Assembly: GCF_963676685.1 (NCBI RefSeq) | Contig: NC_092353.1 | Location: forward strand, 9,424,001 to 9,488,000 | Length of the DNA stretch: 64,000 nucleotides | Reading direction: 5' to 3' | Origin: Mytilus edulis | Taxonomy: Eukaryota | Part shown: one piece after another, positions 1 through 64,000 of the stretch | How positions within the stretch are numbered: position 1 is the first letter of the stretch | Layout of the letters: each line of letters opens with the position of its first letter | The notes under the pieces: generated by a model | The model's database searches: none | Seen by the model: the letters and a program-made list of their open reading frames with translations, nothing else | Told to the model about the DNA's origin: nothing | Program-made: the position numbers and the translations under genes

Positions 1-838
1 TATCACAACTTTACATCCTTGATCATTTAGTTGTGATAAAACGTCACCAATTGATTCAATACTTGCGTCTGTATCTAAAATGAAATCCTTTGTGAAATCC
101 GGATGTGCCAGAACAGAATCGTTTTGAATTTATTTTCAAAATTTCAAAAGATTTTTTAACACCTCATACATAGGGTTTTTCCTTTTCTATAAGAACGTGT
201 AAGCACCTGGCTATAATTGTAAAGTTTTGTATATACCGTCTGTAATAACTGCATAGTCCCAAAAACGAATGTATTTTAGTCACATTGCTTGGGATTGGCC
301 AGTTTTTCACGACTTCAATGTTGTCCCAAAAATAATACCTCTTTTGCACACAAATAACATTTCTTTGCTTAAAGCTTAAGACCAGCTGCACCTAGCCTTT
401 CAAATACTCGATCAAGATTAACTAACATGTCACTAAATGTTTTTTCCAGCTACGATTACAACATCTTAAGAAACTTAACAAATGTCCCATTGCAACACAG
501 CAAGAACTGTTTCCATCAATCTTTCAAATGTACTGGGTACACATCATAGACAAAAGGGCATAACTTTGAATTGAAACAAGCCTCGTCTTGTAGCTGTTTT
601 GTAACTATCATCAGGATGCATTTCCACTTGCCAATAACCTGAACATGAGAACCAGGCACTGCCAGCAACTTGTTCCAGGGACTCGTCAATACGAAGGAGC
701 GGATATGCATCTTTTACCGTTACCTTGTTCAATCTTTAATAATCAACACAGAAGCGATAAGATCCGTCCTTTTCTTCTCGGGTTAACAGGCTGGCATCGA
801 TTTTGTTTGATCCCTGACTGTCACAAACCAACAACTGT
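1..838 (-). mobile_element. Degenerate Ty3/Gypsy LTR-retrotransposon pol fragment (RT, connection, RNase H start), frameshifted
   Basis: Minus-strand pieces read NKVTVKDAYPLLRIDESL, GYWQVEM, RGLFQFKVMPF, NWPIPSNVTKIHSFLGLCSYYRRYI and VLAHPDFTKDFILDTDAS. These are typical Gypsy RT/RNase H motifs, split over several frames. Confidence 0.9.
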
Positions 839-1884
839 AGAGATTGTATTGCGTAGAATGCAATCAATATAAAGTATTTAAAACAGTTGCCAGTCTATTT
901 AATACTGTGCAAGTACCTTTCATCAAAAGAATTAGCAAAACAATATTCACGACTACTAAGTATATGCATCATTATAGAGTAGTGACTGAATGAGAGCAGA
1001 TGTGGTGCGTGTTTAAGATATGCATACATCATAACCAATCACAATTGAAAGTGTATTGTCTCATACCTACTCTTACAGTAATCGTCATTTCTAGGAATAT
1101 GGCTGAACTGGTGCTGTTGTAATAATGTCATGAAATGGATATAGTAGACATTTTGTAAAATGATATCTTGGCCCAAAATGTTACTTGCGTCAAATAAGAT
1201 TCTTTATATGCGGCAAATTTTGCCCCAAATAGGACCTTGTCCTCTTCACAACTTGGGTTTCGAATACTTCAGTAATTGACACTTTACCCTTCACTACAAT
1301 GGCGGATCGTCGAAGTCTTTGTTTTAAAATAGGAGTACATTTCCTTGTTCTATTTATTTTACTGTGCCAAAAGTTCAGGTTTTGACAATTCACAATAAAG
1401 ACAGATCGAACAACGATTCATGCCTTGATAAGATATAAATTTGATGACAACAAAACAGAATTAAGCAATGAAGATATAGCTAAAATAAACCTTTTGTAAG
1501 TGTGACTTTCTCGGTTTAATCAACACATAAATTGGTCTTTTTCACATGAGAAAAAAAACTAGAATAGACTTATACATTGTAGTTGTTAATTCTTATATAT
1601 GTAAGCTATCGTTGTATCTTATCTTCTTGTCTGACGCCAACTAGATACATGTTGTAGGACTATCTCTATATTTAAGTAGGGAGAAATTATAACCTTAAAT
1701 TCTATGTTAAAGTTATTATGTTTATGTATATTCACTTAAATCAGTCATGCGCAGAAAAAAACATGCCTAAACTAATTAAAGTGAAGATCTATTTCAATTG
1801 AACTAGAGACTAACATACAAAATAACAGCAATTCCCATGTTCCTAATTAATAACTTTACATTTTTTTCATGAACCAATATTCTG

Positions 1885-2620
1885 GTACAAAATCTCACAA
1901 GCAGTTACGAAGCCGGACTATGTTGCAGTCAACAAATGCTAATACTTATATGCATGTGGCCAAAGTATATTTTTAAAAAGAAAAACATTTCACCTTCTTC
2001 ATCAATTATATCATTCATCGAATCCCCAGCTCAGGCTGTGCATTGAACATTTCCATTTATACAGTTAGGATTAAAATTCTCCCAACTATATTTTGTAAGT
2101 AGCCATTGATCAATGTTATGAGAGTATTATATACGTTGGGAGAATTTTTATTCACATTTTGTTACTACATTGAGTTATCAAAATAATTTAATTATTCATG
2201 CACATGAACTTATCGAAGTGAATATCTTTATCAATTACACTGGATACTATATAATAGTATTGCATTTTATTTACTTAAACATGATTAATAACGTTTTGAA
2301 CATGTACCATTTCTCTCATTAAGTACAAAATCTCCCAAGCAGCTATACGTACTCGGACAATGTTGCAGTAAACAAATTCGAAATATATGCATGTGGCCAA
2401 AGTGTCATTTAAAAAAGGGAAGACACGATCTTATTCAAACATGATATTTATCATTGAAATCTCTGCACAGGTTTTACAGGTAAAAGTTATATTTAAACAA
2501 TTTGGTCATAATTAAAATTCTCCCAACAACGACTAATTGGCTATAGATAGTTGTTATAAAAAGTTAATAATACGTTGGGAGAATTCCAATTTACATTTTA
2601 TTAATACAATGAGTTCCCTA
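1885..2620. repeat. Older ~440-bp tandem duplication upstream of the vWA gene; each unit contains an inverted repeat
   Basis: GTACAAAATCTC.CAAGCAG...ATGTTGCAGT.AACAAAT...TGCATGTGGCCAAAGT occurs at ~1885 and ~2323. Inverted pairs AATTCTCCCAAC/GTTGGGAGAATT lie at 2073-2148 and 2516-2585. The block recurs at ~12340-13080. Confidence 0.8.
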
Positions 2621-3235
2621 GTTATGCTTATTTAAAAACAATGTAAATATCAATCAAGAGAACAAATACAGAAAATGCAAATATAATTGAGCCAATATTC
2701 ATATAGTTTTTCTACTGATACGAAACATTTCTGTCGATTTAGGTGTCTACTCGGACAACCTCGTGTGTTTTCCTGTAAATTACGTACATGATCAGACTTA
2801 TTTTTATCTATATAAATGTTTACGTCAACAGATTGTACAGTATATAAACCGTATGATTACTTATATGGATCATAATATATCTGTAGTTCACAGCATAAAC
2901 ATTTAGATTGTAATAAAAGTGAGTATTATATTTATTATAGACAAAAGCACCTGCATCAGCTTCAAATTAGTTCTTTTCAAACGACATAAACATGATAAAA
3001 GGGACAACAAAATCAGGTGCCTGAAATGAATCATGTTCCAAAAAACAAAACATATCGGCATAAAGTTGTGTTTTAATATCTTATTTGACAAATTTGTTTT
3101 AAACTTAACATAGAAGGATAACATATAAGATAATGATAAGAGATAAACACTAAGAAGTAAATTATTTAGTTTACTCTGCACAGTCAAACATATATACGTA
3201 TGATTATAATGCATTATATTTTTTTCAGATCAAAG

Positions 3236-5348
3236 ATGACTTTACCAGGTGGGCCGATGGAAATATGTTTTTCATTTGATACGACTGGATCTATGTCTGG
3301 TTGTATCAATGAAGTGAAAGGAAATGTTCAGGACATGATACAACGCCTCCAAGCGGACATTCCTGGTATTCGAATGGCAGTATTTGCTCATGGTGACTAC
3401 TGTGACAAACACAACTACATAACGAAACATATTGACTTCTCGACAAATGTAGCAGAACTGTGTACTTGGGTAAAAAATGTGGGATCTACCGGCGGTGGTG
3501 ATGGGGATGAATGCTACGAACTTGTTTTACAAAACGTCCAAAAGTTGTCTTGGACCCCAGGGTCAAAGAGAGCGCTTGTGATGATTGGCGATGCTGATCC
3601 ACACGAACCCGGATATAAATATGGCGGGAAAACTTATAAAATAGATTGGAGGAAAGAGGCATACCAGCTAATGACAATGGTAATTTCTTTCGTAGAGTAT
3701 AATCTTCATAACTATATTTCATACTTTGACCCATTCATCGAGAAACATTTGTTTTTGGTATTTCAAAAAACTAACTTTAGTTAATTTAATATTTGTTTAC
3801 ATATTATGCACACAACACTGTCAACAAGATTTTATTGTTGATGTTTTTATTTGTTTATACTTGTGTTATCAGAATAATATTAAAAATATATATTTTCAGA
3901 ATGTTAGAATATATGGCGTACAGTGCAGAGGTTATAATTCAACGAAGGATTTCTACAAAAAGATGTCTACTGCCACAGATGGCAAATGTTTAGAATTAGC
4001 AGATTTCAGTAACATGTTTGATTTTATGATGGCAATTTGTTACAGAGAACACGATGAAACTCTCTTACAGGTACACATTTAATATTCCCACAAAATAATT
4101 TTGATCTAGACAAAGCTAGGCTAGCAAAATAATCGACTGTAATGATGCATATTGAAATCCAAACATAAACATAAACATATTTTATTTCACTGGTCAAGGA
4201 CCAACATGGCAAATGACGATAAATCATTATAATAGAATGCAAACAAAAGAATCAAACAAATTTCACCATATCAGAAAAGTTTAACATTTTGATAATTTTC
4301 AAAGCAAAACATGCTAGTATAAGAAACATGGTTATTATTATTTTAGAACTACGAGAAAGAGGTTCGGGCTAGAGGGTCTACGGTTCATAAAGATTTAGAT
4401 GCATTATTTGGGAAATTGATATCAGACGCTGATGTGATGGATACAGTTCCTGCTCCCATAACAAAGATACCATCGTTAACAAAGCCTGGATCTATAAAAG
4501 CCCTAAAACCTACTCCAAAGCCAGTACTAAAGAAAACCATAAAGACAAAGGCTCTACGCTTCAAACCAATGCATGATAAATTGAAGGACAAGAGGAAAAA
4601 CGGACTTTTTGGTAAATACAAGGTATGCAATGTGTATGTGATATAAGCATTAGTTATAAACTATTTTATTGATTATAAAAATATATAATGAAATTTCAGG
4701 TATATATTTGAAACATATCTGTGTTTAATAGATCAACTTCGTAGTCATAGATATATATTATAATATATTAAATAAATTCAATTTGATTTAATAAAGACTC
4801 TTAACTATATAAGACTAATTCGAACATAAAATTTTATAATAGACTACTTCTGTACATTTCAGCTACAAAACTTGCCAAAACTAAAGAGGGAAAATGTTCC
4901 CGAGGCAAATTTCATGTTGAATAGCGCACATTGGTCTAAATGGCAGGTGGCAATGGTATCGTCTGTGCCAGCTGACGAGGAGCACAAGTGGGAAAAACGG
5001 CATGGGGATTCAGAAGGATATAGAAGGAAAGTAATTTGTGGCGGAAGTTACAAGAAACCAACTTTATACGAGTTCGCAGTACAAAATGGAGAACGTTGTA
5101 GGAGATACGTTGTTTACTGCAAGTCAAGTAAAGGATTCATTTTGGATAGAGGGTCATGGGAAACTAGATTATTGACAAAGTCAGACGTGAAGTCTCAGAT
5201 AAATGACATTTTGAAAAAAGACATGCGACTGTTTGTCCGAAGTTGTCCATTAATGAAAAGCCAAGATAAACTACTAGCATTGAATCATTATGACTACGCT
5301 TGGTCAAACAAAGGGTCAATAAGAACTGTGAAACACATAGATGTATAG
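3236..5348 (+). CDS. vWA-domain protein with Lys/Pro linker and C-terminal ET/HRT-type GIY-YIG-like domain, copy A; join(3236..3679,3900..4070,4347..4622,4863..5348), 458 aa
   Basis: There are four exons (444+171+276+486 nt), all with GT-AG phase-0 junctions, joining into one open frame. The MIDAS-type DTTGSM, GGGDGDECYE and IGDADPHE motifs indicate vWA. An acceptor at 3227-3228 implies a non-coding upstream exon. Confidence 0.88.
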
Positions 5349-7304
5349 AACTATATATGGGCACTTATAACTATAGTAATACTGGTGCATTTGTTATAAA
5401 TACTCATCTAAGAAGGGGATGACTAACAGTATATATCATGTCTCGGACAAACATTTTCATTTTTGTTTTGCTGTGTATATTTCATAACATATCAAATGTT
5501 ATCCTGATTGTAAATAATGTAAATATAATATATAGTGTACATTTGTAAGAAGGAAAACACAGTTCAGCCAAGTTCACTTCTGTGATGAATTAATTGTGAT
5601 AAATAAGGTTTAAATATATACAAATGTATATAGTGAACAATTATTGGTTTGTTGTATATATGTAAATAGTTCAAATACATGTAAATAAAATATGTTATAA
5701 ATAATAATTACTGTTGCTTCTGATTTAACCATGTGCTCACCGGTCATATGCTGACATTAATAAAGCAGAGGGCATATACACGAACACATAAACAATGAAC
5801 ACAAACCATTCAATAAAAGTTCCTCGATTGTTCTTTAATCTAATTTGATATAGACATCTAAACTAAAATTTCAAAGTTGCAAAAGTAAAAGTAAAACGGT
5901 GATATGAATAGCATTATGCACCAATGACGATTATTATACAACTCTAACATGCTGCTCCTGTACACAGATTTTGTATATAATTCAGATAGAAGTTCGTTTT
6001 TTTCTAAAAACAAATCAATTGGGTACGTGTAACATACAGTGTATTTCAATGTATATTTGAGTTATGCCGTTTTGTCGGATGAATTTCACTATACTGGCAT
6101 GAACATACGAGTATTATTTGATTTGTCTTTGTTAGCATTTCCTCACTTGTATTAGGTTTTGGATTTTGGGCTCGAATGATCATTTATTTTGATTGACAAT
6201 TAACGTTGGAACGTTAATTTTATACAGGAACATATAGTTATGAGCTTGGTGTTAACCACAATTTGACAACAAAAAAATCTACAACTGATCGATCTTAAAT
6301 ATTGTATAAAAATATTGAAAAACTAGGATGAGAGTACCAAGGAAGCAATAAAAAACTGAAATGAACAAACAATCACTAAACAGATACAGATTACAAACCA
6401 TTCAAGTAAATGGGCGAGCAATTATGCACAAAACACCACACTTAATGTTAAAAATAACCAACACGGACCCCCACAAACGTTAACAGGGGTGATCTCATAT
6501 GCTCTGGAATTGTACAGCAAATCAAGCTTAATAAGTGACATTCGTTATTTCACTCATTTGCAGTAATTTTATAATTATTAGCATTCAGTGATGTCACAAT
6601 TGAAGAGAAGAGGACGGAAGTGTAACGTGTAACGGGCTATCAATGATCCGTATCTTAATAAATCAGGATTTCAAGTGTTCAACTCAAATTTGCACCACAA
6701 CAAGTTGTCCTATTTTAAACTTAACACACCCTTAAACGAATTTACAATATGTCAAATATATACACACCACAACGCACATAAATTAAATTACAAGGTAAAG
6801 TTCCTCATTCACAATGTATAAACACAATGCCTTATTGCAGAACATATACACAATGTCACTATGCAATCACTATGCAGCATGTATTAAGAATCTATTAAGC
6901 CTGATAATTCACAATGTCACTTACATATCACTATGCAGCATGCATCAGACACTTTATTACACAATGTCACCAACGGATTACTATGCAACATGCATCAGAT
7001 AAATATCACACAAAACGTATGAACACATTTATAGCACATATATACAACATCAATTAACAATATCCACCAATTTGTAATATCACCTTATGCATGTTCAATT
7101 ACACTTTCACAATGCACAAGGAATGTATATCAACACAGCTCATATCACACACTAATTATCACTATGAATCCAAACGAAATGAATATATTCCAAACTGGTA
7201 AGATTAAACACAGTGCACTTTCACTTATACACTTCCACAATATAACAACTTGCAACACCAGCAAGTATACACCTTGTATTCTCACTAACACACTTCCACA
7301 ATGT

Positions 7305-8487
7305 AACAAAGAGGGTCGAAAGATACCAGAGGGAAGTCAAACTCATAAATCGAAAATAAACTGACAATGCCTGGCTAAAAAAGAAGATAAACAAACAAGC
7401 AATATAATACATGACACAACATAGAAAAATAAAGAATAAGCAACACGAACCCCACCAAAAACTAGGGGTGATCGAAGGTACTCCAGAAGGGTAAGCAGAT
7501 CCTGCTCCACATGTGGCACCCGTCGTGTTGCTTATGTTATAACAAATCCGGTAAATAGTCTAATTCGGTAGGTCACATTCATGAAAGGGAAGGGGATTGT
7601 AGTTACGTAAGGAACATATCCGATATCATTTGTGAAACGGTTATTCCATAACGGTCAACCAACTCGTGATGGCGTCCGTAAAATTTACGAAGGGATGAAT
7701 TCAACTTCACCATTGGAACTCTTTGTTTAATAGCTTCCTTGTAAGCAGCAACCCTCTATCAAGAAAATCATGTTAGGGAATGCAAGCACAGGAATATCGT
7801 ATCAATTGGGCGATATATAACCCGTATGCACGTGCTGCAGGAATGTTGCTACTTAGAAATGGAAATTTCACAATTGGAAAACTGAAATCATTTCTTTTGT
7901 CGTAAAGTTTTGTTTTCAACCGACCCTCATTGTCAATTTCTAGACGTAAGTCAAGATATGAGGCCGACTTAACTGTATCTGTTGTATCCTTTATCTCTAG
8001 TTCGATGGGATAGATGCGTTCAACATAGTCACCAAAGTTTGAATTATTTAGTGAAAGAACGTCATCAATATAGCGGAAAGTAGAGTTAAAGGATATTGCT
8101 AACTTCTTATATTTCTTTCTAAGAAGTTCATGAATGAAGTCAACCTCATAATAATAAAGAAACAAGTCGGCAAGAAGAGGTGCACAATTGGTTCCCATTG
8201 GAATGCCGACAGTCTTTTGTTTTAATCAAAGTGATCCTGTACAAAGTAGGATTTATCCCTCCCATAAACAAGATACTTGCATCTACGATGGCCATTATTT
8301 TTATGAAACAAAGCAATACCAACTCTTTCAATTTGTCTTTTAGTATGGAATATGGAATACTTGTGTAAAGAGTAGAAAAGTCAAAAGTTTTAATACTATT
8401 GCAAGATGAAAGAGAGTTAGATTGTATGTACTCTAAAAGATCTTTGGAATCTTTAAGTATCCACATCTGATTCACGCCACCTCTTGC
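7305..8487 (-). mobile_element. 5'-truncated, internally deleted Penelope-like retroelement (RT remnant plus 3' end)
   Basis: Motifs include KTFDFSTLYTSIP, GTNCAPLLADLFL, FRYIDDVL, SYLDL and LYDKRNDFSFPIV..SNIP..AYG...QLIRY. A frameshift and deletion lie near 8200. A fragment of the same 3' end recurs inverted at ~24990-25030. Confidence 0.85.
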
Positions 8488-8669
8488 AACTTGCAACACC
8501 AGCAGATATACACCTTGTACTTTAACTGTAGAATAACTTTGTTTAAACATAATTTCCAGAAGCACAAGCATATCAGAAATTTGATGACCACTCCGAAATA
8601 TATTGCACTTAATAGGTTTGATATAATTTAGCCTCTGCAGCGGCAACAAGACCTACTCTTATCGAAATC

Positions 8670-8752
8670 TGCAGGAGGGGTCTTTTACATGCACAGGTCT
8701 TGATATTTTCCTGTACATGGGGCCTCGGATTTAACGTCCCCATCCGAAGGAC
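8670..8752. repeat. Fragment resembling the Nin/Deu conserved SINE domain
   Basis: GGGGTCTTTTACATGCAC...ACATGGGGCCTCGGATTTAACGTCCCATCCGAAGGAC resembles the Nin-domain consensus as I recall it; not verified. Confidence 0.35.
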
Positions 8753-8907
8753 ACATAATGAAAAAAACACAAAAAACATGGCAGAAATATATGGTTTATT
8801 TCAGTAATTTCTTTCGATTGAATAAAAATAAACACGATGTACATGTAGCAACACAAGCATATAATAATCAAATTCAAATTAAACTATTCCATGAAATTGT
8901 TCGTTAT

Positions 8908-9620
8908 TCACTTAGGAACCTTCATTTCAACAACTTTCACTTGTTTTCCATCTTTTAGATACTTTGTTATTGTCTTCACGTTTATAGTTTTCATATTATC
9001 TACACTGACATCTGTGAGGTATTTTATCAAATCCAAGAGTCGCTGTATTAATACTTTGTCTTGAGAAGTTTCATTTTTAGATCCTGCACTGTAGTTGTTT
9101 TCCTTTTCTTTGGTGCAATTATAGGCATGGGGTCTGTTTTTTTCCTGAAAATTCCTCACATGTTCACACTCTCATCTGTTTCGACCACAGGATTCTTTGG
9201 CTGACTAACAATAAGTTCACTTGGTTTATCAACAAGTTTTAAATCATCATCATCATCCTCATCACTAGATATATCGTCATAATCTGTAAACAGACTCTTT
9301 GAATTGTCCAACTTCAAAAAGTTCTCCTTCTTCTGGTTCTGTGGTTATTCTTGTTTTATTTTTATCAACTGTTTGAGTTGCAGGCTCACTTGAACATACA
9401 GGTTTCTCGTTGTTGTTTTCATCTTTACTTTTATCTTCATAGATTGATTTTGTTATTGGTTTTTGCTTCTTATCATCACTCTCACTCTCAGTGTCCTCAG
9501 ATTCATCTTTATTATCTGTACTACAATGAACCTTCTTAAAGTGCCTGGTGAGATTAGCTCTCTTATTTGTGTTATAAGAACACAACTAACAGAAAAGCCT
9601 ATAATCTGTACACTCAATTA
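8908..9620 (-). pseudogene. Disrupted ORF with one C2H2 zinc finger and an acidic low-complexity region (probably a retroelement accessory ORF)
   Basis: It reads RLFC*LCSYNTNKRANLTRHFKKVH, a C-x2-C...H-x4-H pattern with an in-frame stop. Acidic D/E/S/K sequence follows, broken by frameshifts. Confidence 0.5.
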
Positions 9621-10139
9621 AATTCGACAGGACAGAATGGAATTGAAACTTTTCCTCTAGGACTTGTGTAAAAACAACCTTCCTTTGTGTTTTCTTGGAA
9701 TTCGACATGATGTCCTTCTGAAAATACAACAATAAGAACACACTAATAATCTTTAGAATAAACTATAAAAACAACACCAATTATATATACAATTTTATGT
9801 ACATCATGAAAAACTATCTTTAATATACACGTAATATACACCCTGACGCTTATTCAACACAGTAATCCTTCATCCATACAAGCTTACAGGTTTACAACGC
9901 CTTCTCATTGCAGGCTCATGACTACTTTCTTCCAAACACTTTGTTCCTAAGTCACTTGAGACATTCTCTTCTTCATTTTGCATGTTTCCCCAACCTTCTG
10001 TACTACATCCATCGTTAACTGGTTCTCGTTCCTGACCGTTCTCACTTTCTATCGCCTCGTCTCAGAGATATTTACAATATTTTTTACCTGATTAAATCAA
10101 ATATGCAATAAAAAATATACCTTCATGTGCTACCTTTTG

Positions 10140-10639
10140 AGTTAAATGAGGTCGAAATTTTGTATATTTGCTCAAAATTCGGATTTGCGGCTGTATTTTC
10201 CCTTTTGAAAGAAAGACATAACTTTTTTGTTTTAAAAGATAAACACAAATTGTTTTTTGTTAAATAATTTGTAATTTCTGTATTTTATTAGTATTCTAAA
10301 AATTTGTGCATTTTTTGTTCAGAAATAACTCATTTTTATTAAATGGTCATGAATTGAGAAAAAAAAACGTCATTTTTTGCTGTATATTTATCAAAATTAA
10401 AAAAATTGCACTATTTACAGTTTTATAAAATTTGGTCCATATAATCTCCCTGCAAAATGAAACAAAATGTCGTTTTAAAAAATGGGGGTCCATGCACTCG
10501 TTTTCAAATTAAATCAGTTTTAATGATAAAAATCAGTCGAAAAATGCATCTTTTCCCGATATGTCACAGTTTGACGTCGGGAAAATAACATTTTATGTTA
10601 GCAATATCATTACCTCCCCTGTAACTGTATCGTATGCCC
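10140..10639. mobile_element. One end of a TTAA-inserting DNA transposon (Kolobok-like, GG terminus)
   Basis: It ends ...CCCCTGTAACTGTATCGTATGCCC|TTAA (10640-10643). The paralogous empty site in copy A is GC-TTAA-AGCTT (369-372). A similar start TTAAGGGCATAC occurs at ~31273. The other end was not found. Confidence 0.5.
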
Positions 10640-10643
10640 TTAA

Positions 10644-11117
10644 AGCTTTAGACCAGCTGCACCTAGCCTTTCAAATACTCGATCAAGATTAACTAACAAG
10701 TCACTATTATTTTTATCCAGCTACGATTACATCATCTTAAGAAACTTAACAAATGTCCCATTGCAACACAGCAAGAACTGTTTCCACCAATCTTTCAAAT
10801 GTACTGGGTACACATCATAGACAAAAGGGCATAACTTTGAATTGAAACAAGCCTCGTCTTGTAGCAAAAGCTGGTTTGTAACTATCATCAGGATGCATTT
10901 CCACTTGCCAGTAACTTGAACATGAGAACCAGGCACTGCCAGCAACTTGTTCCAGCGACTCGTCAATACGAGGGAGCAGATATGCATCTTTTACCGTTAC
11001 CTTGTTCTATCCTTGATAATCAACACAGAAGCGATAAGATCCGTCCTTTTTCTTCTCGGGTTAACAGGCTGGCATCGATTTTGTTTGATCTCTGACTGTC
11101 ACAAACCAACAACTGTA
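10644..11117 (-). mobile_element. Degenerate Gypsy RT fragment (duplicate of 373-838)
   Basis: It carries the same RT remnant (KDAYLLPRIDESL, GYWQVEM, RGLFQFKVMPF). Confidence 0.85.
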
Positions 11118-13707
11118 AAATAAGTATTTATTTGTTTCCTTTGAACAAGCGGCATTAGATACAAAAACTACAAACTGCCGGCTACAATCGGAATAGTTTG
11201 TCCGTGTAAGAAGATTTTTATCTTTTGAATTAGCACCTAAATATTCGTCCTAGTAATTTCTGTCTATTACGAATCAATGTTCGTTACGCAAAATCATTGA
11301 CTTTTAAATTCTGACAGTAAAGGTGCCATAACTCTGCCACGACATCAAGAATCGAAATATGGCTCATTTTTATTAATCCAAAAAACATCATCGTGTTTCA
11401 ATAGAATGATTCACCTTATGCAAGTTAAATGCACGATATATGAAATCGCTTTAAATCTTACGGTTGACATCATGTAGCTCTGTAGCGACACACCGATAAA
11501 AATTCAAAGGTCTGGACACTTTCTTCAAATATTTTATACAAGGTTTGCAAAATTTGTCTGTGACCTTTGTAAGACATGTTAATGGACTCATTTTGTAAAA
11601 TGATTTCTGGGCCCAAAATATTACTTGCGTCAAATAAGATTCTTTATGTGCGGCAAATTTTGCCCTAAATAGGTCCTCTTCACAACTTGGGTTTCCAATA
11701 CTTCAGTAATTGACAATTTACACATCACTACAATGGCGGATCATCGAAGACTTTGTTTTAAAATAGGAGTACATTTCCTTGTTGTATATATTTTGCTGAG
11801 CCAAAAGTTCAGATTTTAATAAAGACAGATAGAACAACTATTCATGCCTTGATAAGATATAAATTTGATGACAACAAAACAGAATTAAGCAATGAAGATA
11901 TAGCTAAAATAAACCTTTTGTAATTGTGACTTTCTGGGTTTAACATGTTTAATCAACACAAATTGGTCTTTTTCGAATGAGAAAAAAAACTAGAATAGAC
12001 TTAAACATTGTAGTTGTTAATTCTTATATGTAAACTAGCTATCGTTGTATCGTATCTTCCTGTCTGAAGCCAACTAGATACATGTTGTAGGACTATCTCT
12101 ATATATATCTTGTAAGTCTCTTGACATTTAAGTAGGGAGAAATTATAACCTTAAATTATATGTTAAAGTTATTATGTTTATGTATATTCACTTAAATCAG
12201 TCATGCGCAGAAAAAACATACCTAAACTAATTAAAGTGAAGATCTATTTCAAATGAGCTAAAGACTAACATACAAAATAACAGTAATTCCCATGTTCCTA
12301 ATTAATAACTGGACATTTTTTTCATGTACCAATATTCTGGTACAAAATCTCACAAGTACCTACGTAGCCGGACTATGTTGCAGTCAACAAATGCTAATAT
12401 TTATATGCATGTGGCCAAAGTATAATTTTAAAAAAGAAAAACATTTCACCTTCTTCATCAATTATATCATTCATCGAATCCCAAGCTCAGGTTGTGCATT
12501 GAACATTTCCATTTATACAGTTTCGGCTTGATTAAAATTCTTCCAACTACATTTTGTAAGTAGCCATGGATCAATGTTATGAGAGTATTATATACGTTGG
12601 GAGAATTTCTATTCACATTTTGTTACTACATTGAGTTATCAAAATAATTCAATTATTCATGCATATAAACTTATCGAAGTGAATATCTTTATCAATTACA
12701 CTGGATACTATATAATAGTATTGCATTTTATTTACTTAAACATGATTAATAATATTTTGAACATGTACCATTTCTCTCATTAAGTACAAAATCTCCCAAG
12801 AAGCTATACGTACCTGGACAATGTTGCAGTAAACAAAATTCGAAATAAATGCATGTGGCCAAAGTATCATTCAAAAAGGGGAAGACACGATCTTATTCAA
12901 ACATGATATTTATCATTGAAATCTCTGCACAGGTTGTACAGGCAAAATTTATATTTAAACAATTTGGTCATAATTAAAATCCTCCCAACGACTAAATGGC
13001 TATGAATAGTTGTTATAAAAAGTTAATAATACGTTGGGAGAATTCCAATTTACATTTTATTAATACAATGAGTTCCCAAGTTATGCTTATTTAAAAACAA
13101 TGTAAATATCAATCCAGAGAAAAAATGCAGCAAATGCAAATATAATTGAGCCAATAGTCAAATAGTTTTTCTACTGATACGAATCATTTCTGTCGATTTA
13201 GGTGTCTACTCGGACAACCTCGTGTGTTTTCTTTTAAATTGTTTACATGATCAGACTTATTTTTATCTATATAATATAAATGTTTACGTCAACAGATTTG
13301 TACAGTATATAAACCCTATGATTACTAATGTGGATCATAATATATCTGTAGTTCACAGCATAAACATTTAGAGTTATATTGTAATAAAAGTGAGTATTAT
13401 ATTTATTATAGACAAAAGCACCTGCATCAGCTCCAAATTAGTTCTTTTCAAACGACATAAACATGATAAAAGGGACAACAAAAACAGGTACCCGAAATGA
13501 ATTATGTTCCAAAAAACAAAAGAAATCGGCAATAAGTTGTGTTTTTAATATCTTATTTGACAAATTTATTTTAAACTTAACAGAGAAGGATAACATATAA
13601 GATAATAATAAGAGATAAACACTAAGAAGTAAATTATTTAGTTTACTCTGCACAGTCAAACATATATACGTATGATTATAATGCATTATATTTTTTTCAG
13701 ATCAAAG

Positions 13708-15826
13708 ATGACTTTACCAGGTGGGCCGATGGAAATATGTTTTTCATTTGATACGACTGGATCTATGTCTGGTTGTATCAATGAAGTGAAAGGAAATGTT
13801 CAGGACATGATACAACGCCTCCAAGCGGACATTCCTGGTATTCGAATGGCAGTATTTGCTCATGGTGACTACTGTGACAAACACAACTACATAACGAAAC
13901 ATATTGACTTCTCGACAAATGTAGCAGAACTGTGTACTTGGGTAAAAAATGTGGGATCTACCGGCGGTGGTGATGGGGATGAATGCTACGAACTTGTTTT
14001 ACAAAACGTCCAAAAGTTGTCTTGGACCCCAGGGTCAAAGAGAGCGCTTGTGATGATTGGCGATGCTGATCCACACGAACCCGGTTATAAATATGGCGGG
14101 AAAACTTATAAAATAGATTGGAGGAAAGAGGCATACCAGCTAATGACAATGGTAATTTCTTTCGTAGAGTATAATCTTCATAACTTTATTTCAAACTTTG
14201 ACCCATTCATCGAGAAACATTTGTTTTTGGTATTTCAAAAAACTAACTTTAGTTAATTTAATATTTGTTTACATATTATGCACACAACACTGTCAACAAG
14301 ATTGTATTGTTGATGTTTTTATTTGTTTATACTTGTGTTATCAGAATAATATTAAAAATATATATTTTCAGAATGTTAGAATATATGGCGTACAGTGCAG
14401 AGGTTATAATTCAACGAAGGACTTCTACAAAAAGATGTCTACTGCCACAGATGGCAAATGTTTAGAATTAGCAGATTTCAGCAACATGTTTGATTTTATG
14501 ATGGCAATTTGTTACAGAGAACACGATGAAACTCTCTTACAGGTACACATTTAATATTCCCACAAAATAATTTTGATCTAGACAAAACTAGGCTAGCATA
14601 AAATAATCGACTGTAATGATTGCATATTGAAATCCAAACATAAACATAAACATATTTTATTTCGCCGATCAAGGACCAACATGGCAAATGACGATAAATC
14701 ATTATAATAGAATGCAAACAAAAGAATCAAACAAATTTCACCATATCAGAAAAGTTTAACATTTTGATAATTTTCAAAGCAAAACATGCTAGTTTAAGAA
14801 ACATGGTTATTATTATTTTAGAACTACGAGAAAGAGGTTCGGGCTAGAGGGTCGACGGTTCATAAAGATTTAGATGCATTATTTGGGAAATTGAGATCAG
14901 ACGCTGATGTGATGGATACAGTTCCTGCTCCCATAACAAAGATACCATCGTTAACAAAGCCTGGATCTATAAAAGCCCTAAAACCTACTCCAAAGCCAGT
15001 ACTAAAGAAAACCACAAAGACAAAGGCTCTACGCTTCAAACCAAAGCATGATAAATTGAAGGACAAAAGGAAAAACGGACTTTTTGATAAATACAAGGTA
15101 TGCCATGTGTATGTGATATAAGCATTAGTTATAATAAACTATTTTATTGATTATAAAAATATGAAATGAAATTTCAGGTATATATTTGAAACATATCTGT
15201 GTTTAATAGATCAACTTCGTAGTCATAGATATATATTATAATATATTAAATAAATTCAATTTGATTTAATAAAGACTCTTAACTATATAAGACTAATTCG
15301 AACATAAAATTTTATAATAGACTACTTCTGTACATTTCAGCTACAAAACTTGCCAAAACTAAAGAGGGAAAATGTTCCCGAGGCAAATTTCATGTTGAAT
15401 AGCGCACATTGGTCTAAATGGCAGGTGGCAATGGTATTGTCTGTGCCAGCTGACGAGGAGCACAAGTGGGAAAAACGGCAAGGGGATTCAGAAGGATACA
15501 GAAGGAAAGTCATTTGTGGCGGAAGTTACAAGAAACCAACTTTATACGAGTTCGCAGTACAAAATGGAGAACGTTGTAGGAGATACGTTGTTTACTGCAA
15601 GTCAAGTAAAGGATTCATTTTGGATAGAGGGTCATGGGAAACTAGATTGTTGACAAAGTCAGACGTGAAGTCTCAGATAAATGACATTTTGAAAAAAGAC
15701 ATGCGACTGTTTGTCCGAAGTTGTCCATTAATGAAAAGCCAAGATAAACTACTCGCATTGAATCATTATGACTACGCTTGGTCAAACAAAGGGCCAATAA
15801 GAACTGTGAAACACATAGATGTATAG
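13708..15826 (+). CDS. vWA + ET/HRT-type GIY-YIG-like protein, copy B; join(13708..14151,14372..14542,14822..15097,15341..15826), 458 aa
   Basis: Exon sizes and splice sites match copy A, and the frame is intact. It differs from copy A by 7 amino acids. Confidence 0.88.
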
Positions 15827-18303
15827 AACTATATATGGGAACTTATAACTATATTAATACTGGTGCATTTGTTATAAATACTCATCTAAGAAGGGGATGA
15901 CTAACAATATATATCATATCTCGGACAAACATTTTCATTTTTGTTTTGCTGTGTATATTTCATAACATATCAAATGTTATCCTGATTGTAAATAATGTAA
16001 ATATAATATATAGTGTACATTTGTAAGAAGGAAGACACAGTTCAGCCAAGTTCACTTCTGTGATAAATTAATTGTGATAAATAAGGTTTCAATATTGTAT
16101 ATACAAATGTATATAGTGAACAATTATTTGTTTGTTGTATATATGTAAATAGTTCAAATACATGTAAATAAAATATGTTATAAATAATAATTACTGTTGC
16201 TTCTGATTTAACCATGTGCTCACGGGTCATGTGCTGACATTACTAAAGCAGAAGGCATAAACAATGAACACAAACCATTCAATAAACGTTCCTTGATTGT
16301 TCTTTAACCATGTTAACCTAATTTGATATAGACATCTAAACAAATTTCAAAGGTTGCAAAAGTAAAAGTAAAACGGTGATATGAATAGCATTATTCACCA
16401 ATGACGATTATAACTCAAACATTCTGCTCCTGTACACAGATTTTGTATATCATTCATAGAAGTTCGTTTTTTCTAAAAACAAATCAATAAGGTACGTGTA
16501 ACATACTATGACATACAGTGTATTTCAATATATATTTGAGTTATGCCGCTTTGTCGGATGAATTTCAATTTAAACAACCAAGCGGATACAAAATGAAAAA
16601 TCACACATTTCGTCGCCTCAATCAGCATCGATATATATCAACACAATTATCTTTATAACTCTTCATAGAATGTCAAAACGTGATACACATGTACAATAGT
16701 CATTATGACGAATTCATCTTTTTTCAAACAGCAAAGAAAAACTCCGTTTACATGTACATATACGTCCATGACGTACAAATATACGTCCTTGCTTTAACTA
16801 AACTCATGTGCATCGTCAACAAATTTAGATTCAATTTTCTAGTTGATCATGAATGCCTTCTGTATGCATAGTTTGGCTTTTCCTGATAAAAGAATACTCG
16901 AATAGATAACAAGATTATATGTCTTTTTTTATTGACCAATATAGACGAATTTGCTTAATTATATTGTTAGTAAACTGTCTTACTGACTGTACCATCCCTT
17001 GACATTTTCTTCCTAGTCGGATACAACATGTAAAACTAAACAATATTTGCTAAATTTTTGTCAGTAAAATATGTCGCGAGACTCTCAACTTGTAGGTTAT
17101 CAAGCTACTTCTTTTACATAGTCATAACAATGCTAGTTTCATATTTTATGCTAACCTCAAACATTTGACTTTAATATTTTGCAACGGGAATCGAAATGAC
17201 AATGACAACTCTCCACAAAAAGACACAGAATGCAAACATTTCAGTAATCTAAGAAATTATTCATTCAGGGTACGTTGGATCGAACCGCATTCAGATTCAG
17301 AAAGATTATACACTTAGATCGGAAATAAAATCACATCATAATGACAAGAGGAAGATGGGAGATGATCAATTCGCAACAGATTTCTTTTTCAAACGATTAC
17401 AGATTTAGAACCCAAAAATAATTCCATCTATCGTGACTTCAGTAATCGTATACTGATTTCAAAAACCTCATACATGTTAGTACTCCACTGGTGCTAATGA
17501 CTACTAACACTTACAGAATTACAATTTGTCTTTTAAAACACGAATTCATAATAAAACACAACACCTATCACTATTTGCTGTGAATCAATGAAACATGGAG
17601 TAAATTGATATAATTAAACAGGAATAAGTGTTGTTATCGAAAAAATATAACTTATATTTGATTTGCATTTTATATTTTTTCTTTTTTACATAATTTGTGT
17701 TCATTGTGGATTAATTTCATGTTTCATTATAATTTACTTGCAATAAGCCAGCCGACATGTGTTAAAAGTGGTTGTTCCTTAAATACCAGTTTAATCTTCT
17801 ACTGTTGATCTATAATTATTCATACATATTTTCATGGATTTCGTCGGAAAGGATTACCATTACATGTATATAACTGTAAAATGTTTACGGAAATACAAGC
17901 GTGGTACGCATAATATGTTAAAACGTCGCTTTCAGGTATCCATAGAATTACAAACTCTCGTGAATTCACGCAAATTGGTGCCCATGATATCAAAAGATTT
18001 CACAGTAGCTCTTCAGTGGTTTAAGATAATATACAACCTATGCTTTGATCATTAAGGCATGAGCGTACCTGTTGCAAGTAAATTCAGACTTGCGATTTGG
18101 ACGTGACAAATATTACTAGGGTGTTAGAGTTACTTCTCTTTAAATAGTGCCACATTTAGAAGTTGGTCTATTTATGAGAAATTAAACAGATTATACAATC
18201 AGGTGTTTTGATCGTATGCACGGTAATTTCTAGTGGTCCACGTTAATCATTAGAATTTTTTCAAACATTCCAATATAAGTTTTTAAATATATATTGTCAT
18301 GAA

Positions 18304-19410
18304 ATAAAACTGAGAATGGAAATGGGGAATAAGTCTAAGAGACAACAATTAACCCGTCCAAAGAGTAGATAACAGCAGAAGGCCACCAATGGGTTTTTAA
18401 GGTAGCGGGAAAATATCGCACCCGGAGGATGTCTGACCTCAACTGGCCCCTTAAAAAATGTGTAAAAATGTAAAAATGTGTAAAATGTACAGTGAAAATG
18501 GACGTCATACTAAACTCAACAAGAGGCTGTCACAACGACAGCAAACCGGATTTATTAACATTTATTTGTATCCTGCCAGTATCACAAGAACCATAACTGA
18601 TGAACGGTGGAAGTCAAAATCGTCAATATCAAATTTGACCTCCATTTTGTCATCAGTATCAACATATTAAAATTTAAGAAGCTTCGGTTGAATGGTTCAT
18701 GAGTAAATGCACGGACACGACTGGACACGCCATTTTTCAATCTTTCAAGAACCATAACTCCTGAACGGTAAAAGTCAAAATCGTCATTATTGTGTAGTTT
18801 ATATGGCAATAAAACTTTGAATTTAATTTTGAAAAAAAATTGAATTATTGAACTTGACCTTCTTTTGGTCATCAGTAACAACATATTAGAATTTGAAAAG
18901 CTTTGGTTGAACGGTTCATGAGTAAATGCACGGACAACATTTGGTTGCCGCCCGCCCGACCGCCCGACCGACCGCCGTACATCCCCAAATCAATAACCGC
19001 CATTTTTGTCACAAAAATCCGGTTAAAAACATAAATGAACTGAAATAAAAAAAAAAACATACAAGACTAACAAAATTCAGAGGCTCCTGACATGGAACAG
19101 GCGCAAAAAAATGCGGAGGGGTTAAACATATTTATTGAGGTCTCAACCCTCCCCCTATACCTCTAGCCAATGCAGAATAAAGAAACACACAGCAATACGC
19201 ACAATAAAACTTCAGTTTTAAAAGTCAGAGTCCGATGTCAGAATAGATAAAAAAAAAAAAAAAAAAAAAAAAAATGACAATGATACATACATTAACAAAG
19301 ACTAGTAGCAGTTACATTTGTACTGGTACGCAAGCTGTAGACCTCAGCTAAACTGATTGAATGATTATGTCTTCATCATATGAAAATCACGCACATTCCT
19401 TTCCGTTTCT
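18304..19410. repeat. Dispersed host repeat (GAGAATGGAAATGGGGAAT...GAAGGCCACCAATG family) split by a nested insertion
   Basis: Inverted relatives occur at ~25440-25782 and ~43962-44045. The sequence resumes at ~19030 after the insert. Confidence 0.7.
18518..19027. mobile_element. Non-autonomous Helentron/HINE-like element
   Basis: It starts AACAAGAG and has a subterminal inverted pair AAACCGGATTT (18543) / AAATCCGGTT (19015). Inside are two ~150-190-bp tandem core repeats, a (CCGC/CCGA)n microsatellite at ~18947-18977 and a 3' stem-loop ATTTTTG-TCA-CAAAAAT. The junctions are A-rich. Confidence 0.6.
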
Positions 19411-22400
19411 TACTACTATAAGGATTTCGTTCGTCTATAAAATGTATATTATTCCGTATCGAATTATATAGAGACGTGAATTACCTTTTGTGTATCTACA
19501 TGTCTACAGTTTACATGTATGCTGAAAACAATATTGTTTTGTCGAAAAGCCTTTATAATATAGGTCTTTAAAGTAGATAATAAAAAGAATGGTATGAAAA
19601 ACATTTTAAAACGATGTGTCGATATTATAGGCAAAATCTTCCAAAATCTTAAACAACCCAAACACCGAAAACTTTCTTTTCTATGGATTTATAATAGAAG
19701 TATTAATCGAGTAAATACAAGCCCAAAAAACTCAACAAGAAAAAGCTGTGCATGTACTAATCTAGTGTCATAGATGGATGCCTTATATCATTTATTTTGA
19801 TTTAAACGCTAAAACTAACGAATGAAAAATGCACATGAAAACCTTAAACTATTGATTTTTTGCCAAAATCTATATTTATACAATTATTTATATGCAAATT
19901 TGAAGATAAATTATAAATTTCTTTCATACAAGAAAAACTGTTAAACTGTTTGAAAGGTGTGAGCAATATTATGTTGATATCTTATGAAATGTATTATAAC
20001 ATGATATTTTTCAATTTAAAGTATTAAATAACTTCAAATTGACTGGAAATGAAGTGTATATACATGACTAGAGTTGTTGTAGTGAAAAGTTAATACACAA
20101 TAAATTGTTTATGCATTTTTAACGATCTGGTAAACTTTAAAACTTGATCTAGTCTATTTAAATATTTAGTAAATAAAATGCATTGAAAGAAAAAGCTTTA
20201 ACGTGACACTTTTCTAACGGGTCAACTAACTCTTTTTAACTCGAAATACTTTGTAAAGATTTAATCAGAGAAATATATTTATATACTGTCTACATCTACA
20301 AATATGCCTTTTTTGTTTATAAAAAAACCCAAAGAGAACATTGTTTGTAGTTTTGTCGTACACTGACTGAAAGGCATTTTAAAAGTAATTTCTATAGAAT
20401 TCACGAACTCTTAATTTTTACCACTGGACGATGCTAGAGATCTACCTCAGTTATTGCTTAAATAACTTGTTACATGTTTTGACTTTTATAATTGTGTCTA
20501 CTAGATATTCGAATGTATATAATATTTATTGCTGCACGCAATGTTTATTGTTCTTGATATCGTCCGCGATAGTAAGTGATGTTTTTTCTAACTGTGATTT
20601 GCTCATTTATTCAATTTTACATATACTATCGTGATGAGGCGATTACTTAGTTGAAAGCATTGTCAATGTTCCTGTCGAAGGGCGGTGGTTTCTCTCCTGG
20701 CATTCTGGTTTCATTCACGAATAAAAACTGACGGCTATATATACCAAGGTGACTGATGAAAGTAGCTATAACACTGACAAATAAACAAATAAAACAACTA
20801 CATTAACATAGACTTTTTCGAATTTTCCCTATATTTTAGAGGAAACTTTTAAGTAGGACAAGAAATTCGGTCTGTACTTATCCGGCTCGTGAAATAGTAT
20901 TACTGTAATTGAATGGATTCAAATGATAGACAACACATGCATCTGACAAAAAGACCGTTTTTAAGTTTAAGATCATCATGTAATAGTTTTTTGGCAGATT
21001 TTAAATCTCTACTGTACAACGACGTATCAATTGCAATTATAGGTTTAAAAAAAAATAAAGTTAAAATATTCCCACGGAAAATGCATGATAGGATCTTATA
21101 CAGGTTCGGGTATCAGATTAAAACAATAAATGCATGTGTTAGTTTTTTGTGTATATGATTTGGTGATTATTCCGCATTGATTCAGAGTTTGTCAAATGAG
21201 ATAACATTTCAAGCATGGTACATGTAATGTCCTAATTACAGCGGGTACATGAGGTACATGTAGACTTTAAATAAATTGTCTGTGATATAAGTAACAACTT
21301 TCACACTAGTTAGAATTATTTCACTAAGCATATGCGATAAATGATAAAAAATGCCCGTTTAGTTTTCGTCATTGGTGGACTTTTCTTGAAATACAGTTAA
21401 CCCGGATGTGTCTGTTACAAAATGTATACGCGTTTATATCTGACTATTTGGTATGGAATTTGCTCATTTTTGAAGGCATTACAGAGACCAATACATGTTA
21501 ATGTATGTGTCATTTTGTATGCAGAGTTGTAACATTGGCAATCAAATCCCAATTTTTTTTTATATTGAAAAGAAATCAGGTTTATCAAGTTCCAGTTGAG
21601 ATAAACCCCTCAAACACGTTTCGGCTTTATACATGTCACAGTTTTTTCTTGAAATGTCAGTTCGCAGATACATTCAAATTTGTCAATTAAACAGGTGTTT
21701 AATATAGAAAATAGCTCAAGATAGGAATGGAATGGATTATGCATATCACAAAATCGTTTGCTTTTTATTAACTCCAAATTTCTTTTTAAACCGTCGTTGG
21801 TTTCATTTCTATACACTGTTGAATTATTTGTATGGCATCTTTTTAAAATATTTTTTATATTTTTTTTTTACCAAAATCCCATATTTGAATGGAAATCTTT
21901 GTTATTTAGTCCAGATTAACACCTGTTTAAATTACAGGTGTTAATCCAATATTATTAATTGCCGAAATGAATGTATATTGATTTGGTATAATTATACATC
22001 CGATAGATTTGTTATTTACTACAATAAACGACTTTTGTTTGAGTGTCTATTACATGAAATATTATTTTTACAGATTTCAATTACGGTAACCTTTTAATGG
22101 ATAAAAGAACCAAACAATATAAATGAGTTAAAATAATACTTTTAACCTAAAGAATACGAAATTGCTCTTCCATGCTTTTTTTTTATTTAAATCTCAAGGA
22201 AATGTTTAAAGTAGAGAAAAGTCGAACCCAGTGTCAGCTGCAATAATTTAGTAGTGGTTTCCCAATGAAGTGAACTTTTCTATGGTTAATAATTTTCTTA
22301 CATATTCATATTTTTGTTAACCGTATCAAAATGCAATATTTTACAAATATTCATCGGAATTAATGACAGGAGATGTATATATTGATCCTTGATAACACGT

Positions 22401-22469
22401 AAACCAACTATACAAGGAGCCAAACAGTCGTACAGACACAATGTCTATGAAACGTGGCTCTAAAAGGTA

Positions 22470-24433
22470 AGTCAGTATACCACATTAATAGACCCAAGGC
22501 AGATGAGTCAGTATACCTTGTTCATAGACCTAAGGCAGATGAGTCGGTATGCCATATTCAAAGACCTAAGACAGATGAGTCGGTATACAATATTCATAGA
22601 CCTAAGGCAGACGAGTCGGTATACCATATTCATAGACCTAAGACAGATGCGTCGGTATACAATATTCATAGACCTAAGGCAGATGAGTCTGTGTATCATA
22701 TTCATAGTCCTAAGGCAGATGAATCGGTATACAATATTCATAGATCTAAGACAGATGAGTCAGTATACAATATTCATAGACCTAAGGCAGATGAGTCAGT
22801 ATACCATATTCAAAGACCTAAGACAGATGAGTCTGTGTACCATATTCATAGACCTAAGGCAGATGAGTCGGTGTACCATATTCATAGACCTGAGGCAGAT
22901 GAGTCAGTATACCATATTCAAAGATTTAAGACAGATGAGTCTGTGTACCATAATCATAGACCTAAGGCAGATGAATCGGTGTACCATATTCATAGACCTA
23001 AGACAGACGAGTCAGTATATCATATTCATAGACCTAAGGCAGATGAGTCAGTATTAACATATTCAAAGACCTAGGACAGATGAGTCTGTGTACCATATTC
23101 ATAGACCTAAGGCAGACGAGTCGGTGTACCATATTCATAGACCTAAGACAGATGAGTCGGTATATCATATTCATAGTCCTAAGGCAGATGAGTCGGTATA
23201 CCATATTCATAGACCTAAGGCAGCTCAGTCAGTATACCATATTCATAGTCTTAAGGCAGATGAGTCAGTATACCATATTCATAGACCTAAGGCGGATTAG
23301 TATATCATATTCATAGACCTAAGGCAGATGAGTCAGTATACCATATTCATAGACCTAAGGCGGATGAGTCAGTATACCATATTCATAGACCTAAGACAGC
23401 TCAGTCAGTATACTATGTATTCATAGACCTAAGGCAGATGAGTCAGTATACCTTGTTCATAGACCTAAGGCAGATGAGTCAGTATACCATATTCATAGAC
23501 TTAAGGCAGATGAGTCAGTATACTTTGTTTATAGACCTAAGGCAGATGAGTCAGTATACCTTGTTCATAGATCTAAGGCAGATGAGTCAGTATATCATAT
23601 TCATAGACCTAAGGCAGACGAGTCGGTATACCATATTCATAGACCTAAGGCAGCTCAGTCAGTATACCATATTCATAGACCTAAGGCAGATGAGTCAGTA
23701 TACCTTGTTTATAGACCTAAGGCGGATGAGTCAGTATACCATATTCATAGACTTAAGGCAGATGAGTCGGTATATCATATTCATAGACCTTAGGCAGATG
23801 AGTCGGTATACCATATTCATATACCTAAGGCAGATGAGTCAGTATTCCATATTCATAGACCTAAGGCAGACGGGTCGGTGAACCATATTCATAGACCTAA
23901 GGCAGATGAGGCGGTATATCATATTCATAGACCTAAGGCAGACGAGTCGGTGTACTATATTCATAGACCTAAAGCAGATGAGTCGGTATATCATATTTAT
24001 AGACCTAAGGCGGATGAGTCAGTATACCACAGATGAGTCGGTATACCATATTTATAGACTCAAGGCAGATGAGTCGGTATATCATATGCATAGACCTAAG
24101 GCAGATGAGTCAGAATACCATATTCATAGACCTAAGGCAGATGAGTCAGTATACCATATTCATAGACCTAAGGCAGATGAGTCGGTATACCTTGTTCATA
24201 GACCTAAGGCAGATGAGTCAGTATACCATATTCATAGACCTAAGGCAGATGAGTCGGTATACCTTGTTCATAGACCTAAGGCGGATGAGTCGGTGTACCT
24301 TGTTCATAGACCTAAGGCAGATGAGTCAGTATACCTTGTTCATAGACCTAAGGCAGATGAGTCAGTATACCTTGTTCATAGACCTAAGGCATATGAGTCG
24401 GTATACCATGTATGCATAGACCTAAGGCGGATG
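22470..24433. repeat. 36-bp minisatellite, ~54 copies (consensus GACCTAAGGCAGATGAGTCAGTATACCATATTCATA)
   Basis: The periodicity is directly visible and explains the 12-aa-repeat ORFs in both frames. Confidence 0.97.
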
Positions 24434-24496
24434 AAGTTTTAACAAATTGTGAGACTTTAAATCATATACAATATACATATATGGTATGCTTATATA

Positions 24497-24640
24497 TAAA
24501 AGAAGAAGATGTGGTATGATTTCCAATGAGACAACTCTCGACAAGAGACCAACTGGCATAGAAGATAACAACTAAAGGTCACCATATGACCTTCAACAGT
24601 GAGCAACAACTATAGGTCACCATATGGCCTTCAACAGTAT
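24497..24640. repeat. Dispersed host repeat fragment (AAGAAGATGTGGTATGATT.CCAATGAGACAACTCTC family)
   Basis: The same motif occurs at 35697-36140, and inverted at 28760-28930, 32660-33045, ~58913 and ~60583-60705. Confidence 0.75.
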
Positions 24641-25439
24641 ACCATAAGGCCAATGAAGTTTCAACGAATTGTGAAACTTTAAATAACACCATGTACGATA
24701 TATATGGTATGTTTATGACTGACAGATAAACACATGAGGAGGATTGTGATGTTCAAGACGATAATTATTATACATGATTGTACTTGTATCATGTTTACTG
24801 CCCTTATTTACAATGGTTTACCATACCACGTCATTTATTCAGCCAAAGTTTATTATCTGGTTGCTTTATAATGCTTTTGCTTACACGAAATTGTATGACA
24901 CTCCGCCTTTTTTTCAAAAACCGCGTTAAGACTATAGTCAAACCCTTAATGTTGGTAGATGCAGAAAAAGGACATAAGTAAACAACAACCATCGAGTTTG
25001 ACTGTCCCTCTGGTATTTTTCGCCCCTCATTTACAAAAACAAATCAATTGGTTCCTATTTATCATATTTATGTGTCTGTAATTTTTTTTAAAAGTATCCC
25101 GGTCTTGTTAATTTGATATATGCACATTAATTGTGCAAATTATAACCAGTAAAAATAAATCAATTCTTCATTGCACAAAACTCCGGTACATATAGAACTT
25201 AATTCAAAGATAAAATCAAAAACTTCGTTATTGAAAATACTGCGCATTGTAAATGTTCAGTAACCGGACATCCGGGTAATAAGTTTCTCTTTACTGCTTA
25301 TTCTTCGTACAAACAAAATGAGACGGAATTAAACGTCTAGAACAGAACAGATATGGTGTAATAATTGATTTGAAAAAAAAACCTAAGCAAAAGCGCTTTA
25401 TTTATTTTGCAAATCACAAAAATAAGACGATTATGTAAA

Positions 25440-25782
25440 ATGATTGGCTAGAGGTAAAGGAGAAAGGGTTGAGATTTCACAAAACATGTTTAACCCCGCC
25501 GCAGTTTTGCGCATGTCCCATGTCAGAAGGCTCTGGCCTTTGTTAGTTTTGTATGGTTTTTTTTAGTTGTTTTTTTAGTTTATTTATATGTTTTGGAGTT
25601 TAGTGTGACGTCCAATTTCACTAAACTAGTACATCATTTTATTTTGAGGCCAGCTGAGGACCACTTTCGGGTGCGGGATTTTCTCGCTGTGTTGAAGACC
25701 CATAGGTAGCCTTCGGCTGTTGTCTACTTTTTGGTCGGGTTATTGTCTCTTATGCATATTCCCGACTTCTATTCTCAATTCT
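25440..25782. repeat. Dispersed host repeat (inverted relative of 18304-19410)
   Basis: It matches the reverse complement of the 18304-18515 and 19030-19170 segments. Confidence 0.7.
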
Positions 25783-27617
25783 TAGTAGAGTGGACACTTA
25801 TGGTTGTGGCTGGTGTCAACAAATTTGAATTACAGTTAAATCAGTAATCACTGAGGTAATCGTAATTTACCTTACAAATTCTCACCCACTTCTATCCCAA
25901 ATAATTCTATCATTTCCCCTTCTTTTCGATGCATGGTTACTTGGAGTGACTGGAATAATCGGGTTAACTGCTCCCTATTTGTACAGGTATTCTGAAAAAC
26001 GTAGAACACACGAAAACATAATAAGTAGAAACACAGACAACAACAAGGTCAAATGAAAAGGGAAAAAAAGACAACAAAAACACAATCTAAAAAAAACCAT
26101 TACACAGAAAACAATTAATCAAACAGAACCACACTCGAACCCGGAAGAGTTAACAATTGTAACTGCTCTATTATTGACGTGGAGTGTTACTCCTGTTTAA
26201 ATTCGCTGGTCATCACACAAAAAGGGGACGGGAAATGCATTTATAAACCATTGGTTTCTGTTGGTTTCTGTAAATTCTCATATCCTAATGCTCGACCATA
26301 TTTCAAACTTAAAAAAACACACTGTAATGTAAATGACATAGACAAGACCATACCGATATAAGGAAACAATGCAGTAAATGTAAATGACATAGCCACAGAA
26401 GAAATAAAGAAGAAAAAAACCAAAGCAAAAAAAACAACTGATGGGTTATCCTGCTATAAGTTATCTAACATAGAAACGTAGGCATTGTTAGTGCCAAAAC
26501 GAGTAAAAGATTATCTCGTTCTTCTTTGGCTGAAATTTCAACAACAACAAAAACATGATATAACTCCACTTATGTTTCGATGTTCTTTTATAGTAAATGA
26601 TATAAACTAAGAGGAACAGAAAAGTCTCAAAACAACATGAATATTTGTTTCACCATTTTGCCAACTGCATCGCTCTGTATGCATGGAAGTTTTAAATGAT
26701 AAAACCCTTCTACATCTGTTATTTAAGCAAGCGAGCACTAATATCCTAAAATATTATTCATGAAAATACGTGAGCAACAATAAGGGCGGTTTGTGGTTTA
26801 ACCAAAACGATAGCTTACATTACGCTTTCTATAAATGTTATTTTGATCAGGTAGAGTATTTGTAAATTGGGCATACACTAATGCATTGTAGAATTAGATT
26901 TAATCTATTGAATTTCAATTTAAAAGTAATGTTAAATCTTTCAGACTTTTTATGAGTATTTGAATTTGAAATTGATGTTTATATTAAAGTTCAATTAACA
27001 CCTTCTTCTTGAAAGTACCTGCCAATTGGAAACAAAATACGCAGTCAGGGTTTTAATATAAATTCGTACAAAGGTATAGATGTTTATTCATAGTATTTAC
27101 AATAAATATGCGTTTAAAATTCATATTAAAAAGCTTGGATTGTCTGAAACAGATATTCAGTAAAATTTATGTCATAACGCCTGATAATTTGATATCGAAA
27201 GTAGAAGTCTTCAAATTCGCAAGTTTACGGTATTCATTAATATGTGTCATGATGCAAGGCGTTTCGGTCATAAACCTTTCGAGCACGAGTATCTTTCTTA
27301 GACTCAGAAATAAACCAATCGAATTATTAAATTTTGTGTGTTCGAGCACAAAAGTACTCCGTGTAATAAGTTTTTTTTTTATTATTTATTTTTCGAGTTA
27401 AGAACTCCTTTAAAATTTATTTTCCTACTTGTGTCGTTTCCACAAACTTGTTGTATTTTTTGTGTTTGTCGTTTCCACAAACTCTCTGTATCTTTTGTGT
27501 TTGTTTTTATGCTTTACATCATATTACTTAGTGTACAGGAACAGGATAGAACTATCCTTCCAGAACACCTGAATACACACTAAGTAGACAGCGGAATTCT
27601 AGTTGTTCAAACTTAGT

Positions 27618-27648
<31 letters not shown>

Positions 27649-30600
27649 TTAGAGTTTATTGGGTTTTTTGTCTTTGTTTACCATGATGTGTGTCTAAAAG
27701 TAAAGTGAAATATACAAAATAAGGTCACAAATGAATTAGATATTGGTGCATACAGGCTTTAATTAGAATATTTAATTCAATAATTGTATGAAATTCCAAT
27801 GTCTTTTTATATTCAAGCACGAAAAGTCGTAGTTAATTGACAATTAATAAACATGACAAATATTCTCGGTATTATGGTCTACTTATTTTTACATTTTTAA
27901 ACAGAAATTCTAAGGTGTCTAAGATTTTTTTATTTAATATTGAACCAATTAATCTAATTAGTGTAATTATTTCAGTCGTATTTATTGACCATATTTGACG
28001 TATAGATAACATATAACGGTAAATGCTTCGGTGGATTTGAAATTTAAAAAGAAGTTTAAATCTCTATGTACAATTTAGAACCCTTTCCGTCAGTTTTTGT
28101 TCAGATAGAAAGTAATACTTTAAATCACATTTGTTGACAAAACTTTAGGACGATTGATTAGTGATTTTTCGCGCTCATTGATCAATCATTACAAATCGAT
28201 AATACAACGACGACTTCTGTTGTGAAATCGGATATATTTAAGATTCGATTTATTTCTGATGTTAATATTTTAGTAGTTCACAGTTATACATATGCAGGAT
28301 TAAACGTTCGTTTTAAGACATTTAAATCGAGAGGTATGTACATGTAAGTTATGGTATATTTTTTTCCAGTATATACGATTTAAGAATGATTTTATAAAGT
28401 ATCCTAAGATTAAGTCTAGCCTGGAACAAATCTTTTATCCAGAACACGTGGCTTTGTAAGTACTTGTGGTTATGCATGTTGTTATGTATGTCTTTAATCC
28501 GTTCATTCCTTTTGACTTATCAATTTATCATTATACCGTTTAGTCTTTTTACCACTTCACTTATTTACTTCAATTGTAATAGGAAAAATGGAAGTTCAAA
28601 AATTATTTGGTCCAATTGCGTTGAAAAATAATGTCGTCTTTAAACTGTTAAAATCACGGAACAAATATTTTCCCAGTTTTCAAAATGTATTTTACACTAC
28701 AAACTGAAATTGTATATTTAGTGAATTAAAGCATGATACACAGTGGTAGCTAAACCCGATTGATTGGGTTTACACTAGTCATTTTTGGGGCCCTTTTATA
28801 GCTTGCTGTTCGGTGTGATGAGCCAAGGCTCGTGTTGAAGACCGTATTTTGACCTATAATGGTTTACTTTCAAGTTGTAACTTGAATGGAGAGTTGTCTC
28901 ATTGGCACTCATACAACATCTCCTTATATCTATTGTGATGCAGGGTGGCTGATTCATTTCTGTACATCCTTTTATTCATCAACAAGAAGGGAGCTTTTAT
29001 CTATCATTACAGACAACATGTCAACCTCCATATGTCTGTTCTGGTTGTGTTCTCGGTGTTCTGTTTCGTTGAACTTTACTTTACATCTAATTGCATTGTA
29101 TATTGAAACAATATGTTAATTTTTCTTCCTTTATATTTTGCACATAATTACCCATATTATTTTTTTTATGAATTCGTCTATGATCAAGCAGTGTTTTTAA
29201 ATTTATGACAAGGAACAAAATGCCAAAATATGTTATGAATATTTTGATTTCTAGGTTATTAAAAATTGAAACTTTTGTATAATATTTACATCTACTTTAA
29301 CCATCGTATTAGAAAATACATTGTGTTCATGTAGAATTTATGCGAATTTTGAAGTAGTAATTTTTGAACTAAAAATAGTTTGTAACTCTATCACCAAGTT
29401 TTTAACAACAATCGTTGACGAATTGCAAATCTGTCTTATCTACACATAACGAGAATGGTCGTTGCCTTCGTCTGTTGTTTTCTCTGTTGTTTTCTTTAAA
29501 ATCATATATGTTTTCCCTGTCTTCATGGAGTGTTTTTTCAATGACAATTAAATAGTTCTCGAACTTGATATGCAAAGCATAATTTATATGTACGGCACTA
29601 GAATATTAATGAAATTCATTTAAGGCATTAGCAACATGAAGGTCATTGCTTTCAAAGTGATTTCACACGTTTTAACTGTAATCTGTTTTGGTCCAATTAT
29701 CAAAAGTCATCCTATGTATTATTTCATTTTTTTTTCATTATTTTATATTGAATGACTCTAGACACTGTTGTGTGTCCAATAAATAAATTCAGTAATATAG
29801 AGATTGTACAACATGTTTGATCTTAGCCAGATTACTCCATTCCTGTTTTGACTTTATTCCAACCTGGGACTAAACAAGCATTTATCTACCAATATTACAT
29901 TGAAAAAGTTGTCACTTATCGGCAAATTATTTTGGAAACGTCAATAAATTTCCCTTGAGTGATAAAGAACTTACATTTATTTCTTTTTACTTTTAGGGGT
30001 TTACTTATCTTCAATCAGACGTGTATAACGAATGTCTTTGTACTGTTTGAATTGAAGTTTGAACAGTTTGAATTTCTATCAATATTATCGCTATCCCATT
30101 AATCATTCGACTTTTTAACAGATCCAATACTAGAAATACGAGTTGAATACATATTTCCAAACATCTTTTCAGTCAACGATACATAATTTTACAGTATTTA
30201 AAACAAAATAATTGAACTCTGTGAAAAGATCTGTCAGCTTATTACGCTATACATTATATGTGTGCTGGCTTTTATATCAGATTTTACATCAATTGAACAG
30301 TTGGTATAGTCACATTTTACTGATCTTTACTGTATGTACAACTGATTTACATAAAGAATATTCGACTGAATACCCTTTTATGTGTTTAACCTTACTTAGA
30401 CACCACTTTATAGTCGTTTTCAAGTTTACTGAGACAGCATAGGTGATCTATGGGTGATCCTTTCCATGTAGGCTTACATCGTTTATGATACGGTGGCTAA
30501 CATTACTTTTGTACCAGGAAAAGTGAAACATTGCTTTTGAATAGAAAATAATTGCAATTGTTTTATGTATATTACATTGAGGTTTGCTATGCCTACCATA

Positions 30601-33600
30601 TGTAAGTGGTCATTATATGTGTTTCGGTCTGTCCGTCCGTCCGTTTCAATTTTCATGATACATAGCCTAACATCAAGGTGACGTGGAAGACATATATACA
30701 AATGAAATTTATGTTTTAAAATATATATATGCAGAATTTACGGTTCTGACACAGATAAAATGGCTCATGATTATAAGTTCAATAGTTGTATCAGGGCAAA
30801 ATGTCCGATAGACATATGTTCTTGTTCATTTTAAATTTTCATTAGCGTCTGTATATCATATAATATTTTGCATTGTCACTTTTTAAGACACTTTTTTTAA
30901 TAAATATTTTTTTAAATGGTTGTATACAATTACATATGAGCTAATGAATACTAATAAGATCTAATAAATGTAATATAAAGCTAGTCTAAGAATATTTTAG
31001 AAATTTCGATTTTAAAAAAGTGAATTGCCTGCTTTGGTTCCTCAATAATAGTTTGTAATTATAAAACATTTAAGCTATTGATATTTATTTAATATTTTCT
31101 TCAAAGACCAATTTTTAATTTACTCCAAAAGGTGTAAAAAGAATGAATTAAAAATAATTGGATAATTTTTACATTCATTTGTACAACCCTGAGAAACTTT
31201 TATGATAAAGGATGAGAAATTTAATAAAAACCTTTAAATTCAGCAATTTAAAAAATATTTAAAGAACTATAGTTAAGGGCATACATATCAGACGTATTGC
31301 GACGAAGATTTATGCTGTGCAATAAAATGCCAATTCAGATAATAAATAAAACACAGCATAAACATTTGTGAATTATAAATGTCAACGGATTATATATATG
31401 TAGTACACTATACAGCTAAGACACACTTCACAACAAGTACCTATGAAGTATGCTTTAGTTCAAATAAATACATTTGAATAGTCTGTATTTTATATTGTTT
31501 AATTCTACTACAGTGCTAATGACCTTGTCATTCAATTGGTGCACTTCTATATTGTTAGCGACATGTGCTTGCTAAAAAGTTCTCGAATTTTTATCATGAT
31601 TTACAGTTTTGTTTAAATATCAAATCGAAAAGATATTGGAAAGGTTCGCATATAAAACTCTTAATGCTTGAAAAGCCGACTTAAATAAAGAAAAAGAAAA
31701 GGCCCTCAGTATGATGCATGTGAAGGACACGATGTCCTTGAAGTAATACATGCGAATAATAAAACCCCGACAAAATAATATTACCACGTCCAATGTGAAA
31801 TTGTGAATATATTATTGTTGTGTAAATGTTATGTTTTGCATGTTTTATAGAGAGAAAAAAACATAAACGGTTCATCAAATAAATAAGAATGATTTCCGGA
31901 AGAGCACAGTTAATTTTGAGTTTATGCGGCATTGTATTGACAATGTAAGCAAGGCTTCAACTAGTATGATCTAGTATCAATTGCATTAAAAACAAATGAG
32001 TTTGCACCTCCTGTTCGGCAATTCATGTTTCTAATATAAGAAGAAGTTTTTAAAATTCAATGCATTTGATGTTTTCAGTCTAAGTTTGTCTTCTTTTGCT
32101 TTTTTCTTAACTTCTTTATTAAGCTCTGAGTATTCTATTTGTAGCTTTGTACTTTCAACCTTTCTGATCTTGTCTAATTGCACTTACTTTTCGTTAATCT
32201 GCTTTTTTCTATAACATTCCAGATTTATATCTGAAATCCACATTCTCCTTATCCTGTCTCATATTCCAAGTACATTAGCAGCCGTATCACTAAAAATAGT
32301 TTTTACTTTGTTCCAATGTTCATTTAGACCAAGACCAATGTTACCGCTGTTTTCACTGATATTTTGTAATGTTTAATATTGGTTTCTTTAGCTGATGTTA
32401 ATTTGTTTGTCTTATCTGGTTGTCTTTTTTTGTTTTATCGGGTTGTCTTTAAGGCGTAGGATGTTATATGCTTTACTGTTATGTTGTGGTCTGACTACTT
32501 TTCTCAGTTTAAGTTTTATCTTTACAAGTAGACAAGGTGATGGTCACTTCCACAATCTGCTCCTCTTAATAATTATTGTGTGTACATATGTACTTTCATT
32601 GATCTTCAATCTGTCGATAACTGTTTTATTTGCATTGTATAAGGACATGTTTTTCCCTGTCTGTTTATGACGTCTTTATACTAAATCCATTGGAAGTTGG
32701 ATGTGTACTGATTGATATTAAAGTTTTAGATGCATGATTTTCTTGTCTGTTGTTATTGGATATGAACTAGCTGTCAGTAACTGCGAGTACTCTCAGATCT
32801 GAACTTAGTGTCTTTTTGTTGTTGGGATGTACAAGTACTAGGCCACGTCCAATCTGTTTGGTTTTTTTTGTGTTTTTTGTACATGTATTTCTATTTGAAT
32901 CTCTTTGATGAGTGAAGATTTTTTCAACTGATTGTTATAGTTCGTCTTATGTTGTACTGTTACATCACTGTCCCAGGTTAGGGTGAAGGTTGTGGTCTTT
33001 TGGGAAGAGTTGTCTCATTGGCAAGCATACCACATCTTCTTTTTATATATACTAGTACAAAAGACAACAATAAAGCACATAATATAGAAGCAATAATTTA
33101 CACAACACATAATGCGGTCCCCGAACCCTCCCTCTAGGTTTGTTTAAAGTATATATTGTATAGCAATTATTCACTGAGGTCTGTTTTACAAATGAAAATT
33201 ATTCTGTAAGTATCATCTGTTAAATTGACCAAAACAAACATAGTATTACCGTGTAAGTATATCTATTATATATTATAGCTAAATTATTTTAAATCTTCAA
33301 AATTTTAAACGTAAACAAGCAATCAATTATACATTTGTAAAGTACAATATCTTCTTGAATTGTAGTCAGTGAAAGGGAAAAGTATAACTTTGACATTCGT
33401 GTGTTGTCTACGAGTTGTTTATACATGTATGTTGATTTTATCTTTTGAGTGACATTTTCCCTAGCGAAAATGTCTGCACTTAAAGTTAATTGCTATGATT
33501 AAAACCGACTCAATATATAACGTTCTATTGTTATATTATGTTACAATAGTATTGTTTATTGGTAATATTTTCATTTAGGAATTTAATAAGGCTTCTTTTA

Positions 33601-34763
33601 TTGTTTGACTGTCAGTCAGGGCGTTCTAGTTAGAGAGTATATTAACTGTCAAGTTTGTAGACTTTACCACTCATAATTTCATTGTTAATTTCAAGGTTAT
33701 CGAAATGTTTTCAAATATCTAATGTTTACGTTTTTGAAAAACTCAGTATGCTTTCAGAATTGAAATGCAACACAAACGATTATATTAACAGTGGTTGCAA
33801 ATGTGTTTGTTTTTTTTTTTCAAATGTGAAAATTTTCTTTTTCAAGTTCTGACTTATATAAACAAATGTAGCCTGGTCACTCTATCCTTTTCGTATATTT
33901 TCATACAACTTGGGCGCATGTAAAATTGAAATTGATAAAACTACATGTATCATTAGTTTTCGTCTGGATAACAAGTGGTTTAGACATTAAGACAAGAATC
34001 TGCCTTCTGTGAGAAGCGACACCCTTGCAATAATGGTACGTTTGTTTGGCAATAAATAAACAATGTGGTTTTCAAGCATCAAGTTTATTACCTGTATTGC
34101 TGGTTCTACTTACGGTAAAGACAATTTGACTAAGGAATCATTTGTTACTGTTTAGGCCTTTTGGTTTTGATGTATTATTTATTTGCTTCTTGATCTTGGT
34201 TACATAAACATTGATTTAACGTGTTCCCCTAAAATACGAGTGAAAATGTATCTTTCCTGCGTATTTTCATCGGCACTGCCATATAAAATTCATACAAAGT
34301 AACATGATATGTTGACTATAATGACTGCATCTATCGATTGTACTTAACTAAAGTATGTCACAAAGTATGTTTTGTCTGCTGCATGTCAGGTTGTAGAATT
34401 TTTTTATGCGTGTAGGATTCGAATTAAAAGTTTACAGCAAAAGATATAATTTAAGCTTTCCAATTGTGAATCTTATATTTCTATGTACCAACATTACAAT
34501 ATATAGCATCTGCATATAGAGTTATAACACGTTGATATGATAGAGCTTGCGTTTGCTATTATGATATTTTTCTGATAGGCTGCTTATAACATTGATGCTA
34601 TTTTCAAATATTCAAACAAGTAAAGATGAGGTCATTCTGTCGAATATTGTGGACATCATTGTGATTTAATTGACCGAGTTCGAATATCTGTATTATAGAT
34701 GACCATTGATATTTTACAATTATGTAGCCACAATATTTTTCCCCGATTTGAAAGCAATTGACT

Positions 34764-35238
34764 TTTCACTCATCATACTCAATACAATGTTTCACTCATC
34801 AAACTCAATACAATGTTTCACTCATCATACTCAATACAATGTTTCACTCATCATACTCAATACAATGTTTCACTCATCATACGTAATACAATGTTTCACT
34901 CATCATACTCAATACAATGTTTCACTCATCATACTCAATACAATGTTTCACTCATCATACGCAATACAATGTTTCACTCATCATACGCAATACAATGTTT
35001 CACTCATCATACTCAATACAATGTTTCACTCATCATACTCAATACAATGTTTCACTCATCATACTCAATACAATGTTTCACTCATCATACTCAATACAAT
35101 GTTTCACTCATCATACGCAATACAATGTTTCACTCATCATACTCAATACAATGTTTCACTCATCATACTCAATACAATGTTTCACTCATCATACGCAATA
35201 CAATGTTTCACTCATCATACTCAATACAATGTTTCACT
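34764..35238. repeat. 26-bp minisatellite, ~18 near-perfect copies (TTTCACTCATCATACTCAATACAATG)
   Basis: Directly visible; variation is almost limited to ACTCAA/ACGCAA. Confidence 0.97.
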
Positions 35239-35696
35239 AGTTGAGTTAGATTTATAAGGATCTATAGTGTGGTTGTGTATATTAATCAGATACATTATAG
35301 TTTGACTTTGTCCTTCATCTTCCAGATTTTAAATTACTTATGCTATATGTATATGTGGATTTTACAAATGAAATGTTGTCTTTTATCAGGTGTAAAGTTA
35401 CGTTTCATTTTGACGTTTCAATTGATAATCTGTCATGATTGTGACACGATTTTGCTAAAACAATTGAAGTTACCATGCTTTTGAAAGAATTTAAATTTCA
35501 AATTATTAATAATATTCAGAGATTATTGCAAATAAAGTATATTATGACAAGTTAAGATTTCTATGCATAGTTATAAATGTTTGAATAGACAAGAAGGGAT
35601 ATAGGTTATTAAGTATCTATACAAAGTCCTACACGACCCGGGATTAACTGAAAACGAAGTTGTGATTCCTGCTCATCAAAACAGCAGTGAATATAA

Positions 35697-36140
35697 AAAA
35701 GAAGATGTGGTATGATTGCCAATGAGACAACTCTCCACAAGAGACCAAATGACACAGACATTAACCATTATAGGTCACCGTACGGCCTTCAACAATGAGC
35801 AAAGCCCATATCGCATATAGTCAGCTACAAAAGGCCCCGAAATGACAAATGAAAAACAATTCATACGAGAAAACTAATGGCCTAATTTAAGTACAAAAAA
35901 TAAACTAAAAACAGTATAAACACATCAACAAACGACATTCACTGAATTACAGGCTCTTGAATTGGAACAGGCACATGCATACATAATCTTGTTCGGTTAA
36001 AGATGCTAGCGGGATCCCAACCCTCGCTTAACCTGGGACAGCGGTGAAACAGTACAACGTAAGAACAAACTATAAAAATCAGTTGAAAAAGGCTTAGTTC
36101 ATCAGATGGATACAAATACAAATGCTGCACAGAAGTCTGC
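35697..36140. repeat. Longer copy of the dispersed host repeat (inverted relative at 32660-33045)
   Basis: Shared blocks include AACCTGGGACAG.GGTG.AACAGTACAAC.TAAGA and GAAGATGTGGTATG.TTGCCAATGAGACAACTCT. Confidence 0.7.
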
Positions 36141-36267
36141 AAGACTATCGTTAGCTCAAATCATTACCTCATTGCAAGTGCAAGACCGCTTCAAGTCCGG
36201 TTTGAGCAGATTTCGATTAGATCTTTTATGACCTGACATCTTACATGCAAATCTTTTCGTTCTGTTG

Positions 36268-37050
36268 TCTTTCTGAAGATTCAATGTGTATATTGATGAC
36301 AGTTGCGCTAAGGATTCAGTTTTAACAGATGTCATTTTCTCTGAGGATTCAGTGTGAATCGATGACAGTTTTTCTGAAGATTCAGTGTAAACTGATGTCA
36401 ATTTCTCTGAAGATTCAGTGTGACCTGATGCCAGTTTCTCTTAAGATTTAGTGTAACTAATGTCGGTTTCTCTGAAGATTCAGTGTGAATTGATGACAGT
36501 TTCTCTGACGATTCGATGTGAACTGATGACAGTTTCTCTGAAGGTGCAATGTGAGCTGACAACAGTTTATATGAGTGTGATCTGATTATAGTTTCTCTGA
36601 AGAATTAGTGTGAACTGATCACAGTTTCTATAAAGATTCCGTGTGAATTGATGTCAGTTTCTCTGAAGAATCAGTGTGAACCGATGACAGTTTCGCTTAA
36701 GTTTCAGTGTGAATTGATGACAGTTTCTACAAAGATTCAGTGTAAACTGATGTCAGTTTCTCTAAAGTTTCAGTTTGAACTGATGTCAGTTTCTCTGAAG
36801 TTTCAGTGTGAACTAATGAAAGTTTCTCTGAAGGTTCAGTGTGAGCTGATGACAGTTTCTATAAAGATTCAGTGTGAACTGATTTAAGTTTATCTGACGT
36901 TCCAGTGTGAACTGATGACAGTTTCTATGTAGATTCAATGTGAACTGATGAAAGTTTCTCCGAAGATTCAGTGTGAACTGATGATAGTTTTTTGGAAGAT
37001 CCAATAGGTTTTTTAAGAAGGTATTCTTAAAATTCAGTGTGAACGTACGC
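36268..37050. repeat. 33-bp degenerate minisatellite, ~23 copies (ACTGATGACAGTTTCTCTGAAGATTCAGTGTGA), decaying to ~37310
   Basis: The periodicity is visible, and the 11-aa-repeat ORFs are by-products. Confidence 0.9.
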
Positions 37051-39361
37051 ATTACATTTGTTTTCCAAAAATGTGTGTATAATTAATAACAGTTTTGTGA
37101 AGAATCAGTGTGTATAAAAAAAAGATTCTGAAAAATTACTGTAACAATCTTTTCCTGCACTTTGATTTATACTTTTAAATTGTTTTTTTCTGAAGATTCA
37201 GTGTGCATTGATTTGGTTTTGTTTCCTAAACATTAATTGTGTTTTGAAATTTGTAATAGTTTTTATACAAGACTCAGTGTGATTTGATGACAGTTTTTCA
37301 CAAGATTCAATGTTGTCTAATAACAGTTATGATTGTTTTAATGAAAGCTACAAATCTTGAAAAGAAAAAAAAACTGTTGGAATTTATTTTCAAAATCAAT
37401 AAGAATATATTATAAAATACTTTAACGAATCTGTTCAATTGTTTAAATGACGTTGTACTTTTAAAAGTCAACCATTAAGTCAAAACAAACCCTTGTGTAA
37501 ATAAACGCATTTAATATCCCAATTTCAAAATGAGAAACTTTTATTTATTACGTCTGTTTCTTTACGCAAGGCTTAGTTGTATAAAAGCTTTCAGAACTTT
37601 AAGTACGAAGTCTACAAGCACTTAAATAGGACCTTTCTAGTAATCCTTCACCAAATACCGTCCTGCACTGAATAACACTGCACATTCAACGGAACAATAT
37701 TTTTTTCATATTGATGAAAAGCGATATAGATTTCATAAGTGTATTCTTATTGTAGTCATAAAAAAATTTCACCACAACATAACTACATACACAAGACGCT
37801 CTAAGTACCGTGGTATTTTTTGAGTCGTGAATTCAGTATAGAGACAACGGTGATCTAAAATTCCAAGAGACAATCAACATAAGATACAATGTACATCAAG
37901 GACCAACGAATGTGGTCAAAACTTTGGACGAATAAATACTGATTTGACTTTTTAAACTGTTATGATTTGAGCGTCACGACAAGTCTTGAGCAGAAGAACT
38001 TACGACTAGTGTACTAAATTATAAAGGTAGAATCTTTTGGCTACAAATGAATACCGAACTGTTAAACCATCCTAAATAAGTGGTAAGATACTGGAACCCA
38101 AACATTGTAGTGTATCTTACCTCTTATACATTTCTAGGAATATGATTGGTTAAAAGCGCCCTCCATGAGACGTTGTATATTTGATATTAGGTTAGTAGGG
38201 AGGCTTATTTATACACAGTCAAAGATTGTAGTGTATGCGTTTTTAACAAGACAATCCATGAAAACTGACTTAAATAATTCATTTCCTAGTGAATAGACAA
38301 TGCAGGCGAATGAATGAGTTGCTTTTTTCTTTCAATAGTAAATAGTAAATCGTGAAACTTAACGTATACTTCTATTAGATAATCATGGGTCAAAGCAATT
38401 AAGTCTGTCTTATACCTTTCGACAAGTCCATCAAACTATTATTATAGTATCATCTGTACGGAAATATTACATACCATTTAATTTACAAAGAGAAATAAAA
38501 CGTTTACAAGTATCACACGTGTCAATAATTCTGTTAGTATTGAATCAACACCTTTGATATGGTTCACCAATATTTGATTTGATTGATTGATCCGTCAATA
38601 GTCTGATTAGCAGACAATACACAAGTACATATCAACATAGGGTTGTATTTACTGTGAACAAATAATGTTTTCCTTATCTCTGCAGGTATAACTAATGTAA
38701 TCTTGGGTGGTTTGAGATTGTCTACATTATATAGCAAATAAAACTGCTGGGTTTACATGACATATTAGTAGAAAATACATTCGGCAAACACTGTAGAAGT
38801 GGGTTATATTTCTGATTCGAGTTGTGAACCGTATTTTGACTTTTTTGTAAAAAACAATTAAATGAAACGTTGTATCTTTATTACATTTGTTGTTTCTTAT
38901 ATAATTGTCCCCAAGGGTGAGCTAGGAATATTAGGATCAATCTGGTGTTCTCCAACCATCAGTAAAACCCCTATCCAAGCGGTACGTCCTTTTGACTTTA
39001 GGGATGTGCAAGTACGCAGACACGTCCGGTTATAATGGAGACGAACATTCGATGACATGCTCTCTACCAGTAAATAACATTTCAAAAACTCGTTGAGCGG
39101 TCCGTAGGTGGCCTGTTATGCAAAATATCTCCTAATCCAAAATACCCTTATTTTCCCGTAAGGTCTGATGAATTTAAAAAAAAAAACATGCTTATTCTTA
39201 TTGTGTATACTGTTGGAAAACTTTTTTATTGTCAGCAGAAACTATGAATATCTATCTAGTGTACAATATGTAGGAAATATAACGAAGGACCAAATTAATA
39301 GATTTAGTCTTTAAGGAAAAGTAAACAGAAAGACGGACCTGACCATTGGAGTCACACGAGT

Positions 39362-42300
39362 CACGGCCGACACTCGGCTAACCGAGAGATTGGTCGGTTA
39401 ATCTATATTGAGTATGTGGCTATATCGGCGGTGGGTCTGTTAATCGGGTTGGCTAAAGTCTGTTAATCAGGTGTTATCGAGGAAATCATTGGAAATTCTG
39501 CATGTTTTATTGTATAACTTTTTAAATATATGTTTATCATAAAAATTATTCATGTCTAACAAAACCATTCAATGTACTGAATCCAGTGGTATAATTATTA
39601 TTTTTCTAGCTCGGAAGTACGATCTATAAAATGAAAAGGCGTGTTACTCATCAATAAATTTATACACATTTTACACACACAAAATGTACACAAAAAGACA
39701 CGTTGGTTGAATTTACTTGCATAAGATATTTTGCAACATCGAGCAAAGACAGGCATTATGTTTGTCAACCAAATTGATATCATTGTGTGAAAAATCTACA
39801 CAAAAATCTGTATTTTGGTGACATAAATCAATCTTTATTTAAAACTTGGTCTGTTAATGGGTCGGATGTATAAAACCCGGTCTGTTAATTGGTCTGTTAA
39901 GAGTTAATGAATGGCAATAAAAGTATAATTTTATTGCTGTATGGGGTGTTATCGGATCAAATGGGTAGGCTCAAGACGAGTGGCTAAAATATACGGAAAC
40001 AACACATGAGCAATGAAACATAACATATACGGAAACACTGACATGAACAATGAATTTAGGCCATATATTGAAAACTGATATAAAAAAGTGTAATATTAAA
40101 GTATTATTATACATCATGTTAAAATGCCATATTTTGATTGCCTAATACGAAGGTGTTAATTTACTCTATCACATGGCTGAGCGGGTGACAATTTTTTGGA
40201 ATGTCACCATCTCGGCTAGACCAATCAAAAATCGGCAGTTTAAACGACAATGAATTGAATCTACATCAAGTTATTTTATAGACAATGCTTAAAGTTCTAA
40301 TTTACTATACAACGAAGCGTGGAACGACTCAAACTTATTTCTTTTACAATTGTTGGAAAAACGTATTTCACTTGTTAATATTTTTACGTTAAAACCTATA
40401 AATCATTGTGTGTTATGCTTATTGTTGATATTAAACGCATTCGTTCACCATCGATGGGTTTCAACTGGTGATGTACATTTCATCATAGTCATTGTGATGT
40501 ATATTTCTCAGCCAGATATGAGGCCTTTTGAAAGGGGTAATTACCCAAAATTTAAATAAAATAAATAACAATAGCAACAATTGAAATTTTTTTTTCTTGA
40601 TAGCAAAGCTTTTTTTCCGTTTCGGGCCTAATCCTTGTATCGTTTATATGTCAAGTCAATGCACTACTATTGTCTATTTACTTCACTTCTGATGATTTTT
40701 CAAATACCCGTTACGCTGTCAAGTACGTGACTACATAGAAATTACTTTATAATAAAACTCACCTGTTAAAAAAAATGATGATAGGACATTCATTATAATA
40801 AATCAAATATCACATAGCTGAGAGGGTGATAGAGCAGATCGGTATCCCTCGAAAAAACATTGTCAACCTTGGCTTTTTATTTATATCTTATCACAAATTT
40901 GTTACGGATACGGATAAATTTTTAAGATTAATTAACCTGTTATGTTTCATTAAATTGTTATAATTGAACTTCTTTTCCCTCTTTTCTGCAACACTTAAAT
41001 ATGTGATAAAAAGCTTATTAATAAAGATTATAACATGTTTTTCCATATTTGCCCTGGTACCATCCCTCGACCCATATTGGCCCTCGGCTAAAGCCTCGAG
41101 GCCGATATGGGAGTCTCGGGATGATACCAGGGCTAATATAGAAAAGGGCATGTTATAATCTATACATATTGATTTCATTCAAAAATGGTCGCATATATCA
41201 TGTGGATTCTTTTTAGGTTGTCATGAATGACACTAATTTGTATCTAAATTGGTATTAACCAGTATAAAATCAGAGATATATAAACGTCGTAATGTAACTA
41301 AACATCAGTAAGTAAAATATATTGGGATTCTAGAATAAATAAAGAATAAAGAAATAATAATGAGTAAGATAAAATAAAATGTAGAGAAAAGTAACAAACA
41401 ATTTAAAGAATATAGAAATAAACAACACTCCCAATCCGGACCCTCATTGTATACACGAGAATCTGGATGGAAACACAGAATATATAGAATAATAGATAAG
41501 GACAGTAGGAAGTGATGCATTAATAAAAAAAGATAGAAAAAAATAATAACTGTTTGAGAATAAAGACATGAAACACCCCTGGGTGTTGAAACAGTAACGG
41601 ATTGGTATGTACTCATATTGGTAATAAATGCTAAAAGTTTACATGCGGAGAACTGCAGTTCTCCTCTGCACTTATGTAGAAAGGAACTAAACGGAATAAA
41701 ATGAATTAAAACTTAAGATACCCAAATGTAGCATTCGCTCCTTTCCATTTACTTCTTTAGACTGATTTGTAAACAACAGATGATTCAGTAATAGAAGAAA
41801 AGAACCAATCGGATGATGTTGACGATTTAGAGTTTAACGTCCAGTGACAAATATCATGTGCATATGAGAACAACAACACGTTATATGTACCCTGTGTTGT
41901 ATTAGAAAGACACTTTCGGTCGGATTTGAGAACGTGCTACTTTGAACAGACACAAAAATTAAGGCTGAAGAAAACGTTAATAATAGATTCATGCATATTC
42001 CAGCCGGCAATCCATATCCATATATTGAAGTGACACACCCCTTAATAAAATGCAAAGGAAGTCAAAATAAAAATGTTCTTACTAGAAGGATACTGTTGCA
42101 GCGTATTGTCATTTTTTTTTTACTCAAGAGCATCTCATTCTTAACTTTTTCAAAGGGAAAATATAAAGGTAGCACAACTATTGTCGTGGCTAAATAACTC
42201 TTAACTGACACAATTTCAATTGTCCAACCCATTAACAGACTTTATTCCCATAATGTTCACTAAAACGTGGTATTACTCACGTTATATTACAATTATGAAA

Positions 42301-42718
42301 TATTTACTAATTTCAATTTATATTTTAGAACCAAAGTACGATTTTGTGTCCTTTAAATGATATCTAAAATTGTTTTTGTCGCCTTTCATTACAAAAATTG
42401 CTATGCGTATAAGCATAAATACTACATACTTGCGCGACGCCTTTTAGTTTTACTGAAAACTGCGCAGACTATGAAATGTTTTTACAGTTGGAAAATGTTC
42501 TATTACATATATCATTTTGCCAGACACTTTTCTTTTTTTGATTTGATTCTTATAATGTACCCAAAATCTGTATATTAAATAGATTTTAATATTAAAATTG
42601 TGCGTTTTACTCTTAACAGACGTATAACCAACCCGATTAACAGACCAACCGCCGATATAGCCGCATACTCAATATAGATTAACCGACCTATCTCTCGGTT
42701 AGCCGAGTGTCGGCCGTG
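39362..42718. mobile_element. Non-autonomous DNA transposon with ~90-bp TIRs beginning CACGGCCG and 5-bp TSD CGAGT (Transib/RAG-like signature)
   Basis: The TIR CACGGCCGACACTCGGCTAACCGAGAGAT..GTCGGTTAATCTATATTGAGTATG.GGCTATATCGGCGGT.GGTCTGTTAATCGGGTTGG at 39362 has its reverse complement ending at 42718. CGAGT lies at 39357-39361 and 42719-42723. No transposase ORF is present. Confidence 0.85.
41027..41160. repeat. ~134-bp imperfect palindrome (long hairpin), probably the terminus of a nested non-autonomous element
   Basis: ATTATAACATG...CCCTGGTACCATCCC...CCCATATTGGCC-CTCGGC-TAAA-GCCTCGAGGCCGATATGGG...GGGATGATACCAGGG...CATGTTATAAT. Confidence 0.8.
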
Positions 42719-44386
42719 CGAGTGTCATGTATCTTTATTGGAGAATTTTAAGGTTCCTTCGATTTTGACATGTATATTTACAATCTACTTCAAGTCAGAA
42801 TTTTATTCCTGCATATATTGAACCACATTAAAAGCCTTTTTATCTTTAATTGCATACTGTTTAAATGTTTATCTTTTCAAAAGTCAAGTAAATATATGTC
42901 TAGTAATTGACGATAGTTTGATCTTCTGTGGGCGCACGCATATTTGGAGTTTCTGTTACAGAATAATAAAATGTGTTTGTATTCCGTTCTGTTTCTTAGG
43001 CGGGATTTATTTATTTAAGTGTACAATATTCAAGTGTTAAGCTCAATAAATGTCCTTCGTTAAATCCGTTGTCAAAACTGAATGATTTTATTATAACCTA
43101 TTGACCTAGCGCGTTTTGGATTTTTATGTTCCAAAACATATTTCAGTGTCCTATTTTTTCTCTTTATGTTTTTTAATACGCAATTTTTTTCTGTATTTTT
43201 ATTAAAAGGTAAATTATGCTAAAAAGGTCAATTATTACTTAAATGACAATATTTGTTTTGAAACAATATCACGCACAAGTACGCGAGTCTCTGATATTTT
43301 ATATATATATAAATATATAAGTATTCGTAGAATATGTTGAACGATCTTCAAACTCTTCACAAGGTGAGGTCAATAGACTCGGGAAATTTCTTGTCTGACA
43401 TTTAGTATTCAAAACAAATTATTATATAATTTTATGATTTGCAAAATCACGAAAATCGGGACTGTTTGAAAGTAGCTTTGTAAATCTCCCTTGAATTAAT
43501 TTCACACAAAATGAAGTTTTTAAAAAGTTTGCATACGATACATGTCTTTAATATCTACTTCCACTGGGAATTGATTTCCATTTGATTCTGACCAAGTGAG
43601 TGAAACAAATACTACAGCAATTGACTTTACTGCACTTTGACCACTTTAAAGTAACCATTCCATAGACAATTATCATTGGTTAGATGTAACTTTCAACTAT
43701 AATTATTGTAATGATAACTTTTATTTTAGGAATGACTGTAAGATTTTGAAGACTGAATGACAAAAATGTAGTTAACATTGATTACTGTACGGTCAAAGTT
43801 ATGTCTATGAGATGATATATAAAAAAGCAACTGGTAACCAATCAAAAGACGTGTAACATCTAAAATCAAATTATAAGAAAACATTTACATAAAGTTTACC
43901 GAATTTGTACCTCCATTTCAAGCGATAGCTATGGTACTGATAAAAAAGTTATGTATATATCATTGGTGGCCTTCGACTGTTGTCTGCTCTTTGGTCGGAC
44001 TGTTGTCTATTTGACACATTCCCAATTTCTATTTTCAATTTCATTAGCAGGAAAACATTTTTTTCAGTTTCAATCTAGATGGATTAAAAATGAAAGGAAA
44101 GTCCCCGAATCAAATAATGGATTATGATACGATACTTGTGTGCTATAATTTTACATCAAATAAATGTCCTATTGTTAACAATTGCTTGGATAGATCAAGC
44201 TAACGACTCAGAAAGAAACCTCTTTAAACTAGTCATGTGTTTGTAAAAAGCAGTGTTATCGATGCTTTATTAAGGTCTTATATGAAACAGAAATAAAACA
44301 GTCAGCCTTACATTTGTAATAATAAACTTCAAAGATTTTAATTTGAATGTGTTAAACAAACGAACCAGTGACCTTTGAGAGTTAGT

Positions 44387-44867
44387 AGTAGTATATATTG
44401 TGTGGCAGCAGCAAATATTTTTGCCACGTTGACAAAAATTTTGCCCCCGTCAGCAAAAATTGCATAATATATTTGTTGGATAATATCAAAATATTGATTT
44501 TTAATTTGTAAAATATAAAAGAATGTTTTTATTTTTTTTTTCACTGCATTAAACAATTTTAATGCATTACCAATCAATTTAACATTGTTGATATGCTGGA
44601 TATGGAAGTAGTAAAAGTAAATTGAACATTTAAAAAAAAATTTCATTTCATTAAACAATTTAACGCATTACCAATCATTTAAATTGTTGATATGCTGGAT
44701 ATGGAAGTAGTAAAAGGAACATTTAAAACAATTTGAGAGCTTTAATTTGATAAAAGTTTAATTGGTAAATATAATAATTAACCCTAACCCTAACCCTAAC
44801 CCTAACCCTAACCCTAACCCAAACAAAAATATCATACATTATAAATTATTATTATTATTAATAAAAC
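44387..44867 (+). repeat. Left terminal inverted repeat (55 bp perfect, degenerate to ~480 bp)
   Basis: It matches the reverse complement of ~61831-62316 exactly over 44387-44441. Patchy similarity continues through the TAACCC repeats to TTATT..TAAAAC just before ATG 44868. Confidence 0.85.
44779..44820 (+). repeat. (TAACCC)7 telomere-type repeat inside the left TIR
   Basis: Seven perfect copies; a counterpart TAGGGTTAGGGTTA lies at 61870-61883. Confidence 0.97.
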
Positions 44868-45224
44868 ATGGATGAGATAGAATCATGTGAAAATATAGCC
44901 AGACTTGATAACATATTCGATATAATATATGCAAAGTCAGTTTTTGACATTCTGAAGAAGGAAAATCAAGTGGAACACATAAGTGGAGGAAATGCATGGG
45001 ATTTTTTTTATCAAGTAGAAACAGATAAAGTGTACACCGATTTTGTTAATTTAGTCAGACAATCAAATATTCCAGATAATGTGAGAGTCTACTATCAACT
45101 TACATTTTTACAATCAACAGATTGGAAAAATACTATATTGAAAACACCGCACAGAGCATCTCGCATAATAGATAAAGTTGAAAAAATGATAGATTTGGAA
45201 CCTATTTTTAACAATGGAAAATGA
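44868..45224 (+). CDS. Polinton hypothetical protein, 118 aa
   Basis: A clean ATG ORF starts at the TIR edge and overlaps the integrase start by 11 nt. No motif was recognised. Confidence 0.7.
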   Translation: MDEIESCENIARLDNIFDIIYAKSVFDILKKENQVEHISGGNAWDFFYQVETDKVYTDFVNLVRQSNIPDNVRVYYQLTFLQSTDWKNTILKTPHRASRIIDKVEKMIDLEPIFNNGK

Positions 45225-46368
45225 TGATTTAGATGAAAAACTTAGGAATGTATATTACAATACAGCAAATGGGGGAGCATACCTAAGTGCTGAAAAAATT
45301 TATCAAACGTTGAAGACATCAAGAGATGGAAATGTACCAAGCGTATACAAGATCAGGAAATGGATGGAAAAAATAGACGACTACAATTTACAAAAACCTG
45401 TAAAACGTAGAATTAAAAGAGTGAAAATAATTGTATCGGAACCGTATGAGCAATACGATGCTGACCTTATGGATGTATCCAACATACAGAAATATAACAA
45501 TAAGACACGTTTCCTGTTGGTTGTTATCGATATTTTCACACGGTTTTTATGGATTTATCCATTAAAAAACAAGTTTGGGAAGACAGTAGCTGATGCATTT
45601 GAAAAAATCTTCAAACATGGTAAAATCCCTTTGAAGGTTTCCACAGATGCGGGAACTGAATTCAAAAACAAAGATTTGAAACGTGTGTTTAAAAAATATG
45701 ACATTTACCATCATGTCTATTTAAATTCCGACAGTAGTAAAGCGTCAATAGCAGAGAGGGTCAATTTGACATTTCGGAGGATGATGTTCCGATATTTTAC
45801 AAAGCATAGAACTTATAGCTATCTCAATGTTCTACAAAATTTGGTAGCAAGTTATAATGCAACGCCACATAGAAGTTTAAATAATACAGCTCCAAAAGAT
45901 GTGAATGAGAAAAACAAATATGATTTGTGGGCATATATGTATATTAAAACTCCACCCAAAGAAAAACGAATCAGAGAAAAGAAAGAAACATTAAAAGTAC
46001 AACGTAAAAGAGGGAAACAGTTTCATTTTAAAATCAATGACATGGTAAGACTGAGCCATTTGAAGAAACCGTTTCAAAGAGCTTATCAGCAACAGTGGAC
46101 CTCCGAAATATTTAAAATATATAGACGATTTCTAATACATGGGAAAATCTTTTATAAAGTACAAGATTTTTTGGACAAGGAAGTTGTAGGCAATTTCAAT
46201 TATACAGAGTTGCAGCGTGTGAAAAAGGAGGCTGACGCATTGTGGTTTGTTGAGAAAGTGCTTAAATGGCGAAGGCGGAATGGTCAACGTGAGGGTTATG
46301 TAAAATTCCAGGATTGGGATAAACGTTTTTGTCAGTGGATTCCTGAGAGAGATATTGTTGACTTTTAA
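45214..46368 (+). CDS. Retroviral-like (rve, DDE) integrase with C-terminal chromodomain
   Basis: The catalytic D-D-E is in YDADLMD, STDAGTEF and IAERVN. Other motifs are YNATPHRSL and WTSEIF, and the chromodomain WFVEKVL...YVKFQDW....QWIP. Confidence 0.96.
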   Translation: MENDDLDEKLRNVYYNTANGGAYLSAEKIYQTLKTSRDGNVPSVYKIRKWMEKIDDYNLQKPVKRRIKRVKIIVSEPYEQYDADLMDVSNIQKYNNKTRFLLVVIDIFTRFLWIYPLKNKFGKTVADAFEKIFKHGKIPLKVSTDAGTEFKNKDLKRVFKKYDIYHHVYLNSDSSKASIAERVNLTFRRMMFRYFTKHRTYSYLNVLQNLVASYNATPHRSLNNTAPKDVNEKNKYDLWAYMYIKTPPKEKRIREKKETLKVQRKRGKQFHFKINDMVRLSHLKKPFQRAYQQQWTSEIFKIYRRFLIHGKIFYKVQDFLDKEVVGNFNYTELQRVKKEADALWFVEKVLKWRRRNGQREGYVKFQDWDKRFCQWIPERDIVDF

Positions 46369-46369
46369 A

Positions 46370-46777
46370 ATGAGCTTTTACATGGTCATTAACAGTAACA
46401 AAAATTTAGACATTTACCCACATAACAGACCACACAAATTCCGTACATATCTTCAGACGCCAATAGTGATGAAATCAAAATGGAAAGTCGCATTAGTTGA
46501 TATTAAATTATCATCAAATAATGATCTATATATATATGCAAACATATGCGGTGATGTAATAGTCGATGGTAACAAACAACCCTTATTGAAGCGAATATGT
46601 TGCTGCTCTCAAACTGAATACTACCACTTTGATCAACTTGCATACATTCCAGTGGTGAAAAGTGAAATAAGAGACATTGAATTCTTTATTACTGACATGC
46701 AAGGGAGTCATGCATCATTTTTAAAAAATCCAGTGTCGATTACACTGCACTTCAGGTCGTATCCATACTTTGCATGA
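46370..46777 (+). CDS. Minor capsid (penton, single jelly-roll) protein, 135 aa from ATG 46370
   Basis: It shows the Polinton penton pattern FYMVINSN...YP.N...FR..L..PI....WKVAL..I...LYIYANI....VDG...PLLK....Y.PV....I..IEF.ITD..G....F...P..ITLHFR. Confidence 0.85.
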   Translation: MSFYMVINSNKNLDIYPHNRPHKFRTYLQTPIVMKSKWKVALVDIKLSSNNDLYIYANICGDVIVDGNKQPLLKRICCCSQTEYYHFDQLAYIPVVKSEIRDIEFFITDMQGSHASFLKNPVSITLHFRSYPYFA

Positions 46778-47244
46778 TAATCATGGAATTGAACAATTCT
46801 CAATATGTGCTAGACCCTAGGACATGGATAATGTACTATGAAAATCTAGCGAATGACAAACATCACAATTCATATCTTAATAATTCATACAGAAGAACTA
46901 TCCAGAGTGGTGGTTCCCTCACTAATTCAGCAGCTAGCTTCATGGAACCAATCACATTACCACAAAGTAAACCACATGCGCAATCACCCATTAAACTTGT
47001 AACACATGCACAGCAGCAGGTGGAAAATGCTAAGTCGGAAATTAGTCGAGCTGTGAAAAAGATAAAACGCAAACGTGGGAAGTTACAAAACAGTAATAGA
47101 AAAAGCCATAGAGGGGAGCAGAAGAAAACGAAAAAGACAAAGAAAGGAGGAAGGAAAAATAAAACAAACAGTAAGAAAGGAAGTGTACAGAGTGTGAAAA
47201 AAAGATTAAAGAATCAGCTAATTGAAAAGGATATTTTCCAGTAA
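46774..47244 (+). CDS. Basic Lys/Arg-rich putative virion core/DNA-condensing protein
   Basis: It has a very basic C-terminal half and an IQSGG motif, and sits between the capsid genes. It overlaps the penton stop as ATGA. Function is inferred. Confidence 0.7.
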   Translation: MIIMELNNSQYVLDPRTWIMYYENLANDKHHNSYLNNSYRRTIQSGGSLTNSAASFMEPITLPQSKPHAQSPIKLVTHAQQQVENAKSEISRAVKKIKRKRGKLQNSNRKSHRGEQKKTKKTKKGGRKNKTNSKKGSVQSVKKRLKNQLIEKDIFQ

Positions 47245-47252
47245 AATTCAAA

Positions 47253-48575
47253 ATGGCTAAAATAAATCCTGAAACATTTCATGAGCTGCAACCAAGTCAG
47301 TTGTCTTTATTCAATCTACCAGGTCATCAAACTGCAGTCACAAGAATCACATATGAACATATTCGACCAGCTGCAACTTTTACAAAGACATCGCCAATAG
47401 AGTTTCACATATCTGGTGGAACAGAGTATCTAGACTTAAGTAAATCAACAATGCATGTACGTCTAAGACTTAAAAGAGGAGATGGAACCATAGCAGATAG
47501 CAGTGACGTTAATTGCGGGCCTGTGAACTATGTTTTGCATGCATTATTTAATCAAATAGATGTTTTAATTCAAAATAAAATTGTCACATCTTCAACAGGA
47601 TTTTACCCTTACAAAGCTTATATGCAAACTTTATTGAAATATGGGAAAGAAGCTAAAGAATCGCAGCTCTCAAGTCAATTATGGATAGACGATCATCAAG
47701 GAACATTGGATGATGCAGATTGTAACACAGGATCAAATCTTGGGCTCTACAGAAGAACAGCATACATAAAAAATGGTAAAACTGTTGATCTTGAAGGAAA
47801 CATTTTCCATCCCCTGTTTTCAATGAATCGTTACATATTAAATCAAGTAGGAGTTACTGTGAAATTCTACAGATCGAGACCAGAATTTTATCTAATGTCG
47901 GTTGATGAAGATGCTGATTATTACCTTGAGATTGAAGATATGTATCTATCAATAGCAAAGATCCACGTTCACCCCGGCATTGTATATGGCCACGATTCTA
48001 TACTCAGGACAGTAAACGCTAAATATCCCATTGTGCAAAATGATGTTCGCACAATTTCACTTCCAGCTGGTCAAATAAGTTTTAACTTCAACAACATATT
48101 CCAGAATAATAGACCCAATAAGGTATTGATAGCCTTTACGGGGAGTCAAAACATAGCAGGTGACTACTCACTATGTCCGTGGACATTCAAACATTGCCAC
48201 CTAAGTGAAATAAATCTTAAAGTTGAGGGAGTGCCAGTTTCCGGGAATCCTGTCAGAGTAAAATTTGACTCGTCAAGTGGAGAATCATCCATTGTTGCAT
48301 TTCGCAATCTATTTGAGGTTGCTGGGAAAACTCTGCAAGACTGTGGTAATGGATTAAACAGAGACAGTTTTTCTGAAGGATATGCCTTGTATGCCTTTCA
48401 ACTGGAACCAATTTTTGAAGGTTTAGATTATTTAACATTGAAAAGGAATGAACGTGTCAATTTGGAATGCACATTTGATTCTCCCCTCACTGAACCAACA
48501 ACTATAATCATTTATAGTGAATTTAGTGGATATTTTGAAATAACTCAAACTCGAGACATCATAATTCAAGAATGA
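47253..48575 (+). CDS. Major capsid protein (double jelly-roll), 440 aa
   Basis: It has the Maverick MCP motifs SQLSLF..P..QT, PIEFHI.G..EYLDLS, PVNY.LH.LF.QIDV, YPYKAY.QTLL.YG and GYALYAF.L. Size and position also fit. Confidence 0.93.
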   Translation: MAKINPETFHELQPSQLSLFNLPGHQTAVTRITYEHIRPAATFTKTSPIEFHISGGTEYLDLSKSTMHVRLRLKRGDGTIADSSDVNCGPVNYVLHALFNQIDVLIQNKIVTSSTGFYPYKAYMQTLLKYGKEAKESQLSSQLWIDDHQGTLDDADCNTGSNLGLYRRTAYIKNGKTVDLEGNIFHPLFSMNRYILNQVGVTVKFYRSRPEFYLMSVDEDADYYLEIEDMYLSIAKIHVHPGIVYGHDSILRTVNAKYPIVQNDVRTISLPAGQISFNFNNIFQNNRPNKVLIAFTGSQNIAGDYSLCPWTFKHCHLSEINLKVEGVPVSGNPVRVKFDSSSGESSIVAFRNLFEVAGKTLQDCGNGLNRDSFSEGYALYAFQLEPIFEGLDYLTLKRNERVNLECTFDSPLTEPTTIIIYSEFSGYFEITQTRDIIIQE

Positions 48576-49039
48576 ACACTATGCAATTGGAGTGTATGAT
48601 TAATTGTGATGAACTAATGAAGGATAAAATTGTTGGTATATTTGCAGCAGATCAGATACCTAAGATAGTGAGAAATCGACCCATGGGATTTATTTGTAAC
48701 ACTGAAAATCATTTTGAGAATGGTGCACACTGGATCGCCTTTTTCATAAATGAGGAACGAAGAGGGATATTTTTCGACAGCTTCGCACACTCTCCCGATT
48801 ATTATTCACGTCACTTCTTAAAATTCTTTGAACACAATGCGATATCTCTGGAAATAAATCAAAAACGATTACAGAGTGAGAATTCATCAGTATGCGGTCA
48901 ATATTGCATTTTCATCTTATCACTCTTATGTAGAGAGTATGATCTAACTAACATTCACGATTTTTTCAGTGATAATCATCAAGCAAACGACATCTTTGTT
49001 TTCAATGTGATTGGTAAAACCTATTCACACTGCATATGA
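48572..49039 (+). CDS. Adenain-like (Ulp1-fold) cysteine maturation protease
   Basis: Catalytic motifs are GAHWIAF (His), FFDSF (Asp) and LQSENSSVCGQYC (Gln/Cys). Confidence 0.95.
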   Translation: MNTMQLECMINCDELMKDKIVGIFAADQIPKIVRNRPMGFICNTENHFENGAHWIAFFINEERRGIFFDSFAHSPDYYSRHFLKFFEHNAISLEINQKRLQSENSSVCGQYCIFILSLLCREYDLTNIHDFFSDNHQANDIFVFNVIGKTYSHCI

Positions 49040-49101
49040 AAAAGTGTTTAAAATGATGAGACACATGGTAACAATCATCATTCGAGCAAGAGGTGATCAT
49101 C

Positions 49102-49743
49102 ATGAGTTTGGTGAAATTTCAAACACCCATGACTTCAATATGTGTCGGTCCAACGGGTTCAGGAAAAACTACATACATTAAAAGATTATTAGAGAACGCT
49201 CAGGAAATGTTTACAATACCACCTCAGAAGATATACTACTGTTACAGCATATGGCAAGATGTCTTCGATGAATTGAAAAAAACTGTCTCCAACATTTCAT
49301 TTCAACTGGAACTGCCTGATGAAAGTGATTTTCTTGTTGATAAGGATATACACACATTATGGATCATTGATGATAAAATGGATGAAGTAGTGGACTGTAA
49401 ACTGATGCAGAAGATTTATTGCGTTTTAAGTCATCACACCTTAACATCAATTATTTTTATACTACAAAATTTATATCAGAAGGGGAAGGTTATGCGATCA
49501 ATCAGTTTGAATTCTCACGTCTTTTTTCTTTTCAAAAATGGTAGAGATTCACTGCAAATACAATCTTTAGCTCGACAAATGTTTCCAGGTCAAGTTCGCT
49601 TTTTCATGGACGTTTACCAACGTGCAATTAGCAGACCATACAATTGCTTGATAGTGGATATAGCACCAGGTTCAAACCCTGAATATCAGTTGCGCGCAAA
49701 TCCTTTTCCGGGGGAGGACACGATTGTTTATCAACCAAAATGA
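49102..49743 (+). CDS. A32/FtsK-HerA-type genome packaging ATPase (ATG 49102)
   Basis: Walker A is GPTGSGKT and Walker B is WIIDD. Further motifs are SHH, ILQNL, RSISLN and FKNGRD..QI..LARQMFP. Confidence 0.95.
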   Translation: MSLVKFQTPMTSICVGPTGSGKTTYIKRLLENAQEMFTIPPQKIYYCYSIWQDVFDELKKTVSNISFQLELPDESDFLVDKDIHTLWIIDDKMDEVVDCKLMQKIYCVLSHHTLTSIIFILQNLYQKGKVMRSISLNSHVFFLFKNGRDSLQIQSLARQMFPGQVRFFMDVYQRAISRPYNCLIVDIAPGSNPEYQLRANPFPGEDTIVYQPK

Positions 49744-50081
49744 TTTTAAAAGAATCAAGTAGAAGCTTCCTTAAATTATTGGCGAACACTACACCTGAAC
49801 AATCTGCTCAAATCATAAAAAGCACGGACCACAGACAATTACAACTATTAGTAGAAATAGTATTCAACTGTCTAAAAAGCGTCATACCATTGTCTGAGAG
49901 GGTTAAAAGGAATCTTTCAACTTTTGCAAAGTTCATTCGTGCTGTGGTAGTTAATAATATAACACCTCAGTTGAGGAGAAAACGTTTACTGAAGATAATT
50001 GTTATTATTCCAACATTGATATCATCTTTTTTCAAATACTATGACTCGGGAGTTAATACTATTACCCAAGGAGAAATATGA
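49740..50081 (+). CDS. Conserved small Polinton protein (PW-like), 113 aa
   Basis: The pattern FLKLL.....Q...IIK.....QL..L.EI..N.L...IPL....K..L......IR........RRK.L resembles the small basic Maverick ORF as I recall it. It overlaps the ATPase stop as ATGA. Confidence 0.6.
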   Translation: MILKESSRSFLKLLANTTPEQSAQIIKSTDHRQLQLLVEIVFNCLKSVIPLSERVKRNLSTFAKFIRAVVVNNITPQLRRKRLLKIIVIIPTLISSFFKYYDSGVNTITQGEI

Positions 50082-50436
50082 AAGATTGATGAATATGTCC
50101 AACCAATGTGAAATTGTTAATGTGAAAGAAAAAGAAAAGGAATATGATGGTAAAGATAGTGACAGTATAAAAACAGAAATAAACCTAGAAGAAGATGTAA
50201 CCAAACAACATGGTAGTGGTCAGGTTTTGCAAAAAACAGAATTGAAAAATTTAAAAGAAACTGTAGATCGATCAAAATCAGACAATCAAGAGGAAAATAG
50301 GATGGATGTTGATGAATATGATGGTGCAGCAGAGGGTAAAGCTATCAAGATGTCTCCTGAAAAATTCTTAAGAAATGTGGAAAAATCGCAAAATCGCAAA
50401 AGATTAAAGAGTAAATGGTTATCATTTCATTTGTAA
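50041..50436 (+). CDS. Polinton hypothetical protein, 131 aa (RELILLPKEKYERL start, QHGSG motif, KWLSF end)
   Basis: A clean ORF overlapping the previous gene and followed by an AT-rich 3' region with AATAAA at ~50574. Confidence 0.7.
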   Translation: MTRELILLPKEKYERLMNMSNQCEIVNVKEKEKEYDGKDSDSIKTEINLEEDVTKQHGSGQVLQKTELKNLKETVDRSKSDNQEENRMDVDEYDGAAEGKAIKMSPEKFLRNVEKSQNRKRLKSKWLSFHL

Positions 50437-50676
50437 TGAAGAAGTGGATTATTTAAAACTATTGGAGACTTCAATCAATCACTTGTATTTTTCTTTAAAT
50501 TTGTCTATATTTATATATGTATATAATATATTGTCTATTTGTATATTTACACTGTGTACCTTTAAATTTAATTAATAAAATAAATATTTAGATAACATAT
50601 GTTCGCCTATTAGTTCTAGTCCACGATCGCGTAGTATATATAAAACGTTGAAAGTGCTATTGATATCACAATTGTC

Positions 50677-53600
50677 ATGGCTGATGATCATTTCTGCGAG
50701 GATTTATTGCGTCTTTATCCTGACAGTAACCCTCAATATCAACAGCAGTTGCGAGAGTTAAATGATCGATTGAGTGTTGATAATGACAACAGATCAAATC
50801 TTACGGTTAAGGTCTATTCATGTTATTATTGTAAACTTCTGTTTGATCACCCTTCCAAACTGAAGAGACACCAGAGAAACAGTTGTACATTTCCATGTCG
50901 ACAATGTGATAGACATTTTGATTCAGCGGAAAATTTGTTTAAACATAGCAACATCGATCATACAACTTATCAGACTGGTTCAGGAAACACTGATTCAAAT
51001 TCACATACTACAATCAAACATAAAAGTGTGGATAAGTCTGCTCTCTTGGGAATAGCACGAGCTCGTTTCATTTATCCGAATGAGGATAATGGGGAAAAGT
51101 ATGATCTTCTAGCATTTTTATCTGGAATTAAGCATGAGGTAAAAACTCATTTACAAGAGATGTGTGATGAACTCGGTCATATTAAGTGGTATATGAATTG
51201 TCTTGTGCAAATGATCAAGCCGAATGGAGGTGAAGGTGGTAATGATTTAAAGAATAATGCACATTTTATCTCGAAGACATCGAATCTAGTTGATAGAGCA
51301 AATATAGATGATGAACATGATATTAATGTGACATATCAAAAAATATTCAAAAGTTTTGATGAGTATATACGAAATGGGAGCGGTTGGTCATTAGATCATA
51401 TTAAACACATTGAGATTAATACAGCTAAATATAAACCTTTAGGCGGTGGATCGTATATACCCCTACCAAGAACTCTTGCTGCAACCAGAGCGTTACTCAA
51501 CATAAGAAACTTAGATGAAAAATGTTTTGTATATGCTATTATAGCATCCATACATCCTACGTGTTCAGGTGACCCTTCTAAAGTGCATCACTACATCCCA
51601 TATGAACATGAATTGAACATGGAAGGTATACAATTGCCCGTTGCACCATCATTTGTGAGTAAATTTGAAAGGCAGAATAACATTTCAGTAATGGTGTTAG
51701 GATTTGAAGAGGGTGAATTTTTCCCCCTCCATGTAACAGGTCTAAGAGAAGCTCATCATGAAGTTGACTTATTGTATTTGAAAAGTGGGAATAAAAGTCA
51801 CTGGTGTTTGATTACAGATCTCAATAGACTTTTATATCGAACAAAATGCTTGGGACGCAGTCATAAGTATTGCAGATTCTGTTTATCAGGTTTCACCAGT
51901 GAACATACTTTAGAGAAACATATAAAATACTGCTCAAAATTTGAAGCTCAACATGTGACATATCCCACCAAGGGGGTAGACGATATACTAACATTTCAAG
52001 ATCACGCCAAACAGTTACAAACATCATTTGTTATTTATGCTGACATGGAAACATTTTGCGAACCTATGGTTACTGAAGAGCCAGAAGATAATCGAACCAG
52101 CACAACGAAATTAACAAAGTTGATACCATGCGGGTACGGTTATCAAGTTGTTTGCATCGATGACAGATACACTCAACCACCTAAAATATATAGAGGTGAA
52201 AATGTTAGTGAACACTTCCTTCATAGTCTTCTTGACGAAAATAAACGTATAAAGGCTATTTTGAACAATCCTGAACCCTTGTGCATGACTGTTGAAGATG
52301 AGGAAGATTTTCAATCAAGTACACATTGCCACATTTGCATGGAAGAATTTACAGATTCCACTATCCGCGTTCGAGACCATGCACATGTTTCAGGTAAATT
52401 TCGTGGCGCTTCATGCAGAGATTGCAATCTTAATTTTAAAGAACACACATTCGTGCCAGTTATATTTCATAACCTGAAACAGTTTGATGCACATTTAATC
52501 TGTTCCTCGATAGGTATTTTCAAGAGTGAAGAAATTGGTTGCATAGCCACGAATGCAGAAAAGTACATCAGTTTCAACCTATCCAATCTGCGCTTTATCG
52601 ATTCATACCAGTTTTTGAATTGTTCACTAGAGGAATTGGTATCGTCAATGTCTAAGGAGAATCCGAAAGAAACATTTAAACATTTTACAAAAGAATTTGA
52701 TGATGATAAGCGGATTGCTCTTTTGTTGAAAAAAGGAACATATCCTTACGAATACATTGACAATGCAGCAAGGTTCAATGAAACTGAATTACCCTCTATA
52801 GACAAATTCTACAGCAATTTATCAGAGAAAACAATTAGTCAAACCGAGTATGAACATGCGCAACGGGTATGGAATCAAATGAATATTAAGAATATAGGCG
52901 AATATCACGATCTTTATCTAAAAACTGACGTTCTATTATTAGCTGATGTATTTGAAACTTTCAGGAAGAAGTGGATAACGAACTATTCCCTCGACCCTGC
53001 AAATTATTACACTCTTCCAGGGCTTTCCTGGCAATCTGCATTGAAAATGACTGGTGTGAGACTTGAGCTATTGACAGATCCTACAATGTGGCTCTTCTTT
53101 GAGCAGAGTATACGAGGAGGTTTAACAATGGTGAGCTGCAGACATGCAAAAGCAAACAATCCCTACTTGAGCAATTATGATCCAGCTTTACCAACTTCAT
53201 ACTTGATGTATGTAGATGCGAACAATTTATACGGTTTAAGCATGAGCATGCCATTAGCTGTGGGGAAATTCCAGTGGTTGTCAGAAGAGGAAATAAACGA
53301 TTTCAATGTCTTAAATGTATCCAATAACGCTGACATCGGATATGTCATTGAATGCGATTTGGATTACCCAGATAACTTACACGATCTTCACAATGATTTT
53401 CCTCTTGCAGTTGAAAAAGGAGTGATAACAAATGAAATGCTTTCACCTCATTCACGTCATCTGTATGAGCAAGCAAATGATGATGGGAAAGAATACCAAC
53501 CGAGCACCAAATTGCTAGCTACTTTGAAAGATAAAAAGCATTACATCTTGCACTATGTGAATCTAAAGTTATACCTCAAACTAGGTTTGGTTTTGAAGAA

Positions 53601-54480
53601 GATTCACAATATAGTTTCATTTGAACAGCGTCCATGGTTGAAACAGTATATTGACTTCAATACCGAAATGAGGAAAAAGGCTACTAGCAATTTCGAGCAA
53701 AAACTTTTTAAAAATGGCAACAATGCTATTTTCGGTAAATCAATGGAATCGTTGCGGAAACATATCAACTTCTCTCTCTGTCATAGGTGGGATAAGTTTC
53801 AAAAACTTACTGCAAAATCATCATTTAAAAGCTTTAAGATATTCAACGACCACTTGTGCGGCGTGCTACAAACCAAAACAAAAATTTTCTTCAACAAACC
53901 AATTTACCTAGGACAAATGATTCTCGATCTGTCAAAGGCGCACATGGTTGATTACTACTACAACCACATGAAAAAACTATACAAGGAGAATGTAACATTA
54001 TGTTACACAGATACTGACAGTTTCATTATGCATGTGAGAACTGATGACATATATAGAGACATGTCGTTAAACAGTGAGCTATATGACTTTTCAAATTATC
54101 CAGCTGATCACCCTCTTTACACCAAAGACAGGAAATCGATTATTGGTTTATTCAAAGATGAATGCAAGTCCATTCAAATGGTGGAATATATCGGACTAAG
54201 AGCAAAAATGTATAGTTTTATCACCGCAGACGACAAGGAAACTGTAGTAGCAAAGGGTATTAAAACCCGAAATGTTAGATTCGAACAATATAAAAACACC
54301 TTGTTCAATTGTTCTCCACTACTCTCGCATATGTACACTTTGAGAAGTTTCAACCATCAGATTCACATGGTGAAGGTTGTGAAAAGTGGACTATCACCAT
54401 ATGATGACAAGAGACACTTGCTGGATGATAATGTGCATTCGCTAGCATATTTTCATAGAAAATTAAAAGAAAAACATTAA
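50677..54480 (+). CDS. Protein-primed family B DNA polymerase with N-terminal C2H2 fingers, terminal-protein/vOTU-like region and endonuclease VII-like insert, 1267 aa
   Basis: The exonuclease motifs are Exo I YADMET, Exo II FHNLKQFD and Exo III YLKTDV. The polymerase motifs are A YVDANNLYG, B KNGNNAIFGK and C YTDTDS. The EndoVII-like insert reads CHIC...VRDHAHVSGKFRGASCRDCN. Confidence 0.97.
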   Translation: MADDHFCEDLLRLYPDSNPQYQQQLRELNDRLSVDNDNRSNLTVKVYSCYYCKLLFDHPSKLKRHQRNSCTFPCRQCDRHFDSAENLFKHSNIDHTTYQTGSGNTDSNSHTTIKHKSVDKSALLGIARARFIYPNEDNGEKYDLLAFLSGIKHEVKTHLQEMCDELGHIKWYMNCLVQMIKPNGGEGGNDLKNNAHFISKTSNLVDRANIDDEHDINVTYQKIFKSFDEYIRNGSGWSLDHIKHIEINTAKYKPLGGGSYIPLPRTLAATRALLNIRNLDEKCFVYAIIASIHPTCSGDPSKVHHYIPYEHELNMEGIQLPVAPSFVSKFERQNNISVMVLGFEEGEFFPLHVTGLREAHHEVDLLYLKSGNKSHWCLITDLNRLLYRTKCLGRSHKYCRFCLSGFTSEHTLEKHIKYCSKFEAQHVTYPTKGVDDILTFQDHAKQLQTSFVIYADMETFCEPMVTEEPEDNRTSTTKLTKLIPCGYGYQVVCIDDRYTQPPKIYRGENVSEHFLHSLLDENKRIKAILNNPEPLCMTVEDEEDFQSSTHCHICMEEFTDSTIRVRDHAHVSGKFRGASCRDCNLNFKEHTFVPVIFHNLKQFDAHLICSSIGIFKSEEIGCIATNAEKYISFNLSNLRFIDSYQFLNCSLEELVSSMSKENPKETFKHFTKEFDDDKRIALLLKKGTYPYEYIDNAARFNETELPSIDKFYSNLSEKTISQTEYEHAQRVWNQMNIKNIGEYHDLYLKTDVLLLADVFETFRKKWITNYSLDPANYYTLPGLSWQSALKMTGVRLELLTDPTMWLFFEQSIRGGLTMVSCRHAKANNPYLSNYDPALPTSYLMYVDANNLYGLSMSMPLAVGKFQWLSEEEINDFNVLNVSNNADIGYVIECDLDYPDNLHDLHNDFPLAVEKGVITNEMLSPHSRHLYEQANDDGKEYQPSTKLLATLKDKKHYILHYVNLKLYLKLGLVLKKIHNIVSFEQRPWLKQYIDFNTEMRKKATSNFEQKLFKNGNNAIFGKSMESLRKHINFSLCHRWDKFQKLTAKSSFKSFKIFNDHLCGVLQTKTKIFFNKPIYLGQMILDLSKAHMVDYYYNHMKKLYKENVTLCYTDTDSFIMHVRTDDIYRDMSLNSELYDFSNYPADHPLYTKDRKSIIGLFKDECKSIQMVEYIGLRAKMYSFITADDKETVVAKGIKTRNVRFEQYKNTLFNCSPLLSHMYTLRSFNHQIHMVKVVKSGLSPYDDKRHLLDDNVHSLAYFHRKLKEKH

Positions 54481-54769
54481 TACAATTGTAAATTGAAAAA
54501 AAATCCATATCCGTAATAAATTCAAGAAAAAGAAAACACACTGTACAATAATTATATAATATTTTATTTCATGTAAATAAATATATGATTTTATAATAAA
54601 ATATATCAACATATTTAAGTTTTATCCGTTTGCTATCAACCTGGGGAAGTGAAATACATAGGGCAATGGGGAGTAGCATGGTAAAATGGCGACTTTAACT
54701 TAAAAACCCCAATGAAAATACATAACTTTAAAACCCAAATGGACCTTCAAACAAACTTCAAACATAATG

Positions 54770-55250
54770 ACAATAGGACAATGGGGAATAACACCTTCAA
54801 ACATTAAGGCAATAGGACAATGGGGAATAACACCTTCAAACATAGGACAATGTGAAATAACACCTTCGAACATTAGAACAATGGGGAATAGCACCTTCAA
54901 ACATTAGAACAATGGGGAATAACACCTTCAAACATTATGTCAATGGGGAATAACACCTTCAAATGGGGAATAACACCTTCAAAACACACCAGTGAAATAC
55001 ATTGGACAATGGGGAATAACACCTTCAAACACGATGAAAATATTACAAATAAATTTTAGATTAAAATATAAGAGACATATTCTTTGGTAAATTAAACACA
55101 ATTATGAAAATGGGGAATTACACCTTCAAACGCACCAGTGAAATACATTGTGCAATGGGGAAAAAGACCTTCAAACACGATGAAAATATTACAAATAAAT
55201 TTCTTAAATTTTAGATTAAAATATATGAGACATATTCTTTGGTAAATTAA
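54770..55250. repeat. Irregular repeat array inside the Polinton, ~10 copies of core CAATGGGGAATAACACCTTCAAAC
   Basis: Cores occur at ~54780, 54818, 54848, 54879, 54910, 54941, 54962, 55007, 55108 and 55153, separated by variable linkers. The array lies between convergent genes. Confidence 0.9.
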
Positions 55251-56415
55251 ACACGTGAAAATCGCATGTTTAATATTTTCCTTAAAATATCGGAAAAGTT
55301 CTCCCTATTGAACGAAAGTCCGAGTGAATTTAAAACAGACCCTGGGACGTTCTTTAAATGAATGAATATCTCTTCAGATGTGAAATGGCTGCATTCCCTT
55401 ATCATTTTATTTAATTGATATCTTTGATCAAAAATTTCCTCGGCAGCATTAAACACATCTAATTCGGCAAATCCAGGATTTAAAACAAATTGAAAGTCTG
55501 CATAATCCATAAAAATAATTAAAATTGGTGAGGGAATTTTACAAAAAAAATCTCTCATTTGAATATCACATTTTGTTGTTAATTTATTATAAATACATGC
55601 AACAGATAAAGTTCTTAATGAAGGTGGAGCTGACCGCTTTCGTTTTTCACTCAGTGTCTTTTTTTCTACTTCTTCTCCCATTGTCCTTTTTCTGTTCTGA
55701 TTGGCTAAAAGAAATAAATAAGATACATAAACTCTAGTAAAATAGTTTTCACATCATAAATCTACAGATACATGCATGAAAACAAATGAACAAAGTGCGA
55801 CACCTGTATTAAGAAATTGGATTTCATAATGGAGATTTCTAAAATAAATGAAAAGGATGAATTGAGTAGTGCAAATGTGGAAGAATATTCACTTAAAATG
55901 ACAGATGAGCATGATTACAATTTTATCAATATGGATACAGCTGAAATCAGTGACCAGTTTCCACAACTGCACTGGCTTGGTGCAAAGATGAAAATTGTCG
56001 GATTGTTATTCTGTTCGATAACTCTAGCAGTTATATTAATAAATGGGCCATTAAACAGTGAAAATGATCCTCCATTCATATCTGATGATGTTAAACGAAA
56101 CAGTAGCGGAAACGATTTATTTTGTAATAAAATGGACACTTTTGCTTTATCTGAAGATATTTTTGTAAATACATGTATATTGAATAGTGAACTGTTTGTA
56201 TTATTGAGAAATGATCCTCTTAGAAATGAGATCGCTTTAAATCAAAGGCAATGGTTTTATCTTAAAGCGAGTATTTCACATATTGATAAATCAATCTTTG
56301 ATTGGAAAAATGTTGCTAAGTTATAAATGATTTCTATCCTAACTATTGTATATAAGAACATATTAGAAACAGAATAAAAATTTGATCACTTACTGGTGTT
56401 ATCTTCACTCGCCAT
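55247..56415 (-). CDS. Spliced SOCS/BC-box-like accessory protein; complement(join(55247..55704,56394..56415)), 159 aa
   Basis: A 22-nt first exon ATGGCGAGTGAAGATAACACCA|gtaagt joins tttcttttag|CCAATCAG in frame (MASEDNTTNQNRKRTMGEE...). The protein contains PPSLRTLSVACIYNKL...IPSPIL. Confidence 0.65.
55829..56326 (+). CDS. Predicted membrane-anchored protein with C-terminal PC4-like domain (ATG 55829), nested antisense in an intron
   Basis: It has a hydrophobic stretch IVGLLFCSITLAVILING. The C-terminal FALSEDIFVNT......VLLR.....EIALNQRQWFYLKASISHIDKSI fits the PC4 pattern (I.L...QW..LK.....ID). Confidence 0.65.
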   Translation: MEISKINEKDELSSANVEEYSLKMTDEHDYNFINMDTAEISDQFPQLHWLGAKMKIVGLLFCSITLAVILINGPLNSENDPPFISDDVKRNSSGNDLFCNKMDTFALSEDIFVNTCILNSELFVLLRNDPLRNEIALNQRQWFYLKASISHIDKSIFDWKNVAKL

Positions 56416-56637
56416 CTTCAACTGCTTCAGAAAGTATGAATCCAGCTCCAGCTGTTTTCTTTTTCTTCTTTAGCCCCTTGAACGGGCCAGATTCTGCTGC
56501 AACAATCACCTTTCTGACGTCCGACTCTGACACTCCCGCCTCCTCATCGCTATCGCTGATAGCAATCACCTTTCTCTAAAATAAGAATATCATAATATAG
56601 AAAATCATCTTAAAATTTTAAAGTTATTTCAATGTTT

Positions 56638-56670
<33 letters not shown>

Positions 56671-56816
56671 CTTTTTATGGTACATTTAATTGGATAATTA
56701 CTTTAAATTCATAAACTTGAAAATTATAACTACTTATTTTGATTTACATAGAAAAAAAAAAACAAAAGTTGTTTTACCTTTCTTTTCAAAGTAACTTTTT
56801 TTACTTCTTCTTCTTC

Positions 56817-56848
<32 letters not shown>

Positions 56849-57782
56849 CTTCTTCTTCTTCTTCCTCTTCAACAACTATAACCTTCTTTTTCCTGCTAGG
56901 TTTTTGCAGCTAAAAAAATTAATATATAATAAAAACAATTGAACGTGTAAGAAATCATATAAATCAACGTTTGCTGTGGGAAAGAAATTCGTATTTATTA
57001 GCGGTTGAGAAATTTACCTAGAAACAAAAATGTTGAAATATCTGCAACTGAACGTTTATCAAAACATTTTTTACTTGCTATCAATAACTTTGAAAATTAA
57101 TACTAACAGTGGTGAAATCAACCCAGAAACAAGTGAAATATCTGCAGCTGAACGCAAGCCGCTTGTAAATACTCTCTATCAATAACTTACTTTTAACTAA
57201 AACGTTTGTTGTATATTAAACCTATAAAGTATATATTTATGTTCAATTATTTGCTGTTGAAGGATAATTAGAACGTTTATCATATAGTTTTTACTCGCTT
57301 TCAATAACTTTGAAAATTATGTGTACTTACTAGCAGTAGTGAAATTTACGAAAAAACATATAAGGTGAAACATCTGCAGCTGGTGCTTTTATTAAACACT
57401 CGCAATATCTTACTTTAAAATAATTTTGTAGATCGCTCCTATTTCTTAGAGAATAAAATATATATCACGCTCAACTATTTGCTGCTGAACGATAATAATT
57501 TAGCTATATGTTCATGTAAATATTTACTGCTAAATATTAGAAATCACTAACCTGTTTTTTTATTTCTGCCTCAGCTTTTAAAAGAACTGGCTTCAGATTG
57601 CATAGCTCTTTAAACTCATCAGTCCCAAGAGTTATGCTTCTGCTACTTGTTAAACTGCCTATGTGGATATAAACATATCCCTTGTACGGTGTAACCGCAA
57701 TGTTCTTCTTTCTTCCAAAATTCAACTCAGCCCGCTCTACTTCTCCACCAAATCCCCTCATGTACTCAACCTGGTTCATCAT
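56405..57782 (-). CDS. Spliced PC4-like ssDNA-binding protein with poly-Glu tract and SIM-like motifs; complement(join(56405..56575,56778..56909,57552..57782)), 177 aa
   Basis: The exons are 231+132+171 nt, with GT-AG phase-0 junctions and an open frame. The N-terminal FGRKKNIAVTPYKGYVYIHI...RSITLGTDEFKEL fits the PC4 pattern. Confidence 0.8.
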
Positions 57783-58149
57783 TTTTATCGCTTTATGATA
57801 GAATTGAGTGTACCGCGTTAATAAAGGAATAAAGCTTCCGTTTCATTAAATTATGAATAATAGTTTCCAACACTTATTTACTCCTAAAGGCTCGCCAACC
57901 TTCCATTATCCATGTTACACCATTTTATTAATTCATATGTAATTTCAGTGTAGATCTGTCCCGATCGCGATTTTTCATGTCAGATTGATCTCCAATATTG
58001 CGGCAGTATTTGGATAATACACCTTCTGTTTACATTAAATCTTAGTTCATCAGTTTAAATATAAAGTGTTTATCACCTTTCAAATTTGAAAAGTGATCAT
58101 TACTCAATAAATTTTGATTGTTTTTATTTAAGATCAATTATATATTATA

Positions 58150-58900
58150 GATTTGTTCGAACCGGATTTTGATGGTTATTTTTTACATCTCATTACTATT
58201 TTTTCTCTCTATATATAATTTTTCCTTCATTAAAACAAAACCTATTTTCTTTTCTTTTCTTTGGATCATATTTTCAATGGTAAATCGAGTTGGATTTTGA
58301 CGATTATTTTTACATCTCATTACTATCTCCTTTTTTTTTCTCTCTCTCTCTCGCTCTAATTTTTTTCATCGTTAAAACACCTTTTTTCTTTTCTTTGGAT
58401 CATAGTTTCAATGGTGAATCCTATCTCCTTTTTCTCTCTCTCTATTTTTTCCTTCGTTAGAACATAAGCGACTTTTTTCTTTTCTTTGGATCATCTTTTC
58501 TTTGGATCATATTTTCAATGGTGGATCATATCTCCTTTTTCTCTCTCTCTCTATTTTTCCCCCTACATGCTACTTTTTTCTTTTCTTTTCTTTGGATCGT
58601 AGTTAATTGTTTTGCTCATGACTTTTTTGCAGCTAGCTAATTTTTCCCATGTGTAAATATTTCATTTGATAAGATTTGAGATTGAAGCTTGTGGATTACC
58701 ATCTTTTATAATTAATAGTTGATAAAAATGTTTTAAGCAAAGTTTTTGTTTTGCAAATTTCTAGATATGCTCTTTTCTTTTCTTTGGATCATTGTAAATG
58801 GTGAATCTTGTTTTGTTCATGACTTTTTTTTCAGCTAGCTTCTTTTTTCCTGTGTAAATATTTCATTTTCTTGACAAGATTTGAGATTGAAGCTTGTGGT
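58150..58900. repeat. Degenerate pyrimidine-rich repeat region in the Polinton (recurring TTTCTTTGGATCAT...CAATGGT)
   Basis: The motif recurs at ~58256, 58391, 58481, 58497, 58587 and 58781. A longer duplicated block lies at ~58606-58770 and ~58807-59015. Confidence 0.7.
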
Positions 58901-60129
58901 TTGACCTCTTTGAAGAGTTGTCTCATCAGCAATTAAACCATATTTCTTTTATAATTAATAAATTTAAAGTAGATAAAAATTAATTAAGCAAAGTTTTTGT
59001 TTGCAAATTTCTAGATGATATACAAATGGTGTCAACTGGTAATCATCCACATTGATTGGGGTAGCAATGCAGTGGGAAAAGTTTAAGAAAAGTCTAATTT
59101 ATTAACACATATCAAATACAAATACTTTATTCCATGAAACAACATAGTAAGTTTCAAAACAAATCAAGTTTTCTGCACTATTTATATAACAATTGTAAAT
59201 AATATAAACAAGAGAACTATCAAATGAAATTTGGTTATAAAAAACTTACATCATTTGTAATGCACCATTTTTTTCACATAAAACATGTTATAGAAAGCAC
59301 CATGACAGCGGTTACAAATCAAGAATTTTTATATATTTATCTCTAGGTTTAACTTAATCATATAGCACTATAAAAAGTAATAAAAACAAAAGAAAAAAAG
59401 TTTAAGCAAACACAATATGATAAAATATGCGATAATATGTTGTAATTAAATTTGGATGCTGTAAATTCTCATATGAAAAAATTCCAAAGATGAAAATGAT
59501 GATAAAGTAAACATAAAAACAAAAAGTTCTCCAAACATTATATACATATATATATTATTTACATATATACAATAATACCAATCATATTTGTTTTTTAATT
59601 TAATTTATTTCTATTACAAAACTAAACATATGTAAATGGAAAACTAAAAAGAATAATTTAATGAAAGGAATAGATTAATAATGAACTTTAATACCAGAGA
59701 AAGTAGATTATTTAATGAAAAGAATAGATTTATAATGAAATTTATGGTTTGAATGAGCATGAAACATATAAACTAAGGTGAATTTATAAAAACAAACTAC
59801 ATGTATACTACTATTTACAATATAATAAAATGAGAGTAGAGAAATGCGAGTATAATCAAAATCTTTTCTTTAATTAAAATAAAGTGTAACTAATCCAAAT
59901 AAATCAAATGAAAGAAAATTGAAAAGTTTTGGTGATATAATTTTTCATAATATAAGTAGATTTGTAGAATACATCCTCATCAGTGATTATTAAAATTTAG
60001 ATAACAGTGTATAAATAAGTTTATAAAATTTAGAAAAAAGATTATAAAATTTAGAAAAAAAAAATAAAAAAAATATAAAATTTAGAAAAAAAATTTAAAA
60101 AATTTCATAAAATTTAAAAGTTTAGAAAA

Positions 60130-61679
60130 TTAATCATAGGTTAGTCTCTGTGGCCGAATAGATATCCTGTTTGATCTTCTCAATATTCTTGGTGGTTGTT
60201 GTTGTGCTGGGGCTACTCGTCTGTTATTTTCACGTGGTGGAAAAAAATAATTTATAATTTCTTGAAGCCTTTCATAAATTGCGATGAGGATATATTCTAC
60301 AAATTAAAAAGTAGTAAATACAGAGATAGATATTAACTTAAACAGTTTTTTTTGGTGTATTAACAAAATCTGCAATTTCTATTTCGGATAGTGAATCTGC
60401 ATCGACATTGAAGGAGAATTGGTGTTGGCGGAAATTGGTTTTTGCAGTTCTCTTCTTTTTGCAGATGCAAAATAACATCAGCGACAAGAGCATAACACAT
60501 GCTAGAGATGCTGTAAAGATAAATTTGAATATGTCACTTACTTTAAAAATTATAAAATATATTGATATATATAAATAGATTAGACCATTGGTTTTTCTGT
60601 TTGAATTGTCTTTATAGCTTACTGTTTGGTGTGAGCTTTTGCTCTGTGTTGAAGGTCATACTTTGATCTATAATACATTGGCACTCATACCGCATCTTTT
60701 TCTTATTTATAAATAAGTGTTTTTATTAGAACATGTATATATTTTTATTTTATTTATTTATTTTATTTTTATATTGTTTGTCAATCAAATAAATAAATTA
60801 AATTTAGATACTTACCAAAAATCATTATAAGAATGATCTTAATATTATCTAGACCCTTGTCTTCCTCCTGTGCATGTGGTGTTGACTTCTGAAATAAAGA
60901 AATAAAATCATGTATTTCATGAAAATGTTGATATTAAAAAATCTTATCCTTCACATTTTAATTTGTTTTTAAGCACTATACTATAGAGAATACAAATTGA
61001 CTCGTTCATGTACATGTATTTCCTAATAAAAATAGAAAACAAAACGGACGTTTTAATTAAAAAAATATCAGATAAATGCTTACCAGTTGTTTATCAGTGG
61101 TGCCGATTGACAATGTGGATCCTGGTGTTACTCTTGTTGCTGCTGTTGTTGTTGTAGAAGCTATGACTCCATTCTGTAAAAAAAAAATATACATAATGTA
61201 AGAAATGTTTTACACAATAAAATTAATAAATAATATATAAGATCTGCTCATAGTTTAGGTTGTTTCTAGTCACTTTACATATAGAGACAATACTACGTGA
61301 TTACTTTAAAGCTCTTATTATTCTGTTATTCTTTTCTAATTTCCTATATACTTACATCACAATGTATACCATTAACAATTGTTATTGTTTCTGGTGCTGC
61401 TAAAACATTGCTGCATTTAGAATTTCCTTGTTTGATCTCAATTGAATGCAGGTCTCTATTATTTGCAAGGTCCAATTGTCCGGCAACAAAAAATCTTTCG
61501 AATACGACTTTCTTTACATCTAGTCGGATTCTGGTGTTGTAGAGCCCTGCTCCAGTCCATCTGCAATGGAGAGTATCCCCCTCCACTGTGCATACATCTC
61601 TCAATTCATGCGAGCATGAAACAGCTGACATTGTGAAACAAATGATGATGAATATAAACATGGTGTTGATGGGTGACAT
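60130..61679 (-). CDS. Spliced type I membrane protein; exons 61679-61356, 61173-61084, 60888-60816, then 60510-60338 (219 aa) or 60296-60130 (217 aa)
   Basis: It has a signal-peptide-like MFIFIIICFTMSAVSC, a Cys-containing ectodomain and a Ser/Thr stalk exon. The TM helix IILIMIFASLACVMLLSLMLFCIC followed by KKKR is assembled across a phase-1 junction. All junctions are GT-AG and in frame. Confidence 0.78.
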
Positions 61680-61830
61680 TTTGCAAATATTTTGAGGAAT
61701 TAAATACCCGGATGAGAAATAAAAACAATAGTCTAATTAGGGAATAAATTAGGGGTAATTAATTCCGTGATATATGGTTGGGATAAGAGTGGTAGATGGA
61801 TAAGGTTTAATTAATGTTTGAGTATGGATT

Positions 61831-62316
61831 GTTTTAATAAATAATAATAATAGTTTTTACAATATATGCTAGGGTTAGGGTTAATTAATATATTTTCAAT
61901 TCTTATTCATTTTTGTTACAAATGAAACTTAAAAGTTTTATAAAATTTCTTCTCTCAACGCGAAGTCATTTAATCTTCTATTTTTTCAGTTTTACTTTTA
62001 ACTTCTTTATCCAAAATATTAACAATTTAAATTGTCTATATGTTAAATGCGATGGAAAATAAATCAAAACATTCTTTTATAAGTGAAAAAACAAAATTTT
62101 CATTTAATATTATACAACAGTTATATTATGTAATTTTCTTGACGTCTGCAAAATGCAACGTGTGAAAAAATCAAAACAGTCTTTTATATTTCTACAAATT
62201 TTAAAATCCAATATTTTGATATTATTCAACAAATATATTATACAATTTTGCTAGCGGGAACAAATTTTTGTCAACGTGGCAAAAATATTTGCTGCTGCCA
62301 CACAATATATACTACT
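61831..62316 (-). repeat. Right terminal inverted repeat (perfect 62262-62316, degenerate inward)
   Basis: It is the reverse complement of the left TIR and ends ACTACT followed by the TSD GTTAGT. Confidence 0.85.
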
Positions 62317-64000
62317 GTTAGTTGTGGCTCTTACCCTAGATCTAATGTATCTTCTTAACTCTTTAACTGTTGTTATTAACCAAAGTATCTGCGTTAAGAT
62401 TGGTACAATGTATGTGTCAGTTTTACATTGTGAACGACGCACTTCATTCTTTGAACGTATGTAACCTTAATGTAAATTTTATAATTGTGTAAATAATTTT
62501 GCCTTATACCATCAACAAAGTTTCACAAAATAAACAAAAATACGTTCAAAGGTTTCTCGTGAGTTTTCTTACTACAAATAAAAATCCCCAATAAATTAAA
62601 GATTCTGAAGTATTCTCTTTATATATTATCATGTCAAGATCTAGAGTTCTGGGAAGTTCGGAAAGAATCCGTATAAAAGGAATAACTACCCTTTACTAAT
62701 GGCATTTCAAAAATAATTAATGTTTGACATTTAACAAAAAACCACACTTGAGATTTGAAAAGATTTAATTTATATAAGATTTTGCCTTCTTCAGGGCTAT
62801 TTTAGTTCGATAAAATACTTTTACTGTGATAAATGTAAACAGATTGGTATACCTTTATTTTATTATAATGGTAATTTCTATACAGATTTATAAATGTTTG
62901 TACTAAAGACGCCTCATAGTGCCGTTAAATACATTTATAAGATAATGGACCTTTTATACATAGTGTTAAATACTTAATAGAATCTTACCCAGTTGTAAAA
63001 TATCTTTATGATAGTGCAAATGAAAGGTAAAAAAGGATTAATCTTTTCAACAGTGCCAAGCTTAATTTACAATTATATTAATTTTTTCACGAAAAGTTGT
63101 CGACTTAGCAGTTTATTTGCAATTCAAAGCACACAAAGAATCAGAGAAAAAACTTGTCTGTTAAACGAATCGACATCTTAGGATTTATATAGTGTGATTC
63201 AAGATTAATAAATAATCTATTTGAATCAATCAACTTGTACTGTTCTCATATATCATATGGACCCTCAATTTTAATAGCAACGAAATCACAAAATAAACAT
63301 TAAAATTGTGACCATTATCGTGTTGACATTGAAGAATATTCAATTACTTTTGGGAAATCATACATAGGACCTTCTCTACAAGGACAGTGTAGCTGTAGGA
63401 TATGAATATTCATACAAGGCTAGCTATAGGGATAATTAGCCTACATATCAAAATCTCACAAACTGCGTACCATGTCGTTATAGGTAAGATCACACGAATT
63501 AGTTCAATATCTCATAATATATACATGTTATTATTCAACATCTTAAAGAAAACGTGTACATGTAATAACTTTTTTTTTAAAGAAAAAAAAATTAAAAATG
63601 AGACATTTGTGAAAGTCAGAATATATATAATATCACGTATACAATAATGCAAATTGGTTAACGATTATGGAAAGCAAATATAACTATTCCTATTATATAA
63701 TGCTGATATAACTAAGGAAGTTTAAATACATTAAATTATTTGAGACGGATGTATAACTTTAATTTCTTTTAGAAGACACAATGCAATGATATTGCTATTA
63801 AATTGAATGAAACCTGTAATTTATTGTCAATACTACGTATTTATGTCTATATAATTATTTGGTCTAGATAATACTTGTGTAGATGTGCAGTATATTCTTT
63901 ATAACGCATACAAGTAACAGTAAAAAGTTGTAATTGTATGTTTTATTACACGCTACTCTATTTCAATATGCGGTACATTAATATACATAATACTCGTGTA

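Follow-up and report, generated by a model that had tools for sequence, protein, structure and literature searches.

A predicted vWA–GIY-YIG pseudonuclease gene of the mussel Mytilus edulis and its relatives in molluscs

Closest described systems

The described proteins nearest to the C-terminal domain considered here are the plant EFFECTOR OF TRANSCRIPTION (ET/HRT) factors. According to PMC6585611, these factors combine a GIY-YIG-type domain with Cys/His repeats, are found only in plants, and owe their nuclease domain to recruitment from bacterial UvrC-like proteins; ET2 nicks DNA. PMC3045582 and PMC1564403 describe GIY-YIG catalysis as relying on the Tyr of GIY, which serves as the base, an invariant Arg, and a metal-anchoring Glu; the Gly of YIG is strongly conserved on steric grounds, whereas the first two residues of GIY are variable. 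In the former source, a side chain in place of the YIG Gly is stated to clash with both the phosphate and the Tyr of GIY, and the GIY glycine is reported to vary among active enzymes.

The gene analyzed here lies in a 64,000-nt stretch of M. edulis contig NC_092353.1 (hereafter, the window). Its product consists of a vWA domain followed by a basic linker and a domain with the same extended form as that of the plant ET/HRT proteins (PF19239), beginning with RE..WS.W and ending with [YF]DYAW. Plant-type ORFs retained all site residues (two of the two compared) and carried Cys/His ET repeats, whereas the mussel protein has neither and bears the vWA domain in front. The closest well-sampled profile belongs to a stand-alone ET-type family exemplified by Acropora millepora LOC122962524, which, unlike the mussel protein, has an intact site and no vWA domain. 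Proteins of large viruses (IMG/VR loci L041–L049; BFVD M1I060 and M1HHK8) resemble the animal clade in the PAVYEFAV form and in an RR pair but keep YxG, Arg, His, Glu, and Asn, have no vWA gene within 3 kb, and form a separate branch; among viral structures, M1I060 and M1HHK8 matched best (E 8e-5 and 4e-4, respectively). The N-terminal half has its counterparts in phage proteins (Virus Rctr197k gp275, Rhizobium phage RHph_I1_18, and crAss-like phages), in which the vWA domain and a helical cap occur as in the mussel.

We failed to find in the open-access full text of PMC and bioRxiv any description of a vWA–GIY-YIG fusion, an animal ET-type family, or a GIY-YIG pseudonuclease. VWA is already tagged in databases on Mytilus proteins, and PF19239 on some of the relatives; both domains are known, while their combination in one protein and the loss of the site across the family appear to be undescribed. 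A “GIY-YIG domain containing” transcript from a Mytilus toxin study (PMC6215123) was not taken as a product of this gene: its forward primer matched neither the window (up to three mismatches) nor any of 124 loci exactly.

Gene structure and domain composition

The coding parts at 3236–3679, 3900–4070, 4347–4622, and 4863–5348 (forward strand, like all parts of the gene) together with GT–AG introns gave an ORF of 458 aa; this four-exon structure, proposed in the first-pass annotation, agrees with spliced contigs and with a protein annotated at NCBI. Coding exon 1 (3229–3679, ATG at 3236, aa 1–148) encodes the N-terminal part of the vWA domain with DTTGS (D15–S19), GGGDGDECYE, and GDADPH (D119), and coding exon 2 (3900–4070, aa 149–205) encodes its C-terminal part and the start of the helical cap. 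Coding exon 3 (4347–4622, aa 206–297) contains the end of the cap and then the Lys/Pro-rich linker, while coding exon 4 (4863–5348, aa 298–458 and the stop codon) corresponds to the ET/HRT-type (PF19239) GIY-YIG domain without the active site. A non-coding 5′ exon of at least 43 nt (2876–2918) was present on one contig of run X1 only, where the joint from 2918 to 3229 was of the GT..AG type with 43 letters on its short side. The 3′ UTR was placed at 5349–5646; its end is approximate, with contigs extending to 5595–5646.

Transcripts were checked in 8 of 24 listed public runs, comprising five contig runs (presumed RNA) and three raw RNA-seq runs. The contig runs were taken as transcript-type because intron-free contigs are the expected product of spliced RNA. 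All three junctions were present in spliced contigs from these presumed RNA runs. In three of the five contig runs, belonging to three studies, all four exons were carried on single contigs (X9, 1643 nt; X10, 1610 nt; X13, 1334 nt), which bears out the joining of exon 4 to the vWA exons; runs X1 and X6 carried the junctions piecewise. The raw RNA-seq runs contained 5, 6, and 2 reads on the gene, X24 with one read each over introns 1 and 2. The same 458-aa protein was annotated at NCBI (P0003, M. galloprovincialis LOC143048542, 99% identity over exon 4); M. californianus and M. trossulus have related proteins.

The first-pass annotation had also taken the phase-0 boundary of exon 4 as consistent with exon shuffling. 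This argument did not hold: all three introns of the gene are in phase 0 and exon 4 is terminal, so that the phase gives no evidence of shuffling. The start of exon 4 precedes the domain by about nine residues, and all five paralogues checked on C10 have the same phase-0 acceptor ahead of it. Capture of a stand-alone gene as the last exon is plausible and would fit the short stand-alone intact ORFs described below.

The vWA domain with its DTTGSM MIDAS, the Lys/Pro-rich linker, and the exon-4 motifs quoted in that annotation were all present. The linker (aa 233–303, 71 aa) was predicted to be disordered, with a net charge of +15, a pI of 10.5, and AF2 pLDDT below 50 at 234–277; the net charge was −5 for the vWA domain and +11 for the disarmed domain. 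The full-length AF2 model (pTM 0.57) gave no sign of packing between the vWA and exon-4 domains, and the two folded parts appear independent in it. A homodimer prediction (score 0.00, alignment not used) is uninformative. The mussel protein has no hydrophobic leader; a strongly hydrophobic one was absent from all six members tested.

The vWA domain of the window matched PF25106 above its cut-off (30.9 bits, E 2.3e-7), and its model matched integrin beta chains in Foldseek (E 4e-11). The MIDAS-type DTTGS was found in 21 of 25 full vWA members and GD..PH in 22 of 25; Thr replaces the first Ser of DxSxS, and metal binding is predicted. The vWA domain with its cap (aa 2–248) was 38.5% identical to a phage Rctr197k protein (E 4e-52), and 39 phage records matched in total; exon 4 had no match among the phage records. 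Three phage vWA proteins were compared: two had a different C-terminal domain, with no Pfam match, and the third had none. The vWA domain thus acts like a module whose tail can be exchanged. A search with the vWA exon gave no viral contig and two weak bacterial loci; NCBIfam gave no matches, and PHROGs gave two weak ones of unknown function. Judged from sequence similarity, the vWA part shares its ancestry with viral proteins. The Mya orthologue was named YR811-like by NCBI, a label which we take to refer to mimivirus R811. Two phage vWA proteins (L122, 1470–2549; L123, 4986–6089) had a common C-terminal domain of about 110 aa without a Pfam match. Mussel vWA genes of the same broad type were found at L023–L030 (C1, C3, and C10) as long single ORFs, several with leader-like hydrophobic starts, and a second group of intron-split vWA genes at L031 and L032 (C13 and C4).

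Exon 4 belongs to the GIY-YIG superfamily and is of the ET/HRT type (PF19239), in line with the resemblance originally noted. Taken alone, the window domain scored below the PF19239 cut-off (14.7 bits against 21.4, E 0.027); its mussel paralogue P0006 passed it (23 bits), and among the 150 relatives listed, 33 matched at E ≤ 0.01 and 17 exceeded the cut-off. In profile–profile comparison, the mussel-type profile A2 (108 rows) matched the intact family A3 (89 rows) with 99.06% probability (E 1.9e-18, 149 columns). Its match to three plant ET-type ORFs (92.8%, E 4e-7) covered only the first 66 columns and came from a three-sequence profile; A3 matched the same ORFs at 97.7% over 149 columns. The window peptide was 23% identical to a plant-type ORF in pairwise alignment (E 1e-4), and the animal-clade profile matched the plant-type ORF of L115 in a small search set (E 1.2e-7).

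The ET/HRT link was tested by a scan of metagenome contigs for the C-terminal motif, which gave 70 loci. The intact-family profile matched 52 of them, and 34, the plant-type ORFs among them, carried RCxxH[KR]G, which we take as the mark of ET repeats. In the unspliced ORFs L115, L100, and L109, the domain was followed by Cys/His repeats, as in the layout that PMC6585611 gives for ET. PF19239 matched L115 over the full domain length (216.8 bits, positions 1–163) and is therefore, in effect, the ET/HRT domain. No Cys/His ET repeats were found in the 458-aa sequence as read. In two other loci of this type, the domain was followed by short GPxKxDGxPDxRYxxN-type repeats (L102, 670–1884, reverse strand) or preceded by zinc knuckles (L088, 118–1182, reverse strand).

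The AF2 model of exon 4 had a pLDDT of 92.6. Its alignment to a full structure library (48,161 chains) placed four GIY-YIG nucleases at the top, namely T4 endonuclease II, Hpy188I, UvrC's N-terminal domain, and I-TevI (Z 7.1, 4.4, 4.2, and 3.9, respectively). The first of these (rmsd 3.2, 109 aligned residues) was the sole chain with Z ≥ 5; its Z of 7.1 lies in the “common” range of the tool. These active enzymes have the same fold at 10–12% identity without a sequence-level match, while the mussel domain is without the site. The comparison with known folds thus supported the GIY-YIG assignment at the level of profiles and of the full-library alignment but not in Foldseek, where the exon-4 model had no PDB match at E ≤ 1e-3 and Hpy188I was ranked first. 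PDB sequence searches with A1, A2, and A3 returned no GIY-YIG protein. A word-indexed A3 search for longer proteins was empty and is uninformative, the known relative P0040 also being missed.

Active site, family range, and mussel paralogues

The loss of the GIY and YIG glycines had been read as a sign of inactivity. We compared site residues in 145 clade domains among the matches listed (6 of 151 were dropped as too short or unmatched) and 120 intact ones. In the window protein Y366 and Y382 are kept, while the YIG Gly is replaced by K384, Arg by S395, His by D405, Glu by K433, and Asn by S445; none of the five scored residues is retained, against five of five in both plant-type rows. Among the matches listed, the GIY Tyr was kept in 89% of the 145 clade domains, and the YIG Gly in only 4 of them (119 of 120 intact), the clade having mostly Lys or Arg at this position. 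The invariant Arg was found in 13 of these listed domains (within two positions in 45) versus 118 of 120 intact, the Glu in 6 versus 119 of 120, unchanged when anchored on the YDYAW motif, and the Asn after the Glu helix in 23 versus 120 of 120. Out of Gly, Arg, Glu, and Asn, 102 of the 145 domains among the matches listed kept none, 40 kept one, 3 kept two, and not a single one kept three, whereas all four were present in 117 of 120 intact domains. The large-virus rows keep all five scored residues with A-V-Y in place of GIY in five of six, and the GIY glycine therefore says nothing on activity. The part of the original argument that stands is the loss of Gly of YIG, Arg, Glu, and Asn; the GIY glycine is not diagnostic. 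These replacements suggest that cleavage was lost in the disarmed family, which is predicted to be a pseudonuclease family throughout.

A 70-row tree (mixture model, quick search, no bootstrap, unrooted) placed the disarmed domains on one side of a branch with an SH-aLRT support of 98, or 97 without the nine site columns; in FastTree with all 273 domains, the support of the disarmed group was only 0.43. A single old loss of the site is likely in this group. Direct descent of the disarmed clade from the large-virus group was considered as well, and the tree gave it no support.

A profile of eight mussel domains retrieved 209 representatives at E ≤ 1e-3, 150 of which are the matches listed. Among these 150, a 14-member profile detected a full vWA domain in 24 and a partial one in 18; 74 ORFs of at most 230 aa and 34 longer ones had none. 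Eight of 32 longer vWA-less ORFs among the matches listed begin inside the vWA cap helix. Many short clade ORFs open with intron-like text ending in FQ and are, for this reason, likely single exons called alone. Among short ORFs, 20 of 52 had an acceptor-like [FLY]Q ahead of the domain, versus 14 of 117 intact ORFs, an excess that hints at a conserved intron ahead of the domain. P0024, P0025, and P0030, together with cluster members P0298–P0302, had an N-terminus that is basic and rich in Ser and Arg, and no vWA domain was detected in them; the sub-group of the first three seems to be truly vWA-less.

Of 26 representatives of the disarmed clade looked up, 5 had an organism name (Haliotis, Lottia, Patella, Mya, and Magallana), and these were all molluscs; the ET-type domain itself extends beyond plants. 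Two of the PF19239 matches, P0040 and P0142, have textbook GIY-YIG motifs. The query P0142 gave 119 proteins, mostly stand-alone, including A. millepora LOC122962524. This intact family (P0180–P0297) consists of ORFs of about 170 aa, several of them apparently on shared contigs, with a median of 8 aa before the first motif and no vWA domain in any of 118; from their residues, these stand-alone proteins are predicted to be active nucleases. The intact stand-alone domain was also found in the nine large-virus loci L041–L049 on five contigs of 288–369 kb. With intact members in Acropora, Mercenaria, and large viruses, the domain is no plant import and can no longer be regarded as plant-type only, as it had been at first. 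The Mercenaria mercenaria protein P0040 (LOC123525290, 991 aa) has an HTH/CENP-B-like region and six tandem ET-type repeats, of which the last alone has the full site; its five degenerate repeats look like a separate loss because they fall outside the disarmed clade, and the protein may be a polymer in which dead and live domains are joined.

A tandem copy of the whole gene is located at 13708–15826 on the forward strand (exons 13708–14151, 14372–14542, 14822–15097, and 15341–15826) with an intact ORF, differing from the first gene by seven amino-acid and nine synonymous changes. In self-BLAST of the window, it belongs to a duplicated 5-kb block (1149–6088 and 11589–16567, 94.5% identical). 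In some letters the transcript variants agree with one copy and in others with the second, and the transcripts are therefore not assignable to one of them; the second copy may be a haplotype duplication in the assembly. Retroelement reverse-transcriptase-like fragments, recognized by eye, flank the first copy at 7603–8652 and 164–894 (both on the reverse strand); one was scanned and had no Pfam match at 1e-3. Self-BLAST offsets showed tandem arrays at 22459–24448, 34764–35238, and 36267–37000, their periods being about 36, 26, and 33 bp, respectively. A Maverick/Polinton-like set was found at 45193–56326 (forward strand), at a distance of some 30 kb from the tandem copy; it encodes an integrase (rve, E 3e-10), an adenovirus-type protease (PF00770), and an A32-type ATPase (PF04665), along with a 1278-aa protein-primed-polymerase-like ORF and a 449-aa capsid-like ORF, both assigned by eye without a naming Pfam hit.

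Protein search of the mussel genome with exon 4 gave nine loci; a further locus on C7 and one at C1:79.0 Mb were added from vWA hits. The genome thus contains at least 11 copies of the domain, 10 of 11 behind the same vWA exons; the paralogue L007 is frame-broken and has no vWA domain in the preceding 5 kb. Paralogous genes are arranged as tandem pairs or clusters. In five of seven paralogue pairs with measurable dS, dN/dS of exon 4 was 0.19, 0.11, 0.12, 0.12, and 0.12, while L005/L006 and L005/L007, the latter including the broken copy, had 0.45 and 0.47; dS was saturated in two further pairs. These low values in five pairs indicate that the domain is maintained: exon 4 is under purifying selection (dN/dS about 0.12). 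No intact ET-type copy was found in the mussel genome with the queries P0190, P0296, and P0040, which had no positive control; the query P0037 retrieved 10 known loci. A PF19239 search matched neither the mussel genome nor 14 controls and is uninformative.

Candidate function and significance

The mussel protein is not to be classed as an ET/HRT factor, having neither ET repeats nor the site, nor as an active GIY-YIG nuclease. On balance, though by no means securely, we predict a non-cutting DNA-binding adaptor acting inside the cell. The disarmed domain, with its old DNA-facing surface, and the basic linker would grip nucleic acid without cutting it, while the metal site of the vWA domain would hold a partner protein; the whole would act as a tethered adaptor recruiting partners to DNA. 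The recruitment step draws on the general role of the vWA MIDAS in binding partner proteins. The absence of a hydrophobic leader points to an intracellular location, and the ancestry of the fold together with its charge suggests DNA binding; that nicked or branched DNA would be preferred is a guess. The median net charge of disarmed domains among the matches listed was +19 versus +7.5 for intact ones, with at least +8 in 94% versus 50%, and the linkers of all 22 full-length proteins measured had net charges between +7 and +120. Against the adaptor counts that a basic charge by itself would suit RNA or acidic proteins as ligands as well as DNA.

It counts against the adaptor, too, that pseudo-enzymes often turn into protein-binding scaffolds. 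A scaffold of this kind, with the disarmed domain serving beside the vWA domain as a second protein-interaction module without nucleic-acid binding, seems rather unlikely. The model has a short Arg helix (H99–103 of exon 4), and the best-conserved clade residues (W321, W324, E367, R423, Y442, and W444) are also kept in the intact family and look structural, as a scaffold would allow; it is less easily reconciled with disarmed domains that are more basic than intact ones and always stand behind a basic linker. We give distinctly little credence to a decoy or inhibitor, whose disarmed domain would pair or compete with intact ET-type nucleases from viruses or selfish elements. Intact relatives do exist in nine large-virus loci, the P-A-V-Y-E-F-A-V motif form is common to them and the animal clade, P0040 of Mercenaria joins five degenerate repeats to one intact repeat, and the genes are arranged in tandem pairs or clusters. 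However, the viral group is not joined to the clade in the tree, no intact copy was found in the mussel genome with the three queries (no positive control), and selection on exon 4 is purifying rather than diversifying.

A structural chromatin protein, possibly of the germline, in which a histone-H1-like linker would compact DNA with the folded domains as anchors, is improbable. Very long K/A/T-rich linkers of some relatives (P0133, net +120) and the apparently vWA-less P0024, P0025, and P0030, with only a basic tract and the disarmed domain, speak in its favor; the strongly conserved MIDAS, which a packing protein would not need, and the few reads in three raw RNA-seq runs of unstated tissue speak against it. 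That the protein still cuts, by a rebuilt site or by residues supplied in trans, is very improbable, even with the GIY Tyr, the general base, kept in 89% of domains among the matches listed and with the Glu supplied in trans by Hpy188I, as described in PMC3045582. No new conserved acidic residue was found, Glu being within two positions in 60 of the 145 domains among the matches listed and exact in 6, and the side chain at the YIG Gly position, mostly Lys or Arg in the clade, would clash according to the same source.

The adaptor reading could take a narrower form. A mollusc intracellular sensor of foreign or damaged DNA, with a disarmed ET-type domain as its reading head and a vWA domain of phage or giant-virus type as its signalling handle, is unlikely; if it were true, the ET/HRT regulators, supposedly plant-specific, would have in this family a counterpart in animals that does not cut. 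The presence of the ET-type domain in animals and large viruses alters the story of its origin. In animals, the domain occurs in two states: intact and stand-alone in coral and clam, and disarmed with a vWA domain, as an old and conserved family, in mussels, oysters, clams, limpets, and abalones. These would provide a matched active/dead pair for testing the GIY-YIG fold without catalysis, and the multi-copy family of “uncharacterized” mollusc proteins receives a testable name.
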